NCBI GenBank assembly: GCA_015068765.1
Contig: SVJY01000001.1
Span: forward strand, 6,863 to 70,862
Reading direction: 5' to 3'
DNA length: 64,000 nt
DNA from: Oscillospiraceae bacterium
GTDB taxonomy: Bacteria; Bacillota; Clostridia; UMGS1883; UMGS1540
Part shown: piece after piece, positions 1-64,000 of the stretch
Layout of the letters: every line of letters begins with the position of its first letter
How positions within the stretch are numbered: position 1 is the first letter of the stretch
Program-made: the position numbers and the translations under genes
The notes under the pieces: generated by a model
The model's input: only the letters and a program-made list of their open reading frames with translations
The model's database searches: none
Told to the model about the DNA's origin: nothing

Positions 1-2891
1 GGATAACACTCGGCAGTGGTGAAAAAACCCTGAATTTAAACGGTAAATCCGTTGAACTCAACGCCGAAACGGGCATGGAAACTACTATGATAAGAGTACC
101 GAGCGGTGCCTCTCTTATTGTTAACGATACAAGTGGCGACAACTCGGGAAAACTTTTCTGCTACGGAAAAATGCCTGTGATCAGGGATGGTGACGGTGTT
201 TTAAGATATTTCAACAACAGCGTAATGTACAGAAATGTTTTGGAAATTAACGGTGGCGCCGTAACTGTAAACGGAGGCACATTGGAGGCAGGACGCTCCA
301 AAAAAACATGGATATATAACGGCAGAGATGTCTATAGTTTAAGACATCTGCTTGATTATGCGCTCCAATTCGGCGTTCTTGGCTACGCAATCGGTGCAAG
401 ATATGACGGTTATGCCTGGCAACAGATAAACGGCGATTGTATCACGGTAAATAACGGAAGCCTAATGGTAAACGACGGTATTTTCCTCGGCAGAGGCTTT
501 GCGGACATAGAAACCTTTATAAAGGAAAACGATAATGATGTTGATGTCCGTTTTGCGCGTTCAGCGTGCTTAAGACTTGTCGGAGGAAACACCAGAATTA
601 ACGACGGTACATTCTGGGGCAGAGGGAATGCCGATGTTCTTTCCACTACAAAGGATGCTAAAGTTACGGTAAAGAGCGGAACATTCAGTACAAATCATCT
701 TCGTGTTTTATCGGTTCCTTCTTTGAGTGTCACACTGAACGGATACTTTGAACCCTACGTTATAGGACATGAACAAAGATACGGATATCAGTATCATCCT
801 GCGTCTGATGTGGGCAGTGTAAGACTTACTTCTGATATGCTTGACCCACAGCGAAACACTGCAGAGCTTAACGGTAAAACCTTACCTGTAAGCGAATGGG
901 CAAAGCTTAACGCTACAGGAAATGACGGTTCGGCTAAAGTTGTTGTCACACACCATATGTCAAATGCCGACAGAAGAAATTTTATGTCGGGCGACAGGTC
1001 AGCAGGCAAAAAAGAAATAAAGAACCTTAATATAAGCGGTACAAATACTTACGGTATGACACTTTCTCCCAATGTGCTTTCCTGTAACGAGGAGGGTGTA
1101 AGAAGCATTTCTGTTGAATGGTATCATAACGATGAGCCTTGCGACGATGAAGCAACAATGGTTGCAGGAAAATATCAGGCAAAGGTAGAGGTAATACTTG
1201 ACAGCAACTATATTTTCTCTGATACACCTAACTTCTCAATTATGGGCGACAGAGTAAGCGACTATGATTTATCTTCTACAAAAAGAACAGCGACACTTTG
1301 GTCAAAGGTTTATAACTTAGAGTGTAATCACTCATATAATGAGGACGAATATCTCCACTTTGACAATGACAAGCATTTTATGCAGTGTTCAGTCTGCAAT
1401 AAGGTGCTTATCGACGAAGCACACGAATTTGGTGACGGAGAACAGGAAAACGGTGCGATAGTGTACAAGTGTCGTACATGCGACTTTTCATACGGAGAGG
1501 CTGATGACGGTAAAGTCAGAATAGATCGTGTGCATATCGATATTCCGAACCCTAAGACAGGATATTCACCTGAATATTTCGGTTTAATAAGCGGTGAGGG
1601 TGTAAGCTTTTCAAATGGCGGAGATGAATTTACAAAGAACGGTATCCGCTGGGGACTTTACGTAAACGATTCAGGCGTTGCGGAAGATGCGCTCTTTGCA
1701 AGCGGTATGGGATACCGTGCTACCATATACTTAATAGCTGACGAGGGCTATACCTTCAGCAAGGACCAGAATGCACAGTATAATCCTGTTGTGATTGTAA
1801 ACGGTGAACAAGCAGAGTACGAGACAGACGGCACGCTTATGACGGTTAAATACGAAGTAAACGCACCCGAAATTTTCGTTTCTTACATAAATATGTCCGG
1901 TATCGATTTCCCTGAAATCGGAAACACGCCCGACATCGAACCCGAATCTGCTGAGCCGCAATATTATGATGCAAAAAAGGATTCAGGGGCCATTACATGG
2001 TATCAAGATGGCGAATATATGGATAAGACAGATACCTTCAAAGCAGGCAAGGAATATAAGGCTGTTATGTACGTTGATACAATCCGTTCGGGTTGGGATT
2101 ATACTGCAAAATTTGCCGAGGATATTAGTGCATCGGTTGACGGCTTTGCTGTAAAGGAAAGCGACGTCGAGAGACTTCACGATACAACGGTTGTTGTAAC
2201 CTACACATTTCCCGTTCTTGAGGAAGAGAAAGTAGAAGAACCGGAAAAGCCGGTTGAAACCGAGAAACCTACAGAAAAACCACAAGAGTCGGAAAAACCA
2301 ACCGAAACAGAAAAGCCTGTCGAAAAGGAGCCTGAGAAACCGCAGGAAACAGAAAATTATACCTTTGTGGATGTTAAAAAGGGTGAATATTATTACGATG
2401 CTGTTATGTGGGCGGTAGAAAACGGCATTACATCCGGTACAAGTGCCACTTCCTTTAGCCCGGATGCGGCTTGTACGAGAGCACAGGTTGTTACTTTCCT
2501 ACACAGGATGGTGGCAAGTCCGGAGCCTATGCCCATGGATAATCCGTTTAGTGATGTGAAGGAAGGCAGCTATTACTATAAGCCTGTTTTATGGGCGGTG
2601 GGAAGCAGTATTACCGCCGGCACAAGTGCAAGCACCTTCAGCCCTGATACAGCTTGCACAAGAGCACAAGTAGTGACTTTCCTCTGGAGAGCTGCCGGAA
2701 AGCCCCAGCCAAAGGGCACGAACAATCCTTTTGCGGATGTAAAAGAAGGCAGCTATTATGAAAAAGCTGTTTTGTGGGCAATGGAAAACGGCATTACCGG
2801 GGGCACGAGTACGACCACCTTCTCGCCGGATACAAATTGCACAAGAGCCCAGGTCGTCACGTTCCTTTACCGATTTATTACCGGTGCATAA
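1..2891 (+). CDS. Cell-surface protein, 5'-truncated by the window edge, with a C-terminal triple SLH anchor
   Basis: The frame of ORF 75..2891 stays open back to base 3 (ITLGSGEKTLNLNGKSVELNAETG precedes the first Met), so the true N-terminus lies upstream. The N-terminal part has repeated (V/I)N(G/D)G(T/S)(L/F) turns (beta-helix-like). It is followed by a Cys-rich insert (CNHSYNED..CSVCNK..CRTCDF), a Glu/Lys/Pro linker and three SLH repeats. Confidence 0.8.
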   Translation, partial: ITLGSGEKTLNLNGKSVELNAETGMETTMIRVPSGASLIVNDTSGDNSGKLFCYGKMPVIRDGDGVLRYFNNSVMYRNVLEINGGAVTVNGGTLEAGRSKKTWIYNGRDVYSLRHLLDYALQFGVLGYAIGARYDGYAWQQINGDCITVNNGSLMVNDGIFLGRGFADIETFIKENDNDVDVRFARSACLRLVGGNTRINDGTFWGRGNADVLSTTKDAKVTVKSGTFSTNHLRVLSVPSLSVTLNGYFEPYVIGHEQRYGYQYHPASDVGSVRLTSDMLDPQRNTAELNGKTLPVSEWAKLNATGNDGSAKVVVTHHMSNADRRNFMSGDRSAGKKEIKNLNISGTNTYGMTLSPNVLSCNEEGVRSISVEWYHNDEPCDDEATMVAGKYQAKVEVILDSNYIFSDTPNFSIMGDRVSDYDLSSTKRTATLWSKVYNLECNHSYNEDEYLHFDNDKHFMQCSVCNKVLIDEAHEFGDGEQENGAIVYKCRTCDFSYGEADDGKVRIDRVHIDIPNPKTGYSPEYFGLISGEGVSFSNGGDEFTKNGIRWGLYVNDSGVAEDALFASGMGYRATIYLIADEGYTFSKDQNAQYNPVVIVNGEQAEYETDGTLMTVKYEVNAPEIFVSYINMSGIDFPEIGNTPDIEPESAEPQYYDAKKDSGAITWYQDGEYMDKTDTFKAGKEYKAVMYVDTIRSGWDYTAKFAEDISASVDGFAVKESDVERLHDTTVVVTYTFPVLEEEKVEEPEKPVETEKPTEKPQESEKPTETEKPVEKEPEKPQETENYTFVDVKKGEYYYDAVMWAVENGITSGTSATSFSPDAACTRAQVVTFLHRMVASPEPMPMDNPFSDVKEGSYYYKPVLWAVGSSITAGTSASTFSPDTACTRAQVVTFLWRAAGKPQPKGTNNPFADVKEGSYYEKAVLWAMENGITGGTSTTTFSPDTNCTRAQVVTFLYRFITGA
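2352..2888 (+). repeat. Three tandem ~180-bp coding repeats (SLH domains), preceded by an EKP-rich linker (~2220-2351)
   Basis: The repeat units are 2352-2537, 2538-2720 and 2721-2888. Each encodes F.DVK.G.YY..AV.WA...GIT.GTS...FSPD..CTRAQVVTFL. Confidence 0.85.
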
Positions 2892-2899
2892 AAAGAAGC

Positions 2900-2934
2900 A
2901 GGCACCCTGTACCGCTTTGCGGCACAGGGTGCCT
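2900..2934. terminator. Bidirectional rho-independent terminator between convergent genes
   Basis: Inverted repeat AGGCACCCTGT / ACAGGGTGCCT with a partly self-pairing loop (accgctttgcggc). An A-run lies upstream and CTTATTTT downstream. It sits between the stops at 2891 (+) and 2936 (-). Confidence 0.7.
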
Positions 2935-2935
2935 C

Positions 2936-3994
2936 TTATTTTGGTTCGCTTTTAAGTTTTATACTTGCAGTAAAGTGCGTCCCGTTTCGGTTAATGTCCA
3001 GTGCCACCGTATCGCCCACCCGATAGTATAAAAGCTTTTCCCTAAGCTCTGCCATTCGGGTAAGGGGCTGTGCGTCAATGGCGGTAATAATATCCCCCTT
3101 CGTAAGCCCGGCAAGGCGTGCCGGACTTCCTGCAGCTACCTCGCTGATATACAGACCCGTTTCGGGGGCTTCCATTTGCATATACCGTGCCGTTTCCCCG
3201 TCATAGGCATACAGCCCCAGATACGGCATTTCGTATGCACCGTCCGCCACGGTGCGTTCTACAATCGGACGGCAAAGATTGATGCTAATGGCGAAGCCCA
3301 TTCCTTCCGCATCCTGTGCCTTTATGGTATTTATCCCAATTACTTCACCCCGCATATTCACCAAAGGGCCGCCACTGTTGCCGGGATTTATGGAAGCATC
3401 GGTCTGAATGAGATTCTCCATGAGGGTCCCGTTGTCGTTCATATACAGCATACGGTTTACAGCACTGACAATGCCGGCAGTCACTGTCCGCTGAAATTGC
3501 AGGCTCAAGGGATTGCCGATTGCCAGTACTGCCTCTCCGACCTGCAGGACGGAGGCATCTCCCAGTGTGGCAGGGGTAAGTCCGCTTTCTTCTATTTTTA
3601 TGATCGCGATATCCAGGGCATCATCGCTCCAGGTCTTTTTACCCTGGACGGTACGACCGTCTGAAAGGGTGACAAATATTTCCGCATGATTGCCGACTAC
3701 ATGGTGGTTTGTGAGAATATAACCATCTTGGCTGACGATGACGCCGCTGCCCATACTTTGGGTACTGACGGGTGCAGAGAAGCTATGGCTTTTCACGACA
3801 GAGGAAACCCCTACCACCGACGGTATCATTCGGGCGGCTATATCCGGTACGGCCGGTGCATCTGCTACGGCGATGTATGAAGTGTCCTTGTCTGCAGGTA
3901 TGGTCTGATCCAGCATCACCACCGAAACGAAAAACGCCACAGCCCCTGCAAGCAGTACTGTAAGTAGGCTTCCAAACAGTTTTTTCACATGCAA
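2936..3994 (-). CDS. htrA: HtrA/DegP-family trypsin-like serine protease with N-terminal membrane anchor and C-terminal PDZ domain
   Basis: 352 aa. TM segment LLTVLLAGAVAFFVSVV. Catalytic triad context LTNHHVV, DIAIIKI, GNSGGPLVN. PDZ-like tail (GLYISEV..GSPA..AGL..GDIITAID). Confidence 0.9.
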   Translation of the reverse strand: MHVKKLFGSLLTVLLAGAVAFFVSVVMLDQTIPADKDTSYIAVADAPAVPDIAARMIPSVVGVSSVVKSHSFSAPVSTQSMGSGVIVSQDGYILTNHHVVGNHAEIFVTLSDGRTVQGKKTWSDDALDIAIIKIEESGLTPATLGDASVLQVGEAVLAIGNPLSLQFQRTVTAGIVSAVNRMLYMNDNGTLMENLIQTDASINPGNSGGPLVNMRGEVIGINTIKAQDAEGMGFAISINLCRPIVERTVADGAYEMPYLGLYAYDGETARYMQMEAPETGLYISEVAAGSPARLAGLTKGDIITAIDAQPLTRMAELREKLLYYRVGDTVALDINRNGTHFTASIKLKSEPK

Positions 3995-4091
3995 CCCATC
4001 CTTTCTTTTGATTTAGTATATCGAAAGAAAGGATTTTTATTCTTCTTTTGAAAAAATAGTAAAAATACAAAAATGAAACAAACACTATATA

Positions 4092-4117
4092 TTGTTGTTA
4101 CAAAAATGTAACAACAA
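4092..4117. repeat. Perfect 11-bp inverted repeat in the htrA/mraZ divergent intergenic region (candidate operator)
   Basis: TTGTTGTTACA-aaaa-TGTAACAACAA. It is not positioned as a terminator for either flanking gene, because both diverge from it. Confidence 0.4.
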
Positions 4118-4184
4118 AAAGTTGTGCGGCATTTTTCTGCGGAGAAAAAAGTTTAAAAAAAATAAAAAAATTTTAAAAAAAGGC

Positions 4185-4213
4185 TTGAAATTCATGAAAA
4201 AATCGTGTAAAAT
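4185..4213 (+). promoter_or_regulatory. Candidate sigma-A promoter of the dcw cluster
   Basis: -35 TTGAAA (4185-4190), 17-bp spacer, -10 TAAAAT (4208-4213). A long A/T-rich UP-like tract lies upstream (4141-4180). Confidence 0.5.
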
Positions 4214-4219
4214 TTCATT

Positions 4220-4259
4220 AAGTGGTAAAAAGTGCAACAATGTGTAACAAAGTGGGGGG
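4220..4259 (+). promoter_or_regulatory. Four 10-bp-phased GTG-core direct repeats (candidate MraZ operator)
   Basis: AAGTGGtaaa / AAGTGCaaca / ATGTGTaaca / AAGTGGgggg, starting at 4220, 4230, 4240 and 4250. They lie between the -10 and the mraZ start. MraZ family repressors are known to bind phased GTG(G)-type repeats in their own leader. Confidence 0.55.
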
Positions 4260-4266
4260 TGAAGGC

Positions 4267-4704
4267 GTGTACATCGGTCAATATTTTCATAATCTGGATG
4301 CAAAAGGCCGGGTCATTATGCCTTCCCGGTTCAGAGAACAGCTTGGAGAAAATTTCGTAGTCACAGAAGGCTATGAGGGCTGTCTTTCCGTTTATTCGGA
4401 AGAAGAATGGAATCAGTTCGTCAACCAGCTTCTGAGCCTGCCCACACACAGCGCGGATACACGTCGTGTTATCCGTCGGCTTGCTTCCGGTGCCGTAAAC
4501 TGCGAAACGGACAAGCAGGGCAGAATTCTGCTCCCGGCACATTTGCGTGACATGGCGAAAATTGAAAAAGAAGTTATGATTATCGGCGCCATCACTCGCG
4601 TGGAAATCTGGGACAGTGCGGCATGGGAAAAGTACAATAATGATGAGAATGCCATGAGCCTTGAGGAGGCTACTGCACGGCTTTCGGGACTTGCGGGCGT
4701 ATGA
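4267..4704 (+). CDS. mraZ: Transcriptional regulator MraZ
   Basis: [25 protein letters not shown] and a second DKQGRILLP SpoVT/AbrB-like repeat. The preferred start is GTG 4267, behind RBS GGGGGTGAAGG. The track ORF starts at GTG 4222. Confidence 0.9.
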
Positions 4705-5630
4705 CGGCATTTCATCACACCACGGTACTGAAGAAGGAAACGGTAGACGGTCTTCTTGTCCGGGAAGGCGGCATATATGTGGATATGACCTTGGGCGGCG
4801 GCGGACACAGTGAAGAGATTCTGCGTCGTGGCGGCAATGTAATCGGTATCGACCAGGACAGCGTGGCGCTTAGGGCGGCAACGGAACGTCTCGGCCCCTT
4901 TGGCAATCGGTTTACGCCGGTAAAACGGAATTTCAGAGAAATCAAAGCGGTTCTTCGGGAACAGGCCCTGGAAGCGGTAGACGGCGTACTGATGGATCTG
5001 GGCGTATCCTCTCCACAGCTGGACGATGCAGAGCGCGGCTTTTCTTATATGCAGGACGCACCGCTGGATATGCGAATGGACAGGGAGAATGCGTTTTCCG
5101 CTCGGGAGATTGTCAACGGCTTTTCGGAAGAGGAGCTGGAGAGCATCATCCGGGAGTACGGCGAGGAACGGTGGGCAAAACGGATTGCATCGTTTATCAC
5201 AGAGGCACGGAAGAAAAAAACGATTGAAACCACGGGCGAGCTGGTGCAGATTATCAAAGCGGCAGTGCCCAAGGGTGCAAGGCGAGACGGTCCCCATCCG
5301 GCGAAACGGACATTTCAGGCAATCCGCATTGCGGTAAACAGTGAACTGGATGTTCTGGAAACGGCGTTGGCAGATGCGATTGATGTGCTTCGGCCCGGCG
5401 GACGAATTTCCGTGATCACCTTTCACTCTTTAGAGGACCGAATTGTGAAAAACACATTTCAGACGGCGGCGGCAGGTTGCATCTGTCCAAAGGAATATCC
5501 CGTATGTGTCTGCGGAAAGAAACCCACAGTACGGATAGAAACCAGAAAGCCCATTTTGCCGGGTGAAGAGGAACTGGAAGAAAACCCAAGAGCACGGAGT
5601 GCAAAATTACGAATTGCAGAAAAGAGGTGA
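4701..5630 (+). CDS. rsmH: 16S rRNA (cytosine1402-N4)-methyltransferase RsmH/MraW
   Basis: 309 aa. [16 protein letters not shown]-binding [35 protein letters not shown] overlap with the mraZ stop. Confidence 0.95.
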
Positions 5631-5634
5631 AATC

Positions 5635-6093
5635 ATGCAGGTACCGGTTTATGGAAGTAACGCATACAAATACGAACAGGAATACCGTATGGTACCCAAA
5701 AAGAAAACGGTGGTACGACGCGTTCGCAAACGTAAGAAAGTAGGTATCAAAAGCTTGATTTTACCCGTTGCGGCTGTTTGTATGGCATTTGCCCTGCTTC
5801 TGAATAACTCCGTACTTTTAGAAAAAAATGCCAAAATTGAGGAACTGAGAGGACAGCTGGATACAGTCAATGCCCAGACGGTGGCAGGAGAGTTTGAAAT
5901 TGAACGCAATATGGATTTGCGGAAGATTGAAGAGGAAGCAATCACAAGGCTGGGAATGCAGCGTCCCACAAAGGCACAGACCGTGTACGTAGAAATGGGG
6001 AACTGTGATTATGCAGAAACGGCAGAAAAGAAAGTGCCGAAGAAAAATATTTTTTCTGCATTAGCCGATAACGTTTTGGAATATTTCGGCTAA
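5635..6093 (+). CDS. ftsL: FtsL-like cell division protein (single TM plus coiled coil)
   Basis: Position between rsmH and the PBP gene. Basic N-terminus, TM segment LILPVAAVCMAFALLL, then a coiled-coil segment. Start ATG 5635 lies behind RBS AAGAGGTGA. The track ORF starts earlier at 5563, inside rsmH. Confidence 0.75.
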   Translation: MQVPVYGSNAYKYEQEYRMVPKKKTVVRRVRKRKKVGIKSLILPVAAVCMAFALLLNNSVLLEKNAKIEELRGQLDTVNAQTVAGEFEIERNMDLRKIEEEAITRLGMQRPTKAQTVYVEMGNCDYAETAEKKVPKKNIFSALADNVLEYFG

Positions 6094-6116
6094 AGGCCCA
6101 TATGATATACAAGCGA

Positions 6117-6150
6117 GGGAGCGTGCCCATGGGACTCGCTCCCACTTTTA
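6117..6150 (+). terminator. Weak hairpin plus T-run between ftsL and the PBP gene (possible partial terminator or processing site)
   Basis: GGGAGCG (6117-6123) pairs with CGCTCCC (6137-6143). The loop contains the palindromic CCCATGGG. ACTTTTAC follows. Confidence 0.3.
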
Positions 6151-6163
6151 CTACATACAAGGA

Positions 6164-8362
6164 GTGACGGTGTTGGCACAAAAAAAGAAAAAGGCCAATA
6201 TGAAGAAGAGAATGGTCGTACTGTACATCTGCCTTATGGCGGGGGTAGCAGTGCTTTTGTTGCGTACAGGATATTGGCAGTTTGTCCGTGGGCGTGAGCT
6301 TAAAGAGGCGGCCGTGGAACAGCAAACCCGTGACAGCCTTGTCTCCTCGGAGCGGGGAACAATTTATGACCGGAATATGAAGGTACTGGCACAGAGTGCG
6401 AGCACCAATATGGTATGCGTCGTGCCGGTAACCATCAAGGAGAAGAATAATGCAGAGGAAGTGGCCCGTGCCCTTTCGGAAATCCTGGATATTTCCTATG
6501 ATGATGTGTATGCCAAGACCCAGAAAAACAGCTATTATGAAATCGTAAAGCGGCGGGTGGAAGCCGGAGAGGTGGAAAAGATTCGTGCACTGAATCTGGC
6601 CGGCATTCGGCTGGATGCCGATACGAAACGGTATTATCCAAACGGCTCTCTTGCCTCACATGTAATCGGCTTTACGGGCAATGATAATCAAGGACTTTGG
6701 GGACTGGAAAGCGTCTACGATTCCGTACTGAAGGGAACAGCAGGACGTATTATTACAGCCAAAAGTGCAAACGGCACGGATATGCCTTATGAATATGAAC
6801 AGTACATGGACCCGGTGCAGGGCAGTGACCTTGTGCTGACCATTGACGAGACGATACAGCATTTTGTGGAAAAGCACCTGGAAACGGCAATCGCAGAAAC
6901 CAACGTACAGCAGGGTGCGGCGGCCATTGTGATGAATCCGAAAACCGGAGAGATACTGGCGATGGCGACAAAGCCGGACTATGATCTCAATCAGCCCATG
7001 ACGCTGACGGACGAAACCGTTTTGGCAACCTTGGCGGAGCTGGAGGAGGAAGAATACAATACCCAGTATGCCGTGGAGCTGAATCGTCTCTGGCGTAATA
7101 AAGCGGTAGTAGATACCTACGAGCCGGGCTCAACCTTCAAGGCAGTGGTTGCATCGGCGGCTTTAGAGGAAAATATTGTCAGCCTCGGTGAAGGCTTTGA
7201 CTGTTCGGGGAGCAGAACCGTTTCGGGTGTTCCGATCAGCTGTCACAATAAAAACGGACATGGGCACCAGTCCTTTGAAGAAGGCGTATGGAATTCCTGC
7301 AACCCGGTGTTTATGGAAATCGGAGCAAGACTGGGCGTGGAAAACTTCCGAAAATATTACCGGAGCTTTGGCTTTGGCGAAACCACCGGCTTTGATTTGC
7401 CCGGTGAGGCGGAAGGTATCTTCTTTGCGGAAGGACAGATGCGAGATCTGGAGCTTGCCACCAGCTCCTTCGGACAGGGCTTTAATGTTACCCCCTTGCA
7501 GATGATTACGGCGATGAGTGCCATTGCAAACGGCGGATATCTGATGAAGCCGTATATTGTCAAGCAGGTAAACGATGAAAACGGCAACGCCATTTCTATC
7601 ACAGAGCCTACAGTGGTTCGCCAGGTTATTTCACAAGAAACCAGCCGGAAAATGTGCGAAATCTTGGAAGGCGTTGTAACGGAGGGTGGCGGTAAAAACG
7701 CCTATGTCCGCGGATACAGCGTGGCAGGCAAAACAGGTACAAGTGAAAAACAGCCCCGCGGTAACGGAAAATATGTGGCATCCTTCCTGGGCTTTGCCCC
7801 GGCGGACGATCCGCAGATTGCCGTCATCGTCATTCTGGACGAACCGGTAGGCGATTACTACGGCAGTATGATTGCCGCGCCCGTGGTTGGAAAAATCGTG
7901 GAAGATACACTGCGGTATTTAAGCGTGGAACGGCAGTACAATGAAGCAGAGGAACAAGAAGTAGATGTGAATATGCCTGACATTATCGGTAAAACTACGG
8001 CGGAAGCGGCGAAGATTCTTGTGGAAGCCGGCCTTCGTTACCATGTGGTGGGTGAAGAGGACGGCACGGTGCAAAACCAGATGCCCAGAGCAGGAACGGC
8101 AGTCCGTCAATCGTCAGTTTGTATTCTGTATACCGGCGATGCAGAGGAGGAAAGTACGCTGGTACCGGATGTGCTGGGACTAAGCCTTGCGGAGACCAAT
8201 GCCGGTCTTGCCAACAGTGACCTGAATATGATGCTTCGGGGCACCGGACGGCTGTATGCAAACGGCGTACTTCGTGCCGTCAGCCAGGAACCGCCGGCAG
8301 GTACAGAAGTGCCGAAGGGAACGGTGGTACAGGTGGAATTCCGTTATACAGGCAATGAATAG
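6164..8362 (+). CDS. Class B penicillin-binding protein (FtsI/SpoVD-type transpeptidase) with two C-terminal PASTA domains
   Basis: 732 aa. TM anchor, then the transpeptidase motifs STFK, SCN and KTGT, and two PASTA-like repeats at the C-terminus. The start is ambiguous: GTG 6164, GTG 6170 or TTG 6173, behind AAGGAG at 6159-6164. Confidence 0.9.
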   Translation: MTVLAQKKKKANMKKRMVVLYICLMAGVAVLLLRTGYWQFVRGRELKEAAVEQQTRDSLVSSERGTIYDRNMKVLAQSASTNMVCVVPVTIKEKNNAEEVARALSEILDISYDDVYAKTQKNSYYEIVKRRVEAGEVEKIRALNLAGIRLDADTKRYYPNGSLASHVIGFTGNDNQGLWGLESVYDSVLKGTAGRIITAKSANGTDMPYEYEQYMDPVQGSDLVLTIDETIQHFVEKHLETAIAETNVQQGAAAIVMNPKTGEILAMATKPDYDLNQPMTLTDETVLATLAELEEEEYNTQYAVELNRLWRNKAVVDTYEPGSTFKAVVASAALEENIVSLGEGFDCSGSRTVSGVPISCHNKNGHGHQSFEEGVWNSCNPVFMEIGARLGVENFRKYYRSFGFGETTGFDLPGEAEGIFFAEGQMRDLELATSSFGQGFNVTPLQMITAMSAIANGGYLMKPYIVKQVNDENGNAISITEPTVVRQVISQETSRKMCEILEGVVTEGGGKNAYVRGYSVAGKTGTSEKQPRGNGKYVASFLGFAPADDPQIAVIVILDEPVGDYYGSMIAAPVVGKIVEDTLRYLSVERQYNEAEEQEVDVNMPDIIGKTTAEAAKILVEAGLRYHVVGEEDGTVQNQMPRAGTAVRQSSVCILYTGDAEEESTLVPDVLGLSLAETNAGLANSDLNMMLRGTGRLYANGVLRAVSQEPPAGTEVPKGTVVQVEFRYTGNE

Positions 8363-8385
8363 TTAGAAAATTGGAGGAGCGAAAC

Positions 8386-9825
8386 GTGCGACTTAGCGAA
8401 CTACTGAAAAATACAGAGCATACGCTCTTTGGCGGAGATACAGATATCTCGGCCGTTACATACGATTCCAGAAAAGTGACACCGGGCAGTCTTTTTGTGG
8501 CTGTACGGGGATTTAATACGGATGGGCATGCGTATATAGAAAAAGCACTGGAAAACGGTGCGGCAGCCATTTTGGCAGAAGAAAACGGACCATGGGGCGT
8601 GCCCACGGCTGTCTGCCCGGACACACGCCGGGGCCTTGCAGAGGTGGGGGCTATGTTTTACGGAAAACCGGCAGAAAAACTCCGCATCATCGGCGTGACC
8701 GGCACCAACGGAAAAACCACAACCACATATCTCATTAAGCAGATCCTGGATCTTCTGGGCTATAAGACAGGGCTCATCGGCACAAATCAGAATATCATCG
8801 GCGATGTGGCAGTGCCTGCCGCTCGTACAACACCGGAATCGCTGGATTTACAAAAAATGTTCCACGATATGGTGGAAGCCGGTGTTACTCATGTGATTAT
8901 GGAGGTTTCCTCCCATTCGCTGGCGCTGTCCCGCACACATGGAATCCGTTTCCATGAAGCAGTATTTACCAATTTGACTCGGGATCATCTGGATTTTCAT
9001 GAAACCATGGAAAACTATATGGAATGTAAGGCAAAGCTGTTTTCACAGGCACGTCACGGCGTTATCAATGCGGACGATGCTTACGGTGCGGCAATGAAGA
9101 AGGCGGCAGGCTGTCCTGTGCAGACCTTCAGTGTGGAAAACGACAGTGACCTTCGGGGCTATAATATTCGCCTTAGTGAACGGGGCGTTATATGCAGTGC
9201 CGAGGTGGGCGGTGCCACCTATGAAATTCGGCTGGGAATTCCGGGAATGTTCTCGGTATACAATGCCCTTGCCGCTGTGGCGGCGTGCCTTGGCATGGGG
9301 ATTCCCATGGAGGATATTTTGAAAGGCCTTATACTTGCAAAGGGCGTCAAAGGCAGAGCGGAGGTCGTCCACATCACGGCCCCCTATACCGTACTGATTG
9401 ACTATGCCCATACGCCGGACGGATTGGAAAATATTATTGAAACGGTACGTGGTTTTGCGGCAGGACGTGTCATTACTCTTTTCGGCTGCGGTGGTGACAG
9501 GGATAAAACAAAGCGACCGATTATGGGCGAAATTGCAGGAAGACTTTCGGATTTTGCGGTGGTAACCAGCGACAATCCACGTACGGAAGACCCGTCTGCC
9601 ATTATCCGGGATATCGAAGCAGGTATGACAGACTACAAGGAAAAATACACGGTGGTGGAAAACCGCCGGGATGCGATAAAAGAGGCAATGTCCATTGCAA
9701 GACAGGGTGACGTGATCATTCTGGCAGGGAAGGGCCATGAAACCTATCAGATTCTGGCTAACAAGACCATTGATTTTGACGAACGTGCCATTGTAAAGGA
9801 GATTTTCAAGGATGCGGGGAATTGA
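8386..9825 (+). CDS. murE: UDP-N-acetylmuramoyl-L-alanyl-D-glutamate--2,6-diaminopimelate ligase MurE
   Basis: GVTGTNGKTTT P-loop. The SDNPRTEDP (DNPR) motif is typical of meso-DAP-adding enzymes. GTG 8386 behind GGAGGAG is preferred over the track start TTG 8371. Confidence 0.93.
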   Translation: MRLSELLKNTEHTLFGGDTDISAVTYDSRKVTPGSLFVAVRGFNTDGHAYIEKALENGAAAILAEENGPWGVPTAVCPDTRRGLAEVGAMFYGKPAEKLRIIGVTGTNGKTTTTYLIKQILDLLGYKTGLIGTNQNIIGDVAVPAARTTPESLDLQKMFHDMVEAGVTHVIMEVSSHSLALSRTHGIRFHEAVFTNLTRDHLDFHETMENYMECKAKLFSQARHGVINADDAYGAAMKKAAGCPVQTFSVENDSDLRGYNIRLSERGVICSAEVGGATYEIRLGIPGMFSVYNALAAVAACLGMGIPMEDILKGLILAKGVKGRAEVVHITAPYTVLIDYAHTPDGLENIIETVRGFAAGRVITLFGCGGDRDKTKRPIMGEIAGRLSDFAVVTSDNPRTEDPSAIIRDIEAGMTDYKEKYTVVENRRDAIKEAMSIARQGDVIILAGKGHETYQILANKTIDFDERAIVKEIFKDAGN

Positions 9826-11134
9826 AATCGCAGCTGCGGTAGGTGGCATACTGGAAGGTGCGGAAGGTGCAGAGGTCAACGGTATTTCCACCGATAGCCG
9901 TAAAATTGAAAAGGGAACGCTGTTTGTTGCCATACGGGGCGAACGGTTTGACGGCAATGCTTTCATTGACGCCGCCTTCGCCGCAGGGGCTACGGTTGTT
10001 TTGGGGAACGAAGAGGCGGTACCGCCGTCCGGGTGTGCCTACATTCGCGTCTCTGACAGTGTGGAAGCACTGGGGCGGCTTGCCGCATGGCATCGGCAAC
10101 AGTTTTCTATCCCCGTTGTGGGTATAACCGGGTCGGTGGGGAAAACCACAACAAAAGAAATGATTGCGGCGGTGCTTTCTGCCGGGTATAACACACTGAA
10201 AACCGCTGGGAATTTCAATAATCATATCGGACTTCCGCTGACAGTGCTGGGGCTGACGAAGTCCCACGGTGCGGCAGTTATTGAAATGGGCATGAGTGCC
10301 AGGGGCGAAATCGCCTATCTAACAAAGATTGCAAAACCCACTGTGGCTGTGATTACGAATGTGGGGCTCAGTCATATAGAAACACTGAAAACCCAGGAAA
10401 ATATCCGGGATGCAAAGCTGGAAATTGCCGAGGGGCTTCCGGTAGGCGGCACCCTGCTTGTAAATGGTGACGATGCCTTCCTGAAAACGGTACAGCTGCC
10501 GGGCATACAGGTGAAGAGGTTTGGCTTTGACAATCCGGACTGTGAAATCCGGGGTGAGGTAATAGACGAGGATTGCTTTTTGATCATGGGAACGGTTATC
10601 CGTGTGCCGGTGCCCGGCCGTCATAATATGTATAATGCACTTGCCGCCGTTGCGGCGGGGCTTGCCTGCGGTATCACACCGGAAAAAGCGGCGGCGGGAT
10701 TATGTACCTACAAAACCGACGGTGTCCGCCAGACAGAGGTGGAGATTCGCCCCGGAATCCGAGTGCTTTGCGATTATTATAACGCCAGTCCGGCTTCTAT
10801 GTCCGTGGCACTGGAAATGCTGAAAAAAGGCGGAGCCATGCGACGGATTGCGGTAATAGGCGATATGCTGGAGCTTGGGGAAATCGGTCCGGCTTGCCAC
10901 CGAGAGGTGGGAGAGAAGGCAGCAAGGCTGGGAATTGATATGCTGCTTTCTGTCGGTCCGCTTGCCCGCCTTGCGGCCGAAGCCGGTGCCGCATGTGGGA
11001 TGGAAACCCGGAGCTTTGCGGATAATGATGCACTGGCAGAAGCACTTTCTGCCCTTTTGACATCCGGAGACCGGGTACTGATTAAAGGGTCTCATGGCAT
11101 GAAAATGGAACAAATTTTTGAAAAAATCAGGTGA
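9812..11134 (+). CDS. murF: UDP-N-acetylmuramoyl-tripeptide--D-alanyl-D-alanine ligase MurF
   Basis: 440 aa. GITGSVGKTTTKEM, Mur ligase middle and C-terminal domains. Overlaps the murE end by 14 nt. Confidence 0.93.
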   Translation: MRGIEIAAAVGGILEGAEGAEVNGISTDSRKIEKGTLFVAIRGERFDGNAFIDAAFAAGATVVLGNEEAVPPSGCAYIRVSDSVEALGRLAAWHRQQFSIPVVGITGSVGKTTTKEMIAAVLSAGYNTLKTAGNFNNHIGLPLTVLGLTKSHGAAVIEMGMSARGEIAYLTKIAKPTVAVITNVGLSHIETLKTQENIRDAKLEIAEGLPVGGTLLVNGDDAFLKTVQLPGIQVKRFGFDNPDCEIRGEVIDEDCFLIMGTVIRVPVPGRHNMYNALAAVAAGLACGITPEKAAAGLCTYKTDGVRQTEVEIRPGIRVLCDYYNASPASMSVALEMLKKGGAMRRIAVIGDMLELGEIGPACHREVGEKAARLGIDMLLSVGPLARLAAEAGAACGMETRSFADNDALAEALSALLTSGDRVLIKGSHGMKMEQIFEKIR

Positions 11135-12087
11135 TGAAAATGGATAAAGCACTTGCTTTTGTCACGGCATTTGGGGCTTCGGCAGTTCTGGGTGTATTTC
11201 TGCTTCCCCTTCTGCGGCGGCTGAAATTCGGACAGAGCATCCGGGAAATCGGCCCGGACTGGCACAAGAAAAAAAGCGGAACACCCACCATGGGCGGTCT
11301 TATGTTTATCGCTGCCTTTCTCATGGTGACACCCTTTGTTATCCGGAACACGGGTACGGCTGCGGTGGCAGTTTGTACATTGCTGTTCGGTGTTATCGGT
11401 TTTTGCGATGATTACATCAAGGTTGTGAAAAAGCGGAATCTGGGGCTTACTGCCGGGCAGAAATTTATCGCCCAGCTTCTGGTGACGCTGGCGTTCCTTC
11501 TCTATCTTTTATATACCGGACATTTGAAGACACAGATTCTGATTCCGTTTATACACCGTCCCCTAAGCTTAGGTGTTATGTTTATTCCTTTTGCCGCATT
11601 TGTGTTGCTGGGCTTTGTAAACGGGGTAAACCTTACCGACGGGATTGACGGCCTGGCGGGATTTGTAACCCTTGCCGTGACGCTGTTTTTATCCCTGGTG
11701 GCATACCGGGACGGCAATCTGTCCCTGTGCCTTACCTGCCTTACCGTGGCAGGCGGAATTTTAGGCTTCCTACTCTTTAATGTGCACCCGGCCAAGGTGT
11801 TCATGGGTGACACCGGCTCGCTGTTTTTAGGTGGTTTCGTAGCCGCCACTGCCATTTTGCTTCGGCAGGAGCTGCTTTTGGTGCTTGCAGGCATCGTGTA
11901 TGTGGCGGAAACGCTGTCCGTTATTTTGCAGGTAGCCTCCTTTAAGCTGACAGGAAAACGGATATTTAAGATGAGCCCTTTACATCATCATTTTGAAATG
12001 TGCGGCTGGAGCGAGAGTAAAATTGTATCGGTATTTACGGCCGTTAGTGTGCTCGGCTGTGTAATCGGCTATCTGGGCATACGCTAA
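11131..12087 (+). CDS. mraY: Phospho-N-acetylmuramoyl-pentapeptide transferase MraY
   Basis: 318 aa polytopic membrane protein. DDYIKV, NLTDGIDGLA, MGDTGSL and SPLHHHFE motifs. Alternative starts at 11134 and 11140. Confidence 0.95.
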   Translation: MMKMDKALAFVTAFGASAVLGVFLLPLLRRLKFGQSIREIGPDWHKKKSGTPTMGGLMFIAAFLMVTPFVIRNTGTAAVAVCTLLFGVIGFCDDYIKVVKKRNLGLTAGQKFIAQLLVTLAFLLYLLYTGHLKTQILIPFIHRPLSLGVMFIPFAAFVLLGFVNGVNLTDGIDGLAGFVTLAVTLFLSLVAYRDGNLSLCLTCLTVAGGILGFLLFNVHPAKVFMGDTGSLFLGGFVAATAILLRQELLLVLAGIVYVAETLSVILQVASFKLTGKRIFKMSPLHHHFEMCGWSESKIVSVFTAVSVLGCVIGYLGIR

Positions 12088-12112
12088 AAACAAAGAAAGG
12101 AGCACCCGGAAC

Positions 12113-13258
12113 GTGGAGAAAAAACAAAAAAGAAATGTTTTTGGGGGAATAGACATTCCATTTCTGACCATCATATTTGTTATGCTCGCTTTCGGGCTGA
12201 TCATGGTATTCAGTGCAAGTGCCCCTTCTGCTTTTTATAATGAGGGAGATAAGCTGTATTATATTAAAAGACAGCTTATTTGGACAGTGGTCGGTATGGG
12301 TGCTATGGGGGGCATGATCGTTATAGGGCATCGCTTTGTCAAACGGTATGCGTCGATTGTGTTTATTATCTCCCTGGTCCTATTAGGGCTCGTGCTGGCA
12401 ATCGGCAGTACCGGCGGCGGTGCACAGCGTTGGTTGGCATTCGGACCGATTCGCTTCCAGCCCTCCGAGCTTGCTAAATTTGCACTCGTTTTCTTCTTTG
12501 CCAAACGCATGGCAGAAAAACCGAAGAATCAGATTCGCCAGTTTACACACGGTCTCTTGCCTTATTTGTTTATTCTGGGTCTTATGGTGGGCATTATGAT
12601 TTTACAGGACCACCTAAGCGGTGCTGTTATTATTTTTATGACCGGCATCATCATGCTGGTGGCGGGCGGTGCAAGACTTTCGCATCTCGGTTTGATTATG
12701 CTGGCAGGCTTGGCGGTTTTGGTCCCGGCGGCGTTTCTCGAGGAATACCGGCTAAAGCGGCTCATGGCATTTCGGAACCCCTTTGCAGACCCTACCGATA
12801 CGGGATATCAGATTGTACAGGGCTTGTATGCCATTGCATCGGGGGGACTGTTCGGTCTGGGTCTTGGACAGAGCCGACAAAAGTTTCTGTATATCCCCGA
12901 AGCCCATAACGACTATATTTATGCCATTATCTGTGAAGAGCTGGGCTTTGTGGGTGCTGCTTTGGTGGCGGTGCTTTTTGTGTTGCTGATTACCAGAGGG
13001 GTATACATCGCTATGCACGCACCTGATACGTTTTCCTCTCTGACGGTGTTTGGTATCATCTCGATTATAGGCTTACAGTATCTCATCAACGTAGGTGTTG
13101 TAACCGGAACGATTCCCAATACCGGAATGCAGCTTCCCTTTTTCAGTGCAGGCGGGTCGTCTCTTATATTTATTATGGCGGCTATGGGCGTAGTGCTGAG
13201 TATATCACGGGAAATAAAGCGTAAGGGGCAATCTGTCCGGGAAGGAGGAAAAAAATGA
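12113..13258 (+). CDS. ftsW: SEDS-family peptidoglycan polymerase FtsW/SpoVE
   Basis: 381 aa, about 10 TM segments. FQPSELAK, PEAHNDYIYAII and GTIPNTGMQLPFFSAGGSS motifs. Position between mraY and murG. Confidence 0.92.
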   Translation: MEKKQKRNVFGGIDIPFLTIIFVMLAFGLIMVFSASAPSAFYNEGDKLYYIKRQLIWTVVGMGAMGGMIVIGHRFVKRYASIVFIISLVLLGLVLAIGSTGGGAQRWLAFGPIRFQPSELAKFALVFFFAKRMAEKPKNQIRQFTHGLLPYLFILGLMVGIMILQDHLSGAVIIFMTGIIMLVAGGARLSHLGLIMLAGLAVLVPAAFLEEYRLKRLMAFRNPFADPTDTGYQIVQGLYAIASGGLFGLGLGQSRQKFLYIPEAHNDYIYAIICEELGFVGAALVAVLFVLLITRGVYIAMHAPDTFSSLTVFGIISIIGLQYLINVGVVTGTIPNTGMQLPFFSAGGSSLIFIMAAMGVVLSISREIKRKGQSVREGGKK

Positions 13259-14331
13259 GAATTGTACTTTCCGGTGGCGGTACGGGCGGACATATTTATC
13301 CGGCCATTGCCATTGCCAACTATGTTAAGGAACAAAATCCGGACGCAGAGATTTTGTTTATCGGGAACGCAGGGGGCATGGAGTCAAAATTAGTGCCTCG
13401 GGCAGGGTATCCGATAAACTATATACAGGTGCAAGGGTTACGCCGACGGATCAGCATAGAAAATCTGAAAACAGCTGTGCGGCTTGTTACCTCCTATCAC
13501 AGTGCCAAAAAGATTTTACGGGAGTTTGCTCCGGATATTGTTATCGGTACAGGCGGCTATGTGTGCCTTCCGGTCGTCTTGGCGGCAACGGCACTGAAAA
13601 TCCGATCCCTCGTGCACGAGCAGAACGTATTTCCGGGGCTTACGGTGAGAATGTGTGCCGGCCGTGCTGATACGGCAATCAGCTTTCCGGAGACAGAAAA
13701 ATACTTTAAAAAAACACCGAAGCGACTGCTTCTCACCGGTAATCCCATAAGGCCGGAGCTACTTCGTCCGGCGACAGAGAAGAAGCCTGCCGGCGAACCG
13801 CTTGTGGTCATCAGCGGCGGAAGCCTCGGTGCACAGAAAATCAATGATACGCTCATTGCGCTTTTGAAAATGGGCGGACAGGATTATTATGGCATTATCG
13901 CCTCCACCGGAGAACGAAACTATGAAGCGGTGATGCAAAAAATCAAAGAAGAAAAAATACGGCTTTGCGAAAACAAAAAAATTCTGCCGTATATTCATGA
14001 TATGGATACGGTGCTGAAGCGTGCAGATTTGGCCGTTACCCGAGCCGGTGCCATTACTGTAAGCGAGCTGAGTGCAATGGGCAAGCCGGCAATTCTGATT
14101 CCAAGCCCCAACGTGACAAACGACCATCAGACCTATAATGCCCGTACCATGGAGAAAAACGGAGCGGCGGTGCTGCTACCGGAATCGGAGCTTTCCGCAG
14201 AGGTGCTGGCAGGGCAGATTAAAACCCTTCTCTCCAGCCAGACCCACTTGCGTAATATGGCGAGGGCGGCGAAAGACTGTGCTATTTTAGATGCCTGCCA
14301 GCGTATTTACACTTGGATTTGCGAGAAGTAA
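13255..14331 (+). CDS. murG: Undecaprenyldiphospho-muramoylpentapeptide beta-N-acetylglucosaminyltransferase MurG
   Basis: 358 aa. GGTGGHIYPAIA N-terminal motif and the C-terminal RAGAITVSEL nucleotide-sugar motif. ATGA overlap with ftsW. Confidence 0.95.
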   Translation: MRIVLSGGGTGGHIYPAIAIANYVKEQNPDAEILFIGNAGGMESKLVPRAGYPINYIQVQGLRRRISIENLKTAVRLVTSYHSAKKILREFAPDIVIGTGGYVCLPVVLAATALKIRSLVHEQNVFPGLTVRMCAGRADTAISFPETEKYFKKTPKRLLLTGNPIRPELLRPATEKKPAGEPLVVISGGSLGAQKINDTLIALLKMGGQDYYGIIASTGERNYEAVMQKIKEEKIRLCENKKILPYIHDMDTVLKRADLAVTRAGAITVSELSAMGKPAILIPSPNVTNDHQTYNARTMEKNGAAVLLPESELSAEVLAGQIKTLLSSQTHLRNMARAAKDCAILDACQRIYTWICEK

Positions 14332-14393
14332 CCCACCACCTACATTCTGCATAGTATGTACTGCAATGTTTTTTCATGCTATGGAGGTGTAGA

Positions 14394-15686
14394 ATGTATA
14401 CTATAGAAATCACAGGCGGCAGACCGCTGTGTGGCAGTACCCGGGTACAGGGAGCAAAAAATTCCGTGCTTCCCATTCTGGCGGCCACGGTGCTCTGTGA
14501 GGGTACGAGTGTAATCCGTGGTTGTCCGTACCTGGAGGATGTGGCCTGTGCGCTGGAAATTTTAGAATGTGCAGGGTGTAAATGCCGACGGGAGGGGGAT
14601 GCGGTTACTGTCGATGCTTCCGTCATCCGAAAAAGCAGAATCCCGGATGCACTGATGCATAAAATGCGGTCCTCTATCACGTTTTTGGGAGCAATGACGG
14701 CACGATGCGGTAAGGCGGAGATGAGCTTTCCGGGCGGCTGCGAGCTTGGACCGAGACCGATTGACTTACATATTAAGGCACTTCGGGAAATCGGAATCCG
14801 GGTAACGGAAAAGGGCGGCTGTGTCCGGGCAGAGACAGGGGATTTTGCCGGTGGCAGAGTACATTTGGATTTTCCCAGCGTGGGTGCCACGGAAAATCTG
14901 ATGATGGCCGCAACGCTTTCCCGAGGCGAAACCGTTTTAACCAATGCGGCGAAGGAACCGGAAATTTGCGATTTACAAAGCTTTTTAAATAAAATGGGTG
15001 CCAGAATCAGCGGCGCAGGAACGGACGAAATCCGTATTGAAGGTGTGTCCCGGCTCCACGGGGCGGAGCACCGAGTGATTCCGGATAGAATTGTGGCGGC
15101 GACCTATCTTTGTGCCGGGGCCATGACAGGCGGGCAGATCGAGCTAAGGGAGACCGAGCCGGAGCACATCGGTGCCGTTCTTTCCGTCCTTCGGGACACA
15201 GGTGCACAGGTGGAGACGCACGGTGACCGGATTCGCCTGAAGGCACCATCACGGCTCAATGCCATTAAGCTTCTTCGTACCATGCCGTATCCCGGTTTTC
15301 CCACCGATGCACAGGCACTTGTTACCGCCATGCTCACGTTAGGCGAAGGGACCAGTATGGTGGAGGAGACGATCTTTGAAAACCGCTTCAAGCACTGCGG
15401 CGAGCTATGCCGTATGGGTGCCGATATTACAACACGTGGGCGGATTGCCGTTATTCGTGGCGTGACCCATCTGACGGGTGCACGGGTAGAGGCGATGGAG
15501 CTGCGGGGTGGTGCGGCACTGGTTATTGCCGGGCTTGCGGCAGAAGGGGTGACCGAGGTCCGGGGCACTGCCCATATTGACCGGGGTTACGATACATTTT
15601 TAGAAGATATGCAGGCACTGGGTGCCAGCATTATGAAACGGGAAGCAGGAGCGTGTATATGTCAAAAAAGAGACGAAGGAATTTAG
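14394..15686 (+). CDS. murA: UDP-N-acetylglucosamine 1-carboxyvinyltransferase MurA
   Basis: EPSP-synthase fold. VQGAKNSVLPILAA, and an active-site Cys in FPGGCELGPRPIDLH. Start ATG 14394 lies behind GGAGGTG (the track ORF begins at 14376). Confidence 0.93.
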   Translation: MYTIEITGGRPLCGSTRVQGAKNSVLPILAATVLCEGTSVIRGCPYLEDVACALEILECAGCKCRREGDAVTVDASVIRKSRIPDALMHKMRSSITFLGAMTARCGKAEMSFPGGCELGPRPIDLHIKALREIGIRVTEKGGCVRAETGDFAGGRVHLDFPSVGATENLMMAATLSRGETVLTNAAKEPEICDLQSFLNKMGARISGAGTDEIRIEGVSRLHGAEHRVIPDRIVAATYLCAGAMTGGQIELRETEPEHIGAVLSVLRDTGAQVETHGDRIRLKAPSRLNAIKLLRTMPYPGFPTDAQALVTAMLTLGEGTSMVEETIFENRFKHCGELCRMGADITTRGRIAVIRGVTHLTGARVEAMELRGGAALVIAGLAAEGVTEVRGTAHIDRGYDTFLEDMQALGASIMKREAGACICQKRDEGI

Positions 15687-16396
15687 GCGGTGTTTTCATA
15701 CTGATTTTGCTTTTTATCATTGCAGTGACGGTTGTACTGACAATACCGGTTTTTAATATTACGTCAGTAACCGTCACGGGCAATGCCCGGCTGACAACCG
15801 AGGAGCTTCTCACTGTTGCCGCCGTACCCACAGGTAAAAACATCTATCAGATATCCATGAAAGATGTGGAAGAGCGTCTTTTAGCACAGCCATATGTGCT
15901 TTCGGCAACCGTAAAGCGGCGTTTTCCGGCGAAAGTAGCGATTACGGTAACGGAAAGGGAAGAGGCGGCGGCAATACGGTGTACCGGCGGCTATGCGATC
16001 ATCGATAGCGAAGGGCGGGTACTGCGAATCGCCGCAGAACCGGAATCGGTTATGACAGTGTCGGGCGGTACGGTGGACACCGCACAGCCAGGCAGTACCA
16101 TTTTAATGACGGACGAGAATTTCTTAGGAAACTTCAAGCTGCTTCTTTCCGAACTGAAAGGTGCAGACCTTTCGGTGACAATACGGCATATGCGGCTGGA
16201 ATCATCTATCAATACGGTTTTAGAAACCGAGCATAATCTGGAGATTCATTTGGGCGGTATGGACGAGCTTTCCTATAAATTGCAGATGTGTAAAAACATT
16301 ATGTGCGGCGGATATGAAGGGATAAACAGAGAGAGCAGCGGTGTTTTAAAGTGGACAGGAGAGGGACAGTTTTCCTATCGACACCATGAAAATTAA
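15659..16396 (+). CDS. ftsQ: Cell division protein FtsQ/DivIB (POTRA domain)
   Basis: Basic N-terminus, one TM segment (VFILILLFIIAVTVVL), and POTRA-like VTGNARLTTEELL. Position immediately before ftsZ. ATG 15659 lies behind AGGAG. Confidence 0.85.
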   Translation: MSKKRRRNLGGVFILILLFIIAVTVVLTIPVFNITSVTVTGNARLTTEELLTVAAVPTGKNIYQISMKDVEERLLAQPYVLSATVKRRFPAKVAITVTEREEAAAIRCTGGYAIIDSEGRVLRIAAEPESVMTVSGGTVDTAQPGSTILMTDENFLGNFKLLLSELKGADLSVTIRHMRLESSINTVLETEHNLEIHLGGMDELSYKLQMCKNIMCGGYEGINRESSGVLKWTGEGQFSYRHHEN

Positions 16397-16434
16397 AAAA
16401 ATCAAAAAAAAAGAGAAAAAATTTCAAAATTCTC

Positions 16435-16463
16435 TTGCATAAATGTGTAAAAAGCGATACAAT
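16435..16463 (+). promoter_or_regulatory. Candidate internal sigma-A promoter for ftsZ
   Basis: -35 TTGCAT (16435-16440), 17-bp spacer, -10 TACAAT (16458-16463). RBS AAGGAGG lies before ATG 16494. Confidence 0.6.
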
Positions 16464-16493
16464 AAAGTAGAGAAAGACTAAGGAGGATCAATC

Positions 16494-17588
16494 ATGGCCA
16501 TAGAGGGTATGAATTTAGCACAGGTTATTAAAGTTGTCGGTGTAGGCGGCGGTGGTGGAAATGCTGTCAACCGTATGGTGGAAAACGGAATCCGCGGCGT
16601 GGAATTTGTTGCAATCAATACGGACAAGCAGGCACTGTCCTGTTCAAAAGCCGACAAAACGATTCAGATTGGTGAAAAAATTACAAAAGGACAGGGTGCC
16701 GGTGCAAACCCCGATATCGGACGCAAGGCGGCAGAAGAAAGCCGGAGCGAAATCGAAAACATTCTGGAAGATGCCGACATGGTATTTGTTACTGCCGGTA
16801 TGGGCGGCGGCACAGGTACAGGTGCAGCACCTGTTGTTGCGTCTATTGCAAAGGAAAAGGGAATTCTTACGGTGGGTATCGTAACAAAGCCGTTTTCTTT
16901 TGAACTCAAGCGTCGTATGGCACAGGCAGAGGAAGGAATTGCGGCACTTCGTGAGTCTGTGGATACCATCATTGTTATTCCGAATGATAAGCTTCTCCAG
17001 CTTTGCAGTGCAAAGACAACGGTGAAGGAAGCTTTCAAAATGGCAGACGAAACATTGCGGCAGGGCGTACAGGGTATTTCGGAAATGATTAACGCAGCCG
17101 GCGATGTAAATGCCGACTTTGCAGATGTAACCAGAATTATGAAGGATGCAGGCTTTGCACACATGGGCATCGGTCGTGCCAGCGGTGAAAACCGTGCCGA
17201 AGAAGCGGCACGTATGGCAATCGCCAGCCCGCTTTTGGAAACATCCATCGACGGGGCAACCGGTATTTTGTTTAACATTACCGGCGGTGCCGAGCTTACA
17301 CTCAATGAGGTAACAGATGCAGCAAACCTGATTCATAGCTGTGCTGATCCCAATGCAGAGGTTATTTTCGGTATGGCCATTGACGAAACAATGGGGGATG
17401 AAATTTCGATTACCGTTATTGCCACAGGATGCAAGTCCGGCAGAAAGCAGGATTTGGAAAATTTGCAGGTTACCAATTTCGATAAAACGCGGGGCATCAC
17501 ACCGCAGACGCCTTCTGAACCCACAAACTTCGGTTCTGAAGATTTGCAGCTTCCGGAATTTATGCGCAAGTCCAGTATTGATTTCTAA
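16494..17588 (+). CDS. ftsZ: Cell division GTPase FtsZ
   Basis: 364 aa. [13 protein letters not shown] and the tubulin signature [15 protein letters not shown]. Conserved C-terminal peptide ([10 protein letters not shown]). Confidence 0.98.
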
Positions 17589-17604
17589 TACATAACCCAA
17601 AAAA

Positions 17605-17643
17605 CCGGGGAAGTAAAAACGTTTTTTACTTCCCCGGTTTTTG
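17605..17643. terminator. Bidirectional rho-independent terminator (ftsZ / upp)
   Basis: 15-bp perfect stem CCGGGGAAGTAAAAA / TTTTTACTTCCCCGG with a 3-nt loop. An A-run lies upstream and a T-run downstream. Confidence 0.9.
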
Positions 17644-17685
17644 CATATACAAAGGTTTGCCTATGAGGTTTTTCCTCGGTATCAG

Positions 17686-18315
17686 TTATTTTGTACCGAA
17701 AATCCGATCGCCGGCATCGCCGAGCCCCGGCATGATGTAGGCATCCTCGTTCAGCTTTTCATCCATGGCGGCTGTATAAATATCTACATCCGGATGCATT
17801 TTCTGTACATATTTTACACCTTCGGGAGCGGAAACCAGACACATAAGACGTATATTTTTACAGCCACGCTCTTTAAGCATCTGGATGGCGTCAGAAGCAC
17901 TGCCGCCGGTGGCAAGCATAGGATCGGTTACAATAACGAGGCGATCACTGATATCGGTGGGAAGCTTGCAGTAGTATACAACAGGCTTATGGGTGTCATG
18001 GTCACGGTAAAGACCGATATGCCCCACTCTCGCTACCGGCAGAAGCTGCAGGAGGCCGTCCACCATACCGAGCCCGGCACGGAGAATAGGTACAATCGCC
18101 ACCTTTTTGCCGGAAATCTGCGCAGCTTCCATTTTTTGCATGGGTGTTTCAATTTCCACAGGCTCCAGAGGGAAATCTCTTGTGACCTCATAGCCCATGA
18201 GCAGAGAAATTTCCTCCAATAGCTCCCGGAAATCCTTTGTTCCTGTTTCCTTTTTCCGCATGATTGTCAGCTTGTGCTGAATCATGGGATGGTCCAATAC
18301 GTGTAGAGTTTTCAT
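17686..18315 (-). CDS. upp: Uracil phosphoribosyltransferase
   Basis: 209 aa from ATG 18315 (RBS GGAAGGAG). HPMIQHKLT, and the PRPP motif [13 protein letters not shown]. Confidence 0.95.
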
Positions 18316-18316
18316 T

Positions 18317-18961
18317 TTACTTTTCTCCTTCCGCAATATATTTTAACACTTCTTTTGCCTTCTCGTGTTGTCGATGCACCAGTTCATTGTTCCGTTCCGG
18401 GTCCATAATCCGTTTGACGGCGACATAAAGCTCCGGACGGTTGAAATCCATCGCTTCTGCCACCGGTTTATCAGCAAGCGGGATAGCACAAACCTGTCCT
18501 TCCAGATTTTTCAGTCCCCCTGCAAGGCTTTCTGCCGGAAGGATATCTTCCAGCGGCTCAAAATAAAGTTGTTTTTCTGAAAAGAGAGCATCCTCGATGA
18601 TATAGAGGCGAACGTTTTTGTCCAGGAACGAATAGTTAAATCCTTGCTGCTTATCTAGGTCAGAGCTTGTAATGTTTTCCCCCCGGATAAACATAAAACG
18701 GTAATTCAGCTGAATCTTTCCGTCCCCGTTAAGGTCGCCGATAATCGCTTTAAAGGCATCCTCTGCCCGGGCAAACTGGCTTTCGTCTCCGTAACTTGCA
18801 CCTGCGTAGGCAAGTACCATGTCCGGGTCCTTTTTTTTCAAATAGTCAGCAGTCAGAAAAAGGGCACTGCAAAGAAAAAATAGGACAATCAGGACAACAA
18901 TTTTATAGTGGTACCAAAAATTTTCCGTTTTTTTAAAAAAACCTTTTGGTTTTTCTGCCAT
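18317..18961 (-). CDS. Hypothetical membrane-anchored protein
   Basis: 214 aa from ATG 18961 (RBS GGAAAGGAG). One N-terminal TM segment ([16 protein letters not shown]). No recognisable motif. Wedged between pyrB and upp with 1-nt and 36-nt gaps. Confidence 0.65.
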
Positions 18962-18997
18962 TTTACGTCTCCTTTCCACACGGACCGTTACCGCTTG

Positions 18998-20083
18998 TCA
19001 GCGTATCACTTTTTCCTCGCAGTATACACAGCGATAAATTCCATTTTCTTCATTGACCGGATAAAAGGCATGGGATAGCTCTTGTTCCTTTGCTGTAATA
19101 CAGGTGGGATTTTGGCACTGCATCGTATCAAAGATAACCGACGGTGCGAAGGGCTCCACATCTTTGTCGGCAGTCTCCAAAAGCTTTAAAATCAGAGCCA
19201 TACGCATATATTTGCCGCAGAGTGCCTGCAAGAAATAGCAAGCACGGGGATCCTTATCCACCGACACGCTGATTTCGTTTACTCGCGGCAGGGGATGCAT
19301 GACGATTAAGTCTTTTCTGGCCTTTGTCAGCTTGTCTGCTGTCAGAATATAGCTGTCCTTCAGTCGTTCATATTCTTCGGGCTTTTCAAAACGCTCACGC
19401 TGAATACGGGTCATGTATAAAATATCCAGCTCGGGAAGTACAGCCTCGAGACTTGTCGCCTGTCGGTAACAAATACCCTGTCCGTCTAAGATTTCCCGTT
19501 TTACATAGCTGGGCAACGAAAGCTCCACAGGAGAAATCAGTACGAACTTTGTACCGGTGTATCTTGCCAGTGCGGCAATCAGGGAATGGACAGTTCTACC
19601 GTATTTTAAATCGCCGCAAAGACCCACTGTCAGATTTTCCAGCGTACCCTTCTTTCTCTTAATCGTCAGAAGATCCGCAAGGGTCTGGGTGGGGTGGCAG
19701 TGACCGCCGTCTCCGGCATTTATCACCGGTACGCTGGCGTTTTGTGCCGCTACATAGGGGGCACCTGCCATAGGGTGGCGAATTGCCATAATATCGGCAT
19801 AACAGCTTAGTACCCGGGCAGTATCCGCCATACTTTCGCCCTTGGAGGCAGAAGAGCTGTTCGGCTCTGAAAAGCCTAAAACGTTACCGCCAAGCTCATA
19901 CATGGCCGCTTCAAAGCTGAGGCGCGTACGGGTGGACGGCTCAAAAAAGAGAGTCGCCAGTTTTTTGCCGTGACATCTTTCTGCGTATTCCTTCGGATGA
20001 TCCATGATATCCTCAGCGGTAGAGAGCAGTGCATCGATTTCCGCTGTGGTCAGGTCCAGTATATCGATTACGCTTCTTTTCAT
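18998..20083 (-). CDS. pyrB: Aspartate carbamoyltransferase catalytic chain fused to a PyrI-type zinc domain
   Basis: 361 aa from ATG 20083 (RBS GGTGGAGG). ATCase motifs STRTR, HPTQ and HPLPR. About 50 extra C-terminal residues, CQNPTCIT...RCVYCE, match the regulatory-chain Zn domain pattern. Confidence 0.9.
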
Positions 20084-20084
20084 C

Positions 20085-20723
20085 TTATTTGCCTCCACCT
20101 ATCCAGGATTCGTCAGAGGGATTATTGCGGAATGCAATCAGCCGAGCCACATCCGCTGGACGAATATAGCCTTCTTCTGCGGCGATTTCCGCAATCACGT
20201 CAAAGTTCGTCAGAGAAACATTCTTCACATTCGCTTCGGCAAGACGCTTTATGCCCTTTTCCATGCCGTAGGTGAAGATGCTTACAACGCCCAGCACTTC
20301 TGCTCCGGCTTCCCGAAGTACGTCCACAACCTCGAGTACACTGCCGCCGGTGGAGATGAGGTCTTCCACAACGACGACCTTCTGTCCCTTCTCCAGCTTT
20401 CCTTCAATCTGGTTGTTTCTTCCGTGGTCCTTCTTGCCGGAACGAACATATCCCATTGGCATATCCAGAATATGTGCCGTAATAGCGGCGTGGGCAATGC
20501 CGGCGGTAGAGGTGCCCATCAGCACTTCCGCCTCCGGATAATGGGTTTTGATAAGCTCTGCAAGACCGTTTTCCACATCGTTGCGAACTTCGGTTGCTGT
20601 CAGTGTCAGGCGGTTATCACAGTAAACAGGGCTTTTGATGCCGCTTGCCCATGTGAAGGGCTCATCGGGTCTGAAGAAGACCGCTTTAATTGAAAGTAAA
20701 TCTTTTGCAATTCTTTTTTCCAT
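20085..20723 (-). CDS. pyrE: Orotate phosphoribosyltransferase
   Basis: 212 aa. PRPP-binding [13 protein letters not shown]. Confidence 0.93.
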
Positions 20724-20735
20724 TGTATTTTCTCC

Positions 20736-21434
20736 TTATCCTACAAATTCTTTGACGCATCTTTCGTATGCCGCCACCGGGTCTTCTGCGGCGGTAATCG
20801 GTCTGCCGACTACGATATAATCAGAGCCCAGTGCCTTCGCACCTTCGGGCGTGGTGATACGTTTCTGGTCACCCACATCTCCGTCCGAAAAACGAACGCC
20901 GGGGGTCACGGTCAAAAATCCGTTGCCGCATGCGTCATGCACCTTACCGGCTTCCAGCGGCGAGCAAACGACGCCATCGAGTCCTGCCACCTTTGCATTC
21001 TGCGCGTAGTGCATAACCACCTTGTCGATGGGTTCGTTTATGAGAAGGTCACTCTTCATATGGGCTTCGTCCGTGCTTGTCAGCTGGGTGACTGCAATCA
21101 AAATCGGGCGTGTACCGTCAGGCCGCGTCAGGCCTTCGATTGCCGCTTCCATCATGGGAATGGTGCCGAAGGCATGGAGATTCGTCATATCCACATCGAG
21201 GCGTGATAAAACCGCCATGGATTTTTTAACCGTGTTCGGAATGTCGCAAAGCTTTAAGTCGAGGAAAATTTTGTGTCCCCGTTCTTTAATTTGCCGCACG
21301 ATATCGGGCCCGGCACCGTAGAAAAGCTCCATGCCGATTTTAACAAAAGGCTTTTTCCCTTCAAATTTGTCTAAAAATGCAAGGCATTTTTCCGCACTGT
21401 CAAAGTCGCAGGCGATGATAACGTCTTTTCCCAT
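20736..21434 (-). CDS. pyrF: Orotidine 5'-phosphate decarboxylase
   Basis: 232 aa from ATG 21434 (RBS GAAAGGAAGAG). IIACDF and [10 protein letters not shown] motifs. The track ORF extends spuriously into pyrD. Confidence 0.93.
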
Positions 21435-21448
21435 TTTACTCTTCCTTT

Positions 21449-22360
21449 CTATTTTGCACTGCCGACGATATCGCGTAGCGTGCTGATTCTGTATTTTTCC
21501 ATAACGCGAGGCAAATCTTTTATAATGTCGCGGCAAGCGTAGGGGTTTACAAGGTTTGCCGCACCCACTTCTACCGCCGTTGCCCCTGCCATCATCATTT
21601 CGATGACATCCTCTGCCGTTTCCACGCCGCCAATGCCCACTACGGGGATTTTTACGGCGTTTGCCACCTGATACACCATGCGAACAGCAACAGGAAAAAT
21701 CGCCGCCCCGGAAAAGCCACCCATTTTATTGGCAATGATCGGTTTTCCGGTTCTGAGGTTAATACGCATTCCCAAAAGGGTGTTGATGAGGCTAATGCCG
21801 TTCGCCCCGGCTTCTTCGCATGCCTTTGCAATGGCAACAATGTCGGTCACATTGGGGGAAAGCTTAATAATTACAGGCTTTTTCGTCTTTTCTTTCACGG
21901 CACGCGTAACCTCTGCCGCATTTTCTGGCACAGTGCCGAAGCTCATGCCGCCGCCGTGGACATTGGGACAGCTAACGTTAATTTCCAGCCAGCCTACCTC
22001 TTCACACCTGTCCAGTTTTTCTGCACAATGCACATATTCTTCTACTGCAAAACCGCTGATATTTGCCATCACTTTTTTATGAAAGCACTGTTTCATACGG
22101 GGAAGCTCTTCGCTGATCACCTTGTCTACACCGGGGTTTTGCAGTCCCACGGCATTAATCATTCCCGCAGTGCATTCTGCAATCCGGGGCGTGGGATTTC
22201 CATAGCGGGGGTCCTTTGTTGTTCCCTTAAAGGAGAATGTCCCCAAAATATTGATATCGTAAATCTCTGCAAATTCATACCCGTACCCAAACGTGCCGCT
22301 GGCAGGAATGACAGGATTATCCAGTTCTATGCCGCAAAGGGTGACCTTTGTGTCTACCAT
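21449..22360 (-). CDS. pyrD: Dihydroorotate dehydrogenase 1B, catalytic subunit
   Basis: 303 aa. TIM-barrel DHOD motifs ([21 protein letters not shown]). Paired with pyrK. Confidence 0.93.
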
Positions 22361-23079
22361 AAAATCTCCTCCTTCCGAAGCACGGGGCCTTCCTTGCAGA
22401 TGCGGCGATTGCCGTAAATGGTTTTGCAGGAGCAGCCCATACAGGCACCAAAGCCACAGCCCATTCTCTCTTCAAAGCTCAGCTGTCCTTCTGTGCTCGT
22501 GGCGTTAAAAACAGCTTTGAGCATCGGTTCGGGTCCACAGGTGTAAAAATAGGTGTAGTCTTCCCCTAAGGCATCTGTTACAAACCCCTTTTTGCCATAG
22601 GAGCCGTCCACAGTGGTAACAAAAACATCTGCCCCAAGGGCACGGAATTCTTCTTCATAAAAGATTTCGTCTTTTGTATTAAAGCCTAACACCACACGCA
22701 CTTTTTTTCCTTCACCGATCAGCTTTTTACAAAGACCGTACAGGGGCGGAACACCTACGCCACCGCCAAGAAGGAGGGGTTTTTCGCCGGAACAGGCTGT
22801 GTCGTAGCCGTTTCCCAGACCTGTCAGCACATCCAGCTTGCCGCTCTCCATTTTTGCCATCTGTTCCGTTCCCTTGCCTACCACCTTATACAAAATGGTA
22901 AGCACTTTTTCCTCTGCATCGCAGACGGAAATGGGACGGCGAAGGAAGAGACCGTCCAGCTTAATGTTAACAAACTGCCCGGGGGCTGTGATCGCACCGG
23001 TGTCACCGAAAAGACGCATACGGTATACATCTTTCGTGAGCGGTTTATTCTCAATAATTTCAAAAAATCCCTGTTTCAT
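22354..23079 (-). CDS. pyrK: Dihydroorotate dehydrogenase electron-transfer subunit
   Basis: 241 aa. FNR-like fold with a C-terminal 2Fe-2S cluster motif CGFGACMGCSC. Confidence 0.9.
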   Translation of the reverse strand: MKQGFFEIIENKPLTKDVYRMRLFGDTGAITAPGQFVNIKLDGLFLRRPISVCDAEEKVLTILYKVVGKGTEQMAKMESGKLDVLTGLGNGYDTACSGEKPLLLGGGVGVPPLYGLCKKLIGEGKKVRVVLGFNTKDEIFYEEEFRALGADVFVTTVDGSYGKKGFVTDALGEDYTYFYTCGPEPMLKAVFNATSTEGQLSFEERMGCGFGACMGCSCKTIYGNRRICKEGPVLRKEEILW

Positions 23080-23088
23080 GCTGACTCC

Positions 23089-26000
23089 TTATGCATCTAT
23101 GGTAGAGATGGAAAGTGTAGTTTCCTCTAAAACATCCAAAAGCACACGAACGGTATCCAGTGCGGTGAAAATGGTAATATTATTTTCCGTAGCATAACGG
23201 CGGATGTAGTAGCCGTCCGTTTCCTGATTTGTAGAGCCTATATCTCGGGTATTGATGATGTAGGCAATATGTCCCTGCCGCAGTGCATCCAAAATTTCGT
23301 TACTGCCTTCGCCGATTTTGCGAAGCACGTGCGTACGAATGCCGTTTTCCTTCAGGAATTTCGCTGTACCCTCCGTTGCTTCAATATTAAAGCCCAGATT
23401 GTAGAAGCGACGGATGAGAGGCAGTGCTTCCGGCTTGTCCTTATCGGCAATGGTAGCAAATACAGTACCGTAATTTTGCAGACGCATTCCCGAGGCCTGG
23501 AGTGCCTTATAAAGGGCACGGTTTAATTTATCGTCATAGCCGATTGCTTCACCTGTCGATTTCATTTCCGGCGAGAGGTAAGCGTCAAGTCCGCGAATTT
23601 TGTTGGAGGAGAAGACAGGCACCTTTACATAATAGCGTTTCTTTTCCTCCGGATAGAGGTCAAATATCCCTTGCTCCTTCAGGCTTTTCCCGAGGATTAC
23701 CTCTGTTGCGATATCTGCCAGACTAAAGCCGGTAGCCTTAGAAAGGAACGGAACTGTACGGGAAGACCGGGGGTTCACTTCAATAATATATACTTCGTCC
23801 TTTTCGTCAACAATAAACTGGATGTTATAAAGTCCCACAATGCCAATACCGAGACCCAGCTTTTTTGCGTAGCCTAAAATCGTGCCCTTTACCTTGTCGG
23901 AAATACTGAAGGCAGGGTATACGCTGATGGAGTCGCCGCTATGTACGCCCGTACGCTCTACAAGCTCCATAATGCCCGGCACGAAAACGTCCCGTCCGTC
24001 ACAAATTGCGTCAACCTCGACTTCCTTGCCTTGAATATATTTGTCAACCAGTACGGGCTTGTCCTCGTCAATTTCAACCGCTGTTTTGAGATATTGGCGA
24101 AGCTGTTCCTCGCAGCCTACAATCTGCATGGCCCGACCGCCCAGTACGAAGCTGGGGCGAACGAGTACAGGATAGCCGATTTCTGCGGCGGCTTTCACGC
24201 CGTCCTCAATTTTCGTAACGGCTCTGCCCTTCGGCTGGGGAATCTCCAAAGCCTCCAGAATCTTTTCAAAGCTGTCACGGTTTTCCGCCCGTTCAATGGC
24301 ATCGCAGTCCGTGCCGATAATGGCAACGCCGCGGTCACGAAGGGGGGCGGCAAGGTTGATAGCCGTCTGTCCGCCGAGGGAGGCGATGACGCCCTCCGGC
24401 TTTTCAAACTCCAGGATATTCATTACATCCTCTGTGCAAAGCGGCTCAAAGTAGAGCTTATCGGCTGTGGTGTAATCCGTGGAGACCGTTTCCGGGTTAT
24501 TATTGATAATAATGGCTTCGTAGCCGGAATTTTTAATGGTTGTAACGGCATGCACCGTGGAATAGTCAAATTCTACGCCCTGCCCGATACGGATAGGCCC
24601 TGCACCCAGCACCACCATTTTCTTTCTGTCTGTCAGCCGGGAAGCATTCTCGCCGGTGTAGGTGGAATAGAAATAGGGAATATAGGCGTCCGTGTGGAAG
24701 GTGTCCACCATTTTATAGACAGGGAAAATATTTTCCTTTTTCCGGAGAGCAAAAACCTCTACCTCGTCCATTTTCCAGAGCTTTGCAATAAATTTATCGC
24801 CAAAGCCCATTTTCTTTGCCGCCTTTAGGGTTTCGGAGCAGCCCGGCTTTGCCGCAATTTCCTTTTCCATATCCACAATACGTTTTATCGCTTCGAGGAA
24901 AAACGGCGTAATCTGCGTCACCTTATACAGGGTTTCAATGGATGTGCCGAGACGCATCAGCTCTGCGATAGCAAAAATATTATCGTCTTTAAATTCTGCA
25001 ATATAGTCAAGTAGCTCCGCTTCCGTTTTATTATCAAACTTCGGCAAATGGAAGTGGAATGCACCTATTTCGAGCGACCGAACGGATTTTAAGAAGCATT
25101 CCTCAAGGGAAGAGCCAATGCCCATAACCTCGCCCGTTGCCTTCATCTGCGTACCGAGGGTGTTGGGGGCAGATGCAAACTTATCAAAGGGGAAACGGGG
25201 GAGCTTGGCAATAACATAATCAAGGCTCGGCTCTTTTGCCGCCGTTGTATTTGCAATTTTAATATCCGAAAGACGCATACCCACTGCAATTTTCGCCGTC
25301 ACTCTTGCAATGGGGTAGCCGCTTGCTTTGGAAGCGAGGGCCGAGGAACGGGAAACGCGGGGGTTGACTTCAATCAGATAATATTCGCTGGAATGGGGAT
25401 TTAAAGCAAACTGTACGTTACAGCCGCCTTCAATTTTCAGTGCACGGATAATTTTAATGGCACTGTCACCCAGCATTTTCTCGTCTTCTTTGGAAAGGGT
25501 CATAATGGGAGCTACCACGATAGAGTCGCCGGTATGCACGCCCACGGGGTCCACGTTTTCCATGCCGCAAATGGTAATGGCATTGTCGTCCGCATCCCGC
25601 ATAACCTCAAATTCAATTTCTTTGTAGCCCTTTACGCTCTTTTCAATCAGAACCTGGTGCACCGGAGAAAGGACAAAGGCATTTTTGCCGATTTCCTCCA
25701 GCTCTTCTTCGCTATTGGCAAAGCCGCCGCCTGTGCCGCCCAAGGTAAAGGCAGGACGCAGTACCACGGGATAGCCGATTCTTGCCGCCGCTTCCTTTGC
25801 CTCGTCCAGATTATATGTAATTTCAGAGGGGATGGTGGGTTCACCGATGGACTGACAAAGCTCTTTAAACAGCTCGCGGTCTTCTGCCCGTTCAATACTC
25901 TCGCTGGTCGTACCCAGAAGCTCCACGTCGCATTCCTTTAAAATCCCTTTTTTCTCCAGCTGCATGGCAAGATTTAAGCCCGTCTGTCCGCCGATGCCCG

Positions 26001-26262
26001 GAACAATGGCGTCGGGGCGTTCATACCGCAGAATTTTTGCGATATATTCCAGTGTGAGCGGTTCCATATACACCTTGTCCGCAATGGTGGTATCCGTCAT
26101 AATGGTGGCAGGGTTGGAGTTACAAAGCACCACCTCGTACCCTTCCTCCTTCAGTGCAAGGCAGGCCTGTGTGCCGGCATAGTCAAATTCGGCGGCCTGT
26201 CCGATTACAATCGGTCCGGAACCGATAATCAAAATTTTCTTAAGGTCCGTTCTTTTTGCCAT
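23089..26262 (-). CDS. carB: Carbamoyl-phosphate synthase large subunit
   Basis: 1057 aa. Duplicated ATP-grasp halves (KILIIGSGPIVIGQAAEFDYAGTQA and VVLGAGPIRIGQGVEFDYSTVHA) and a C-terminal MGS-like domain. Confidence 0.97.
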   Translation of the reverse strand: MAKRTDLKKILIIGSGPIVIGQAAEFDYAGTQACLALKEEGYEVVLCNSNPATIMTDTTIADKVYMEPLTLEYIAKILRYERPDAIVPGIGGQTGLNLAMQLEKKGILKECDVELLGTTSESIERAEDRELFKELCQSIGEPTIPSEITYNLDEAKEAAARIGYPVVLRPAFTLGGTGGGFANSEEELEEIGKNAFVLSPVHQVLIEKSVKGYKEIEFEVMRDADDNAITICGMENVDPVGVHTGDSIVVAPIMTLSKEDEKMLGDSAIKIIRALKIEGGCNVQFALNPHSSEYYLIEVNPRVSRSSALASKASGYPIARVTAKIAVGMRLSDIKIANTTAAKEPSLDYVIAKLPRFPFDKFASAPNTLGTQMKATGEVMGIGSSLEECFLKSVRSLEIGAFHFHLPKFDNKTEAELLDYIAEFKDDNIFAIAELMRLGTSIETLYKVTQITPFFLEAIKRIVDMEKEIAAKPGCSETLKAAKKMGFGDKFIAKLWKMDEVEVFALRKKENIFPVYKMVDTFHTDAYIPYFYSTYTGENASRLTDRKKMVVLGAGPIRIGQGVEFDYSTVHAVTTIKNSGYEAIIINNNPETVSTDYTTADKLYFEPLCTEDVMNILEFEKPEGVIASLGGQTAINLAAPLRDRGVAIIGTDCDAIERAENRDSFEKILEALEIPQPKGRAVTKIEDGVKAAAEIGYPVLVRPSFVLGGRAMQIVGCEEQLRQYLKTAVEIDEDKPVLVDKYIQGKEVEVDAICDGRDVFVPGIMELVERTGVHSGDSISVYPAFSISDKVKGTILGYAKKLGLGIGIVGLYNIQFIVDEKDEVYIIEVNPRSSRTVPFLSKATGFSLADIATEVILGKSLKEQGIFDLYPEEKKRYYVKVPVFSSNKIRGLDAYLSPEMKSTGEAIGYDDKLNRALYKALQASGMRLQNYGTVFATIADKDKPEALPLIRRFYNLGFNIEATEGTAKFLKENGIRTHVLRKIGEGSNEILDALRQGHIAYIINTRDIGSTNQETDGYYIRRYATENNITIFTALDTVRVLLDVLEETTLSISTIDA

Positions 26263-26274
26263 TGTTTATTCCTC

Positions 26275-27468
26275 CTATTTTGTATATACAACCTTGCCGT
26301 CCATGACGGTAAGGTAATTTACGCCGTACATGGTTTCCCCAAGGAAAGGCGTCGCCCCTCCCATGGAGAGAAACGCTTCACGCCTAACCTGGAAGCTTTC
26401 GGAAAGCTTCCAGAGGGAGAAATCCTCTCCGAAGGGTATTCCGAACCGCTTTCTTGGATTTATGCACATCAGCTCTATCAGCTTTTCCAGCGTGATAAGC
26501 CCCGGTTTTACAAAGTGGGTATACATTGCCGGAAAGGATGTTTCAATACCCACAACGCCGAAAGCACTTTCCGCAAGTCCCTTCTCCTTTTCTTCTGCGG
26601 CGTGGGGCGCATGGTCCGTGGCAATCATGTCAATGGTGCCGTCCAAAATTCCTTCGATGAGGGCTTCTCTGTCCGCTGGTGAACGAAGGGGCGGATTCAT
26701 TTTAAACCGTCCGTCCTCTTGCAGTCGGCTGTCATCCAAAATCAGATAATGCGGGGCTGTCTCACAGGTGATGTCAGCCCCTTCCTTTTTTGCCTCCCGG
26801 ATCATTTCTACGCTTTCCTTTGTGGAAATATGGCATACATGATATTTGCAGCCCGTTTCCCGAATCAGCCGGATATCTCTTTGGATAGGGCCGTATTCGC
26901 TTTCCGAGCAGATGCCGCGATGTCCGTTTGCTGCGGCATATTCGCCGTCATGGATATAGCCGCCGTAGAGAAGGCTGTTATCCTCACAGTGTGCAGCAAT
27001 GACTTTTCCGCACGCTTTCGCCTTTTCCATGGCGCTACGCATCATGCTCTCACTCTGCACGCCTCTGCCGTCATCGGAAAAGGCAATCGCGTCCATTTTC
27101 TCTATTTCGGCAAGGGCCTCTCCTTTTTCGCCTTTTGTGATTGCCCCTAAAGGGTACACGTTTATCACCGCATCGCGGTCGATAATGTCCTTTTGTATTT
27201 GCAGGGTAGGTACACTGTCGGGGACAGGGTCGAGATTCGGCATGGTGCACACCGCCGTAAATCCGCCTCTTGCCGCCGCACGGCTTCCTGTGGAAATCGT
27301 TTCTTTATAAGAAAAACCCGGCTCACGAAAATGCACATGCACATCGCAAAAGCCGGGTAAAACAGTTATATCCGCAAAATGGGAAAAATCGGGCATGAAA
27401 CGACGGATAAGCGAAGCTTTTCTGTCGCTGTCTGCATTTATGGAAAGTATGTCTTTGATTTTCCGCAT
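26275..27468 (-). CDS. pyrC: Dihydroorotase
   Basis: 397 aa from ATG 27468 (RBS GGAAAGGAAAAAACC). Metal ligands DVHVHFREPG. Amidohydrolase fold (ATDHAPH). Confidence 0.9.
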   Translation of the reverse strand: MRKIKDILSINADSDRKASLIRRFMPDFSHFADITVLPGFCDVHVHFREPGFSYKETISTGSRAAARGGFTAVCTMPNLDPVPDSVPTLQIQKDIIDRDAVINVYPLGAITKGEKGEALAEIEKMDAIAFSDDGRGVQSESMMRSAMEKAKACGKVIAAHCEDNSLLYGGYIHDGEYAAANGHRGICSESEYGPIQRDIRLIRETGCKYHVCHISTKESVEMIREAKKEGADITCETAPHYLILDDSRLQEDGRFKMNPPLRSPADREALIEGILDGTIDMIATDHAPHAAEEKEKGLAESAFGVVGIETSFPAMYTHFVKPGLITLEKLIELMCINPRKRFGIPFGEDFSLWKLSESFQVRREAFLSMGGATPFLGETMYGVNYLTVMDGKVVYTK

Positions 27469-27516
27469 GGTTTTTTCCTTTCCGGGCATTAAAAAAGTGC
27501 CCCAAAGCAAGACGCA

Positions 27517-27546
27517 CCAAAAAACACAGCCTCCGAGCGGGCTGTT
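27517..27546 (-). terminator. Leader attenuator-type terminator upstream of pyrC
   Basis: On the minus strand, ACAGCC-cgctcgga-GGCTGT is followed by GTTTTTTGG. It lies about 50 nt before the pyrC start and downstream of the promoter. Confidence 0.5.
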
Positions 27547-27553
27547 GTTGCAA

Positions 27554-27585
27554 TCTTGCCGGCATCTCTGTGCCGTCCTTAAAGA
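27554..27585 (-). promoter_or_regulatory. Possible PyrR-binding stem-loop in the pyr leader
   Basis: Minus-strand RNA UCUUUAAGGACGGCACAGAGAUGCCGGCAAGA forms stem GGCA/UGCC with a CAGAGA loop. It resembles the PyrR site (UUUAA...CCAGAGAGG...CAAG) but is not identical. No pyrR gene lies in the window. Confidence 0.4.
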
Positions 27586-27597
27586 TTTATCCTATAC

Positions 27598-27626
27598 AGT
27601 ATACCATGCCGCCGTCTGTTTGTCAA
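27598..27626 (-). promoter_or_regulatory. Sigma-A promoter of the pyr operon
   Basis: Minus strand: -35 TTGACA (27621-27626), 17-bp spacer, -10 TATACT (27598-27603). Confidence 0.75.
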
Positions 27627-27678
27627 GAGAAACCGGTAGCTTTTTTTAAAAAATGAAATTTATGTCAAAATATGACTA

Positions 27679-27708
27679 TTGACTTTCGTTCCTTCCTTAT
27701 GATATAGT
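27679..27708 (+). promoter_or_regulatory. Candidate promoter of the small Cys-rich ORF
   Basis: -35 TTGACT (27679-27684), 18-bp spacer, -10 TATAGT (27703-27708). Confidence 0.55.
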
Positions 27709-27733
27709 AAAGGAAAAGAAGGGAGGCGGGGGA

Positions 27734-27913
27734 ATGACGGCGTTATCCCAATGCGAAAGCTGTGCATATTTTTTACAGGACGAAGGCGAGGAAGAGGCTT
27801 CCTGTGCGGTAAGCTTTGATATGGATGAGCTTTCCGTCCTGTACGGCGGAAAAAACACCTGCCCATATTACCGGTTTTATGATGAATATAAAATGGTGCA
27901 GAAACAAAACTGA
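27734..27913 (+). CDS. Small Cys-rich protein (59 aa), absent from the ORF track
   Basis: RBS GGGAGG lies 7 nt before the ATG. Translation: MTALSQCESCAYFLQDEGEEEASCAVSFDMDELSVLYGGKNTCPYYRFYDEYKMVQKQN. It has a CxxC...C...C pattern and an acidic core, and fills an otherwise empty gap. It resembles small conserved clostridial proteins ending in DEYK.V.KQN (from memory, unverified). Confidence 0.65.
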   Translation: MTALSQCESCAYFLQDEGEEEASCAVSFDMDELSVLYGGKNTCPYYRFYDEYKMVQKQN

Positions 27914-27961
27914 CGCTTGGCGGTCAGAATGGAATCGGTCGTGGCAAACGGAAACAGTTCC

Positions 27962-28005
27962 TTTTTGCAAAAACAAAGTAGCAACCCCGCGAGGTTGCTA
28001 CTTTG
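27962..28005 (-). terminator. Rho-independent terminator of hup
   Basis: 13-bp stem CAAAGTAGCAACC / GGTTGCTACTTTG with a 6-nt loop. On the minus strand it is followed by TTTTTGCAAAAAG. Confidence 0.8.
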
Positions 28006-28018
28006 CTATGCCTTTAAA

Positions 28019-28291
28019 TTATTTTACGTTTTCCTTCAGTGCTTTGCCGGCCTTAAATACCGGAACCTTTGCTGCAGGAATCATAACCTCTGCGCCTGTC
28101 TGGGGGTTCTTACCCTTGCGAGCTGCACGCTGACGGGTTTCGAATGTACCAAAGCCTACGAGCTGTACCTTACCGCCATCTGCCAGTACGTCTGTGATGG
28201 TGTTCATGGCAGCTGCCAGAGCCTTGTCTGCATCCTTCTTGGAAATTTCTGCATTTGTTGCAATTGCTGCTACGAGTTCTGCTTTATTCAT
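28019..28291 (-). CDS. hup: DNA-binding protein HU
   Basis: 90 aa. [11 protein letters not shown]...[21 protein letters not shown]...[15 protein letters not shown]. Confidence 0.97.
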
Positions 28292-28389
28292 TATTTTCCC
28301 TCCTTCCGATGTGAAATATATACCTTTGTTTACCGCTTAATATATACCTGCATACTGAAAAGAAACAGTATGGGATATTCTGCCTGCAA

Positions 28390-28785
28390 TTATCTCTTGG
28401 AGAACTGCGGTGCACGACGTGCGGCCTTGAGACCGTACTTCTTTCTTTCCTTCATTCTCGGGTCACGTGTGAGGAAGCCGGCTTTCTTCAGTGTGCCTCT
28501 GTATTCCTCATCAACGATAAGAAGTGCTCTTGCGATGCCGTGACGGATTGCACCGGCCTGACCGGTTACACCGCCGCCTGCAACCTTACATACAACGTCC
28601 AGCTTGCCCAGCTGACCGGTAGCGTCCAGGGGCTGACGAACGATTGTCTTTAAGGTTTCCAGACCGAAATATTCATCGATGTCTCTGCCGTTGATTGTTA
28701 CATTGCCCGTACCGGGGAAAAGGCGTACCCTGGCAACGGATTTTTTTCTTCTTCCGGTTCCGTAGAACTCAGTCTTTTCTGCCAT
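28390..28785 (-). CDS. rpsI: 30S ribosomal protein S9
   Basis: 131 aa. [19 protein letters not shown], ending in ...KRAPQFSKR. Confidence 0.97.
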
Positions 28786-28799
28786 TCTCTGTTACCTCC

Positions 28800-29225
28800 T
28801 TATTCCCAAACTTCGGGCTTCTGTGCCGCATGTTTATGTGTAGCATCCTTATAAACACGCAGTCTTGTCATAGCCTCTCTGCCGATTGTTGTGTCCGGTA
28901 CCATACCCTTGATTGCCAGGTACATGGCACGGTCTGCATTTGTGCGCATCATGGCACGTGCACTTGTTTCCTTTAAACCTCCGACGTAACCGCTGTGTCT
29001 GTAGTAAGACTTCTGATCCAGCTTTTTGCCTGTAAATACAGCCTCAGCACAGTTGATTACGATAACATGGTCACCGCAATCCACATGGGGGGTGTAGGTG
29101 GGCTTGTGCTTACCGCGCAGGAGCGTAGCAGCAATAGTTGCGACGCGGCCAACGGGCTTGCCTGCTGCATCAATAATATACCAGCTTCTTTTCACATCAG
29201 ACGGCTTTGCCATAAAACTACTCAT
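28800..29225 (-). CDS. rplM: 50S ribosomal protein L13
   Basis: 141 aa. RSWYIIDA.GK.VGR.A, GDHVIVINC, YYRHSGY.GG. Confidence 0.97.
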   Translation of the reverse strand: MSSFMAKPSDVKRSWYIIDAAGKPVGRVATIAATLLRGKHKPTYTPHVDCGDHVIVINCAEAVFTGKKLDQKSYYRHSGYVGGLKETSARAMMRTNADRAMYLAIKGMVPDTTIGREAMTRLRVYKDATHKHAAQKPEVWE

Positions 29226-29260
29226 GTGTTTTTACCTCCGTTCTTTTTCAATGCTTGCCT

Positions 29261-29289
29261 ATTATACGCCACTTTCCGGATTTTGTCAA
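29261..29289 (-). promoter_or_regulatory. Consensus sigma-A promoter of rplM-rpsI
   Basis: Minus strand: -35 TTGACA (29284-29289), 17-bp spacer, -10 TATAAT (29261-29266). A purine/A-tract-rich UP region lies further upstream. Confidence 0.8.
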
Positions 29290-29328
29290 TAGTTTTTTGA
29301 AAAATTTTTATTTTATTTTCCACTTGCT

Positions 29329-29368
29329 CCGTTTTTCTCTTGTTTACTCTGTTTATCTCCTGTTTTCT
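29329..29368. repeat. Four 10-bp-phased pyrimidine/T-tract direct repeats
   Basis: CCGTTTTTCT CTTGTTTACT CTGTTTATCT CCTGTTTTCT, located between the divergent rplM and rqcH promoters. Helical phasing suggests intrinsically bent DNA. Confidence 0.6.
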
Positions 29369-29395
29369 CACTCTCTATTTTCGTTTTTTATGCCC

Positions 29396-29424
29396 TTGAC
29401 GGAGGAAAAAAGATGTGATACAAT
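29396..29424 (+). promoter_or_regulatory. Candidate promoter of rqcH
   Basis: -35 TTGACG (29396-29401), 17-bp spacer ending in TGa, -10 TACAAT (29419-29424). Confidence 0.6.
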
Positions 29425-29454
29425 AGAAAAAAAGAAAGATTTGGGAGAAAGAAT

Positions 29455-31188
29455 ATGCCACTTGATGCCACTGCCATCGCCTGCATGACACATGAATTAC
29501 GCATACGCCTTCAAGACGGAAGGATTGATAAGGTCTATCAGCCGGAACGGGATGAAATTACCCTTTCTGTCCGCACGCTGCGGGAGACAGTTCGTCTTGC
29601 TGTCAGTGCAGGGCACACGAACCCTCGGCTGCATATAACAGAGGTACGGAAAAAGAACCCTGCGGATGCACCCATGTTCTGCATGCTTCTCCGGAAGCAT
29701 CTTGCCGGCGGCAAAATCACGGACATTACGCAGCCGGATTTTGAACGGATACTGCGTTTTACCGTTCGCACGCATAACGAGCTGGGCGATTTGACGGAGC
29801 GATTTTTGTATGCGGAGTTTACAGGGCGGAATCCGAATATTATTCTTACCGACGAAAACGGAAAAATTATAGATGCGGCACATCATACCGATTTATCTTC
29901 AGGACGGACTATTTTGCCGGGAATGACGTACACACCGCCTCCCTTGCAGGAAAAAGAAAATCCCCTCCTTGCGGATGCGGAGCGTTGCACGGCCCTCTTG
30001 GAAACGATGCCCCAGGCACTGGCGGAAAAGGCACTCGTCACCCTGTTTCGGGGCATAAGTCCTATGGCAGCTCGATGCATTGCGGCGGAAAGCTGTGGGC
30101 GGGAGGATGTGCAGGTCGAGGGCAATATTTCGGCACTTGCCGCCGGCATAGTGCGGTTTTTTGACCGGGTCAAACAAGGGGAATTTTCTCCATCGCTTCT
30201 GATAACACCGGAAGGCATACCGGCTGATTTTACTGCCTATGCGCCTTTTGCCTGCCGGGATGTGTTGACCGTAGAGAAGGCAGAAAGCCTTTCCGCCGTC
30301 ATGGATGCCTTCTATACACGCCGGGACCAAAGCGACAGAATGCGGCAAAAGGGTGCAAGCCTTAAGAAACGTGCCGTTTCCCTTCTGGAAAGGACGCGAA
30401 AGAAAATCAGCATCCATGAGGCTACCCTTGCTGATACGGCGAATATGGAGCAGTACAGAATCTACGGCGAGCTTCTCTGTGCAAATTTGTACCGTGTCCG
30501 CCCGGGCGACACGGAGGTGACGCTCGAAAATTTCTATAATAATATGGAACCCATCCGGATTCCGTTGGATAAAACGAAAGGGGCTTCCGCCAATGCACAG
30601 CTGTATTTCAAAAAATACAGAAAGCTAAAAACGGCGGCAGTGGTTGTGCAGGAAGAGCTTGTCCGTGCAAAAGAGGAAGCGGCGTACATGGAAACAGTGG
30701 TGGATGCCATCAGCCGGGCAGAGGACGAGGATGCACTTGCGGAAATCCGGCGGGAGCTTTCTTCCGGGGGATATATTAAGGAAGAAATCCGGGGGAAAAA
30801 GCAAAAGGATGTGCCGGCGGCACCACTGCGGTTTACACTGGGAGACTTTTCTGTTTTGGTGGGACGGAATAACCGGCAAAACGATCAGGTTACGCTCCGG
30901 CTTTCACGGGCGGAGGATATATGGCTGCATACGAAAAATATTCCCGGCTCTCATGTGCTGATTCAGGCGATGCACAGGGAAGTGCCGGAGGAAGTGATTC
31001 GTCGGGCGGCGGAGATTGCCGCATGGTACAGTGCTGGGCAAAGAAGTGCCCAAGTGCCTGTAGACTTTACGGCAGTGAAGAACGTGTGGAAGCCCTCCGG
31101 CGCAAAGCCGGGAATGGTGCTTTACGAAAAACAACATACAGTGTATGTGACGCCTGTCTGCCCCGAAATCGACAGCAAAAGGGAATAA
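29455..31188 (+). CDS. rqcH: Ribosome quality-control protein RqcH (NFACT family; formerly fibronectin-binding protein A / YloA)
   Basis: 577 aa. N-terminal NFACT-N (DKVYQPERDEITL), a coiled-coil middle and a C-terminal NFACT-R/DUF814 domain (VLVGRNNRQNDQVT..IWLHTKNIPGSHV). Confidence 0.88.
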   Translation: MPLDATAIACMTHELRIRLQDGRIDKVYQPERDEITLSVRTLRETVRLAVSAGHTNPRLHITEVRKKNPADAPMFCMLLRKHLAGGKITDITQPDFERILRFTVRTHNELGDLTERFLYAEFTGRNPNIILTDENGKIIDAAHHTDLSSGRTILPGMTYTPPPLQEKENPLLADAERCTALLETMPQALAEKALVTLFRGISPMAARCIAAESCGREDVQVEGNISALAAGIVRFFDRVKQGEFSPSLLITPEGIPADFTAYAPFACRDVLTVEKAESLSAVMDAFYTRRDQSDRMRQKGASLKKRAVSLLERTRKKISIHEATLADTANMEQYRIYGELLCANLYRVRPGDTEVTLENFYNNMEPIRIPLDKTKGASANAQLYFKKYRKLKTAAVVVQEELVRAKEEAAYMETVVDAISRAEDEDALAEIRRELSSGGYIKEEIRGKKQKDVPAAPLRFTLGDFSVLVGRNNRQNDQVTLRLSRAEDIWLHTKNIPGSHVLIQAMHREVPEEVIRRAAEIAAWYSAGQRSAQVPVDFTAVKNVWKPSGAKPGMVLYEKQHTVYVTPVCPEIDSKRE

Positions 31189-31212
31189 ACCTGTAAATTT
31201 TTTGAAAAAAGC

Positions 31213-31241
31213 TTGCAATTTAAAAAAACGCAGTATATAAT
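31213..31241 (+). promoter_or_regulatory. Candidate promoter of the ABC transporter operon
   Basis: -35 TTGCAA (31213-31218), 17-bp spacer, -10 TATAAT (31236-31241). Confidence 0.65.
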
Positions 31242-31277
31242 ATATGCGATTAAAAAAATTTTTTGGAGGTATAGACC

Positions 31278-32072
31278 ATGAAAAAAGTATTATTGTTCAT
31301 GCTGGCAGCTGTGCTGGTATTTTCCTTTACAGCTTGCACTAACACTGCAGAGCCGGCACAAAGCCCGGAAGCTTCTCCGGTAGCAGAAGCTACGTACACA
31401 GGCACCTACACCGAACCCCTGAAGATGGGTACCAATGCCGCATTTCCTCCCTATGAATACAAAGAGGGCGAGGCATTTAAGGGTATCGACGTTGAAATCG
31501 CTACCGCAATCGCAGAAGAGCTCGGCACCACACTGGAAGTAGTGGATATGGAATTTGATGCCATTATCACAGCTGTACAGCAGGGCGAGGTAAACTTCGG
31601 TATGGCAGGTATGACCGTTACCGACGAACGTAAAGAACAGGTTGACTTTACTTCAAGCTATGCAACAGGCGTCCAGGTTGTTATCGTATCGGAAGATTCC
31701 GCTATTGCCACATTGGATGATCTGGCAGGCAAGAAGATCGGCACACAGCTGGGCACCACCGGCGACATGTACTCCAAGGATGATTACGGCGAAGAAAACG
31801 TAACCAGCTACGGCAAGGGTGCAGACGCTGTTATCGCACTCAAGGGCGGCGACGTTGACGCTGTTATTATCGACAACGAGCCGGCAAAAGCTTTCGTTGC
31901 GGAAAATGAAGGTCTGAAGATTCTGGAAACAGAATATGCGATTGAAGACTATGCAATCGCAGTTGCCAAAGAAAACACTGCATTACTGGCAGACATCAAT
32001 GCCGCACTGGAAAAGCTGACAGCTGACGGCACGATTGATGCAATCGTTGCAAGCTACATTAAAGCAGAATAA
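31278..32072 (+). CDS. Polar amino-acid ABC transporter substrate-binding lipoprotein
   Basis: 264 aa. Lipobox FSFTAC. Family-3 SBP features (GIDVEIA, GMTVTDER.E.VDF). Substrate not determinable. Confidence 0.88.
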   Translation: MKKVLLFMLAAVLVFSFTACTNTAEPAQSPEASPVAEATYTGTYTEPLKMGTNAAFPPYEYKEGEAFKGIDVEIATAIAEELGTTLEVVDMEFDAIITAVQQGEVNFGMAGMTVTDERKEQVDFTSSYATGVQVVIVSEDSAIATLDDLAGKKIGTQLGTTGDMYSKDDYGEENVTSYGKGADAVIALKGGDVDAVIIDNEPAKAFVAENEGLKILETEYAIEDYAIAVAKENTALLADINAALEKLTADGTIDAIVASYIKAE

Positions 32073-32097
32073 TCTGAAATAAAAAGCTGTACAAAAA

Positions 32098-32122
32098 GCG
32101 GGAGCGTCCCTCCCGCTTTTTG
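32098..32122 (+). terminator. Rho-independent terminator/attenuator after the SBP gene
   Basis: GCGGGAG-cgtcc-CTCCCGC followed by TTTTTG. Confidence 0.75.
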
Positions 32123-32200
32123 TCCGATAATAGGTTAGACAGTTCCTTTAAGTGTAAAAAGTCTTTTACCTTTAAAAGAATTGTTTAAAGGAGAGTTTTC

Positions 32201-33583
32201 ATGCATAAGAAGAAACGGATTATCGTCGGTGTAGTGCTGGCGCTTGTTGTCGCACTCATAGGGGGGCTTGCCCTCGCACTTCGCAGTGGTACAACGGCTT
32301 CCGATATTACAAAGGAAGCGGCTGAGGCTGTGGTAAATCAGCAACTGGATGCCCTTGCCGTTGCGAAGGCATCCCAGCTTGTGGCGGAGAAAAACCATGT
32401 TACCGTAAACGAAATATCCTTCGGTAACGAAAAGGATATTATTCTGGACTGTACGGTGAAAACCGTAGACGTTCACGGAGCAGTTGCACCGTTTTATGAC
32501 GTTTTTCTGTCTGCCGATGAAAGAAAAGACGGGACCGGTATGTATAAATCCAAGCTTCACTTTAAGCTGGAATTTGAGCCTATCCTCATGGAGCTTCTGC
32601 AAGGGGCAGAGGAAAAGGAGGCGGATTGTCGCATTTATCTGTATGAGCTGAAAGACGGTCTTGTTCTGTATGCAGACAATGCGGTTGTCAACACAGTGTT
32701 CGGCGGGCTTCGGGATATGGAAGCGGAGATTGAAAACAAAAACACAGCCATCCGCACCAATCCGGACGGGACAACCGAGGTAAAAGAATTTGAATCCGGT
32801 AACATTAAGCAGGGATTTTTGGACTGTCTGGAAGTCAGACAAAACGAAAAGCCGGATACGGCGTCTGCCTTCGTCCGCTTCTGGAATAAACAGCAGAAGA
32901 CCTTCCACAAGAATTTTATCGAGGCCGGTAGGTGGAAAACAATTTTCAAGGGTCTTTGGACGACGATACGGCTTACCGTATTTGCCCTTCTCCTGGGTAT
33001 TGTCATTGGTTTTCTGGTTGCCTTTATCCGGGCCACCTATCTTAAGCTTACAAAACGTGGTATTATTCTTAAAATACTGAATGCTATCTGTCAGGTTTAT
33101 CTCACCGTCATACGGGGTACGCCCGTTGTGGTGCAGATTATGATTATTTACTTTGTTATCTTCATGCCCCTGGGTATTGATAAATTCCTTGCGGCGGTTG
33201 TTTGTTTCGGGCTCAATTCCGGTGCATACGTGGCAGAAATCGTCCGTGGCGGCATCATGAGCGTGGATAACGGGCAGACAGAGGCAGGACGAAGCCTTGG
33301 CTTCGGGTATATGCCGACCATGTTCCACATCGTTTTCCCGCAGGCGTTTAAGACCGTTCTTCCGGCACTCGCCAATGAATTTGTTGTACTTTTGAAGGAA
33401 ACGTCGATCGCCTTCTACATCGGTCTTGGGGACCTGATGTATTCCATCAATGCAATCCGTGCGGCAACCTATACGGCTTTTATGCCACTCGTTGCATCGG
33501 CGATTATCTACTTGATTATGGTGCTTATTTTGCAGCATCTTGTCACCCTTTTGGAAAGGAGGCTGCGTAACAGTGAAAGATAA
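32201..33583 (+). CDS. Amino-acid ABC transporter permease with an N-terminal extension of about 240 aa
   Basis: 460 aa. The C-terminal ~215 aa are a typical His/Glu/Gln/Arg-type permease (EAA-like loop [11 protein letters not shown]). The N-terminal part has one TM segment ([21 protein letters not shown]) followed by a soluble-looking domain with no motif I recognise. Confidence 0.85.
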
Positions 33584-34319
33584 AAAGGAAATCATTATCC
33601 GTACCGAGGGACTTTCTAAATGCTTTAAAGGCAGTATTCACGCCCTTTCCAATGTGAACACAGAGATTCACCGGGGCGAGGTTGTGGTGGTTATCGGTCC
33701 TTCGGGAAGCGGAAAGTCTACATATTTACGCTCTTTAAATCTTTTGGAGGAGCCCACGGACGGTCGCATATTCTTTGAAGGTACCGACATTACGGCACCG
33801 AAAACGGATATCAATGCAGTCCGGCAGAAGATGGGGATGGTGTTTCAGCAGTTCAACCTTTTTCCCCACTACACCGTGCTTCGCAATATGACGCTGGCAC
33901 CTATGAAGCTTTTGAAAATGCCTCGTGCACAGGCGGAAGAAATGGCGTATGGCCTTTTGGAACGGGTTGGTCTTCGCGACCGTGCCGATGCATACCCCTC
34001 CCAGCTTTCCGGCGGACAAAAACAGAGAATTGCCATCGTGCGTGCCCTTTGCATGAGCCCGGATGTGATGCTGTTTGACGAGCCTACCAGTGCACTTGAC
34101 CCTGAAATGGTCGGCGAAGTTTTGGATGTTATGAAGCAGCTTGCCCGTGACGGTATGACCATGGTCATCGTAACCCACGAAATGGGCTTTGCCCGTGAAG
34201 TGGCGGATACGGTGCTTTTTATGGACGGCGGCTCCGTTATTGAAAAAGGGACACCTGCGGAGATTTTTGAAAATCCACAGAGTCCCCGTACCCAATCCTT
34301 TTTGCGTAAAATTTTATAA
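33573..34319 (+). CDS. Amino-acid ABC transporter ATP-binding protein
   Basis: Walker [10 protein letters not shown], signature LSGGQKQR, Walker [15 protein letters not shown] 33573 behind GGAAAGGAGG is preferred over the track start 33540. Confidence 0.93.
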
Positions 34320-34349
34320 CATAAATCTTAAGAAAGAAGGTATTTTACA

Positions 34350-35423
34350 ATGAAACTGAAAGAAAACTGTAAGTGGTCTTTGGTCGTTCCCACCAGCATG
34401 GGTGTGAGAATTACACCTGAAAACGGTCAGCCCACACATGCAAGCGACCGGTTCATCATGCAGGCAACCAGTGCAGAAACGAACGTGGCCAGCGTATCCT
34501 CCTACCTGGGTCTCCCGGTAAAGGTGCTGACAACCTTCGTAAAGGGTAGCCCGATTGCACACTTTATCAAGAGTAATTTGTCCGCACGTCACATGGCTTA
34601 CGAGGGCAAGGAAGTGGAGCAGGGCGGTCCCTGGGGCTACCGTCACCAGTTCAATATTGCTGATAGCGGCTACGGCTCCCGTGGACCCCGTGTACAGAAC
34701 GACAGAGCCGGTGAAGTCGGCAGAACACTGAATATCAAGGATTTCGACCTGGAACGTATTTTCGGTGAAGAAGGCGTACAGGTACTGCACCTTTCCGGTC
34801 TGATCGCGGCCCTTTCTCCCGATACCACTACATTCTGTCTTGAGCTTGCACGTGCTGCCAAAAAGTACGGCACCCTGATTTCCTTTGACCTTAACCACCG
34901 TGCATCCTTCTGGATCGGCCGTGAAGAAGAGCTCCATAAGAGCTTTGCCGAAATCGCAAGCGTTTCCGATATTCTCATCGGCAACGAAGAAGACTTCCAG
35001 CTTTGCCTCGGCATCGAAGGCCCGGAAGCAGGCGGTAAGGACATCGGTTCTAAAATTGAATCCTTCAAGGGTATGATTATGGAAGTGAAGAAGGCATATC
35101 CCCATACTTCCGTATATGCTACCACACTGCGTCAGGTTGTAAACACCAACTGCCACCTCTGGGGCGGCATTATGCTGGAAGGGGACAACTGGCACGTTGT
35201 GGAGCCCCGTGAAATTCACGTTCTCGACCGTATCGGCGGCGGCGACGGCTTTGTTGGCGGTATGCTCTATGCAATCCTCCGTGGCTGGGAGCCGGAAAAA
35301 TGGATTCAGTTCGGTTGGGCGAGCGGTGCCATGGCAACCACCTTCCTCACAGACTATGCACAGCCGGCAGATGAAGAACAGGTCTGGAGCATTTGGGAAG
35401 GCAATGCCCGCGTAAAGAGATAA
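34350..35423 (+). CDS. PfkB-family carbohydrate kinase (KdgK-like)
   Basis: 357 aa. Ribokinase-fold features, including the C-terminal anion-hole motif DRIGGGDGFVGG. Substrate unknown. Confidence 0.8.
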   Translation: MKLKENCKWSLVVPTSMGVRITPENGQPTHASDRFIMQATSAETNVASVSSYLGLPVKVLTTFVKGSPIAHFIKSNLSARHMAYEGKEVEQGGPWGYRHQFNIADSGYGSRGPRVQNDRAGEVGRTLNIKDFDLERIFGEEGVQVLHLSGLIAALSPDTTTFCLELARAAKKYGTLISFDLNHRASFWIGREEELHKSFAEIASVSDILIGNEEDFQLCLGIEGPEAGGKDIGSKIESFKGMIMEVKKAYPHTSVYATTLRQVVNTNCHLWGGIMLEGDNWHVVEPREIHVLDRIGGGDGFVGGMLYAILRGWEPEKWIQFGWASGAMATTFLTDYAQPADEEQVWSIWEGNARVKR

Positions 35424-35450
35424 TAAAGACAAAGAGAGATAATAAAAGAT

Positions 35451-36533
35451 ATGGAAAAGAAACTTTTCTGCATAGCCGAGGGGTTTCTGCCGACAGGGGC
35501 GATCCGAAGCATTGCCCCGCTCGGTATTGGGAACATAAATGATTCTTTCCTTGCGGAGGGAGAGGAGAAATATGTTCTCCAACGCATTAACACGGATGTG
35601 TTTACAGACCCCGTAGGCGTTATGCAAAATATTCAGCTTGTGTGTGCCCACCTAGAAGAAAAAATCAAGGCGGAGGGTGGTAACCCTTGGCGTGAATCCT
35701 TGCAGTTTCTCCCGACACGGGCAGACGGTACGCTTCTTTATATAGCAGAAGACGGCACGGTGTGGCGTATGTACCGTTTTGTGGACGATGTGGTGACACT
35801 GCAGAACGCGGCTTCGCCCGATGCGGCATATAAAGCCGCCCTTGCCTTTGGACAGTTCCAGAGCCGACTGGCGGATTTTGATGCCACAAGGCTTGTGGAA
35901 ACCATTCCGGATTTTCACAACACAAAAAAACGGTGGGACGTGTTTTGCAAGGCAGTGGACGAGGACAGAGCAAACCGCGCTTTGGAAGTAAAGGACTTGA
36001 TTAAAACGGCAGAGCGACTTTCTTACCTTGCACCGGCACTGACCGGTTTGGTAGAAAAAGGAGAACTGCCTGTCCGTGTAACCCATAACGATACGAAAAT
36101 CAACAATGTTTTGTTCGATAAGACCACAGGGAACGGCATTTGCGTGATCGACCTGGATACGGTCATGCCGGCAACGGCCCTCTATGACTTTGGCGATATG
36201 GTACGTTCCGGTGCCAACGCCACCGATGAAGAGGATACAGACCTTTCACGCGTATCGCTGGATATGGCGTATTACGCCGCCTTCCTCCGGGGCTTTTTAG
36301 ACGGTACAGGCGGACGGCTCACCCGAGCGGAGAAGGAAAACCTGGCACAAAGTGCATTGGTCATCACCTTTGAACTGGCAATCCGTTTCCTTGGCGATTA
36401 TTTAAACGGCGATGTGTATTTTTCTATTCGTACGCCCCGACATAATGCCCAGCGGGCGGCGAATCAGCTTCAGCTCGTGTGCGATATGGAGAAAAAATAC
36501 GAAGCAATGCAGAAAATGCTGGATACAATTTAA
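35451..36533 (+). CDS. APH-fold phosphotransferase, N-acetylhexosamine-1-kinase (NahK)-like
   Basis: 360 aa. Catalytic loop THNDTKINNVLFD, metal-binding VIDLDTVMP..YDFGD. The subfamily assignment is from memory of NahK motifs. Substrate unverified. Confidence 0.7.
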   Translation: MEKKLFCIAEGFLPTGAIRSIAPLGIGNINDSFLAEGEEKYVLQRINTDVFTDPVGVMQNIQLVCAHLEEKIKAEGGNPWRESLQFLPTRADGTLLYIAEDGTVWRMYRFVDDVVTLQNAASPDAAYKAALAFGQFQSRLADFDATRLVETIPDFHNTKKRWDVFCKAVDEDRANRALEVKDLIKTAERLSYLAPALTGLVEKGELPVRVTHNDTKINNVLFDKTTGNGICVIDLDTVMPATALYDFGDMVRSGANATDEEDTDLSRVSLDMAYYAAFLRGFLDGTGGRLTRAEKENLAQSALVITFELAIRFLGDYLNGDVYFSIRTPRHNAQRAANQLQLVCDMEKKYEAMQKMLDTI

Positions 36534-36534
36534 G

Positions 36535-36578
36535 ACACAAATTAAGACCACCGGTCTACCGGTGGTCTTAATTTGTGT
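36535..36578. terminator. Bidirectional terminator: perfect 20-bp stem
   Basis: ACACAAATTAAGACCACCGG-tcta-CCGGTGGTCTTAATTTGTGT, between convergent stops at 36533 (+) and 36578 (-). A GC core is flanked by A/T-rich arms that can act as U-tracts in both directions. Confidence 0.8.
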
Positions 36579-36955
36579 TATTTGTCCGCAGCCTGCTTCT
36601 CCAGCCACGCCTTCAGCTTTTCAAAGGTTTCCGTGCTGATATCGTGCTCGATTTTACAGCTATCCGCATAGGCCGTCTCCTTGTTGACGCCGATATGCAT
36701 CAGTGCAGAGGCGATAACTTGATGCCGTTCATATATAGAGTGAGCGATTTCCATCCCCTTTTCTGTTAAGGCAATGCTACCGTCTTCGTCTGTAGTAATG
36801 TAGCCTTCTTCTCGGAAATGCTTCATGGCAACAGAAATGCTTGGCTTTGAGAACTGTAGTGCGTTGGCAATATCTACACTGCGTACATATCCTCTCGTGT
36901 TTTTCAGCATCAATATGGTTTCCAGATAGTTTTCAGCAGATTCCTTGATTTGCAT
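36578..36955 (-). CDS. DtxR/MntR-family metal-dependent transcriptional regulator (short form, no SH3-like domain)
   Basis: 125 aa. N-terminal wHTH (ENYLETILML..RSVDIANALQFSKPSISVAMKHF) and a dimerisation/metal domain (ERHQVIA..L..IG). Confidence 0.85.
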   Translation of the reverse strand: MQIKESAENYLETILMLKNTRGYVRSVDIANALQFSKPSISVAMKHFREEGYITTDEDGSIALTEKGMEIAHSIYERHQVIASALMHIGVNKETAYADSCKIEHDISTETFEKLKAWLEKQAADK

Positions 36956-36984
36956 AGGCTACTCCTTCCGTATCGTATACAAAC

Positions 36985-37013
36985 ATTATACTACGAGAGA
37001 AAAGAAAAGTCAA
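36985..37013 (-). promoter_or_regulatory. Promoter of the DtxR-family regulator gene
   Basis: Minus strand: -35 TTGACT (37008-37013), 17-bp spacer, -10 TATAAT (36985-36990). It lies directly downstream of the copA stop. Confidence 0.65.
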
Positions 37014-37018
37014 ACATT

Positions 37019-37225
37019 TTATATACCTGTCACGGTATAGCCTTCGTTCTCCACAGCCTGGCGGAGCACCGTATCGCTCACAGGGTCGGATAGGGTCAAG
37101 ACGGCGGTGCCGGTGGCGTGACTGCATTCCGCGCTCGTAACGCCGTCAATGGACTCCAGAATTTTTTTGACCCGCCCTTCGCAGTGGGGGCACATCATTC
37201 CTTCAATGTGTATGGTTTTTTGCAT
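37019..37225 (-). other. CopZ-like HMA module fused in frame to the copA 3' end, with its own retained Shine-Dalgarno and ATG
   Basis: Minus strand AGAAAGGAGAAAAAGGAA-ATG(37225)-CAAAAAACCATACACATTGAAGGAATGATGTGCCCCCACTGC. The 68 codons from this ATG form a complete HMA fold (MQKTIHIEGMMCPHCEGRV...GYTVTGI). Confidence 0.6.
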
Positions 37226-39487
37226 TTCCTTTTTCTCCTTTCTTCTGATTTTTTTATCTTTGGCACCGGAATGAATTTGCAGGAAATTCAATCGCAGTGC
37301 ATTAGATACAACGCAGACGCTGGATAGGCTCATTGCCGCCGCACCGAACATAGGGGTGAGCTCGAGACCGAACAGAGGCAAAAACGCCCCGGCGGCCATC
37401 GGAATACCAAGTGTGTTATATATAAAGGCCCAGAAAAGATTCTGATGAATGTTTCGGAGTGTGCCTCGCCCAAGACGTATAGCGGCCACTGCGTCAGACA
37501 GACGGCTTCGGGTAAGCACCACATCGGCGGCATCGATGGCAATGTCCGTACCGGCACCAATGGCAATGCCCAGGTCTGCCCGTGTCAGGGCCGGGGCGTC
37601 ATTGATGCCGTCGCCAACCATGGCTGTTTTTCCTTTAGAAGCTAAGGCACGGATTTTTGCCTCTTTTTCTGCCGGCATCACGCTTGCAAGTACCTCGTCA
37701 ACACCTACCTCCCGTCCAATCGCTTGGGCGGTTTTTTTGTTATCGCCGGTGAGCATAACGGTGTGTATTCCCATTTTCTTCAGAGCCGAAATCGCTTCCC
37801 GGCTGTCGGGCTTTATAGCATCGCGGACGGCGATGATACCGAGAAAATGTTGATTTTTTACAAAGAAGAGCGGCGTTTTTCCATCTTCGGCAAGTGCCTC
37901 GGCATGACGTTCCACGTCCGAAGATAAGGCAACCTTTTCCCGGATAAAACGAAGATTGCCGCCATAAAGATCATCACCGGAAACGGTGGCGGAGACACCG
38001 CCGCCGGGCTGTATGGAAAAATCTTCCGTGGGGGTAAGGGGTACGCTGTCAAGCCTTGCCCGCTGTACAATGGCATATGCCAGCGGATGCTCACTTTTGA
38101 CTTCCAGAGAAAAAGCGAGGGCAAGAAGCTCTTCGGGTGTAATCCCTTCTGCAGGGAGAATATCCGTTACCACCGGTTTCCCTTCCGTAATTGTACCGGT
38201 TTTGTCCAGTGCCACTGTCTGGATGCGTCCTGCCATTTCCAGTGCTACCGCTGTTTTGAAAAGAATACTGTTTTTCGCACCCAGACCGCTACCCACCATA
38301 ATCGCCACCGGGGTAGCAAGCCCCAGTGCACAGGGACAGCTTATTACGAGGACGGATATTGCCTTTGTCAGTGCAAAGCCCACAGACTGACCGAGGCATA
38401 GCCATAGGACGGCAGTGAGGATTGCGATGAGGAGCACCACCGGCACAAAGATGCCGGAAACACGGTCCGCGGCCTTTGCGATGGGGGCTTTGGTGGCAGA
38501 GGCATCCGTCACCATACGGATAATCCGGGAGAGGGTGGTATCCTCACCTACATTTGTTGCACGGCATTTTATAAAGCCTGTAAGGCATACTGTGCCGGCA
38601 TGGACGGTGGACCCTTCTTCCTTTTCTGCCGGGATGCTCTCCCCGGTGAGGGCAGCTTCATCAACGGTGCCGTGTCCCTCCAAGGCGAGCCCGTCGGCCG
38701 GAATTGCGGCACCGCTTTTTACAATAAAAATATCGTTTTCCCGAACTTCTGAAGCTGGAATTTCCGTCTCCTGTCCATCTCGGAGCACAAGGGCAATTTT
38801 GGGCGTAAGCTTTATCAGCCCCTCGAGGGCACTTGTGGTTTTTCCCTTTGCCCGTGCCTCCAGCATTTTACCCAAGGTAATCAGCACCACAATCATGGCG
38901 GCGGATTCAAAATACAGACCGTGGAGAAGAGCGTGGGGATTTTCCGATCGGGTCATGGCAAAGAGAAGACATACGCTGTAAACGAAGGATGCGCCGGAGC
39001 CCAGTGCTACCAGTGTATCCATGTTGGGTGCCCGGCGGATAAGCCCCAGAGTGCCGTTTACAAAAAAGTGTCGGTTTAAAAGGAGAACGGTGGAAGAAAG
39101 GAGCATTTGCAAAAGACCCACCGCAAGCGGGTTCCCCGAAAAAAATGCCGGAAGCGGAAAATGCAGCATGTTGTGTCCCATAGAAACATACATAAGCACC
39201 AGTAAAACAAGCAGGGAAGAGCACAGCCGGAAAAGAAGCCCGGACGTTTCTGCATTCCGGGAGGCATCCTTCTTTGTCTCTTTTTTTTCGCCGGAGAGAC
39301 GGGCACCGTACCCCGCTTTTTCTACGGCGGCAATAATGGCATCAGGCTTTGCCGTACCGGAAACACCCACAGAATTTGTGAGCAGATTGACGGCGCAGCT
39401 CTCTACGCCCGGAACGGAACATACAGCCTTTTCTACACGGGCACTGCAGGCGGCACAGGTCATGCCGGTTACATCATATTTTTTCAT
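37019..39487 (-). CDS. copA: Copper-translocating P1B-type ATPase with both N-terminal and C-terminal HMA domains
   Basis: 822 aa. N-terminal HMA GMTCAACSARV. TM CPC motif SCPCALGLATP, then DKTGT and GDGINDAP. A second HMA, GMMCPHCEGRV, lies at the extreme C-terminus. Confidence 0.95.
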   Translation of the reverse strand: MKKYDVTGMTCAACSARVEKAVCSVPGVESCAVNLLTNSVGVSGTAKPDAIIAAVEKAGYGARLSGEKKETKKDASRNAETSGLLFRLCSSLLVLLVLMYVSMGHNMLHFPLPAFFSGNPLAVGLLQMLLSSTVLLLNRHFFVNGTLGLIRRAPNMDTLVALGSGASFVYSVCLLFAMTRSENPHALLHGLYFESAAMIVVLITLGKMLEARAKGKTTSALEGLIKLTPKIALVLRDGQETEIPASEVRENDIFIVKSGAAIPADGLALEGHGTVDEAALTGESIPAEKEEGSTVHAGTVCLTGFIKCRATNVGEDTTLSRIIRMVTDASATKAPIAKAADRVSGIFVPVVLLIAILTAVLWLCLGQSVGFALTKAISVLVISCPCALGLATPVAIMVGSGLGAKNSILFKTAVALEMAGRIQTVALDKTGTITEGKPVVTDILPAEGITPEELLALAFSLEVKSEHPLAYAIVQRARLDSVPLTPTEDFSIQPGGGVSATVSGDDLYGGNLRFIREKVALSSDVERHAEALAEDGKTPLFFVKNQHFLGIIAVRDAIKPDSREAISALKKMGIHTVMLTGDNKKTAQAIGREVGVDEVLASVMPAEKEAKIRALASKGKTAMVGDGINDAPALTRADLGIAIGAGTDIAIDAADVVLTRSRLSDAVAAIRLGRGTLRNIHQNLFWAFIYNTLGIPMAAGAFLPLFGLELTPMFGAAAMSLSSVCVVSNALRLNFLQIHSGAKDKKIRRKEKKEMQKTIHIEGMMCPHCEGRVKKILESIDGVTSAECSHATGTAVLTLSDPVSDTVLRQAVENEGYTVTGI

Positions 39488-39514
39488 AACAAACCTCCTT
39501 TGGTTATGGGATTC

Positions 39515-39811
39515 TTAATGCATCATTTTCCGAAGAAGCTTTAGAAGCTCCTCCACCGTTTCATCCTTTCCCTGCCGGATATCCTCCGTCACGCAGGAAC
39601 GAATGTGGCTTGCCAGAAGCTCTCGGCTGAATGCATCGATAGCCGCATTCACAGCGGCAGTTTGCGTTAGAATGTCAGGACAGTAGGCATTATTTTCTAC
39701 CATGCCCCGGATGCCCCGCAGCTGTCCTTCAATACGGGCAAGCCGGTTTAAAAGGGCTTTATACTCTGCTTCCTCTCGTATTTTTGTCTTATGACAGGCA
39801 CATTTATCCAT
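39515..39811 (-). CDS. csoR: Copper-sensing repressor CsoR
   Basis: 98 aa from ATG 39811 (RBS GGAGGTG). LNRLARIEGQLRGIRGMVEN.AYCPDIL.Q..AV..A......L.SH...C carries the Cys-His-Cys Cu(I) ligand pattern. Confidence 0.92.
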   Translation of the reverse strand: MDKCACHKTKIREEAEYKALLNRLARIEGQLRGIRGMVENNAYCPDILTQTAAVNAAIDAFSRELLASHIRSCVTEDIRQGKDETVEELLKLLRKMMH

Positions 39812-39825
39812 AGTAAACACCTCCG

Positions 39826-39846
39826 AAATACCCCCTGGGGGTATTT
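39826..39846. promoter_or_regulatory. CsoR operator (perfect palindrome)
   Basis: AAATACCCCC-T-GGGGGTATTT lies between the -10 and the RBS of csoR-copA. It matches the known CsoR operator style (TACCC..GGGTA). Confidence 0.8.
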
Positions 39847-39848
39847 GT

Positions 39849-39877
39849 AGTATATCCTATTTTGATCGGCTTGTCAA
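39849..39877 (-). promoter_or_regulatory. Promoter of csoR-copA
   Basis: Minus strand: -35 TTGACA (39872-39877), 17-bp spacer, -10 TATACT (39849-39854). Confidence 0.75.
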
Positions 39878-39904
39878 GAAAAAAATTATTTTTTATAAAA
39901 AGTA

Positions 39905-39933
39905 TTGACAGTATAGGCACTTTGTGGTAGAAT
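39905..39933 (+). promoter_or_regulatory. Promoter of feoAB
   Basis: -35 TTGACA (39905-39910), 17-bp spacer ending in TGg, -10 TAGAAT (39928-39933). Confidence 0.7.
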
Positions 39934-39939
39934 AATCGA

Positions 39940-39957
39940 AGTTAGTTAAGACTAATT
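39940..39957. promoter_or_regulatory. Operator-like box 1, AGTTAG-N6-CTAATT (DtxR/IdeR-like)
   Basis: AGTTAGTTAAGACTAATT starts at about +1 of the feo promoter. It shares AAGTTAGT...CTAATT with box 2. Confidence 0.5.
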
Positions 39958-39971
39958 TTTTTATAAATAAA

Positions 39972-39989
39972 AGTTAGTCTATCCTAATT
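39972..39989. promoter_or_regulatory. Operator-like box 2, AGTTAG-N6-CTAATT
   Basis: AGTTAGTCTATCCTAATT lies 32 bp (about three helical turns) downstream of box 1, in the feoA leader. Confidence 0.5.
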
Positions 39990-40014
39990 CAAAAAACAGA
40001 AACGGGTGAGCAGA

Positions 40015-40227
40015 ATGAATTTACGTATGGCAGAAGAAGGAAAAGAATATTGTGTCCGTGCCATTGAAACGGACGATGCGGAGCTGGACGGCTTCCTGTT
40101 TTCGCTGGGATGCTACAGCGGAGAACCGATTACAGTTATTTCCCATCGAAAAGGCGGCTGTATTGTTTCTATTAAGGACGGACGTTATAATATTGACACA
40201 CAGCTGGCGGAGGCTATCAAGATATAG
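40015..40227 (+). CDS. feoA: Ferrous iron transport protein FeoA
   Basis: About 70 aa, SH3-like FeoA (L..A..G.EY.V..I....EL...L.SLG...GE.I.V). The start is ATG 40015 or GTG 40006. Confidence 0.88.
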   Translation: MNLRMAEEGKEYCVRAIETDDAELDGFLFSLGCYSGEPITVISHRKGGCIVSIKDGRYNIDTQLAEAIKI

Positions 40228-40249
40228 CACAGCGTTTTTTTTGCGCAAA

Positions 40250-40267
40250 GGTTAGTTTTCGCTAACT
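40250..40267. promoter_or_regulatory. Operator-like box 3, GGTTAG-N6-CTAACT, between feoA and feoB
   Basis: GGTTAGTTTTCGCTAACT has 5-bp perfect arms (GTTAG/CTAAC). It lies 9 nt upstream of the feoB RBS (AAGGAGG). It could instead act as an RNA hairpin. Confidence 0.4.
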
Positions 40268-40289
40268 AAAATTTAAGGAGGAAAAACAA

Positions 40290-42290
40290 ATGCGAATTGC
40301 ACTGACTGGCAATCCGAACAGCGGCAAGACAACAATGTATAATGCCTTGACAGGACGGAATGAAAAAGTCGGTAACTGGGCAGGCGTTACCGTCGAGAAA
40401 AAAGAACATCCAATTAAGAAAGGGTTTTACGGGAAAGGGGAAGCACCGATAGCGGTTGATCTTCCGGGAGCATACTCCATGTCTCCCTTCACTTCGGAGG
40501 AAAGCATTACAAGTGATTACGTTCGGAACGAAAAACCGGATGCAGTTATTAATATTGTAGATGCTACAAATCTGAGTCGAAGCCTGTTTTTTACCACACA
40601 GCTTCTGGAATTAGGGGTTCCGGTGGTTGTGGCACTGAATAAAACGGATATAAGTAATAAAAAAGGAACAAAGATTGATGTGAAGGCATTAGAAGAGAAA
40701 TTAGGCTGTCCGGTGATTCGGACCGTTTCCACCTCTATGAAAGGGCTAAAAGAGGTAGTGGAGGCGGCAGTGGCGAGCTGCGGGAAGGTACAGGCGGCAC
40801 CTTTTTCACAGGGCGAGGTAGATTTTACAAGCAAACAGGCAGTGGAAGCTGCAGACAGAAGACGATTTGCGTTTGTAAATGCGGTTGTAGCCTTTGCGGA
40901 AAAACGTAAGACACGCACAAAAGAAAAAAATACACAGGATAAAATCGATACAATTCTCACGAATAAATGGCTTGGCATTCCCATTTTTGCAGTAGTTATG
41001 TTCCTTGTGTTTCAGATTTCTCAAGGCTGGGTCGGTCCATGGATTGCGGAAGGCTATGAATTTGCAAACGGTACAGCCGTTCCCGGTCTTGTGACGTTGA
41101 TTGAAGCATTCGGCGAATGGGTCGGCGGACTTCTGGAAGGAGCCAACCCACTTCTTTCCGCCCTTCTCGTTGACGGTATCATTGGTGGCGTGGGTGCGGT
41201 TGTAGGCTTTCTGCCTCTCGTCATGGTCATGTATTTTCTGATTGCACTTTTGGAAGACTGTGGATATATGTCCCGTGTCTCCGTGGTGCTTGACCCGATT
41301 TTCAAGAAGGTTGGTCTTTCCGGAAAATCCGCAATTCCCTTCGTGATCGGTACCGGCTGTGCCATTCCCGGCGTTATGGCATGTCGGACGATTCGTAACG
41401 AGCGGGAGCGGAGGTGTGCGGCGATGCTTACACCGTTCATGCCCTGTGGAGCGAAGCTGCCGGTAATTGCCCTGTTTGCAGGTGCTTTCTTCGAGGATGC
41501 TTCCTGGGTAGGTACGCTTATGTATTTTGCCGGTATCGTGATTATCTTCCTTGGCGCACTCCTGATCAATAAGCTTACAGGCTACAAAGCACGCAAAACC
41601 TTCTTCATTATTGAATTGCCGGAATATAAAGCACCAAGTCTAGGGCGTGCATTCAAATCTATGTGCGGCCGCGGCTGGGCGTATATCGTTAAGGCGGCGA
41701 CAATTATTCTCCTATGTAACACAGCCGTACAGATTATGCAGACCTTTGATTGGCAGTTTTCCGTGGCAGAAACAGCAGATGCTTCTATTCTGGCGTCTTT
41801 GGCAGGTCCGTTTGCCTATCTGCTGATTCCCATTGTGGGCGTACTTTCCTGGCAGCTGGCTGCGGCGGCGATCACCGGCTTTATCGCAAAAGAGAATGTG
41901 GTTGGGACATTGGCAGTGTGCTTTGTCGGTCTTGAAAACCTCATTGACACGGAAGAACTGGCACTTATGGAAGGTGCAGGTGCAGAGGTAGCCTCTGTAT
42001 TCGCTATCACGAAGGTTGCGGCACTTGCCTATCTGATGTTTAACCTTTTTACGCCGCCCTGCTTTGCGGCAATCGGGGCCATGCGTGCGGAAATGAAGAG
42101 TGCAAAATGGCTCTGGGGCGGTATTGCACTACAGCTTGGCGTAGGCTTTACAGCGGGGTATCTTGTATACCAGATTGGTACACTTGTTACCACCGGGGTG
42201 CCCGGTGCAGGCTTTCTCGGCGGTCTTATTGCCATCGCTGCAATGGTTGCTATAGTCCTGTATCTGTACGTGCATTCCGACAAGAAGTAA
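40290..42290 (+). CDS. feoB: Ferrous iron transporter FeoB
   Basis: 666 aa. N-terminal G-domain (GNPNSGKTTMYNALTG, DLPG, NKTD) and a polytopic membrane domain with gate motifs. Confidence 0.96.
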   Translation: MRIALTGNPNSGKTTMYNALTGRNEKVGNWAGVTVEKKEHPIKKGFYGKGEAPIAVDLPGAYSMSPFTSEESITSDYVRNEKPDAVINIVDATNLSRSLFFTTQLLELGVPVVVALNKTDISNKKGTKIDVKALEEKLGCPVIRTVSTSMKGLKEVVEAAVASCGKVQAAPFSQGEVDFTSKQAVEAADRRRFAFVNAVVAFAEKRKTRTKEKNTQDKIDTILTNKWLGIPIFAVVMFLVFQISQGWVGPWIAEGYEFANGTAVPGLVTLIEAFGEWVGGLLEGANPLLSALLVDGIIGGVGAVVGFLPLVMVMYFLIALLEDCGYMSRVSVVLDPIFKKVGLSGKSAIPFVIGTGCAIPGVMACRTIRNERERRCAAMLTPFMPCGAKLPVIALFAGAFFEDASWVGTLMYFAGIVIIFLGALLINKLTGYKARKTFFIIELPEYKAPSLGRAFKSMCGRGWAYIVKAATIILLCNTAVQIMQTFDWQFSVAETADASILASLAGPFAYLLIPIVGVLSWQLAAAAITGFIAKENVVGTLAVCFVGLENLIDTEELALMEGAGAEVASVFAITKVAALAYLMFNLFTPPCFAAIGAMRAEMKSAKWLWGGIALQLGVGFTAGYLVYQIGTLVTTGVPGAGFLGGLIAIAAMVAIVLYLYVHSDKK

Positions 42291-42327
42291 AAGGCGATTG
42301 CAGCGGTCAAAGCGAAGAATAAATGGG

Positions 42328-42356
42328 TTGACAGTATCCTGCAATTTGTATATAAT
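42328..42356 (+). promoter_or_regulatory. Perfect-consensus sigma-A promoter of the LRR surface protein gene
   Basis: -35 TTGACA (42328-42333), 17-bp spacer, -10 TATAAT (42351-42356). Confidence 0.8.
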
Positions 42357-42416
42357 GAATGGTAGGATATATGTATTGTAAAAAACAGGAGATACAGCAG
42401 TAAAGGAGGGGACGGC

Positions 42417-44534
42417 ATGAAAAAAATTCTATCCATTATTTTAGCGGCGGTGTTATGCTTTGGATATGGCTCGGCGGTGCAAGCGGACGGGGAGGATGGT
42501 CCGGAAAGACCGGCGGTGCAGTATGCAGACGGATTTTATTTTGTGGTGACAGACGAAGTGGCGAAGGAAGCACAGATTACCGGCTGCAACGAAAACGTAC
42601 TAACGGGGTTGGAGCTGGTAATTCCGGAAACGATTGGGGAATACAAGGTGACGAGCTTTGGAAAGGAAGCCTTTGCGTATACCCATTTTACCGCCTGCGA
42701 CCTGTCGGCAGTTCCCAATCTTTCCGAAAGCATGTTTTACGGTAGTGCACTTAAGACCGTAAAATTTTCGGAGGAAACCACGGAAATCCCAAGGAGCTGC
42801 TTTGCCGGCGGTTGTAAGCTTTATACTGTATCGTTACCGGAGGGGCTACGGTATATCGGAGAATTTGCCTTCTCGGGCATAGAGGCGAAAGAAATTGTTT
42901 TGCCCTCCACAATAGAATCCTTCGGTGGGCTTGCCTTTAATGACTGTACGAGATTGGAAACCTTGGTTTTTCAGACGCCGGAGGAGGGTGGCCTTCGTTT
43001 TCTGGGCGAGGACGGAACGCTACCGATTTTCGAGGCAGGAAATCTGAAAAAGCTGGTACTGCCGGAAACGGTTACGTACATTGCCCCCGGAGAATTTAAG
43101 AGAGTGGAGTTTACGGCACACGGTACACATGTCCTTTCGGCAGACACGTCAAAGCTGACGATTTACGCTCCCGCCGGCTCGTATGCCCAAAGCTATGCCG
43201 CTGAAAACGCCATTGCCTTTTCGGCTATGGACGAGCCATATATAAAGGAAGAGGTACAGGAAAAGCAGAAGGTGATCTTTTACGCATCCATTCCGAATCA
43301 CGGAAATCTGCGAGCGGCATTTGCAGACTTTACGGAGGACAGCACTTCAGATTTTACACGGAAAAGTACAACGATTCAAGGCAGAGGCGACGGAACGTAT
43401 AACGTAACGGTATCGCTTATGCCTACGGGGGACAGAAAATTTACTTCAGAAGTACAGGTTATGGAGGAAGTACGGATTAACGGCAGTGCTCCCATCGCCG
43501 TCACGCTTTTGGAGGACGGCGGTGCCGAAGTTACGGGCTTTTGTTATAACGGTAGCGGCAAGCATGCCGACCAGCTTTACAGGCTCGGTCTTTCAAAGGG
43601 TATCGGCACGGGCGAGGACGGAAGACCCATGTTCGAACTTGCTGCTACAGCGACCCGAGCGGAAGCCGTAGCGATGCTGGTGCGGCTTCAGGGCTGCGAA
43701 GAACAGGCAAAAGGCTATGGAAAAACCCATCCGTTTGCAGATGTTCCGGCGTGGGCGGACGGGTATATTTCGCTGGCGTATGACCGGGGATGGACGAATG
43801 GCGTTTCCGATACGCTTTTTGACGCCGAGAGCCCCGTCAGCCGAGAAATGTTCCTCACGTTCATGCTTCGTGCCTTGTGGTATAGCGACAGTGAAGAAAT
43901 CGGGAAGGATTTTGAATGGGACAATCCGTATGCCCTGGCCAAAAGCGTCGGCATATGGGAATATGCCTATAACGACGAAAGCTTTCTGCGTATGGAGATG
44001 TTTGACATAGCGTTTTCTGCTCTTTTTGCATATATAAGAGGCAGGGGGCAGCTGTACGAGCAGCTGATTACCTACGGCGCCTTTACCCCGGAGGAATGGA
44101 ATACAGCGATTTATGAAAGGGATAACGCAGATACGGCTTATACACAGCTTCGGAGCCGGACCACGTCCGAGATTGGCTTATTCAGAAACGCATATTTTGC
44201 AGACCGGGGGCCGACCTTCGGTACGGTGCTGCAGGGAACGAGCTTCGGCCGACCGACGGGCGGCGTACTCTGCCTTGTGTATAACGATAATATGCACGTG
44301 CCGGAAAGTGGGGAAAAGCGGATTTTCCTGCCCCTGCCGCAGGCGGATTTGGAGGGCAACCTTGCCGAGCCGGAAAACTGCGGCTTTAGTGCGGACCAGG
44401 CAAAATTCCACTATTTTTGCACATTTGCCGAGCCGCTGACGGACGGGAAAACGGTTTTACGGGAGGCTGGTACGTATGCCTATACGACAGATATTGCAAC
44501 AGGAGAGACAACATTTGAAATTTTACTGCAATAA
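42417..44534 (+). CDS. Secreted surface protein with BspA-type leucine-rich repeats and an SLH-like segment
   Basis: 705 aa. Signal peptide MKKILSIILAAVLCFGYGSAVQA. Repeated ..IP..V..IG..AF..C..L..V.. units (LRR_5 style). Central ATRAEAVAMLVRLQG / FADVP.WADGYISLAYDRGWTNG is an SLH-like motif. Confidence 0.8.
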   Translation: MKKILSIILAAVLCFGYGSAVQADGEDGPERPAVQYADGFYFVVTDEVAKEAQITGCNENVLTGLELVIPETIGEYKVTSFGKEAFAYTHFTACDLSAVPNLSESMFYGSALKTVKFSEETTEIPRSCFAGGCKLYTVSLPEGLRYIGEFAFSGIEAKEIVLPSTIESFGGLAFNDCTRLETLVFQTPEEGGLRFLGEDGTLPIFEAGNLKKLVLPETVTYIAPGEFKRVEFTAHGTHVLSADTSKLTIYAPAGSYAQSYAAENAIAFSAMDEPYIKEEVQEKQKVIFYASIPNHGNLRAAFADFTEDSTSDFTRKSTTIQGRGDGTYNVTVSLMPTGDRKFTSEVQVMEEVRINGSAPIAVTLLEDGGAEVTGFCYNGSGKHADQLYRLGLSKGIGTGEDGRPMFELAATATRAEAVAMLVRLQGCEEQAKGYGKTHPFADVPAWADGYISLAYDRGWTNGVSDTLFDAESPVSREMFLTFMLRALWYSDSEEIGKDFEWDNPYALAKSVGIWEYAYNDESFLRMEMFDIAFSALFAYIRGRGQLYEQLITYGAFTPEEWNTAIYERDNADTAYTQLRSRTTSEIGLFRNAYFADRGPTFGTVLQGTSFGRPTGGVLCLVYNDNMHVPESGEKRIFLPLPQADLEGNLAEPENCGFSADQAKFHYFCTFAEPLTDGKTVLREAGTYAYTTDIATGETTFEILLQ

Positions 44535-44597
44535 AAAAAGCTTGTCGATGTAGAAAGACGCTTCATCGTACCATACTATAAAAAGGAGGTTTTCACT

Positions 44598-44753
44598 GTG
44601 CAAAATGTTATTATCATTGCCGTTTTATTGCTTTGCGTGGGACTGGCCGTCTACGCTATATATAAGGCAAAGAAGAATGGAAAGCGGTGTATCGGCTGTC
44701 CTGACAGCGGAAATTGCGGGAAAGACTGTAGCTGTTGTGACAAAGAGTTATAA
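44598..44753 (+). CDS. FeoB-associated Cys-rich membrane protein (51 aa), absent from the ORF track
   Basis: RBS AAAAGGAGG lies 7 nt before GTG 44598. Translation: (M)QNVIIIAVLLLCVGLAVYAIYKAKKNGKRCIGCPDSGNCGKDCSCCDKEL. One TM segment, a basic stretch and a CxxC-rich tail, which is the architecture of the small FeoB-associated family. The track instead lists an overlapping 131-aa ORF in another frame (44605..45000). Confidence 0.7.
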   Translation: MQNVIIIAVLLLCVGLAVYAIYKAKKNGKRCIGCPDSGNCGKDCSCCDKEL

Positions 44754-44786
44754 CCGGCATAGTACGCAGAAAATTACAGGAATCGC

Positions 44787-44816
44787 TTTACAAAAGCCAC
44801 TCGAATGTGGTATAGT
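44787..44816 (+). promoter_or_regulatory. Candidate promoter of the lipoprotein gene
   Basis: -35 TTTACA (44787-44792), 18-bp spacer ending in TGg, -10 TATAGT (44811-44816). Confidence 0.5.
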
Positions 44817-44890
44817 ATATACGTCCGAGAAAAAGCAGAATATTCCGAAGTGCTTTTTTCGGAACTTACAACTTTTAGGGGGAAAAGAGA

Positions 44891-45529
44891 ATGAAAAAGA
44901 CAATATGTGTGCTGATGCTTCTTTGCATAACACTGCTGACTGCCTGTGGAAGCGACGAAACGAAGAACAAGGTACCCAAAGCTTCTCCAAAGCCGACTGA
45001 AACCGCCCGGCACACTGCCGAGCCGGTGCCTACACCTACGCTTCTGCTTCCCATATCCTCGCCAACAACCTTTACGTTTTGCAGTGGGGTAGGGGCATGG
45101 AGCACAACCGTGGAACTAAATAAAGACGGCACATTCTCCGGTCATTTTTCCGATGCAAATGCAGGCGAAACCGGCGAAGGATACATAGCAACAGTCTATC
45201 TGTGTGACTTTGCGGGAAATTTTTCGGATATTAAAAAGGTAGACACCTATTCCTATTCCATGACCCTTTCCGATCTCACAACGACCGAGAAGTCAGACAC
45301 AGAAAAGATTGAAGAGGAAGTGCGGTACGTATACACAACGCCCTATGGCCTGGAAGGCGGCGAGGAGATACTTTTATTCCTTCCCGGCATACCGATAGAG
45401 GATTTGCCGGAAGCATTTTTAAACTGGTATCCGGGTGACAGGGAGTACATTACCTCGCCGGAAGGCGAACTGAACTGCTACGGTTTGTATAATGTGGCAC
45501 AGGAGCAGGGCTTTTTCAGTGAGGTGTAG
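44891..45529 (+). CDS. Hypothetical lipoprotein
   Basis: 212 aa. Lipobox LLTAC after a signal peptide, then a Pro/Thr-rich linker and a globular domain with no motif I recognise. Confidence 0.75.
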   Translation: MKKTICVLMLLCITLLTACGSDETKNKVPKASPKPTETARHTAEPVPTPTLLLPISSPTTFTFCSGVGAWSTTVELNKDGTFSGHFSDANAGETGEGYIATVYLCDFAGNFSDIKKVDTYSYSMTLSDLTTTEKSDTEKIEEEVRYVYTTPYGLEGGEEILLFLPGIPIEDLPEAFLNWYPGDREYITSPEGELNCYGLYNVAQEQGFFSEV

Positions 45530-45541
45530 GGGAGAGATATT

Positions 45542-45880
45542 GTGTTAAGAGAAACCAAATGGGAGCTTTTCTGCATTCTGGCGGTTATGTTCGGCATGCC
45601 CCTTGCCGCAAAAAAGCTTGTGCCGGCAGACGAAGGAATGGCGGCGGTGCTTTTGCTGTTTTTTGTGATAAACCCTACAGTTTCGGTATTTATGGGCATA
45701 CGGGCAGGGCGAAATATTAAAAAACGGTGGCATCTGCCTCTTGTGACAGCCTTAGGCTTCCTGATTTTTGCGTGGCTTTTGTTCTCGGCACAGGAAATGG
45801 GCTTTGTGCTTTATGCAGGGATATATCTTGTGCTGGGCTATGTCATTATGTTGAGCACGGCGATGCTATGCCGGAAATGA
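45542..45880 (+). CDS. Hypothetical small membrane protein (3-4 TM segments)
   Basis: 112 aa. GTG start behind GGGGAGAG. Hydrophobic segments FCILAVMFGMPLAA, AAVLLLFFVINPTVSVFMGI, LVTALGFLIFAWLLF and VLYAGIYLVLGYVIML. Confidence 0.6.
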   Translation: MLRETKWELFCILAVMFGMPLAAKKLVPADEGMAAVLLLFFVINPTVSVFMGIRAGRNIKKRWHLPLVTALGFLIFAWLLFSAQEMGFVLYAGIYLVLGYVIMLSTAMLCRK

Positions 45881-45881
45881 A

Positions 45882-45936
45882 GGGCCTGTGGCAAAATGAT
45901 TTTTAAATCAGATTGCCTACAGACCCTTGATTTTGG
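45882..45936 (+). terminator. Imperfect long hairpin plus T-rich tail after the membrane protein gene
   Basis: GGGCCTGTGGCAA...TTGCCTACAGACCC with inner stem TGATTT/AAATCA, followed by TTGATTTTGGG. Confidence 0.4.
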
Positions 45937-45958
45937 GCTGTTTTAGAAACAGAAGGAG

Positions 45959-46657
45959 ATGGAGAGAGTGAAAATTTACGGTTTACAGAAGCTGACGCTT
46001 TTAGATTATCCGGGGCATACAGCTTGTACCGTGTTTACGGGCGGCTGTAATTTCCGTTGTCCGTTTTGCCACAACGCAGGGCTGGTTACGGAGATTGACC
46101 CGGCGGCTACCATGGAGGAGGATGCGTTTTTCAAATTCCTTGCAAAGCGGCAAGGCGTTTTAGACGGTGTGTGTATCACCGGCGGGGAACCGCTTTTGCA
46201 GCCGGATATCCGGGACTTTATAGAGAAGATAAAAAATGATGGCTTCCGCGTGAAGCTGGACACAAACGGCAGCTTCCCCGATACGCTCAAAAGCCTCATA
46301 GATGCCCGACTTTTAGACTATGTGGCGATGGATGTGAAAAATGCCATCGACAAGTACAGCCGGACGGCAGGCGTGACAGTGGACACGGCGGCGGTGGAGA
46401 AAAGCATTGACCTCCTTTTGGAGGGCAGAGTGGACTATGAATTCCGCACCACGGTGGTAAAAGAGCTGCACACGGAGGAGGATATTGAAAAAATTGCCGC
46501 CCGTATCCGGGGGGCAAAGCGATTTTTCCTCCAAAATTTTGTAGATTCTGAAAATTTAATCGGGGAAGGATTTTCTGCCCACAGCCCCGAAAACATGGAA
46601 AGAATGCGGCTTCGAGCCACTCCCTATGTACAAGATACAGCCCTTCGAGGGATATAA
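45959..46657 (+). CDS. nrdG: Anaerobic ribonucleoside-triphosphate reductase activating protein (radical SAM)
   Basis: 232 aa. DYPGHTACTVFTGGCNFRCPFCHN cluster motif, GVCITGGEPL. The start is ATG 45959 or, with better SD spacing, GTG 45968. Confidence 0.9.
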   Translation: MERVKIYGLQKLTLLDYPGHTACTVFTGGCNFRCPFCHNAGLVTEIDPAATMEEDAFFKFLAKRQGVLDGVCITGGEPLLQPDIRDFIEKIKNDGFRVKLDTNGSFPDTLKSLIDARLLDYVAMDVKNAIDKYSRTAGVTVDTAAVEKSIDLLLEGRVDYEFRTTVVKELHTEEDIEKIAARIRGAKRFFLQNFVDSENLIGEGFSAHSPENMERMRLRATPYVQDTALRGI

Positions 46658-46659
46658 AA

Positions 46660-46675
46660 ACACAATATATATAAA
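46660..46675. promoter_or_regulatory. NrdR-box-like site 1
   Basis: ACACAATATATATAAA matches 12 of 16 positions of the NrdR consensus acaCwAtATaTwGtgt. Confidence 0.45.
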
Positions 46676-46681
46676 TTTTTC

Positions 46682-46710
46682 TTGACATGACACCATATAT
46701 ATGGTAGAAT
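46682..46710 (+). promoter_or_regulatory. Promoter of nrdD
   Basis: -35 TTGACA (46682-46687), 17-bp spacer ending in TGg, -10 TAGAAT (46705-46710). Confidence 0.75.
46690..46705. promoter_or_regulatory. NrdR-box-like site 2 (overlaps the promoter spacer)
   Basis: ACACCATATATATGGT has a perfect palindromic core (ACCATATATATGGT) and matches 13 of 16 consensus positions. It lies 30 bp from site 1. Confidence 0.6.
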
Positions 46711-46750
46711 AGATGCAGACACACAATTAAATAAAAAAGGAGATGAAAGT

Positions 46751-49120
46751 ATGTATAATGTTATTAAACGAGACGGCAAAAGCGTCGATTTTAAACTGGC
46801 AAAAATCGGCGGAGCCATTCAACAGGCGTTCGATGCCTGCGAGAAGCAGTATAATTCTGACATCATTGACTTTTTAGCCCTTAAGGTTACAGCTGAATTT
46901 GAACCGAAGATAAAGAATAACAGCATTTCAGTAGAAAACATTCAGGATAGTGTGGAATCCGTTCTGATTAAGGCAGGCTACGATGAGGTGGCGAAGGCCT
47001 ACATTCTGTACCGTAAACAGCGTGAGAAAATCAGAAACTTAAGCGCGACCCTTTTGGACTACAAGGAGATTGTCAATAACTATCTGCATATCAATGACTG
47101 GCGTGTAAAGGAAAATTCGACTGTTACCTATTCGGTTGGCGGTCTGATCCTGAGTAACTCCGGTGCAATCACAGCAAACTACTGGCTCAGCGAGGTGTAT
47201 GACGATGAGATTGGCGATGCCCACCGCAATGCCGACATTCATATTCATGACCTTTCCATGCTGACAGGCTACTGTGCCGGCTGGTCTTTAAAACAGCTGA
47301 TTCAGGAAGGCCTTGGCGGCGTTTCCGGCAAGATTACATCTGCACCGGCAAAACATCTGGCAACGCTCTGTAACCAAATGGTTAACTTCCTGGGCATTAT
47401 GCAGAATGAATGGGCAGGTGCACAGGCGTTTTCCTCCTTTGATACATACCTTGCACCTTTTGTTAAGGCGGACAATCTCTCCTATGACCAGGTGAAAAAA
47501 TGTATCGAATCCTTTATTTACGGCGTAAATACCCCCAGCCGCTGGGGCACGCAGGCACCCTTCTCCAATATTACGCTTGACTGGGTTGTGCCGGCTGACC
47601 TTGCAGAGCTCAACTGTATCATCGGCGGTAAAGAGGCAGACTTTAAGTATAAAGACTGTCAGGCAGAAATGGATTTGGTTAATAAGGCGTTCATCGAAAT
47701 CATGATTGACGGCGATGCCAACGGTCGTGGCTTCCAGTACCCCATTCCCACCTATTCCATTACCCGTGACTTTGACTGGTCCGATACCGAAAATAACCGT
47801 CTGCTCTTTGAGATGACATCGAAATACGGCACGCCCTATTTCTCCAACTATATCAACAGTGACATGGAACCCAGTGATGTCCGCAGTATGTGTTGCAGAC
47901 TGCGTCTGGACTTACGTGAACTGCGGAAAAAATCCGGCGGCTTCTTTGGTAGCGGCGAAAGTACAGGCAGTGTGGGCGTTGTAACGATTAATATGCCTCG
48001 TATTGCCTATCAGGCACAGAACGAGCAGGATTTCTATGCACGTTTGGATAAAATGATGAACATTGCCGCCCGTTCTCTGAAGGTGAAGCGTACCGTTATT
48101 ACGAAGCTTTTGGAGGAAGGTCTGTACCCCTACACCAAGCGGTATCTGGGTAGCTTTGACAATCACTTCTCCACCATCGGTCTTGTAGGTATGAACGAGG
48201 TGGGTCTTAACGCGAAGTGGCTCGGTGGCGATCTGACCGATCCTAAGGTACAGGAATTTACCAAGGACGTTTTGAATCATATGCGTGAGCGTCTCTCCGA
48301 CTATCAGGAGCAGTACGGCGATCTGTATAATCTGGAAGCCACACCGGCGGAATCCACTGCCTACCGTCTTGCAAAGCATGACGTGAAAAAATTCCCCAAT
48401 ATCCGCACCGCTTCGGACGGCACGGACGGTACGCCCTACTATACAAACAGCTCGCACTTGCCCGTAGGCTATACGGACGATATTTTCACGGCACTGGATA
48501 TTCAGGACGAATTGCAGACGCTGTACACCTCCGGCACCGTGTTCCACGCATTCCTCGGCGAAAAACTGCCGGATTGGAAAGCGGCGGCAACACTGGTGAG
48601 AAAGATTGCGGAAAATTACAGCCTGCCCTATTACACCCTTTCCCCGACCTATTCCGTATGTAAAAACCACGGCTATATTCCGGGTGAAAAGTTCACTTGC
48701 CCCGAATGCGGCGAGAAGACGGAGGTTTACAGCCGTATTACCGGTTACTACCGCCCGGTACAGAACTGGAACGACGGTAAGAGCCAGGAATACAAGGACC
48801 GGAAGGTATATGATGTGACCGGTGCGGCAGACAGAGTGTTAACGCGTAAGGCGGAAGAAGAAAAGACGGAAACTTCCGCGGCCAATACAGCGGCAGACGG
48901 CGTCTATCTCTTCACCACTGCAACCTGCCCCAACTGCAAGATTGCCGCTATGACGCTGGATAAGGCAGGCGTAGCATACGAAAAATTGCTGGCAGATGAA
49001 AATGCAGAGCTGGCAACTGCCTTCGGTATCAAGCAGGCTCCCACGCTGGCAATCGTAAAAGGCGGTGCAGTAGAAAAATACACGGGCGTTTCGGACATTA
49101 AGAAATACCTGAAGGAGTAA
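46751..49120 (+). CDS. nrdD: Anaerobic (class III) ribonucleoside-triphosphate reductase with a C-terminal thioredoxin-fold extension
   Basis: 789 aa. N-terminal ATP-cone (VIKRDGKSVDF..KI), a Zn ribbon CKNHG...CPECG and the glycyl-radical motif SRITGYYRPV. About 90 extra residues follow, ending in LFTTATCPNCK...KQAPTLAIV... Confidence 0.93.
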   Translation: MYNVIKRDGKSVDFKLAKIGGAIQQAFDACEKQYNSDIIDFLALKVTAEFEPKIKNNSISVENIQDSVESVLIKAGYDEVAKAYILYRKQREKIRNLSATLLDYKEIVNNYLHINDWRVKENSTVTYSVGGLILSNSGAITANYWLSEVYDDEIGDAHRNADIHIHDLSMLTGYCAGWSLKQLIQEGLGGVSGKITSAPAKHLATLCNQMVNFLGIMQNEWAGAQAFSSFDTYLAPFVKADNLSYDQVKKCIESFIYGVNTPSRWGTQAPFSNITLDWVVPADLAELNCIIGGKEADFKYKDCQAEMDLVNKAFIEIMIDGDANGRGFQYPIPTYSITRDFDWSDTENNRLLFEMTSKYGTPYFSNYINSDMEPSDVRSMCCRLRLDLRELRKKSGGFFGSGESTGSVGVVTINMPRIAYQAQNEQDFYARLDKMMNIAARSLKVKRTVITKLLEEGLYPYTKRYLGSFDNHFSTIGLVGMNEVGLNAKWLGGDLTDPKVQEFTKDVLNHMRERLSDYQEQYGDLYNLEATPAESTAYRLAKHDVKKFPNIRTASDGTDGTPYYTNSSHLPVGYTDDIFTALDIQDELQTLYTSGTVFHAFLGEKLPDWKAAATLVRKIAENYSLPYYTLSPTYSVCKNHGYIPGEKFTCPECGEKTEVYSRITGYYRPVQNWNDGKSQEYKDRKVYDVTGAADRVLTRKAEEEKTETSAANTAADGVYLFTTATCPNCKIAAMTLDKAGVAYEKLLADENAELATAFGIKQAPTLAIVKGGAVEKYTGVSDIKKYLKE

Positions 49121-49122
49121 CC

Positions 49123-50028
49123 ATGTTTGATATCATTGTTATCGGCGGCGGTCCGGCAGGGCTGACGGCGGCGGTGTACGCCCGGCGTGCCGGAAAAAGC
49201 GTACTGGTTATTGAAAAAGAAACCTTCGGCGGGCAGATTACATTCTCGCCGAAGGTGGAAAATATTCCCGGCTTTGCCAGCATCAGCGGTGCGGCGTTTG
49301 CCGAAAAGCTGACGGAGCAGGCAATGGAGCAGGGCGTTGAATTTGAATGTTGTGAAGCAAAGGAAATCGTAGACGGCAATCCCAAGAAGGTTGTAACGGA
49401 CGAAGGAACATTTGAAGGAAAAGCCGTGATTGTGGCTACAGGTGCCCGGCATCGGCTTTTGGGTATTCCGGACGAAGAAAAGTACATTGGCGACGGGATT
49501 TCCTTCTGTGCTGTGTGTGACGGTGCGTTCTATAAAGGACAGACGGTTGCGGTAATCGGCGGCGGAAATTCCGCTTTGCAGGAGGCACTCTTACTTTCCG
49601 AAACCTCGGAAAAGGTATATGTACTACAGAATCTGGCATTCTTCACAGGGGAACAGGTTCTCGTCAGTCAGCTGGAAGAGAAGGAAAATGTGGAAGTCCG
49701 GTTTGAAACCGTTGTAGAGGAAATTCTGGACGAAGACGGCTTTGCCGGCATCCGCATCCGGAACACAGCGAAGGACACGACCGAGGAAATCCGGGCAGAC
49801 GGTATGTTTGTAGCCATTGGACTTGTGCCACAGAATGAGCCCTTCCGGAACATGATTCTCTTAAATGAATATGGCTATGCGGATATGGACGAAAGCTGCA
49901 TCGGGAATACACCGGGCGTATTTGCGGCAGGGGATTGCCGCAGTAAGCGAATCCGTCAGGTCACAACCGCGACGGCGGATGGGGCGACGGCGGCACTGGC
50001 GGCGTGTGCCTATATTGATAGCCTGTAA
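49123..50028 (+). CDS. Thioredoxin-reductase-like flavoprotein lacking the canonical NADPH HRR motif (possible ferredoxin-dependent FFTR type)
   Basis: 301 aa. FAD motif VIGGGPAGLTAA, redox-active CAVC, second Rossmann motif GGGNSALQEA. Where TrxB has HRRD.FRA, this protein reads LQNLAFFTG. Starts 2 nt after the nrdD stop. Confidence 0.85.
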   Translation: MFDIIVIGGGPAGLTAAVYARRAGKSVLVIEKETFGGQITFSPKVENIPGFASISGAAFAEKLTEQAMEQGVEFECCEAKEIVDGNPKKVVTDEGTFEGKAVIVATGARHRLLGIPDEEKYIGDGISFCAVCDGAFYKGQTVAVIGGGNSALQEALLLSETSEKVYVLQNLAFFTGEQVLVSQLEEKENVEVRFETVVEEILDEDGFAGIRIRNTAKDTTEEIRADGMFVAIGLVPQNEPFRNMILLNEYGYADMDESCIGNTPGVFAAGDCRSKRIRQVTTATADGATAALAACAYIDSL

Positions 50029-50068
50029 TCCCTTATAAAAAATCAGAATATATTGGTAAAATAAAGAA

Positions 50069-50123
50069 GGGGCTGTAGACCAACTCGATTTTCAAAATCG
50101 TTTTGCTACAGCCCCGATTTTTG
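50069..50123 (+). terminator. Rho-independent terminator after the nrdD/trxR-like operon
   Basis: 10-bp outer stem GGGGCTGTAG / CTACAGCCCC with inner stem CGATTTT/AAAATCG, followed by GATTTTTG. Confidence 0.75.
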
Positions 50124-50172
50124 TTGCACTGTGAAATGTTGTTTTTAGTAGAGGAAGACCTCTACAGTTCGT

Positions 50173-51288
50173 TTATTGCATAGTATTTTCGGAGGACGAT
50201 AAGAGCTCCAGTGCTTTTTCCAGTTGCAGGTCCACACCTTCCGTATTGTTTTCTATAACGTGGTGCGGTTCGATACCGTTTCCGTCTATGATGTAGCCGC
50301 CGGAGGTGTAATAGTGGGCAACAGTAAGCTTTACGCCGCCCTCCTTTAATTTAAACAGATTTTGCACACTGCCTTTCCCGTAGGTCTTCTGTCCCACCAG
50401 CGTAGCACGGCCGTTATCCTTCAAAGCACCGGCAAGGACTTCGGAGGCTGAAGCGCTGTTCTCGTTTATGATAAGTACCAGGGGCAGGGAATTGAAGCTT
50501 TCGTCGCTTTCATACAGGGCTTCACGCTTACCGTCTTTATTTTCCGTATAGACGATACTGCAGCGCGGCAGGAGCATATCGGCGATTTCCGCCACCGTGC
50601 CCAGATATCCGCCCGGATTATCTCGGACATCGATAATGAGCCCCCGTGCGTTACTTTTTTCTGCCCGGTCAATCGCCGCCGCCATTTCGCCGGCGGTGGG
50701 GGAATCAAAGCTACGGATACGGATATAGGCAATATCCGCTTTTTTTTCGTACACAACCGTATCCAGATGAATGGTTGTTCGGGATACGGAGAGCGTCATG
50801 GTTTCCGTTCCGCGAAGCACGGTCAGCGTTAGAGGCGTGCTGTCATTTCGGGCACGCAGTATTAAAAGGGCTTCTGCGTACGTTTCTTCATTAATCTCCA
50901 GTTCATTTACGCCCAGCAGTATATCGTCGGGCATAATACCGGCCTCATCGGCGGGGGTATCGGGGAAAGTGGAGGAGACAACCAGCTTGCCGTCCTGTAT
51001 TTGGACTTCAATGCCGATGCCTACATAATTCGCGTCCATTTCTTCCATGAACATGGCATATTCTTCTTCGGTAAAATATACGGAATAGGGATCCCCAAGT
51101 GCTTCCACCATGCCGCGTATTGCACCCTGCTCCAGTTCCGTCTCCGTCACGTCACCGGCGAAGGTGTTTAAAAGCAATAGCTTTACGGAGGTGACGGGCG
51201 GTAGGGTGAAGATATACACGGCAAAGCAAATCAGCACCGTGGCAACCACACTAATCAGTGCAGTAAGTATAATCGGTTTTTTAGACAA
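50173..51288 (-). CDS. S41-family C-terminal processing peptidase (CtpA/Tsp-like) with PDZ domain
   Basis: 371 aa. N-terminal TM anchor, PDZ (GIEVQIQDGKLVV..TFPDTPADEAGI..DDILLGVN), catalytic context INENSASASEVLAGAL and TYGKGSVQ. Confidence 0.9.
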   Translation of the reverse strand: MSKKPIILTALISVVATVLICFAVYIFTLPPVTSVKLLLLNTFAGDVTETELEQGAIRGMVEALGDPYSVYFTEEEYAMFMEEMDANYVGIGIEVQIQDGKLVVSSTFPDTPADEAGIMPDDILLGVNELEINEETYAEALLILRARNDSTPLTLTVLRGTETMTLSVSRTTIHLDTVVYEKKADIAYIRIRSFDSPTAGEMAAAIDRAEKSNARGLIIDVRDNPGGYLGTVAEIADMLLPRCSIVYTENKDGKREALYESDESFNSLPLVLIINENSASASEVLAGALKDNGRATLVGQKTYGKGSVQNLFKLKEGGVKLTVAHYYTSGGYIIDGNGIEPHHVIENNTEGVDLQLEKALELLSSSENTMQ

Positions 51289-51337
51289 ACTGTTCTATCC
51301 TTTCCGATGACATCTTTATGGTTACTATATGCTGAAC

Positions 51338-52516
51338 TTACTCGAAATATCCCATCGGGTCAGTGTATTCACCGTTAATCAGCACCTCAAAGTGAAGATG
51401 CGGTCCGGTGGATACGCCGGTAGAACCAACCAGTGCAATCTGCTGTCCGCGGGATACAGACTGTCCGCTTTCTACAAGCAGAACACAGCAATGCCCGTAC
51501 AGGGTCTGTACACCGGCACCGTGGTCAATCACAACATAATTGCCGTAACCGCTGTTCCAGCCGGCACGGAGCACTGTGCCGCCCTCTGCCGCAACAATGG
51601 AAGCACCCTGCCCGGCACCGATATCAATACCTGTATGGGTTTTATTCCGTTTTTGAACGGGGTGATAGCGGGTCCCGAAGGGAGAGGTGATATAGGTGGT
51701 GGAGGGCGTTGGCCAGCAGAAGCGGCCGCCGCTGTCCGTGACCTGCGGCTGGCTGGGAGTAGGCGTCGAGGTCTGGGTTAATGCACGGATTTCCGCACGG
51801 AGGGCTTCCTCCGCCGCATCGGCGGCATCCAGCGTGGCACGGTAAGCTTCCTCGTCGGATTCCAGCTTGGAAATTACCGTGTCCAGTGCCGCACGGTTTG
51901 CGTCCAGCTCTGCTTTTTTCGATGCCTGAATATCCCTGTTTAGCTGTACCATGGCATTGGATTCTTCCACGGCAAGCTTTTTCGCTTCAATCTGTGCCTG
52001 GTTTTCCGCCATGCGGTCCAGCACGCTCCTGTCATACTCCACAATCTGGGAAACGGTTTCCACACGCTTTAAAAGGTCGGAGAAGCTTTCTGCACCGAAC
52101 AGAATACTCAGGAAGGAAACGTTACTGCGTTCATACATGACACGTACGCGGTCCTTAAAGGTATTCTCGTAGTTCGTTGCTGCTTCCACCGCTTTGTCCA
52201 GTTCCTCTGTCAGCAGCGCGATATTCTCTTCGTTTTCTGCAATCTGGAGTGAGAGTGTATAAAGCTCCGCCTCCAGCTTGGCAATATCCTGGTCCAACGT
52301 TTTCCGCGAGGCTTCCGCGTTGGAGATTTCGCCCTTCACTTCCGCAAGACCGGCTTCTGCCGCTTCACGGGAACGCTGTGCTTCCTTCAGCTGGGTTTCA
52401 AGCTGTGAGACGGTATCCGCCCGTGCCGTCAGTAAGGGGGCGGCGAAGGAGACAAGGAGCGAGAGCGTGAGTAGGGCGGCAAAGATAATGATCAGCTTTT
52501 TCGGCGTTTTTCTCAT
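51338..52516 (-). CDS. Coiled-coil M23 (LytM-type) peptidoglycan endopeptidase, EnvC/PcsB-like architecture
   Basis: 392 aa. Signal/TM, then about 230 aa of coiled coil, then an M23 domain with intact metal ligands HTGIDIGA (HxxxD) and GPHLHFEV (HxH). RBS GAGGAGG. Confidence 0.9.
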   Translation of the reverse strand: MRKTPKKLIIIFAALLTLSLLVSFAAPLLTARADTVSQLETQLKEAQRSREAAEAGLAEVKGEISNAEASRKTLDQDIAKLEAELYTLSLQIAENEENIALLTEELDKAVEAATNYENTFKDRVRVMYERSNVSFLSILFGAESFSDLLKRVETVSQIVEYDRSVLDRMAENQAQIEAKKLAVEESNAMVQLNRDIQASKKAELDANRAALDTVISKLESDEEAYRATLDAADAAEEALRAEIRALTQTSTPTPSQPQVTDSGGRFCWPTPSTTYITSPFGTRYHPVQKRNKTHTGIDIGAGQGASIVAAEGGTVLRAGWNSGYGNYVVIDHGAGVQTLYGHCCVLLVESGQSVSRGQQIALVGSTGVSTGPHLHFEVLINGEYTDPMGYFE

Positions 52517-52526
52517 AATAACCTCC

Positions 52527-53441
52527 TCAAACCTTTAGATGCCGACGAACGGCTATCAAACTGCCCAGTGCACCCATCAGTGCACCAAACAGGAGCAAAA
52601 TCAAAACAAGCGTACCGGAGACCGTGGAAAATGCACGGAGCGAAAAGGGGAACCATACAGAACCGGCAACGGCACGGGTGCAGGCACCGTAAAGTGCCAT
52701 ACACACAAGCTGAGAAATCAGACCACCTACAAGCCCCACCACAATTCCTTCAATGATAAACGGCCAACGGATAAACCAATCGGTAGCACCCACATATTTC
52801 ATAATGTGGATTTCCCGTTCCCGCGCAAATACCGCGAGCTTTATGGTGTTGGAAATAATGAAAACAGCAATCAATGCCAGAACAATCATCGCAACCACAA
52901 GCACAATCTTAATTACCTGCGTGGTGCGGAGAACGTTGTCGGTTATATCCTGTTGGTGACTGACGTCTGCAATACCGTCCACGGCACGGAGTGCCGCGGC
53001 TGTCTGGGCGGAGGTAGACAAATCTCGGACGGAAATCGTATAGGAAGCACGGAGAAAATCATCGTCCTCCCAGTTGTCAATGGAAATGCCACCCTCCATG
53101 AGCATGGCACGGGCACCTTCAAATGCCTGTGCTTTTGTTTCCAGCTCTGCGGCGGAAACATTTTCGATGCGACAAAGCGTGGCCTCCAGTGCCGCTGTTT
53201 CAGACTCCGAGAGGGCAGGGTCCACATAAGCCACAATCCGGCATTCCGCCTGTACTTGGTCGGCGATATAGCTTAGGTTCATGCTGAACAGGGTAAAAGT
53301 ACCCAGAAAGAGAAGACAGCCCGTAACGGTGACGAGACTGGCAAGCGTCATCAGAATATTGTGAAATATACTTTTAAAGGCTTCACTGCAAAAATAACGG
53401 AATTCTCTAAACGCCAACGGTATAGCCCCCTTCCTTCTCAT
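52527..53441 (-). CDS. ftsX: Cell division ABC transporter permease-like protein FtsX
   Basis: 4-TM FtsX topology with a large extracellular loop. Follows ftsE. The start is uncertain: ATG 53441 (no SD) or TTG 53417 (behind GAAGGAAGGGGG). The track start 53510 is unlikely. Confidence 0.88.
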   Translation of the reverse strand: MRRKGAIPLAFREFRYFCSEAFKSIFHNILMTLASLVTVTGCLLFLGTFTLFSMNLSYIADQVQAECRIVAYVDPALSESETAALEATLCRIENVSAAELETKAQAFEGARAMLMEGGISIDNWEDDDFLRASYTISVRDLSTSAQTAAALRAVDGIADVSHQQDITDNVLRTTQVIKIVLVVAMIVLALIAVFIISNTIKLAVFAREREIHIMKYVGATDWFIRWPFIIEGIVVGLVGGLISQLVCMALYGACTRAVAGSVWFPFSLRAFSTVSGTLVLILLLFGALMGALGSLIAVRRHLKV

Positions 53442-54096
53442 CGCTGACCAGATGCCCCATATCCAGCGTGATAACACGCTTATGCATCTCATTAACCAGC
53501 TTTTCTGCATGGGTTGCCATGAGGATTGTAGTACCCCGGTTATTGATATCCTCTAAAATGGCCATGATTTCAGCGGCCTTTTCCCGATCCAAATTGCCGG
53601 TAGGCTCGTCTGCGATCAGAATAGAGGGATTGTTGGCAAGTGCACGTGCCATGGAGACACGCTGCTGTTCACCGCCGGATAGCTGATTGGGGTATGCCTT
53701 GGACTTCCGGGAAAGTCCCACCATATTCAGAAGCTCCGGAATCCGCCGACGCATCTGCCTTGTGGAAGCACCGACAATACGCATGGCAAAGGCGACATTT
53801 TCATATACTGTACGGGACGGCAGAAGACGGAAATCCTGAAACACAACGCCGATTTCCCGACGCAGGAACGGGATTTCCTTTCTGGAAAGTGCACCGATAT
53901 TATGTCCGTTGACAATTACCTCTCCCTCCGTAGGCGTTTCTTCGCAAAGAAGCATACGGATGATAGAGGATTTACCGGCACCGCTGTGTCCCACAAGAAA
54001 TACAAACTCCCCTTTTTCCACATGGAAGCTGACATCTTCCAGAGCCAGTGCCTTATTATCTTCGTAGATTTTGGTAACGTGATTGAAGTGAATCAT
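53407..54096 (-). CDS. ftsE: Cell division ATP-binding protein FtsE
   Basis: 229 aa. Walker A GHSGAGKSS, signature LSGGEQQR, Walker B ILIADEPTGNLD. Confidence 0.95.
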   Translation of the reverse strand: MIHFNHVTKIYEDNKALALEDVSFHVEKGEFVFLVGHSGAGKSSIIRMLLCEETPTEGEVIVNGHNIGALSRKEIPFLRREIGVVFQDFRLLPSRTVYENVAFAMRIVGASTRQMRRRIPELLNMVGLSRKSKAYPNQLSGGEQQRVSMARALANNPSILIADEPTGNLDREKAAEIMAILEDINNRGTTILMATHAEKLVNEMHKRVITLDMGHLVSDEKEGGYTVGV

Positions 54097-54128
54097 AATT
54101 TTTCCTTTTGTGTTATTCAGTCTGTAAA

Positions 54129-55220
54129 TTACAGCTTCATGGGATTAGAAACGAGATACCGCTTTACCATCATGGCAATTTTAAACACGATGGCATGGTC
54201 AAATATGCGTAAATCAAGCCCTGTCAGCTTCTGCACTTTATCCAGGCGGTATACAAGGGTATTCCGATGCACATACAGCTGGCGTGAGGTTTCCGAAACA
54301 TTCAGGTCGTTTTCAAAGAATTTTTGGATCGTGAACAGCGTTTCCGAATCCAGAACATCAATGGATTCCTTTTTGAAGACCTCAGATAAGAACAGCTCGC
54401 AAAGGGTGGTAGGCAATTGGTATATGAGACGGCCGATTCCGAGATTTTCATAGTTGATAATCTTGTGCTCCGTATCGAATACCTTGCCAACCTCCAGTGC
54501 CACACGGGCATCCTTATAGGATTTTGCCAGGTCTTTGATTGTGGGGGCAATGGAGCCGATGCCTATCGTTATCTGCGTGTAGGCTTCTGCGGTCACGGTG
54601 TCCAAAATGGTTTTGGCAAGCTGGTCCAGCTCTGCATCGGTGGTACCCGGCTGAATGTCCTTCGCTAAAATGGTATTCCGTTCGTCCAGATTGAAAACAA
54701 AGTCCCGGTTCTTTTCAGGGAAGATGCTCTGCACTACCTCGGACAGGGTGTGTGCACTTGCACTGCCGTCTGCCATGCGAAGAAGCATAATGACACGGGG
54801 CGTATCGTAAGCAAGATGCAGTTCCTTTGCACTGACGAGGATATCGCCGGGAAGTACGTTATCCAGAATAATGTTGCGGATAAGGTTGGAACGGTCATAC
54901 CGGTCATTATGGAGCTGATTCATGGAGCTTATGGCAACAGAAATCATTTCTGCATATCGAACGGCAGCATCGTCCTCTCCTTCAACGAAGATCAGAAATT
55001 CTGCCGGATTATGTACAGAAGCACCAAAAAAGGTAAACCCAAGAAAATGGAACGGTTCTTCCATCTCTTCTGCCAGCCGTGCAAGCTCCGGCTCATGCTG
55101 TAACATTACCATGTCCTCAGGATATGAAAAAACAAAGTCGCCGTCCTCATAAAGACCGACCTTACGGCCTGCGGACACGCCCATCTGATAAAGTACACTT
55201 TGATAAAATTTATGTGCCAT
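54129..55220 (-). CDS. PucR/CdaR-family transcriptional regulator
   Basis: 363 aa from ATG 55220 (RBS AAAGGAG). C-terminal PucR HTH (ETSRQLYVHRNTLVYRLDKVQKLTGLDL). Only 32 nt and no terminator before ftsE. Confidence 0.8.
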   Translation of the reverse strand: MAHKFYQSVLYQMGVSAGRKVGLYEDGDFVFSYPEDMVMLQHEPELARLAEEMEEPFHFLGFTFFGASVHNPAEFLIFVEGEDDAAVRYAEMISVAISSMNQLHNDRYDRSNLIRNIILDNVLPGDILVSAKELHLAYDTPRVIMLLRMADGSASAHTLSEVVQSIFPEKNRDFVFNLDERNTILAKDIQPGTTDAELDQLAKTILDTVTAEAYTQITIGIGSIAPTIKDLAKSYKDARVALEVGKVFDTEHKIINYENLGIGRLIYQLPTTLCELFLSEVFKKESIDVLDSETLFTIQKFFENDLNVSETSRQLYVHRNTLVYRLDKVQKLTGLDLRIFDHAIVFKIAMMVKRYLVSNPMKL

Positions 55221-55257
55221 GGTTTTCTCCTTTTCTACAAAATATCTACTCAATTAT

Positions 55258-55285
55258 ATTATACATTTTTTTTGCATTTTTGCAA
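55258..55285 (-). promoter_or_regulatory. Candidate promoter of the pucR-like gene
   Basis: Minus strand: -35 TTGCAA (55280-55285), 16-bp spacer, -10 TATAAT (55258-55263). Confidence 0.45.
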
Positions 55286-55420
55286 GGAATATTTCCAAAA
55301 TTAACATAAATGTAACAAATTTTTATTGCATGCTGTGAAAAAAGAAGTAAAGCGGCATAAATTCCGCAAAAAAATAATATACTACTATGAGACAAAACGA
55401 AGGAAAGGAGCGAGGAAAGC

Positions 55421-56602
55421 TTGCACGATACAAAATGTGTTGCCATGATACTTGCCGGCGGGCAGGGAAGCCGGCTTGGAGCACTTACAAGGCAGATTGC
55501 GAAACCGGCAGTGCCTTTTGGCGGCAAATACAGAATTATAGATTTTGTGCTGAGCAACTGCACCCATTCGGGAATTCATACCGTCGGTGTTTTGACCCAA
55601 TATCAACCGCTGGACCTCAACACTTACATCGGTAGCGGCCAGCCGTGGGATTTGGACCGCAACCGGGGCGGCGTGTACATTCTGCCGCCCTATCAGAAAA
55701 TGGAGGCAGGGGAGTGGTACAAAGGTACAGCCAATGCCATTTACCAGAACATAGGCTTTATTGAACGGTTTAACCCTCGGTATGTACTGGTATTATCCGG
55801 TGACCATATTTACAAAATGCATTACGGAAAAATGCTGGATATGCACAAAAGCACCGGCGCGGCGGCGACCATTGCGGTTATCCGTGTGCCGATTAATGAG
55901 GCCTCCCGGTTTGGCATTATGCAAACGGACGAGACGGGGCGAATTACGGAATTTCAGGAAAAACCCCAGAAGCCGAAAAATGATCTGGCCTCTATGGGCG
56001 TGTATGTGTTTGACTGGCGGATACTAAAAAAGTATCTGATTTTAGACGAAGGGAACCCGAATTCCGGAAACGATTTCGGGAAAAATGTAATTCCGCAAAT
56101 GCTGGCGGCAGGAGAAAGACTGCAGGCATATAACTTTGACGGCTACTGGAAGGACGTGGGGACGGCGAAAAGCTTGTGGGAGGCCAATATGGACCTGGTG
56201 CAGACACCGCCGCGGTTTGATTTATACGATCCGGATTGGACGATTTTCAGCCGCAGTACTGCCCAACCGCCCCATTTCGTAGCAGATAGCTCCCATATTT
56301 CCGACAGCATCGTCACGGAAGGGTGTCGGATATACGGCAGAGTGCATGAAAGTGTACTGTTTCGGGGGGTAGTTGTTTCCAGGGGAGCACGGGTATGCAG
56401 CAGTATTGTGTTCCCCGGTGCCTATATCGAGGCGGATGCCAGTGTGGAAAATGCAATTATTGGCAGTGGCGTCCGTGTGCGGCGAGGCACAGATATCCGA
56501 CCGGAGAAGCAGGGGGAAATTTGCGTGGTTGGCGATGAAACGGTAGTGGACGCATGTGTACGGAAAAGTACGGAGAGAAGTGCGGCAATCGGAGGGATAT
56601 AG
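55421..56602 (+). CDS. glgC: Glucose-1-phosphate adenylyltransferase
   Basis: 393 aa. [13 protein letters not shown]....[15 protein letters not shown], and a C-terminal left-handed beta-helix. TTG start. Confidence 0.95.
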
Positions 56603-57712
56603 ATGCAGGATACAATGGGGATTATTTTGACAGAGTCGGAGGACGTAACCTTACGTGAGCTTACCGAAATGCGGAGCACGGCGGCACTGCCCATTGCCGG
56701 AAGATACCGTCTGATTGATTTTGTCCTTTCGGGGCTTGTCAATTCCGGTATTATCAATGTCGGTGTTGCTACCAAGCACAAGTATCTGTCAATCATGGAT
56801 CATCTGGGGGCAGGCAGCTCCTGGGATTTACAGCGGGAACACTATGGCCTTTTTATACTGCCCCCTTATGCAAACTATGAAAAATTCGGAAACCTGGCAG
56901 GGGATTTGGACGTTCTGATGGGAATTATGCCCTATCTGCGGCGTAGCCGCCAGAAATATGTGATTCTGACGGAGGGCAACACGGTATGCAATATCACCTT
57001 TCAAGAGGCAATGCGGCAGCACAAGGAGACGGAAGCGGATATCACCGTCATTTACCGGGAGGAGACAGGCGAGCCGTCCCGTTTTCTCATGCTGGAAACG
57101 GAGGCGGATGGTCACATTTGCGATTTGGCGTTCCGTCCCCAGTACAGCAAAAGCCGCAAGGCGGCAATGGATATGTTCATCATGGAAAAGGAGCTTTTGA
57201 TTCGCATTATCGAGGGGGCCGCTGCACGGGGAGAACACAGCTTTGTGATGGGGGCACTGGTGCGGCGGCAGGAAAGTCTTCGTATGTATGGCTGGGAATT
57301 TAAAGGTTATGCCAGGAAGGTGGATTCCGTGGCATCGTATTTTGACTGCAATATGGATGTTTTACGGGAGGAGGTGCAGACAGCACTTTTCTGTAAAGAG
57401 GAGCCCATTTTCACGAAGGTGAAAAATCGAGTGCCTACCCGGTATGGAGACAGTGCGGCACTTTCCAGCTGTCTGGTGGCAGACGGATGCGTTTTGGAGG
57501 GACACGCGGAAAACTGTGTTTTCTTCCGCGGCGTGAAGCTGGGAAAGCATTCCCACCTTAAAAATTGCATCGTTATGGAAAAAAGTCACATCGATACAAA
57601 CTGTGTGGCGGAAAACGTAATTTTTGATAAGGAATGTCTGATGCGGGAAGGGCGGCGACTGACAGGACAGCCCAATTATCCGATTATTATCCGGAAGGGA
57701 GCAGTGATTTAA
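56603..57712 (+). CDS. glgD: Glucose-1-phosphate adenylyltransferase subunit GlgD
   Basis: 369 aa. GlgC paralogue with a degenerate N-terminal motif (GIILTES...LPIAGRYRLIDF), immediately after glgC as in Firmicutes glgCD pairs. Confidence 0.9.
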   Translation: MQDTMGIILTESEDVTLRELTEMRSTAALPIAGRYRLIDFVLSGLVNSGIINVGVATKHKYLSIMDHLGAGSSWDLQREHYGLFILPPYANYEKFGNLAGDLDVLMGIMPYLRRSRQKYVILTEGNTVCNITFQEAMRQHKETEADITVIYREETGEPSRFLMLETEADGHICDLAFRPQYSKSRKAAMDMFIMEKELLIRIIEGAAARGEHSFVMGALVRRQESLRMYGWEFKGYARKVDSVASYFDCNMDVLREEVQTALFCKEEPIFTKVKNRVPTRYGDSAALSSCLVADGCVLEGHAENCVFFRGVKLGKHSHLKNCIVMEKSHIDTNCVAENVIFDKECLMREGRRLTGQPNYPIIIRKGAVI

Positions 57713-58501
57713 ATGAAAAAATGGGCAGTGCCCATGGCGGCAGTTTTATGTTTGACGGGGTGCGGTGCCGGGGAGGCGGTGGTTCCGCCTACGGAGCCTG
57801 CGGTAGAAGTGGCGGCAAAAATAGAGGGCTGGGGTTTTCGGCCGATGCAGAATGCCCGGCCGGAGTTTACGAAGGAGCAGATTGCGGCCATGGATACATA
57901 CGACTGTATTTATATGGGGAAAGAGGACGAAGGTATTTATTTGACCTTTGATGAGGGGTATGAAACCGGCTACACGGCCTCCATTTTGGATACGCTGAAG
58001 GAAAAGGGCGTTACAGCGGCATTTTTTATCACAGGGGATTACCTCAAACGGAACGAAGACTTAGTACGCCGCATGGTGGAGGAAGGGCATATTGTGGGTA
58101 ACCACACCGAGAATCATCCTTCCTTGCCCACGGTGAAGGAGGACAGCAAGGTGCAGGAGGAGCTGACGGTGTTAGGCGATACGTTTGCCGATACGTTCGG
58201 GGTACCCATGCGGTATGCAAGACCGCCCAAAGGGGAATACGACGAACGCACACTTCGTATTACAAAGGAAACGGGCTATACCAATGTGTTTTGGAGCTTT
58301 GCCTATGAGGATTGGCTACAGGATACGGTGAAGGGGAAGGAATATGCTTATAATAAAGTAATGGCAGGCCTGCATGGCGGCGCGGTTATACTTCTTCATG
58401 CCGTGTCCCCGGATAATGCCCAGGCACTGGGAGATATTATTGACGGTGCAAGAGCGCAGGGGTATGTTTTCCGTAGCTTAGATGCGTATGTCGCCGAATA
58501 A
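57713..58501 (+). CDS. pdaA: Polysaccharide deacetylase lipoprotein, PdaA-like (delta-lactam-biosynthetic de-N-acetylase type)
   Basis: 262 aa. Lipobox LCLTGC. NodB motifs YLTFDEGYE, FFITG, GHIVGNHTENHP, LLHA. The pdaA assignment is by similarity of motifs and length to B. subtilis PdaA, recalled from memory. Confidence 0.7.
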   Translation: MKKWAVPMAAVLCLTGCGAGEAVVPPTEPAVEVAAKIEGWGFRPMQNARPEFTKEQIAAMDTYDCIYMGKEDEGIYLTFDEGYETGYTASILDTLKEKGVTAAFFITGDYLKRNEDLVRRMVEEGHIVGNHTENHPSLPTVKEDSKVQEELTVLGDTFADTFGVPMRYARPPKGEYDERTLRITKETGYTNVFWSFAYEDWLQDTVKGKEYAYNKVMAGLHGGAVILLHAVSPDNAQALGDIIDGARAQGYVFRSLDAYVAE

Positions 58502-58514
58502 GTTGTCAGGCAAT

Positions 58515-58549
58515 AAAAAAGAAATCCGTACGACGCGGATTTCTTTTTT
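58515..58549. terminator. Bidirectional rho-independent terminator (pdaA / alr)
   Basis: AAAAAAGAAATCCG-tacgacg-CGGATTTCTTTTTT. The alr stop codon lies in the T/A arm. Confidence 0.85.
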
Positions 58550-59711
58550 ATATCGGTTCTACCGGCACACCGTCTTTATAATAGATCCGATGAACGCGTG
58601 GCATGAAGTTGCATACAACCTCATAATTAAAGCTATGACACAGGCTGCCAAGTGTTTCCGCCGAGATGCATGCCCCCTCGTTTTCGCCGAGAACAATGGC
58701 ATGGTCACCCACAGAGACGTCGGGGATATCGGTGATATCCACCATAATCTGGTCCATACAGACCTTGCCCACAACCGACGCCTTTTTTCCGTTTATCAGC
58801 ACATAACCGGCATCGGTGAGACAGCGATTGTAGCCATCTGCATACCCGATGCTGAGGGTGGCAATTTTTCGTTCCCGGGGGGCGGTGTATATGTGCCCGT
58901 ATCCGATTTTGAAGCCACCGGGTACTGTTTTAATATGCACAACGTGGCAAACCACTTCCATAGCAGGGCGAAGCACAATTCGATCGGTATCCATTTCGTC
59001 CGAGGGATACAGACCATATAGAGCAATTCCCAGTCGGCACATATCGTACTGCTTTGTAAAATCCATCGTGCCGGCACTGTTGCAGATGTGCTTTAAGGGA
59101 ATGTGCACATTCCGTTCCTCTAAAAGAGCAATAAAGGAATCGAACAAGCTTGTCTGGCACAGGGCATCTGCTTTATCCGCACAGTCTGCACAGGCGTAGT
59201 GGCTGAAAAGCCCTTCCAGCATGATGCCGGGTAGGCAGGAGATTGCCTGTACCGTGTCCGCACTCTCCGGCGAAGGCGTAAAGCCGATCCTTCCCATGCC
59301 CGTATCTACGGCCACATGGATTTTCGCCTTTTTCCCCTTTTTCAGTGCGGCATCGCTTAGTGCCTTTGCTTCTTCCGGGTTATAGAGGGTGGCAGTAATA
59401 TCTTGGCTTAAAAGGGTATCGTAGTGGAACGGACTCGTATAGGAGAGCACCAGAATGGGCTTTTGGATACCACCCTCCCGTAAAATGACCGCTTCGTCAA
59501 GCCCTGCCACGGCAAAGTAGTCCACATTTTCCTCCAGATGCCGTGCCACCTGTACACTGCCGTGGCCGTATCCGTCCGCTTTGACAACTGCCATGGTTTT
59601 TACGCCTCGGGAAAGGCAGGACTGTAATTCCCGGAGATTGTGTGCAATGGCATCGAGATCAATTTTCGCAAAGGCGCGGTAATAGAATGGATAGGTGTGA
59701 GATGAACGCAT
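58548..59711 (-). CDS. alr: Alanine racemase
   Basis: 387 aa. PLP-lysine motif AVVKADGYGHG. C-terminal beta-domain with VCMDQIMVD. Confidence 0.93.
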   Translation of the reverse strand: MRSSHTYPFYYRAFAKIDLDAIAHNLRELQSCLSRGVKTMAVVKADGYGHGSVQVARHLEENVDYFAVAGLDEAVILREGGIQKPILVLSYTSPFHYDTLLSQDITATLYNPEEAKALSDAALKKGKKAKIHVAVDTGMGRIGFTPSPESADTVQAISCLPGIMLEGLFSHYACADCADKADALCQTSLFDSFIALLEERNVHIPLKHICNSAGTMDFTKQYDMCRLGIALYGLYPSDEMDTDRIVLRPAMEVVCHVVHIKTVPGGFKIGYGHIYTAPRERKIATLSIGYADGYNRCLTDAGYVLINGKKASVVGKVCMDQIMVDITDIPDVSVGDHAIVLGENEGACISAETLGSLCHSFNYEVVCNFMPRVHRIYYKDGVPVEPI

Positions 59712-59715
59712 AGCA

Positions 59716-60495
59716 TTATGCCCTTTCCGTTATGATTTGTGCAATAGGTTTTATAGCGATTCCCTCTTTTTCGAGGGCACTACGAATTTTCTTTACAAAC
59801 AGCAGTGCCTTCTCGCTGTCTCCGTGTACACACACAGAGTCGGGACAAATTTCAATTTCACGACCGGAAACGGTTGTCACGGTACGGTTTTTAATCATAC
59901 GAATAACGCGGCTTACCGCCAGGTCCTCATCATGAATCATGGCACCGGGCTTGCTTCTTGCCACCAGCGTGCCGTCATCCTCGTACGCTCTGTCTGCAAA
60001 AACCTCTGCCGCATGGGGCAGACCGATTTCCCTTGCTGCTCGAAGCATTTCACTGTTTGCGAGCCCCAGTAAAATAAGGCTCGGATTATAGGTATAAATC
60101 CCCTCACAGATTGCTTTGGCGAGTGCTGCATCCTTTGCCGCCATATTGTACAGTGCACCGTGAGGCTTTACGTGCTGGAGCGAAATACCCTCACTTTTGC
60201 AGAAGGCATCCAGTGCACCTACCTGATAGATCACCAGATGCTTTGCATCCTCGGGGGAAAGCTGCATATTTCGCCGTCCGAAGCCCTGTAAATCGGCAAA
60301 GCCGGGGTGTGCACCGATTGCCGTGCCGCTTTCCTTGCAGTACGCGGCGGTTTTTGCCATAATCGTAGGGTCGCCTGCATGAAAGCCGCAGGCAACGTTT
60401 GCGGAGGAAACGAGGGGAAGAATATCCTTGTCCCTGCCGATGGTATAAGCACCGAAGCTTTCGCCAAGGTCACTGTTGAGGTCTATTGCATACAT
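59716..60495 (-). CDS. pxpA: 5-oxoprolinase subunit A (LamB/YcsF family)
   Basis: 259 aa from ATG 60495. IDLNSDLGESFG, ACGFHAGDP, HVKPHGALYN. The track ORF is extended spuriously to 60618. Confidence 0.9.
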   Translation of the reverse strand: MYAIDLNSDLGESFGAYTIGRDKDILPLVSSANVACGFHAGDPTIMAKTAAYCKESGTAIGAHPGFADLQGFGRRNMQLSPEDAKHLVIYQVGALDAFCKSEGISLQHVKPHGALYNMAAKDAALAKAICEGIYTYNPSLILLGLANSEMLRAAREIGLPHAAEVFADRAYEDDGTLVARSKPGAMIHDEDLAVSRVIRMIKNRTVTTVSGREIEICPDSVCVHGDSEKALLFVKKIRSALEKEGIAIKPIAQIITERA

Positions 60496-60500
60496 GGTTT

Positions 60501-61286
60501 TCAATCCTTTAAGAGCGTATTTTTTACATCTGTAATGAACATATGTCCCGGTGCGTGGGAAATGGCGATAGGGGGTCTGGCGGACATAACCACCGACTGC
60601 GGTGTTACGCCACAGCACCAGAACACGGGGATTTCTCCTTCCTTTACGGTAACGGCTTCGCCGAAATCCGGTTTGGAAAGATCCTGGATGCCGATTTTTG
60701 CCGGGTCGCCAATATGAATGGGCGCACCGTGAACACGGGGCATAGAGGCAGTGATGCTGGTGGCACGAATTGCCTGCTCTGCCGTCATGGGACGCATGCT
60801 CACAACGGTTTTGCCGTGGAACATCCCTGCCGGCTCACACTCGATATTGGTAAGATACATGGGAACGTTCCGCCCTTCCTCGATATGGCGTACCGGCACA
60901 TCTGCCGCCAGAAGCTCCCCTTCAAAGGAGAAGGAACAGCCAATCAGAAAGTAGACATAATCGTCCCGCCAAAGGTGGGAAATGTCTGTAAATTCACCCG
61001 AGAGCTCGCCGTTTTCCCAAAGACGGTACCTGGGGATATCCGTGGCGATATCACCGCCGGTTGCCATTTTCTTCACAAGACGACTTCCCATATCTCCAAC
61101 CTCTAAAATGGGGCAAGGCTTAGGATTTCGCTGGGTAAAAAGGAGAAAGTCGTAAGCTTCTTCCCGGGGAAGAATTAAAAGATTGCCTTGGGCATATCCG
61201 TCACACATACCGGAGGTTTGCCCTGTAATTTTCCCTTCTCGGATCAGCTGTCTGACCTGAGAAGGAGCCATTTTTGCGTACTCCAT
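60501..61286 (-). CDS. DUF1445 / UPF0317 putative hydro-lyase (D-glutamate cyclase C-terminal-domain family)
   Basis: 261 aa. VRQLIREGKITGQTSGMCDGYAQGNLLILP..AYDFLLFTQRNPKPCPILE is the characteristic N-terminal signature of this family (recalled, not searched). Confidence 0.8.
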   Translation of the reverse strand: MEYAKMAPSQVRQLIREGKITGQTSGMCDGYAQGNLLILPREEAYDFLLFTQRNPKPCPILEVGDMGSRLVKKMATGGDIATDIPRYRLWENGELSGEFTDISHLWRDDYVYFLIGCSFSFEGELLAADVPVRHIEEGRNVPMYLTNIECEPAGMFHGKTVVSMRPMTAEQAIRATSITASMPRVHGAPIHIGDPAKIGIQDLSKPDFGEAVTVKEGEIPVFWCCGVTPQSVVMSARPPIAISHAPGHMFITDVKNTLLKD

Positions 61287-61299
61287 GGTTCTATCCTTT

Positions 61300-62250
61300 C
61301 TATTTGGAAAAAAGTGTCAGGTACTGAAGTCCCCGGCGTTTTCTTTCCGTTTGCTTTTTTAGGGAGACGGCTTCTTTTTCGCTGACGGCAGTGAAGAGAA
61401 TCCGGGTGCCGGGGCGTGCCTGTGCAATTTTTGGCAGGTCGGCAGAAATGACGGTAGCAATTTTGGCATAGCCACCTGTGGTTTGCCGGTCCGCCATCAT
61501 AATAATGGGTGTGCCCGAAGCAGGAATCTGAACAGAGCCTGTGGCAATCCCGTCGGAAAGAATATCCACCCCGTGTATATTTTCAATTTTCGCACCGGCA
61601 AGACGTACGCCCATACGGTCAGATTGTTCTGTTACTGTATATACTTCGCTAAGGAAGGTATGGATTCCTTCTTTTGTGAAAAAATCTTCCTGCGGGCCGA
61701 GGAGGACACGGACGCCGATACAGTCGGGATAGTCGTTCTCCGCCTGGGCTACCCGTTTGCCGATAGCGTCGGCCGTAATACCGGCACGGAGAGGGATTTC
61801 GTCGCCTGCCTGCAGCTTCCGTCCCTGAAAGCCGCCGAGGCCGCATTTGAGATTTGTGGACATACTGCCCATCACAAGGGGCAAATCAAAGCCACCGGCG
61901 ACGGCAAGATACGTCCGCATTCCGGATTTTGCCATTTGCAGGGAAAGTACATCACCGGGCTGTACGCCTACCGCTGTGTACATTTCTACAGGCGTATTGT
62001 TCATTTTGGGTGCCATATCTGCCCCGGTCAGTGCAATTACACTGTGACAGGAAAAGGAAACAGTCATACCCATCATCGTCATTTCAATTACGCCGTCATC
62101 GGGGATGTTTCCGACCAGAATATTCGCAAGCTGCATGGAATGGGTGTCCATCGCACCACCGGGCGAAAAGCCGGTCCGCATATAGCCGAAGCGACCCATA
62201 TCCTGTACGGTGGACAGCGGTCCGGCAGAAAGAACAGTCATTTTGTACAT
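61300..62250 (-). CDS. pxpC: 5-oxoprolinase subunit C (KipA / allophanate hydrolase subunit 2 family)
   Basis: 316 aa. GPLSTVQDMGRFGY...G....GAMD, cyclophilin-like fold family. Follows pxpB with a 13-nt overlap. Confidence 0.88.
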   Translation of the reverse strand: MYKMTVLSAGPLSTVQDMGRFGYMRTGFSPGGAMDTHSMQLANILVGNIPDDGVIEMTMMGMTVSFSCHSVIALTGADMAPKMNNTPVEMYTAVGVQPGDVLSLQMAKSGMRTYLAVAGGFDLPLVMGSMSTNLKCGLGGFQGRKLQAGDEIPLRAGITADAIGKRVAQAENDYPDCIGVRVLLGPQEDFFTKEGIHTFLSEVYTVTEQSDRMGVRLAGAKIENIHGVDILSDGIATGSVQIPASGTPIIMMADRQTTGGYAKIATVISADLPKIAQARPGTRILFTAVSEKEAVSLKKQTERKRRGLQYLTLFSK

Positions 62251-62963
62251 TCCGGTTCCTCCCTTACTTCAATTTCACTTGCCGACAGCCGGCATTTTTC
62301 AAATTCCGATGGGGTAATAGGGAAAAAACGGATGTAATCACCGGCACGGTATAAAATCGGCGTTTCTCTTGCGGGGTCATAGACCTTCACAGGCGTCTGT
62401 CCGATCAACCGCCAGCCGCCGGGGGAGGCAAGGGGATAAATGCCGGTCTGTTTACCGCCGATCCCCACGGCACCCTCCGGAATAACCGTACGTGGTGTCT
62501 CCAGCCGGGCGGCTTCAATCCGGGGATCCATGCCGCCAAGGTAGGGGAAACCGGGGAGAAAGCCCAGCATATAAATCAGATAGTCCGTGGAAGAATGTAT
62601 GCGAATCACCTCTGCCGGGAGAAGTCCCGTCAGCTTGGAGACATCCTCTAAATCAGGGGCATATGCACCTTCATAGCAAACCGGAATAAGGAAGACCCGC
62701 CGTGTGCCGGCAGAGCCTTCCCTGTAGGTCTCTATGAGCCGGAGAAGCTTTTTCTCCAGCTTTGAACGGGAAATACGCAGCGGATCAAAATACACAGTCA
62801 TACTGCAAAAGGTGGGCACTACCTCCTGTATACCGCGTATACGCTCCTTTTCAATCTGTGTAGCCAGAAAACGGATTTTCCGGTTAGCCTCTTCGCTGAT
62901 TTCCTTTGCGAATTCCACTGTTACCGCACTGTCCCCTAAGGGGAGAAATCTGATTTGTTCCAT
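62238..62963 (-). CDS. pxpB: 5-oxoprolinase subunit B (KipI / allophanate hydrolase subunit 1 family)
   Basis: 241 aa. FLPLGDSAVTVEF, IPVCY....PDL, FLPGFPYLGG, PGGW.LIG.TP. Confidence 0.88.
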   Translation of the reverse strand: MEQIRFLPLGDSAVTVEFAKEISEEANRKIRFLATQIEKERIRGIQEVVPTFCSMTVYFDPLRISRSKLEKKLLRLIETYREGSAGTRRVFLIPVCYEGAYAPDLEDVSKLTGLLPAEVIRIHSSTDYLIYMLGFLPGFPYLGGMDPRIEAARLETPRTVIPEGAVGIGGKQTGIYPLASPGGWRLIGQTPVKVYDPARETPILYRAGDYIRFFPITPSEFEKCRLSASEIEVREEPECTK

Positions 62964-62976
62964 ACTTGCTCCTTAA

Positions 62977-64000
62977 TCAGCCGAAATAATGAAGCTCCTC
63001 AACCTTTTCAAACCAGGTTTTACAGGTTTCGCGAAGAGAAAGTGCACTTTTGACCATTTCTCGCATCAGCGTGACAATGGGGAGATTGATTTTTAGGTCA
63101 AAGCCATCGATGGCAGGTACGAGCCAGCCGTACATATCAATCATACCACTGTTGCTGGCTGTCATGATTGCGTCCTTTTCAAGCTTTTCCGAATGCATGA
63201 TGTCCATATTCCCCAAAAGGTAAGCCAACGCCGCAATCATAGCGTAGCAGCCCCAGTCGGATACAGTGGCGGTAATCAGATTATCTGCCGCCGTTTTGGC
63301 GGCAAGACCGCTTTTACAGTCGCACCGACAGGCACCTTTTCTTGCATAGGGAATATATTTTTCCAAGGTGTCACGAATGGCACCCATGCCGATTTCATTG
63401 CCAAGGTCACCGATGGCGATGTTCAAAACGCCCATTTTCTGCAGCTTCTCAAATAGGACATCCTGTTTTGCCTCCAAAGCCGTCACATCGAGACCGATGG
63501 CGTTATGGTAAACGCCGATTTCGTTCGCACCCGGACACTCAATGCTGATAACCGCAGAGGGGGGCATATTGGCAATAATTTCATCGGCCTGTGCCGCGGC
63601 CTTGTCTGTGTCCTTTGTATAAACGACAACGCCCATGGAAACCGGAATTTCCCTAAGGTCCTGAATATCCTCAAAGAGGTGAAGTCCAACAACGGGTGCC
63701 ATGTTTTTCACGGCCTCGTAGTTTTCCTGGGGGCAAATTAAGATGGGCTTTGCATTGAAGGCCTTTACAAGGGCACGGCAAAGAAGCATAGAGCTGATGA
63801 TACCGTCTGTTTCCGCCTTTTTGAAGGGGCGGAGCACAAAGCCCGTCATGACATAAACAAAGTCGCCTTCCTTTACGGTGTCAACCAATCTCTGCGCGGC
63901 GTTCATACAGGTGGGTCCGCCGGTATATTCTCTCGAAGCCTTATAGAGAATTTTGCAAACGCCGTAGCCTCTGGGGTCCAGGTTTGCCAAATCGTCCAAG
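62977..64000 (-). CDS. DUF4392-like protein (D-glutamate cyclase N-terminal-domain family), possibly 5'-truncated by the window edge
   Basis: At least 340 aa. Motifs TGF......ETDG, ECPG, IAIGDLGNEIGMG. The track start is a TTG at 63999, one base from the window end, so the true start may lie beyond it. Family call is from memory. Confidence 0.65.
   Translation of the reverse strand, partial: LDDLANLDPRGYGVCKILYKASREYTGGPTCMNAAQRLVDTVKEGDFVYVMTGFVLRPFKKAETDGIISSMLLCRALVKAFNAKPILICPQENYEAVKNMAPVVGLHLFEDIQDLREIPVSMGVVVYTKDTDKAAAQADEIIANMPPSAVISIECPGANEIGVYHNAIGLDVTALEAKQDVLFEKLQKMGVLNIAIGDLGNEIGMGAIRDTLEKYIPYARKGACRCDCKSGLAAKTAADNLITATVSDWGCYAMIAALAYLLGNMDIMHSEKLEKDAIMTASNSGMIDMYGWLVPAIDGFDLKINLPIVTLMREMVKSALSLRETCKTWFEKVEELHYFG

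Follow-up and report, generated by a model that had tools for sequence, protein, structure and literature searches.

In the classification of Wei et al., as summarised in PMC4493059, class III ribonucleotide reductases (RNRs) of the NrdD2 type are recognised by a finger-loop CC and an active-site Glu (E495 in Thermotoga maritima, E438 in Neisseria bacilliformis). Thioredoxin is the reductant of NrdD2 enzymes, and enzymes of the MCCR type could in principle take either formate or thioredoxin according to Burnim et al. Redoxin domains fused to RNR subunits are also on record. The glutaredoxin domain of the Facklamia ignava Grx::ATP-cone::NrdB protein was shown to be an efficient in-cis reductant, and a 2018 RefSeq survey lists one Glutaredoxin:NrdD fusion, that of Lachnospiraceae bacterium TWA4 (subclass NrdDd). 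Neither for this catalogued case nor for any other tethered redoxin-NrdD arrangement did the literature searched yield a characterisation, as a sequence-only reading of the present locus had supposed.

Among the low-Mr thioredoxin reductases (TrxRs), the ferredoxin-dependent flavin enzymes (FFTRs) have, as described, neither GxGxxA nor HRRxxxR. DvTRi and the T. acidophilum TrxR, which lack HRR, accept neither NADH nor NADPH (PMC5627308), and the T. maritima TrxR is NADH-preferring as cited in the same paper. Docking of thioredoxin is ascribed there to the residues G-[R/K]-G and F-F, and in DvTR3 alteration of the GR/KG and FF residues has been linked to strict partner specificity (PMC5627308). 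Here we describe an nrdD operon in which, with a probability that we place at roughly 60%, electrons pass from NADH through a dedicated TrxR and a tethered thioredoxin (Trx) domain to an NrdD2-type class III RNR that carries its own reductant.

Results

Organization of the locus

The window, that is the whole stretch of DNA analysed (64,000 nucleotides), comes from an anaerobic gut bacterium of the Oscillospirales, and all the features described below lie on its plus strand. The class III RNR activase gene nrdG (45959..46657) codes for a radical SAM protein of 232 aa which scored 218 bits against TIGR02495 NrdG2 (cut-off 131) and contains the Pfam domains Radical_SAM and Fer4_12; with one exception, nrdG is found upstream of nrdD in all loci that reach that far. 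The nrdD::trx fusion gene (46751..49120, an ORF of 789 aa matching NF006126) is followed by the ORF for a low-Mr TrxR paralogue, a flavoprotein of 301 aa (49123..50028; PF07992, TIGR01292). The second gene begins 2 nt after the nrdD stop, as had been noticed from the sequence alone, the junction being TAA-CC-ATG, and its Shine-Dalgarno sequence GAAGGAG sits within the final nrdD codons. In 77/77 testable loci the flavoprotein gene is located immediately 3' of the fused nrdD.

A sigma-70-type promoter with a TG extension, TTGACA-17-TAGAAT (46682..46710), precedes nrdD and is the top-scoring site in the region (11/12 hexamer positions match). Two boxes of the pattern ACAC(A/C)ATATATAT (46660-46675 and 46690-46705) are spaced 30 bp apart, the second lying within the promoter spacer. 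The 64 kb hold no further match, where 0.12 would be expected by chance, and under the strict pattern such a box precedes nrdD in 24/62 orthologous loci. The boxes resemble the NrdR-box consensus and are putative NrdR operators. Downstream, an intrinsic terminator (50069..50125) has a -29.5 kcal/mol hairpin (z = -7.2) and, after it, UUUUUGUU. With its strong promoter, NrdR-box-like operators and terminator, the nrdD-reductase gene pair forms one transcription unit, nrdG lying just upstream. The TrxR homologue is tightly linked to nrdD, given the 2-nt spacing, the 77/77 synteny and the single promoter and terminator.

The NrdD active site is of the thioredoxin type

The ATP-cone, zinc ribbon and glycyl-radical motif proposed earlier for NrdD were all recovered. 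The ATP-cone occupies residues 3-92 (46757..47026; PF03477, 76 bits), the NRDD domain residues 121-687 (PF13597, 632 bits), and the zinc ribbon C637/H640/C650/C653 together with the glycyl-radical motif RITGYYR (residues 662-668, G665) maps to 48659..48754. The NF006126 ribonucleoside triphosphate reductase model spans residues 2-689 at 1126 bits (cut-off 548). NRDD barrel, zinc ribbon, glycyl-radical motif and adjoining NrdG2 are those of a class III RNR catalytic subunit, and the fused orthologues share 77-88% identity.

Alignment with T. maritima NrdD, a check called for by the sequence-only reading, gave a thioredoxin-type pattern. The strand-A cysteine in Y174-C175 (47270..47275) aligns to Y124-C125 and the double-Cys finger-loop motif M380-C381-C382-R383 (47888..47899) to SCCR 328-331, C381-C382 corresponding to C329-C330. 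E529 (48335..48337), the active-site glutamate of NrdD2-type enzymes, aligns to E495, a site occupied by L and Y in the NrdDs of P. copri and S. thermophilus. The protein thus has both sequence marks of NrdD2, the third Cys beside the radical Cys (CC) and the active-site Glu. Y174-C175, MCCR, E529, and the zinc ribbon with RITGYYR are invariant in 59/59 orthologues. Judged by these residues, the active site is thioredoxin-type (NrdD2), not formate-type. Formate-type enzymes have a Met in this motif, part of their thiosulfuranyl mechanism; it too is kept without exception here (MCCR), and Met380 would keep formate use formally possible.

A thioredoxin-fold domain is tethered behind the glycyl-radical domain

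The NCBIfam NrdD model PRK08270 stops at residue 689, leaving a C-terminal extension of ~100 residues (690-789), a little above the ~90 first estimated; the strings VYLFTTATCPNCK, KQAPTLAIV and KYLKE that had drawn attention to it are all present in the NrdD sequence. The extension opens with a flexible acidic linker (residues 690-713, 48818..48889; pLDDT below 50), which is ~25 residues long, disordered and variable in length between orthologues. It is followed by a minimal Trx-fold domain of 76 residues (714-789, 48890..49117) with C726-P-N-C729 and a cis-Pro in A763-P764-T765. The thioredoxin fold proposed earlier was borne out by Pfam, AF2 and Foldseek. Residues 715-784 match Pfam Thioredoxin PF00085 (27.5 bits, cut-off 23.5) and residues 718-764 Glutaredoxin PF00462 (23.2 bits, cut-off 22.9). 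The AF2 model of the tail (pLDDT 87-93) has the topology beta-alpha-beta-alpha-beta-beta-alpha, with C726-C729 between strand 1 and helix 1, and Foldseek matched it to thioredoxins with probability 1.0. By sequence, PDB entries matched included thioredoxins (1e-4) and NrdH (1e-3). The tail thus has the CxxC at helix 1 and the cis-Pro before strand 3 of a Trx-fold dithiol redoxin. By the curated model it is not NrdH (TIGR02194, 17.5 bits, cut-off 85.75), and no NCBIfam redoxin equivalog reached its cut-off. On sequence grounds the tail represents a separate subfamily of Trx-fold domains, which comprises 260 clusters at 50% identity (E <= 1e-10).

CPNC, whose conservation had been named as a test, and the cis-Pro motif A-P-T are found unchanged in 78/78 tails of orthologues. 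Across orthologues, identity is 88% in the NrdD core, 68% in the Trx domain and 9% in the linker. To judge from these alignments, the tail is under selection as a redoxin: neither motif varies, and conservation of the domain far exceeds that of the linker.

The flavoprotein and its electron donor

The flavoprotein scored 161 bits against PF07992 and 309 bits against TIGR01292, under the cut-off of 343. The CAVC and GGGNSA motifs reported for it are located at C129-A-V-C132 (49507..49518), the redox-active pair, and G146-G-G-N-S-A151 (49558..49575), the dinucleotide (pyrophosphate) fingerprint, each invariant in 73/73; the FAD motif GxGxxG is GGGPAG (residues 8-13), also invariant. It thus has the GxGxxG, CxxC and GxGxxA of the NADPH-dependent TrxB enzymes and lacks their HRRxxxR and curated TIGR01292 equivalog score. 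The replacement of HRRxxxR, the site for the NADPH 2'-phosphate, stood up to alignment with the solved TrxRs 7aaw and 4gcm, in which VLQNLAFFTGE lies opposite 'IVHRRDxLRAQ'. In the motif Q169-N-L-A-F-F-T-G-E177 (49627..49653), five positions (Q, L, T, G, E) are kept in 73/73 orthologous flavoproteins, and the second position is N in 66 and D in 7. The motif conservation seen in the NrdD tail and in the flavoprotein is not due to chance. At the sites of Trx docking the usual G-[R/K]-G and F-F give way to G-D-G (E46/N21/D5 in the family) and an invariant A-F.

Relative to the E. coli enzyme the flavoprotein has Gln at His175, Leu at Arg177 and Thr at Arg181 and keeps GxGxxA, the pattern of Q-x-L TrxRs. 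The aligned motifs are VLQNLAFFTGE here, VQNLPYLTAAK in 7jyp (Thermosipho TrxR) and IQLLETLTAAK in the T. maritima enzyme, and Q-N-L...T is also present in the TrxRs of Thermosipho, Fervidobacterium and Kosmotoga. With QNLxxxTGE standing in for HRRxxxR and GGGNSA retained, the donor is by analogy most likely NADH, not NADPH and not ferredoxin. The Asp found in place of N170 in 7/73 orthologues would repel a 2'-phosphate. The NADH preference is extrapolated from an enzyme, T. maritima TrxR (AAD35951.1), that is only 41% identical and reads QLLETLTA, hence QLL against QNL.

The sequence-only reading had instead proposed an FFTR-like flavoprotein independent of pyridine nucleotides, so that electrons would run from ferredoxin through the flavoenzyme and the tethered Trx to NrdD; in such a model reduced flavodoxin may equally be the donor. 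Reduced ferredoxin is plentiful in strict anaerobes, and the host, of the Oscillospirales, is one. The loss of HRRxxxR in favour of a different conserved motif would agree with such a path, as would the several HRR-less TrxR homologues that are NAD(P)H-independent. In addition, some relatives have FTR-type Fe-S modules joined to NrdD-Trx (L090) or else to NrdG-like proteins, and in Methanosarcina barkeri class III RNR reduction is reported to be driven by ferredoxin. The features of the flavoprotein itself argue against it. FFTRs have lost both NAD(P)H motifs, whereas here only HRRxxxR is gone and GGGNSA is invariant. Nor does the flavoprotein cluster with characterised FFTRs: it is far nearer to NAD(P)H-dependent TrxRs (189 bits to E. 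coli TrxR; 240 bits, 2e-70, to 7jyp, its closest PDB entry) than to FFTR structures (109-124 bits to 6gna-6gnd, of which 6gnc/6gnd are C. acetobutylicum FFTR2, and 156 to Gloeobacter 5j60). Its C-terminus coincides with the end of E. coli TrxB, without the FAD-stacking tail of the Gloeobacter FFTR. Moreover, the Thermosipho, Fervidobacterium and Kosmotoga TrxRs also carry QNL, and the related T. maritima enzyme, with QLL, is the one cited as NADH-preferring. No ferredoxin or flavodoxin gene is present in the 64-kb window or conserved near the operon in relatives; an ORF with any 4Fe-4S motif occurs within 3 kb in only 6/77 loci, and none of those ORFs is conserved. From these comparisons ferredoxin no longer appears to be the best-supported donor, and we consider this path unlikely. 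Of the self-contained electron path first proposed, the tethered Trx, the thioredoxin-type NrdD and the linked TrxR homologue are supported, and the ferredoxin/FFTR donor is not.

Role of the tethered domain

The tail is attached directly behind the glycyl-radical domain, a position that would also suit a Trx that keeps or repairs the cysteines of the zinc ribbon and glycyl-radical domain, during radical installation by NrdG or after oxygen damage, with formate as substrate reductant via Met380. The invariant formate-type Met and the view of Burnim et al. that MCCR enzymes are competent for both routes speak for this role. However, the third Cys and the Glu of thioredoxin-type enzymes are invariant too, the Glu being replaced by L and Y in P. 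copri and S. thermophilus; T. maritima NrdD, which bears this signature, showed no activity with formate and required a protein factor; and a dedicated co-transcribed reductase would suit stoichiometric turnover better than occasional repair. We regard a role confined to such maintenance as quite improbable. That the fusion arose from an error of assembly or annotation (e.g. a stop lost before a small redoxin gene), or that the tail is decaying and non-functional, is refuted by the comparative data, for although some metagenomic gene calls of the tail family look chimeric (e.g. P0259, P0273), the same in-frame fusion recurs in each of the 80 best genome loci, which come from independent assemblies, as well as in contigs of phages, with invariant redox motifs and a domain conserved far better than its linker. 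The fused NrdD and the adjoining reductase are kept in at least 80 related species.

Discussion

The domain architecture, fold, motif conservation, NrdD2 signature, synteny, operon boundaries and sequence relationships are established here, and from them we infer three things: reduction of the active site by the tail, reduction of the tail by the flavoprotein, and the identity of the donor. In the NADH-driven path that we favour, C175 with C381/C382 would be oxidised after each turnover, and the CPNC Trx domain, tethered just behind the glycyl-radical domain, would re-reduce these active-site cysteines. The oxidised tail would in turn be reduced by the FAD/CAVC flavoprotein encoded 2 nt downstream, which would take its electrons from NADH.

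Phage relatives have the NrdD-Trx fusion and no adjacent flavoprotein or reductase, so the tail evidently can be served by other reductases. One of them, L090, reads ATP-cone-NrdD-Trx-FTRc, with an FTR-type [4Fe-4S] module in the same polypeptide. Tentatively, and with more doubt than belief, the fused enzymes may be seen as a distinct 'reductant-in-cis' subclass of class III RNRs, in which the tethered Trx would be a universal adaptor for interchangeable reductase modules: the flavoprotein gene in the Oscillospirales, the fused FTR-type module in L090 and, for other phage copies, reductases of the host. At its strongest, this proposal would make the QNLxxxTGE flavoprotein itself pyridine-nucleotide-independent; if true, the entire path from low-potential carrier to nucleotide would be encoded by two co-translated genes.

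Comparison with known systems

Like the flavoprotein, the FFTRs (6gnc/6gnd; Gloeobacter 5j60/6xtf) have the low-Mr TrxR fold and CxxC and lack HRRxxxR. They are also without GxGxxA, and the Gloeobacter FFTR has a FAD-stacking C-terminal tail; the flavoprotein is the opposite on both counts. Thermotogota TrxRs (7jyp; AAD35951.1) share with it GGG(N/D)SA and Q-x-L-x-x-x-T at the HRRxxxR site. They are, however, housekeeping enzymes with canonical G-[R/K]-G docking, that of T. maritima being paired with a 221-aa Grx-like protein, whereas the family described here has G-[D/E/N]-G, A-F, T-G-E and a location in the nrdD operon.

The fusion of a redoxin domain to an RNR subunit is shared with F. ignava Grx::ATP-cone::NrdB, which differs in being a class I, glutathione-dependent system fused at the N-terminus of the radical-generating subunit. 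Grx::NrdD of strain TWA4 is likewise a redoxin-NrdD fusion, although it is only listed, its domain order and neighbours not being given. The class III RNR of M. barkeri (NrdD3) resembles the present system in relying, as reported, on a small Grx/NrdH-like redoxin with a dedicated reductase and not on formate. Its NrdD is without the Glu, the redoxin is a separate protein and, unlike the flavoprotein here, the reductase is of the FTR type, an Fe-S enzyme that receives electrons from ferredoxin. The NrdDs of N. bacilliformis and T. maritima (4coi/4u3e) have the same double-Cys finger loop, Glu and strand-A Cys, for which a protein disulfide reductant, not formate, is expected. The match to T. 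maritima NrdD is only E = 5e-40, and the finger loop is SCCR in both against MCCR here. In these organisms the thioredoxin is free-standing and general, and the cell's TrxR reduces it, whereas the locus described here has a tethered domain and a dedicated reductase gene.

Organization of the nrdD operon

Three co-oriented open reading frames were found on the plus strand exactly where the sequence-only reading had placed them: an nrdG-type activase gene (45959..46657), a gene for a 789 aa NrdD (46751..49120) and one for a 301 aa flavoprotein (49123..50028). The junction of the last two reads TAA-CC-ATG, so that the flavoprotein gene does start 2 nt past the nrdD stop, and a GAAGGAG ribosome-binding site lies within the final nrdD codons. 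A near-consensus sigma-70 promoter precedes nrdD (46682-46710). Two ACAC(A/C)ATATATAT boxes with 30 bp spacing occur at 46660 and 46690, the second within the promoter spacer; they are the sole two matches in 64 kb (0.12 expected), and a third, weaker element, ACACAAT, begins at 46721. Judged by the NrdR-box consensus, the boxes look like NrdR operators. If they are, nrdD and the reductase gene would be under NrdR control, and nrdG perhaps not. An NrdR gene motif was looked for within the window and none was found.

A strong terminator is located 3' of the flavoprotein gene, and the operon is flanked by unrelated genes (FeoB, a BspA-like LRR protein, CtpA-type and M23 peptidases, FtsEX). Converging on this terminator from the minus strand is a cell-division/wall-remodelling cluster (50173-54096) encoding an FtsE-like ABC ATPase, FtsX, an M23 peptidase with a PcsB-type coiled coil and an S41 C-terminal processing peptidase. 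An Rfam scan of the whole 64 kb gave no family at gathering score (no tRNA, rRNA or riboswitch).

A tethered thioredoxin domain and its conservation

NrdD has Pfam ATP-cone (residues 3-92) and NRDD (121-687) domains. Ahead of the extension come a Cys3His zinc ribbon and the glycyl-radical motif, RITGYYR (G665). The curated NrdD model NF006126 spans residues 2-689 only; the protein therefore continues for about 100 residues past the end of its relatives. Pfam Thioredoxin matched at 715-784 (27.5 bits, cut-off 23.5) and Glutaredoxin at 718-764 (23.2 bits, cut-off 22.9). AlphaFold2, run with 63 homologues, modelled residues 714-789 at a pLDDT of 87-93 and with the topology beta-alpha-beta-alpha-beta-beta-alpha, a minimal thioredoxin fold of Grx/NrdH size; residues 684-713 fall below 50. 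Foldseek matched the tail to many thioredoxins with a probability of 1.0 (rmsd about 2-3 Å across about 80 columns), and sequence searches retrieved thioredoxins at 1e-4 and NrdH-redoxins at 1e-3. As none of the curated redoxin equivalogs reached its cut-off, the tail constitutes a subfamily of its own. All 78 orthologous tails share T-C-P-N-C and the cis-proline triplet A-P-T; profile search, predicted structure and CPNC conservation thus agree on the thioredoxin-fold tail that had been claimed.

Compared with the window protein, the orthologues are 88% identical over the NrdD core, 68% over the Trx domain and 9% over the linker, as one would expect of a functional domain attached by a flexible tether. 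The linker (window residues 690-716) has at least two Cys in 39 of the 78 orthologues, mostly as CxC (CEC, CAC, CDC, CNC), and none in the window NrdD. The CxC could serve as an optional shuttle, in the manner of the C-terminal Cys of class I/II RNRs, or could bind a metal.

When one genome was scanned for each species, at least 553 had relatives of the NrdD C-terminal region. This count, like a separate one of 1722 proteins, may include unfused NrdDs, since the queries took in the glycyl-radical region, and the fusion was verified in the best 80 loci, which were kept. All 80 are fused, and the flavoprotein gene lies directly downstream in every one of the 77 loci whose sequence extends far enough on that side. 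The 80 come from uncultured Oscillospirales-type Clostridia of animal and human guts, among them Acutalibacteraceae, Ca. Fimenecus, Ructibacterium and Ruminococcus sp. CAG:488. The NrdD of the best genome relatives is only 77-88% identical, so the source species is apparently not among the species representatives scanned. In two metagenomic gene calls, P0259 and P0273, the N-terminal portion of a QNL-type reductase runs straight into the linker and CPNC Trx, which may reflect chimeric assembly or a genuine rearrangement at the nrdD-trxR junction.

The flavoprotein is a thioredoxin reductase homologue with a remodelled HRR site

The flavoprotein carries an FAD motif, C129-A-V-C132 and G146-G-G-N-S-A151, and scores 309 bits against the curated TrxR equivalog, below the cut-off of 343. 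Its VLQNLAFFTG aligns with IVHRRDxLRA of solved TrxRs. In 73 orthologues CAVC, GGGNSA, Q169, L171, T175, G176 and E177 are invariant, and position 170 is N or D. PDB alignments and orthologues thus bear out the absence of HRR from a TrxR homologue that has CAVC and GGGNSA; the HRRxxxR-equivalent site is, to judge from these residues, remodelled and not degraded. An E. coli TrxB sequence served as the ruler for the motif comparisons, and the PDB alignments show the HRR alignment independently of it. The thioredoxin-docking residues are altered family-wide, from G-R-G to G-[E/N/D]-G and from F-F to an invariant A-F, which suggests that charge is reversed where the partner binds. The changes lie at 49489-49530 (residues 123-136): Asp/Glu/Asn stand in place of the Arg/Lys of G-[R/K]-G, and Ala in place of the first Phe. 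Valette et al. (PMC5627308) tie such changes to strict partner specificity.

Among the structures, 7jyp scored best (240 bits), ahead of E. coli TrxR (189), Gloeobacter FFTR (156) and the C. acetobutylicum FFTRs (109-124). Sequence search identified 7jyp as a Thermosipho TrxR, 99% identical to the database protein P0121 and 91% to the T. melanesiensis enzyme. It reads VQNLPYLTA and so shares Q-N-L...T with the flavoprotein. This form is common in Thermosipho, Fervidobacterium and Kosmotoga, Thermotoga having QLLETLTA; the T. maritima TrxR (AAD35951.1) is 41% identical to the flavoprotein. Q-x-L enzymes in general show no regular tie to nrdD. In the classification of Valette et al., the flavoprotein might be of the dcTR1 type; TRi, with TQ/NGK and a degenerate GxGxxA, was considered and does not fit. 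The QNLxxxTGE enzymes represent a conserved TrxR subtype that has no name in the curated models.

Electron donor of the flavoprotein

FFTRs are described as being without both GxGxxA and HRRxxxR, whereas the flavoprotein keeps the former as GGGNSA. It also scores lower against FFTRs than against NAD(P)H-type TrxRs, and the FFTR-like identity proposed for it was not supported. No ferredoxin-motif ORF was found in the window, nor was one conserved around the operon. The T. maritima TrxR is cited in PMC5627308 as favouring NADH over NADPH. Given the FFTR misfit, the Q-x-L kinship and the lack of a ferredoxin ORF, NADH is the best-supported donor; by analogy with the Q-x-L enzymes, it would have an even chance of being the one used. 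In AhpF-like NADH binding, strand 2 ends in a Glu. The flavoprotein has Gln at that position, which is suggestive only. Ferredoxin as donor is possible but unsupported, there being no linked gene for it and the flavoprotein being nearer to the Q-x-L TrxRs, and we consider ferredoxin or flavodoxin in this role unlikely.

The NrdD core resembles thioredoxin-type enzymes

When aligned with T. maritima NrdD (4coi), Y174-C175 corresponds to Y124-C125, M380-C-C-R383 to SCCR 328-331 and E529 to E495; the Glu position is Leu in P. copri NrdD and Tyr in S. thermophilus NrdD. Y174-C175, MCCR and E529 are all invariant in 59 full-length orthologues. In the classification summarized in PMC4493059, NrdD2, the thioredoxin-using subclass, is defined by the third Cys together with this active-site Glu. 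Comparison with the T. maritima, P. copri and S. thermophilus enzymes thus gave the thioredoxin-type Cys/Glu pattern, and by these residues the window NrdD is an NrdD2. The formate-type Met (M380) is also kept, which according to Burnim et al. leaves a formate route chemically conceivable, and with the thioredoxin-type residues invariant it is very doubtful that the tail serves activation or repair and that formate is the turnover reductant. The zinc ribbon, C-x2-H...C-x2-C (Cys3His and not four Cys; 48659-48709), is invariant in 59 orthologues.

A proposed tethered electron path to NrdD2

In the model that we favour, NADH would reduce the dedicated Q-N-L TrxR, this enzyme would reduce the tethered CPNC Trx domain, and the latter would deliver electrons to the NrdD2 active site. 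We infer all its functional steps and give the combined model a probability of about 0.6, an overall rating and not the product of those of its parts; the path downstream of the flavoprotein appears quite probable. Of the earlier proposal, the observation itself, the tethered Trx and the thioredoxin-type NrdD were upheld, and the FFTR/ferredoxin donor was not.

Divergent fusions on phage-type contigs

More divergent fusions (47-59% identity, CPNC or CPGC) occur on nine IMG/VR contigs, which have no flavoprotein gene. On five (L084, L085, L087-L089) the NrdD-Trx fusions are phage-encoded, with no thioredoxin-reductase gene nearby; the L084 fusion gene directly follows that for the terminase large subunit, L087 has no ATP-cone, and in L088 CPGC replaces CPNC. 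L090 (3144-5774) and L091 encode an 876-aa protein comprising ATP-cone, NrdD, Trx(CPNC) and a CPC-x9-CMC-x11-CHC module, next to phage-like genes (RNase H, tail lysozyme/amidase). Tested alone, the module scored 23.8 bits against Pfam's ferredoxin:thioredoxin reductase (FTR) catalytic chain (cut-off 22); it was detected by this profile only, phmmer against PDB giving no match for the L090 module. The protein may constitute a single-polypeptide ferredoxin-to-nucleotide path. Because the module passes the cut-off, a ferredoxin-type route into the tethered Trx probably exists in relatives, via an Fe-S module and not the flavoprotein. The relatives show, at the level of gene content, a reductase partner that appears interchangeable.

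For the most part, the module's homologues are small proteins or NrdG-like activase fusions. Six proteins of 220-245 aa (P0413, P0420, P0425, P0429, P0463, P0468) combine the NrdG-type 4Fe-4S domain PF13353 with the FTR catalytic chain PF02943, so class III RNR activases carry fused FTR-type modules as well.

Comparison with known redoxin-linked systems

The re-reduction of thioredoxin-type class III RNRs is poorly understood, and the present system bears on that question. A natural single-chain NrdD-Trx and its cognate reductase (with NrdG) offer a defined two-protein system for reconstituting turnover, structural trapping of the encounter between Trx and active site, and a measure of the contribution of tethering. 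The fused NrdD is the RNR of a very large uncultured Oscillospirales group of gut and rumen; its presence in these bacteria and their phages bears on dNTP supply in gut and rumen communities. As nearly all members are MAGs, surveys that draw on RefSeq probably miss it.

Among class III RNRs, NrdD2 enzymes that depend on thioredoxin are established, as is the NrdH/FDR system of M. barkeri; for the thioredoxin type, a reductant is defined only for the N. bacilliformis and M. barkeri systems, with low activities, and no external shuttle disulfide is demonstrated for thioredoxin-type class III RNRs. No natural partner was ever identified for T. maritima NrdD. In class I NrdB, a fused Grx domain has been shown to serve as reductant in cis. 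Neither a Trx domain fused to the NrdD C-terminus nor a TrxR linked to nrdD was found described or characterized in the literature searched, in keeping with the sequence-only reading, which knew of no such tethered arrangement. The fused system is thus a widespread, new form among the known redoxin-linked RNR systems.

Follow-up and report, generated by a model that had tools for sequence, protein, structure and literature searches.

A conserved operon of gut Clostridia joining a 5-oxoprolinase, both halves of the animal D-glutamate cyclase and a D-amino-acid transaminase

Background

Every peptidoglycan stem peptide contains D-glutamate, which makes this compound plentiful in the gut; D-glutamate and both enantiomers of 5-oxoproline abound wherever bacterial cell walls degrade. 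To our knowledge, few bacterial routes for D-glutamate breakdown have been described, and none for 5-oxo-D-proline. In Bacillus, D-amino-acid transaminase (Dat) and alanine racemase (Alr) form an established route to D-glutamate; in Bacillus, their genes are not known to share a locus with those of a cyclase or oxoprolinase. DUF1445 proteins are very widespread and highly conserved, and two crystal structures exist, but we are aware of no function assigned to them in bacteria. The prokaryotic 5-oxoprolinase is reportedly the PxpABC of Niehaus et al. 2017, which we take to be YcsF/KipI/KipA in B. subtilis and YbgL/YbgJ/YbgK in E. coli.

The animal D-glutamate cyclase is, as the sequence-only reading of this DNA had stated, a fusion of a DUF1445 and a DUF4392 domain (PMC5339696; PMC5132392). 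The mouse enzyme, DGLUCY, has this architecture and converts D-glutamate to 5-oxo-D-proline; it showed no racemase activity on glutamate (PMC5339696). For TON_0340, a DUF4392 protein of Thermococcus onnurineus, weak phosphatase is the sole activity reported (PMC5132392). DUF1445 genes beside pxpA, pxpB and pxpC are already known from the kip locus and from proteobacterial and actinobacterial operons, and this association is not new in itself. We found no description of the gene cluster analysed here in the literature searched.

Organisation of the operon

The window, a 64-kb stretch of DNA, ends in six packed open reading frames on the minus strand, in the order DUF4392 (PF14336), pxpB, pxpC, DUF1445 (PF07286), pxpA and alr (Table 1). 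The first reading had described six minus-strand genes with small gaps or overlaps and a single terminator after alr, and both descriptions hold. Successive intergenic distances are 13, -13, 13, 5 and 4 nt, the overlap lying between pxpB and pxpC and the last gap separating the end of pxpA from the start of alr. A purine-rich, Shine-Dalgarno-like stretch was found 5' of each of the five genes that start inside the window. The start of pxpA was placed at the ATG at 60495 (259 aa) and not at the GTG of a mechanical 300-aa reading frame, in agreement with the gene call on metagenome contig L001. The terminator, which is strong and bidirectional and has a 16-bp hairpin, also serves a convergent polysaccharide deacetylase gene, and the three minus-strand terminator-like hits inside the operon all fall within coding sequence.

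The window edge truncates the operon. L001, which is 100% identical, showed that a seventh gene and the promoter lie just past position 64000: it adds 14 further DUF4392 codons, then dat and a near-consensus promoter (TTGACT-17-TGnTATAAT) upstream of dat. The first gene of the window, earlier taken to encode 340 aa, is thus cut short, its true length being 354 aa (L001 7246-8310). A D-amino-acid transaminase, which the sequence-only reading had thought to look for elsewhere in the genome, does exist, but as the first gene of this same operon. Because no gap in the seven-gene unit exceeds 26 nt, Shine-Dalgarno-like stretches are present and there is one promoter and one terminator, the window segment represents the downstream six-sevenths of a single transcription unit: promoter, dat, DUF4392, pxpB, pxpC, DUF1445, pxpA, alr, terminator.

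Table 1. Features of the operon (window positions unless marked L001)
Feature	Position	Strand	Basis or remark
Bidirectional intrinsic terminator (A-run, 16-bp hairpin, T-run)	58513..58551	.	sequence reading; RNA fold -17.5 kcal/mol
alr (alanine racemase)	58548..59711	-	PF01168 + PF00842; last operon gene in this organism
pxpA (5-oxoprolinase subunit A, LamB/YcsF lactamase-type)	59716..60495	-	PF03746, E 5e-105
DUF1445 / 'putative hydro-lyase' (YcsI/PxpI family)	60501..61286	-	PF07286 D-Glu_cyclase, E 5e-70
pxpC (5-oxoprolinase subunit C, KipA-like)	61300..62250	-	PF02626, E 4e-97
pxpB (5-oxoprolinase subunit B, KipI-like)	62238..62963	-	PF02682, E 3e-75
DUF4392 / GLUCM-like_C	62977..64000, cut by window edge	-	PF14336, E 6e-87
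dat (D-amino-acid transaminase)	L001 6380-7219, just outside window		first operon gene, 26 nt upstream of DUF4392 gene

The encoded proteins

Profile searches bore out the DUF4392 and DUF1445 assignments made at first sight. The DUF4392 protein was found to be homologous to the C-terminal domain of the animal D-glutamate cyclase. Its motifs ETDG, E-PG and GDxGNExG, together with D312, were invariant in an alignment of 43 sequences (A1) and align with the metal-site motifs of the di-Mn protein TON_0340. Since every acidic residue of the di-metal site (E77, D79, E168, D212, E216, D312) is invariant in this alignment, the protein looks catalytically intact. The DUF1445 protein is homologous to the N-terminal domain of the animal enzyme and scored 417 bits with NF003969 (cut-off 324). 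It matched PDB entries 2PIF and 3DB9 at E 6e-92, its AF2 model (pLDDT 87) superimposed on 2PIF with a TM of 0.9, and Pseudomonas PSPTO_5379 shares 53% identity with the Clostridial protein over the pairwise alignment. Two of its cysteines, in GC117SF and C225GVTPQ, are invariant.

All three oxoprolinase subunit families, LamB/YcsF (PF03746), CT_C_D (PF02682) and CT_A_B (PF02626), gave full-length matches (E <=1e-75) within the one operon. PxpB scored 219.6 bits with TIGR00370 (cut-off 145.6). PxpC was above the cut-off of the broader model TIGR00724 and reached 268.6 bits with the equivalog NF045499 (cut-off 500), while PxpA scored 378 bits with the subfamily model NF003814 (cut-off 226) and fell below the NCBIfam PxpA equivalog cut-offs. 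Judged by identity to the annotated E. coli PxpA, PxpB and PxpC (47, 40 and 37%), PxpABC of this operon looks ordinary. Alr carries both expected domains and scored 365.4 bits with TIGR00492 (cut-off 168). Dat shares 40% identity with the Bacillus YM-1 D-amino-acid transaminase, with Y31, R98, H100, K145 and E177 all aligned, and its seven best PDB matches, the full set with E under 1e-40, were D-amino-acid or D-alanine aminotransferases. Its score with the equivalog TIGR01121 was 239.3 bits, below the cut-off of 277.45, and branched-chain transaminase models scored far lower (113-142 bits).

The operon probably handles D-glutamate and pyroglutamate; from sequence we infer which substrates it acts on, in which direction flux runs and whether its proteins associate. 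The scores below the equivalog cut-offs for PxpC, PxpA and Dat (239 against 277) would also fit a different lactam/D-amino-acid pair, with the Pxp-like and DUF proteins opening another ring and Dat deaminating the product. D-Amino-acid transaminases are generally known to accept many D-amino acids, which agrees with this proposal. In P. putida, utilisation of butyrolactam, and not of 5-oxoproline, depends on a PxpABC paralogue (bioRxiv 10.1101/2021.12.09.472016). However, PxpA, PxpB and PxpC were no closer to any other compared set than to the annotated E. coli subunits, and within the DUF1445/DUF4392 pair an activity is known for a single member, whose substrate is D-glutamate (PMC5339696). 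We regard different substrates as distinctly unlikely.

Conservation of the gene cluster

We surveyed 60 species-level genomes, mostly Oscillospirales and Lachnospiraceae, with Clostridium tyrobutyricum, Lacrimispora and Victivallis in addition; the core genes were counted in the 45 loci with sufficient flank. All five core genes (DUF4392-pxpB-pxpC-DUF1445-pxpA) were present in 43 of these and in this order in 42, at protein identities of 41-84%, and DUF4392 identity fell as low as 46% among loci that keep the core. C. tyrobutyricum has one rearranged copy with every core gene kept. Carriers in culture include C. tyrobutyricum ATCC 25755, Lacrimispora sp. HJ-01 and Mobilisporobacter senegalensis DSM 26537. 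The earlier expectation of a gene order shared by relatives is therefore borne out. The well-known stand-alone roles of alr, pxpABC and dat might suggest housekeeping genes side by side by accident, with no common function. The recurrence of the same order in 42/45 other species, Dat adjacent in 47/58, the pxpB/pxpC overlap and the small remaining gaps all contradict this, and we consider chance very improbable.

Dat, immediately upstream in 47 of 58 loci, was the commonest addition to the core; in one locus it is replaced by a class I aminotransferase and a D-2-hydroxyacid dehydrogenase. Alr followed pxpA in 13 of 41 loci and was not in the cluster in the other 28. Being optional and lineage-specific, its coupling to D-alanine supply is not a defining feature, and the emphasis first placed on alr and cell-wall D-amino acids was not upheld; the link of Dat to D-glutamate is the stronger one. 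In about 15 Lachnospiraceae-type loci a Liv-type amino-acid ABC importer (binding protein, two permeases, two ATPases) lies directly upstream on the same strand.

Two Veillonellaceae genomes carry adjacent DUF1445 and DUF4392 genes without pxp genes, as would fit a split enzyme, and in four unrelated lineages distant DUF4392 genes adjoin two-cysteine Amdase/Asp-Glu-racemase-type genes. No DUF1445-DUF4392 fusion was found among the top 150, 120 and 120 homologues listed.

Proposed function

The most likely role, which we hold tentatively and at slightly less than an even chance, would be uptake or salvage of D-glutamate and D/L-5-oxoproline to 2-oxoglutarate and alanine, allowing the cell to use or clear 'wrong'-form glutamate compounds (D-glutamate and both 5-oxoproline enantiomers). 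PxpABC would convert 5-oxo-L-proline to L-glutamate at the expense of ATP. DUF1445 and DUF4392 would act as a two-protein version of the animal cyclase, interconverting 5-oxo-D-proline and D-glutamate, with DUF4392 supplying a two-manganese site. Dat would transfer the amino group of D-glutamate to pyruvate, yielding 2-oxoglutarate and D-alanine, and this reaction is proposed to pull the unfavourable ring opening forward; Alr, where present, would convert D-alanine to L-alanine. Pairing of the two DUF proteins is suggested by their fusion in animals and their adjacency in the two Veillonellaceae, so that comparative genomics favours the split cyclase put forward in the sequence-only reading. 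Three independent lines (mouse DGLUCY activity, Dat in 47/58 loci, alr in 13/41) point to D-glutamate. The importer in about 15 loci and the aminotransferase/dehydrogenase replacement in one locus argue for the direction of uptake.

Several points speak against this salvage role. A cyclase and an oxoprolinase acting on the same enantiomer would form a futile cycle, and many bacteria have DUF1445 with PxpA/B/C but without DUF4392 or Dat, so its primary partner may be PxpA and not DUF4392. Dat with Alr is also the classic route of D-glutamate synthesis, and flux could run the other way. The operon would then serve D-glutamate supply or homeostasis for the cell wall: Alr would provide D-alanine, from which Dat, with 2-oxoglutarate, would form D-glutamate, the split cyclase would be an overflow valve through which excess D-glutamate leaves as 5-oxo-D-proline, and PxpABC would be a repair enzyme for spontaneous 5-oxoproline. 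Both Dat and Alr are in the operon here, and cyclisation is the direction shown for the mouse enzyme (PMC5339696). We found no importer gene in the operon of the window organism (L001), an observation that agrees with supply and was counted against uptake. Yet alr is missing from the cluster in 28/41 species, the importer in the same operon of about 15 species is a better fit to uptake than to synthesis, and five conserved genes are many for a side-reaction valve. Supply seems quite unlikely.

A further possibility is ATP-driven inversion of D-glutamate to L-glutamate, in which DUF4392 would cyclise D-glutamate to 5-oxo-D-proline, DUF1445 (or another subunit) would racemise the lactam and PxpABC would irreversibly open 5-oxo-L-proline. 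This would give each core protein a non-redundant role and account for DUF1445 accompanying PxpABC in many bacteria; the two invariant DUF1445 cysteines and the racemase-type neighbours of distant DUF4392 genes would also fit. However, mouse DGLUCY, with both domains, yields 5-oxo-D-proline and showed no racemase activity on glutamate (PMC5339696), and inversion makes Dat superfluous. Profile comparison gave no sign that DUF1445 and the racemase-type neighbours are homologous (hhalign probability 0.1%), and the DUF1445 model resembled no racemase fold, its structural matches being confined to its own family apart from a weak one to an NrpR-like protein. The racemase-independent route between L- and D-glutamate raised at the outset gained no support, and we judge inversion by this scheme quite improbable.

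As a variant of salvage, the five core proteins might assemble into a complex that uses ATP to open the D-lactam. The interleaving of the genes points to a single complex and counts against salvage by two separate enzymes. That the core is one machine, either an ATP-dependent 5-oxo-D-prolinase or a one-way, ATP-driven D- to L-glutamate inversion via the lactam, with Dat as exit or entry, is unlikely. If true, it would be an activity without counterpart among known enzymes; bacterial DUF1445 and DUF4392 would gain their first function, and gut anaerobes would have a new means of living on cell-wall D-glutamate. The operon sets DUF1445 with its animal fusion partner, between a D-amino-acid-specific transaminase and an oxoprolinase, and so offers a concrete, cheap hypothesis that can be tested in cultured carriers. 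The answer would also clarify the role of each domain in the mammalian enzyme.

Comparison with known systems

The seven-gene operon joins a 5-oxoprolinase, both halves of the animal D-glutamate cyclase, Dat and sometimes alr, and is conserved in many gut Clostridia. It co-encodes all three subunit families of the PxpABC of B. subtilis and E. coli, but with DUF4392 and DUF1445 interspersed among the subunit genes and dat in front of them, partners that the E. coli pxp genes lack. With the Bacillus pair (Dat, PDB 1DAA, and alanine racemase) it shares a fold-type IV transaminase, in which every key residue is present, and a bona fide alr.

In B. subtilis ycsF-ycsG-ycsI-kipI-kipA-kipR, DUF1445 (ycsI/pxpI) lies beside PxpA and with PxpB/C homologues, as here, and the same is true of the proteobacterial/actinobacterial operon Nramp-LamB-DUF1445-(PxpB+PxpC fusion)-(biotin carboxylase+BCCP). 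Both types carry a manganese-type Nramp transporter and lack DUF4392, Dat and Alr; biotin carboxylase was present in the three operons looked up (Pseudomonas, Rhizobium, actinobacterium). The Clostridial cluster, in contrast, has DUF4392, Dat and Alr and lacks Nramp and biotin carboxylase. The Nramp and KipR regulator genes of the B. subtilis locus have no equivalent in or next to the operon of the window organism, where neither an Nramp nor a regulator gene was found.

TON_0340 (crystal structures 4DWZ and 5GL2-4; PMC5132392) is homologous to the operon's DUF4392 protein over the C-terminal 170 residues (E 1e-20) and shares its acidic metal ligands, but is about 85 residues shorter and lacks the CxCxC insertion, which is almost invariant among bacterial proteins of 350 aa. 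DGLUCY (C14orf159, EC 4.2.1.48; PMC5339696) contains both domain families found here (E 5e-70, E 6e-87), and its DUF4392 metal-binding residues are conserved in the bacterial protein. The bacterial proteins have no mitochondrial signal or coiled coil. DGLUCY is one polypeptide, whereas here each half has its own gene, the two being separated by 1.7 kb that holds two pxp genes, in a setting that adds an ATP-dependent oxoprolinase and a transaminase.

Organisation of the operon

Six minus-strand ORFs occupy positions 58548-63999 of the window, and profile matches assigned all of them unambiguously to families (see table). From the DUF4392 gene to alr, the intergenic distances are 13, -13, 13, 5 and 4 nt, and a purine-rich ribosome-binding stretch was found upstream of all five gene starts inside the window. 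A 16-bp hairpin with A-run and T-run flanks (-17.5 kcal/mol) lies 3' of alr and is common to the operon and the convergent polysaccharide deacetylase gene. Our simple terminator scan overlooked this hairpin, probably owing to pairing between the A-run and the T-run, which lengthens the stem; its three weak minus-strand matches within the operon all fall inside coding sequence. The sequence-only reading, which had described a tightly packed six-gene unit with DUF4392 and DUF1445 members and a single terminator after alr, is upheld in each of these points.

The upstream end was recovered from a JGI metagenome contig (L001), which prolongs the window because it is 100% identical to positions 58548-64000 across all 5453 bases. 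On this contig the DUF4392 gene encodes 354 aa, not the 340 aa originally read, the window edge having removed 14 codons. A seventh gene lies 26 nt further upstream on the same strand, preceded at 67 nt by a TTGACT-17-TGnTATAAT promoter (11/12 matches), beyond which the genes are divergent. Its product is a fold-type IV aminotransferase. The top NCBIfam model was TIGR01121 (D-amino-acid transaminase); its 239 bits fall short of the 277-bit cut-off but greatly exceed the scores of the branched-chain models. The protein shares 40% identity with the enzyme of Bacillus sp. YM-1, whose residues Y31, R98, H100, K145 and E177 are aligned, and the top seven matches in a PDB search (all below E 1e-40) were D-amino-acid/D-alanine aminotransferases. 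This evidence points to a D-amino-acid transaminase (Dat), so that the unit would read dat-DUF4392-pxpB-pxpC-DUF1445-pxpA-alr. The sequence-only reading had proposed to look for such an enzyme in the rest of the genome; the candidate on L001 heads this same operon. An Rfam scan of seven loci detected neither a riboswitch nor a T-box in the leader of the operon; in one of the relatives (L012) it placed a T-box about 7.6 kb upstream of dat.

Coordinates of the operon genes and of other features in the window and in related loci
Feature	Sequence	Coordinates	Strand	Evidence or remark
DUF4392 (PF14336, GLUCM-like_C)	window	62977-63999	-	E 6e-87
CxCxC of DUF4392 (residues ~238-242)	window	63240-63290
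PxpB (PF02682)	window	62238-62963	-	TIGR00370, 219.6 bits, exceeds cut-off
PxpC (PF02626)	window	61300-62250	-	E 4e-97
DUF1445 (PF07286, D-Glu_cyclase)	window	60501-61286	-	NF003969 'putative hydro-lyase', 417 bits
PxpA (PF03746)	window	59716-60495	-	E 5e-105
Alanine racemase (alr)	window	58548-59711	-	TIGR00492, 365 bits
glgC/glgD pair and polysaccharide deacetylase	window	55421-58501
ftsE/ftsX cluster	window	50173-55253
dcw cluster	window	4267-14331
PF13189 gene	L022	8477-9121
PF13189 genes	L015, L021, L022, L027, L032, L058	about 8300-9137
DUF4392-alr pair	L047	10001-12174		Acutalibacteraceae
Amdase/Asp-Glu-racemase-type neighbour	L066	1239-1958
Amdase/Asp-Glu-racemase-type neighbour	L069	10749-11459
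Amdase/Asp-Glu-racemase-type neighbour	L074	10915-11649
Amdase/Asp-Glu-racemase-type neighbour	L076	5041-5751
Nramp-LamB-DUF1445 operon	L084	4989-11160		Pseudomonas
Nramp-LamB-DUF1445 operon	L086	4933-11202		Rhizobium
Nramp-LamB-DUF1445 operon	L087	4844-11170		actinobacterium

Surroundings in the window

The glgC/glgD pair (two NTP_transferase genes) and the polysaccharide deacetylase gene are convergent toward the operon terminator. Adjoining the glg genes is a cluster of ftsE/ftsX, an M23 peptidase (PcsB-like), a CtpB-like S41 protease and a PucR-type regulator, which brings cell-wall remodelling functions near the D-amino-acid operon. At a distance of about 45 kb from the operon there is a complete dcw cluster; it contains mraZ, rsmH, a PASTA-domain penicillin-binding protein, murE, murF, mraY, ftsW and murG, with a small gene lacking a family match where ftsL usually sits. 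No murI was seen within the 64-kb window. JGI sample 3300031555 holds the same genome, from the same strain, in two contigs of 22 kb and 72 kb, and the window's assembly is the more contiguous; the data are consistent with the contig ends meeting near window position 22 kb.

Conservation across genomes

A 43-sequence DUF4392 alignment was searched against one genome per bacterial or archaeal species; the 80 highest-ranking loci were retained, and the seven operon proteins were mapped onto them by tblastn. Counts refer to the 60 loci with a DUF4392 sharing 45% identity or more with that of the window, with loci having enough flank as denominators. All five core genes were present in 43/45 loci, and the order DUF4392-pxpB-pxpC-DUF1445-pxpA was kept in 42 of the 45. 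Dat is immediately upstream in 47/58, while Alr immediately follows pxpA in just 13/41; the neighbourhood put forward in the sequence-only reading holds for the core, with alr an optional, lineage-specific member. The sole rearranged copy is that of Clostridium tyrobutyricum (dat-DUF4392-DUF1445-pxpA-alr-pxpB-pxpC). Carriers are mainly gut Oscillospirales and Lachnospiraceae, together with one Victivallis genome and four that are in culture: C. tyrobutyricum ATCC 25755, Lacrimispora sp. HJ-01, Mobilisporobacter senegalensis DSM 26537 and [Clostridium] aerotolerans DSM 5434.

At about 15 Lachnospiraceae-type loci, closely spaced genes in the same orientation extend the upstream side of the operon. 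They encode a Liv-type amino-acid ABC importer (a Peripla_BP_6 binding protein, for instance at 3763-4962 of L022, two permeases and two ATPases) and, next, a PF13189 cytidylate-kinase-like protein, whose gene was noted between importer and dat in about 10 such loci. At one locus (L020) the place of Dat is taken by a class I aminotransferase and a D-isomer-specific 2-hydroxyacid dehydrogenase. The Acutalibacteraceae locus L047 has a DUF4392 gene (51% identity) followed directly by alr, with no pxp, DUF1445 or dat, and so represents a minimal pairing.

The remaining 20 loci, with distant DUF4392 (29-36% identity), are without the cluster; as an exception, two Veillonellaceae genomes have DUF1445 immediately after DUF4392, and no other member of the set. 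Distant DUF4392 genes adjoin two-cysteine Amdase/Asp-Glu-racemase-type genes in four unrelated lineages; these lineages are represented by an Asgard archaeon and by Clostridia, Rhizobiaceae and Anaerolineales MAGs. Others adjoin 2,4-diaminopentanoate-dehydrogenase-like and PLP (PALP) genes. In amino-acid metabolism, DUF4392 seems able to pair with several different partners.

Proposed function

In mouse 9030617O03Rik (DGLUCY), a DUF1445 domain precedes a DUF4392 domain. The protein converts D-glutamate to 5-oxo-D-proline and showed neither racemase nor oxidase activity on glutamate; when it is lost, D-glutamate builds up in the heart (PMC5339696). The vertebrate fusion had already been pointed out by the authors of the archaeal DUF4392 structure TON_0340 (PMC5132392), in agreement with the domain composition given in the sequence-only reading. 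Because both halves of the sole D-glutamate cyclase known strictly co-occur with a D-amino-acid transaminase, D-glutamate is most likely the shared metabolite. The importers found in many species favour uptake and assimilation, and we tentatively prefer a role in assimilation of D-glutamate/5-oxoproline; a role in the biosynthesis or homeostasis of D-glutamate for the cell wall appears unlikely.

In the assimilation scheme, DUF1445 and DUF4392 would interconvert 5-oxo-D-proline and D-glutamate at a di-Mn site. Dat would then convert D-glutamate and pyruvate to 2-oxoglutarate and D-alanine, and Alr, where present, would interconvert D- and L-alanine. Opening of a lactam ring without ATP has an unfavourable equilibrium; Dat, encoded directly beside DUF4392, would draw it forward. 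PxpABC would open the L-lactam with ATP. An ATP-driven inversion of D- to L-glutamate likewise appears unlikely. All five core proteins may form one complex, which is conceivable because their genes are interleaved and DUF1445 and PxpA are tightly paired elsewhere.

PxpABC paralogues can act on other lactams, such as butyrolactam in P. putida (bioRxiv 10.1101/2021.12.09.472016), and a substrate other than 5-oxoproline is quite improbable here. Whether the operon's PxpA/B/C make up a special subfamily was examined by comparison with E. coli PxpABC and with proteobacterial sets linked to DUF1445, and both proved equally distant; judged by sequence, no feature marks PxpA/B/C of the operon as a special paralogue.

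The DUF1445 protein

Structure prediction from 19 close homologues was unusable (pLDDT 35). An AF2 model from a 43-sequence alignment including proteobacterial homologues reached pLDDT 87. A fold search for racemase-like or other enzyme-like folds gave only two family members solved by structural genomics (2PIF, 3DB9) and one weak match, to MJ0159, an NrpR-like protein (E 1.6e-4, TM 0.4); the model therefore shows no known racemase or hydrolase fold. Profile comparison gave no homology between DUF1445 and the Amdase/Asp-Glu-racemase-type neighbours of the distant DUF4392 genes. At the amino-acid level the family is extremely conserved, the window protein being identical to proteobacterial members at 53% of positions pairwise and at 49-55% when all are aligned together. 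When PDB sequences were searched with profiles of DUF4392 and DUF1445, no remote relatives appeared beyond known entries, and no DGLUCY structure.

Comparison with known systems

Every gene of the operon belongs to a known family, and linkage of DUF1445 to pxp genes already exists in other bacteria. In the literature searched we found no description of the conserved combination of DUF4392 and Dat with pxp/DUF1445 (with or without Alr and importer). The operon offers a clear route toward a first bacterial function for two widespread families, DUF1445 and DUF4392.

PxpA, PxpB and PxpC of the operon share 47, 40 and 37% identity, respectively, with the annotated E. coli subunits, and in the B. 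subtilis kip locus DUF1445 (ycsI/pxpI) also lies beside pxp genes. All three loci examined in Pseudomonas sp. GOM7, Rhizobium sp. WL3 and Lysinibacter cavernae have a different arrangement, Nramp-LamB-DUF1445-(PxpB+PxpC fusion)-(biotin carboxylase+BCCP), and a GntR regulator gene divergent from it; in two of the three, LamB and DUF1445 overlap by 4 nt. By analogy with urea carboxylase, this arrangement hints at Pxp-type lactam hydrolases some of which might owe their ATP dependence to biotin carboxylation. In mycobacteria, homologues of PxpB/C bind a biotin-dependent carboxylase (PMC13012033).

TON_0340 has a small cavity with two Mn2+ held by six invariant acidic residues, and weak phosphatase activity is all that was shown for it (PMC5132392). 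The CxCxC motif (C238, C240, C242) is nearly invariant in bacterial DUF4392 proteins of about 350 aa and may form an extra metal or redox site. Like TON_0340, the operon DUF4392 keeps ETDG, E-PG, GDxGNExG and a late Asp, all invariant columns of the 43-sequence alignment, and TON_0340 is without the CxCxC-bearing insertion of the bacterial proteins.
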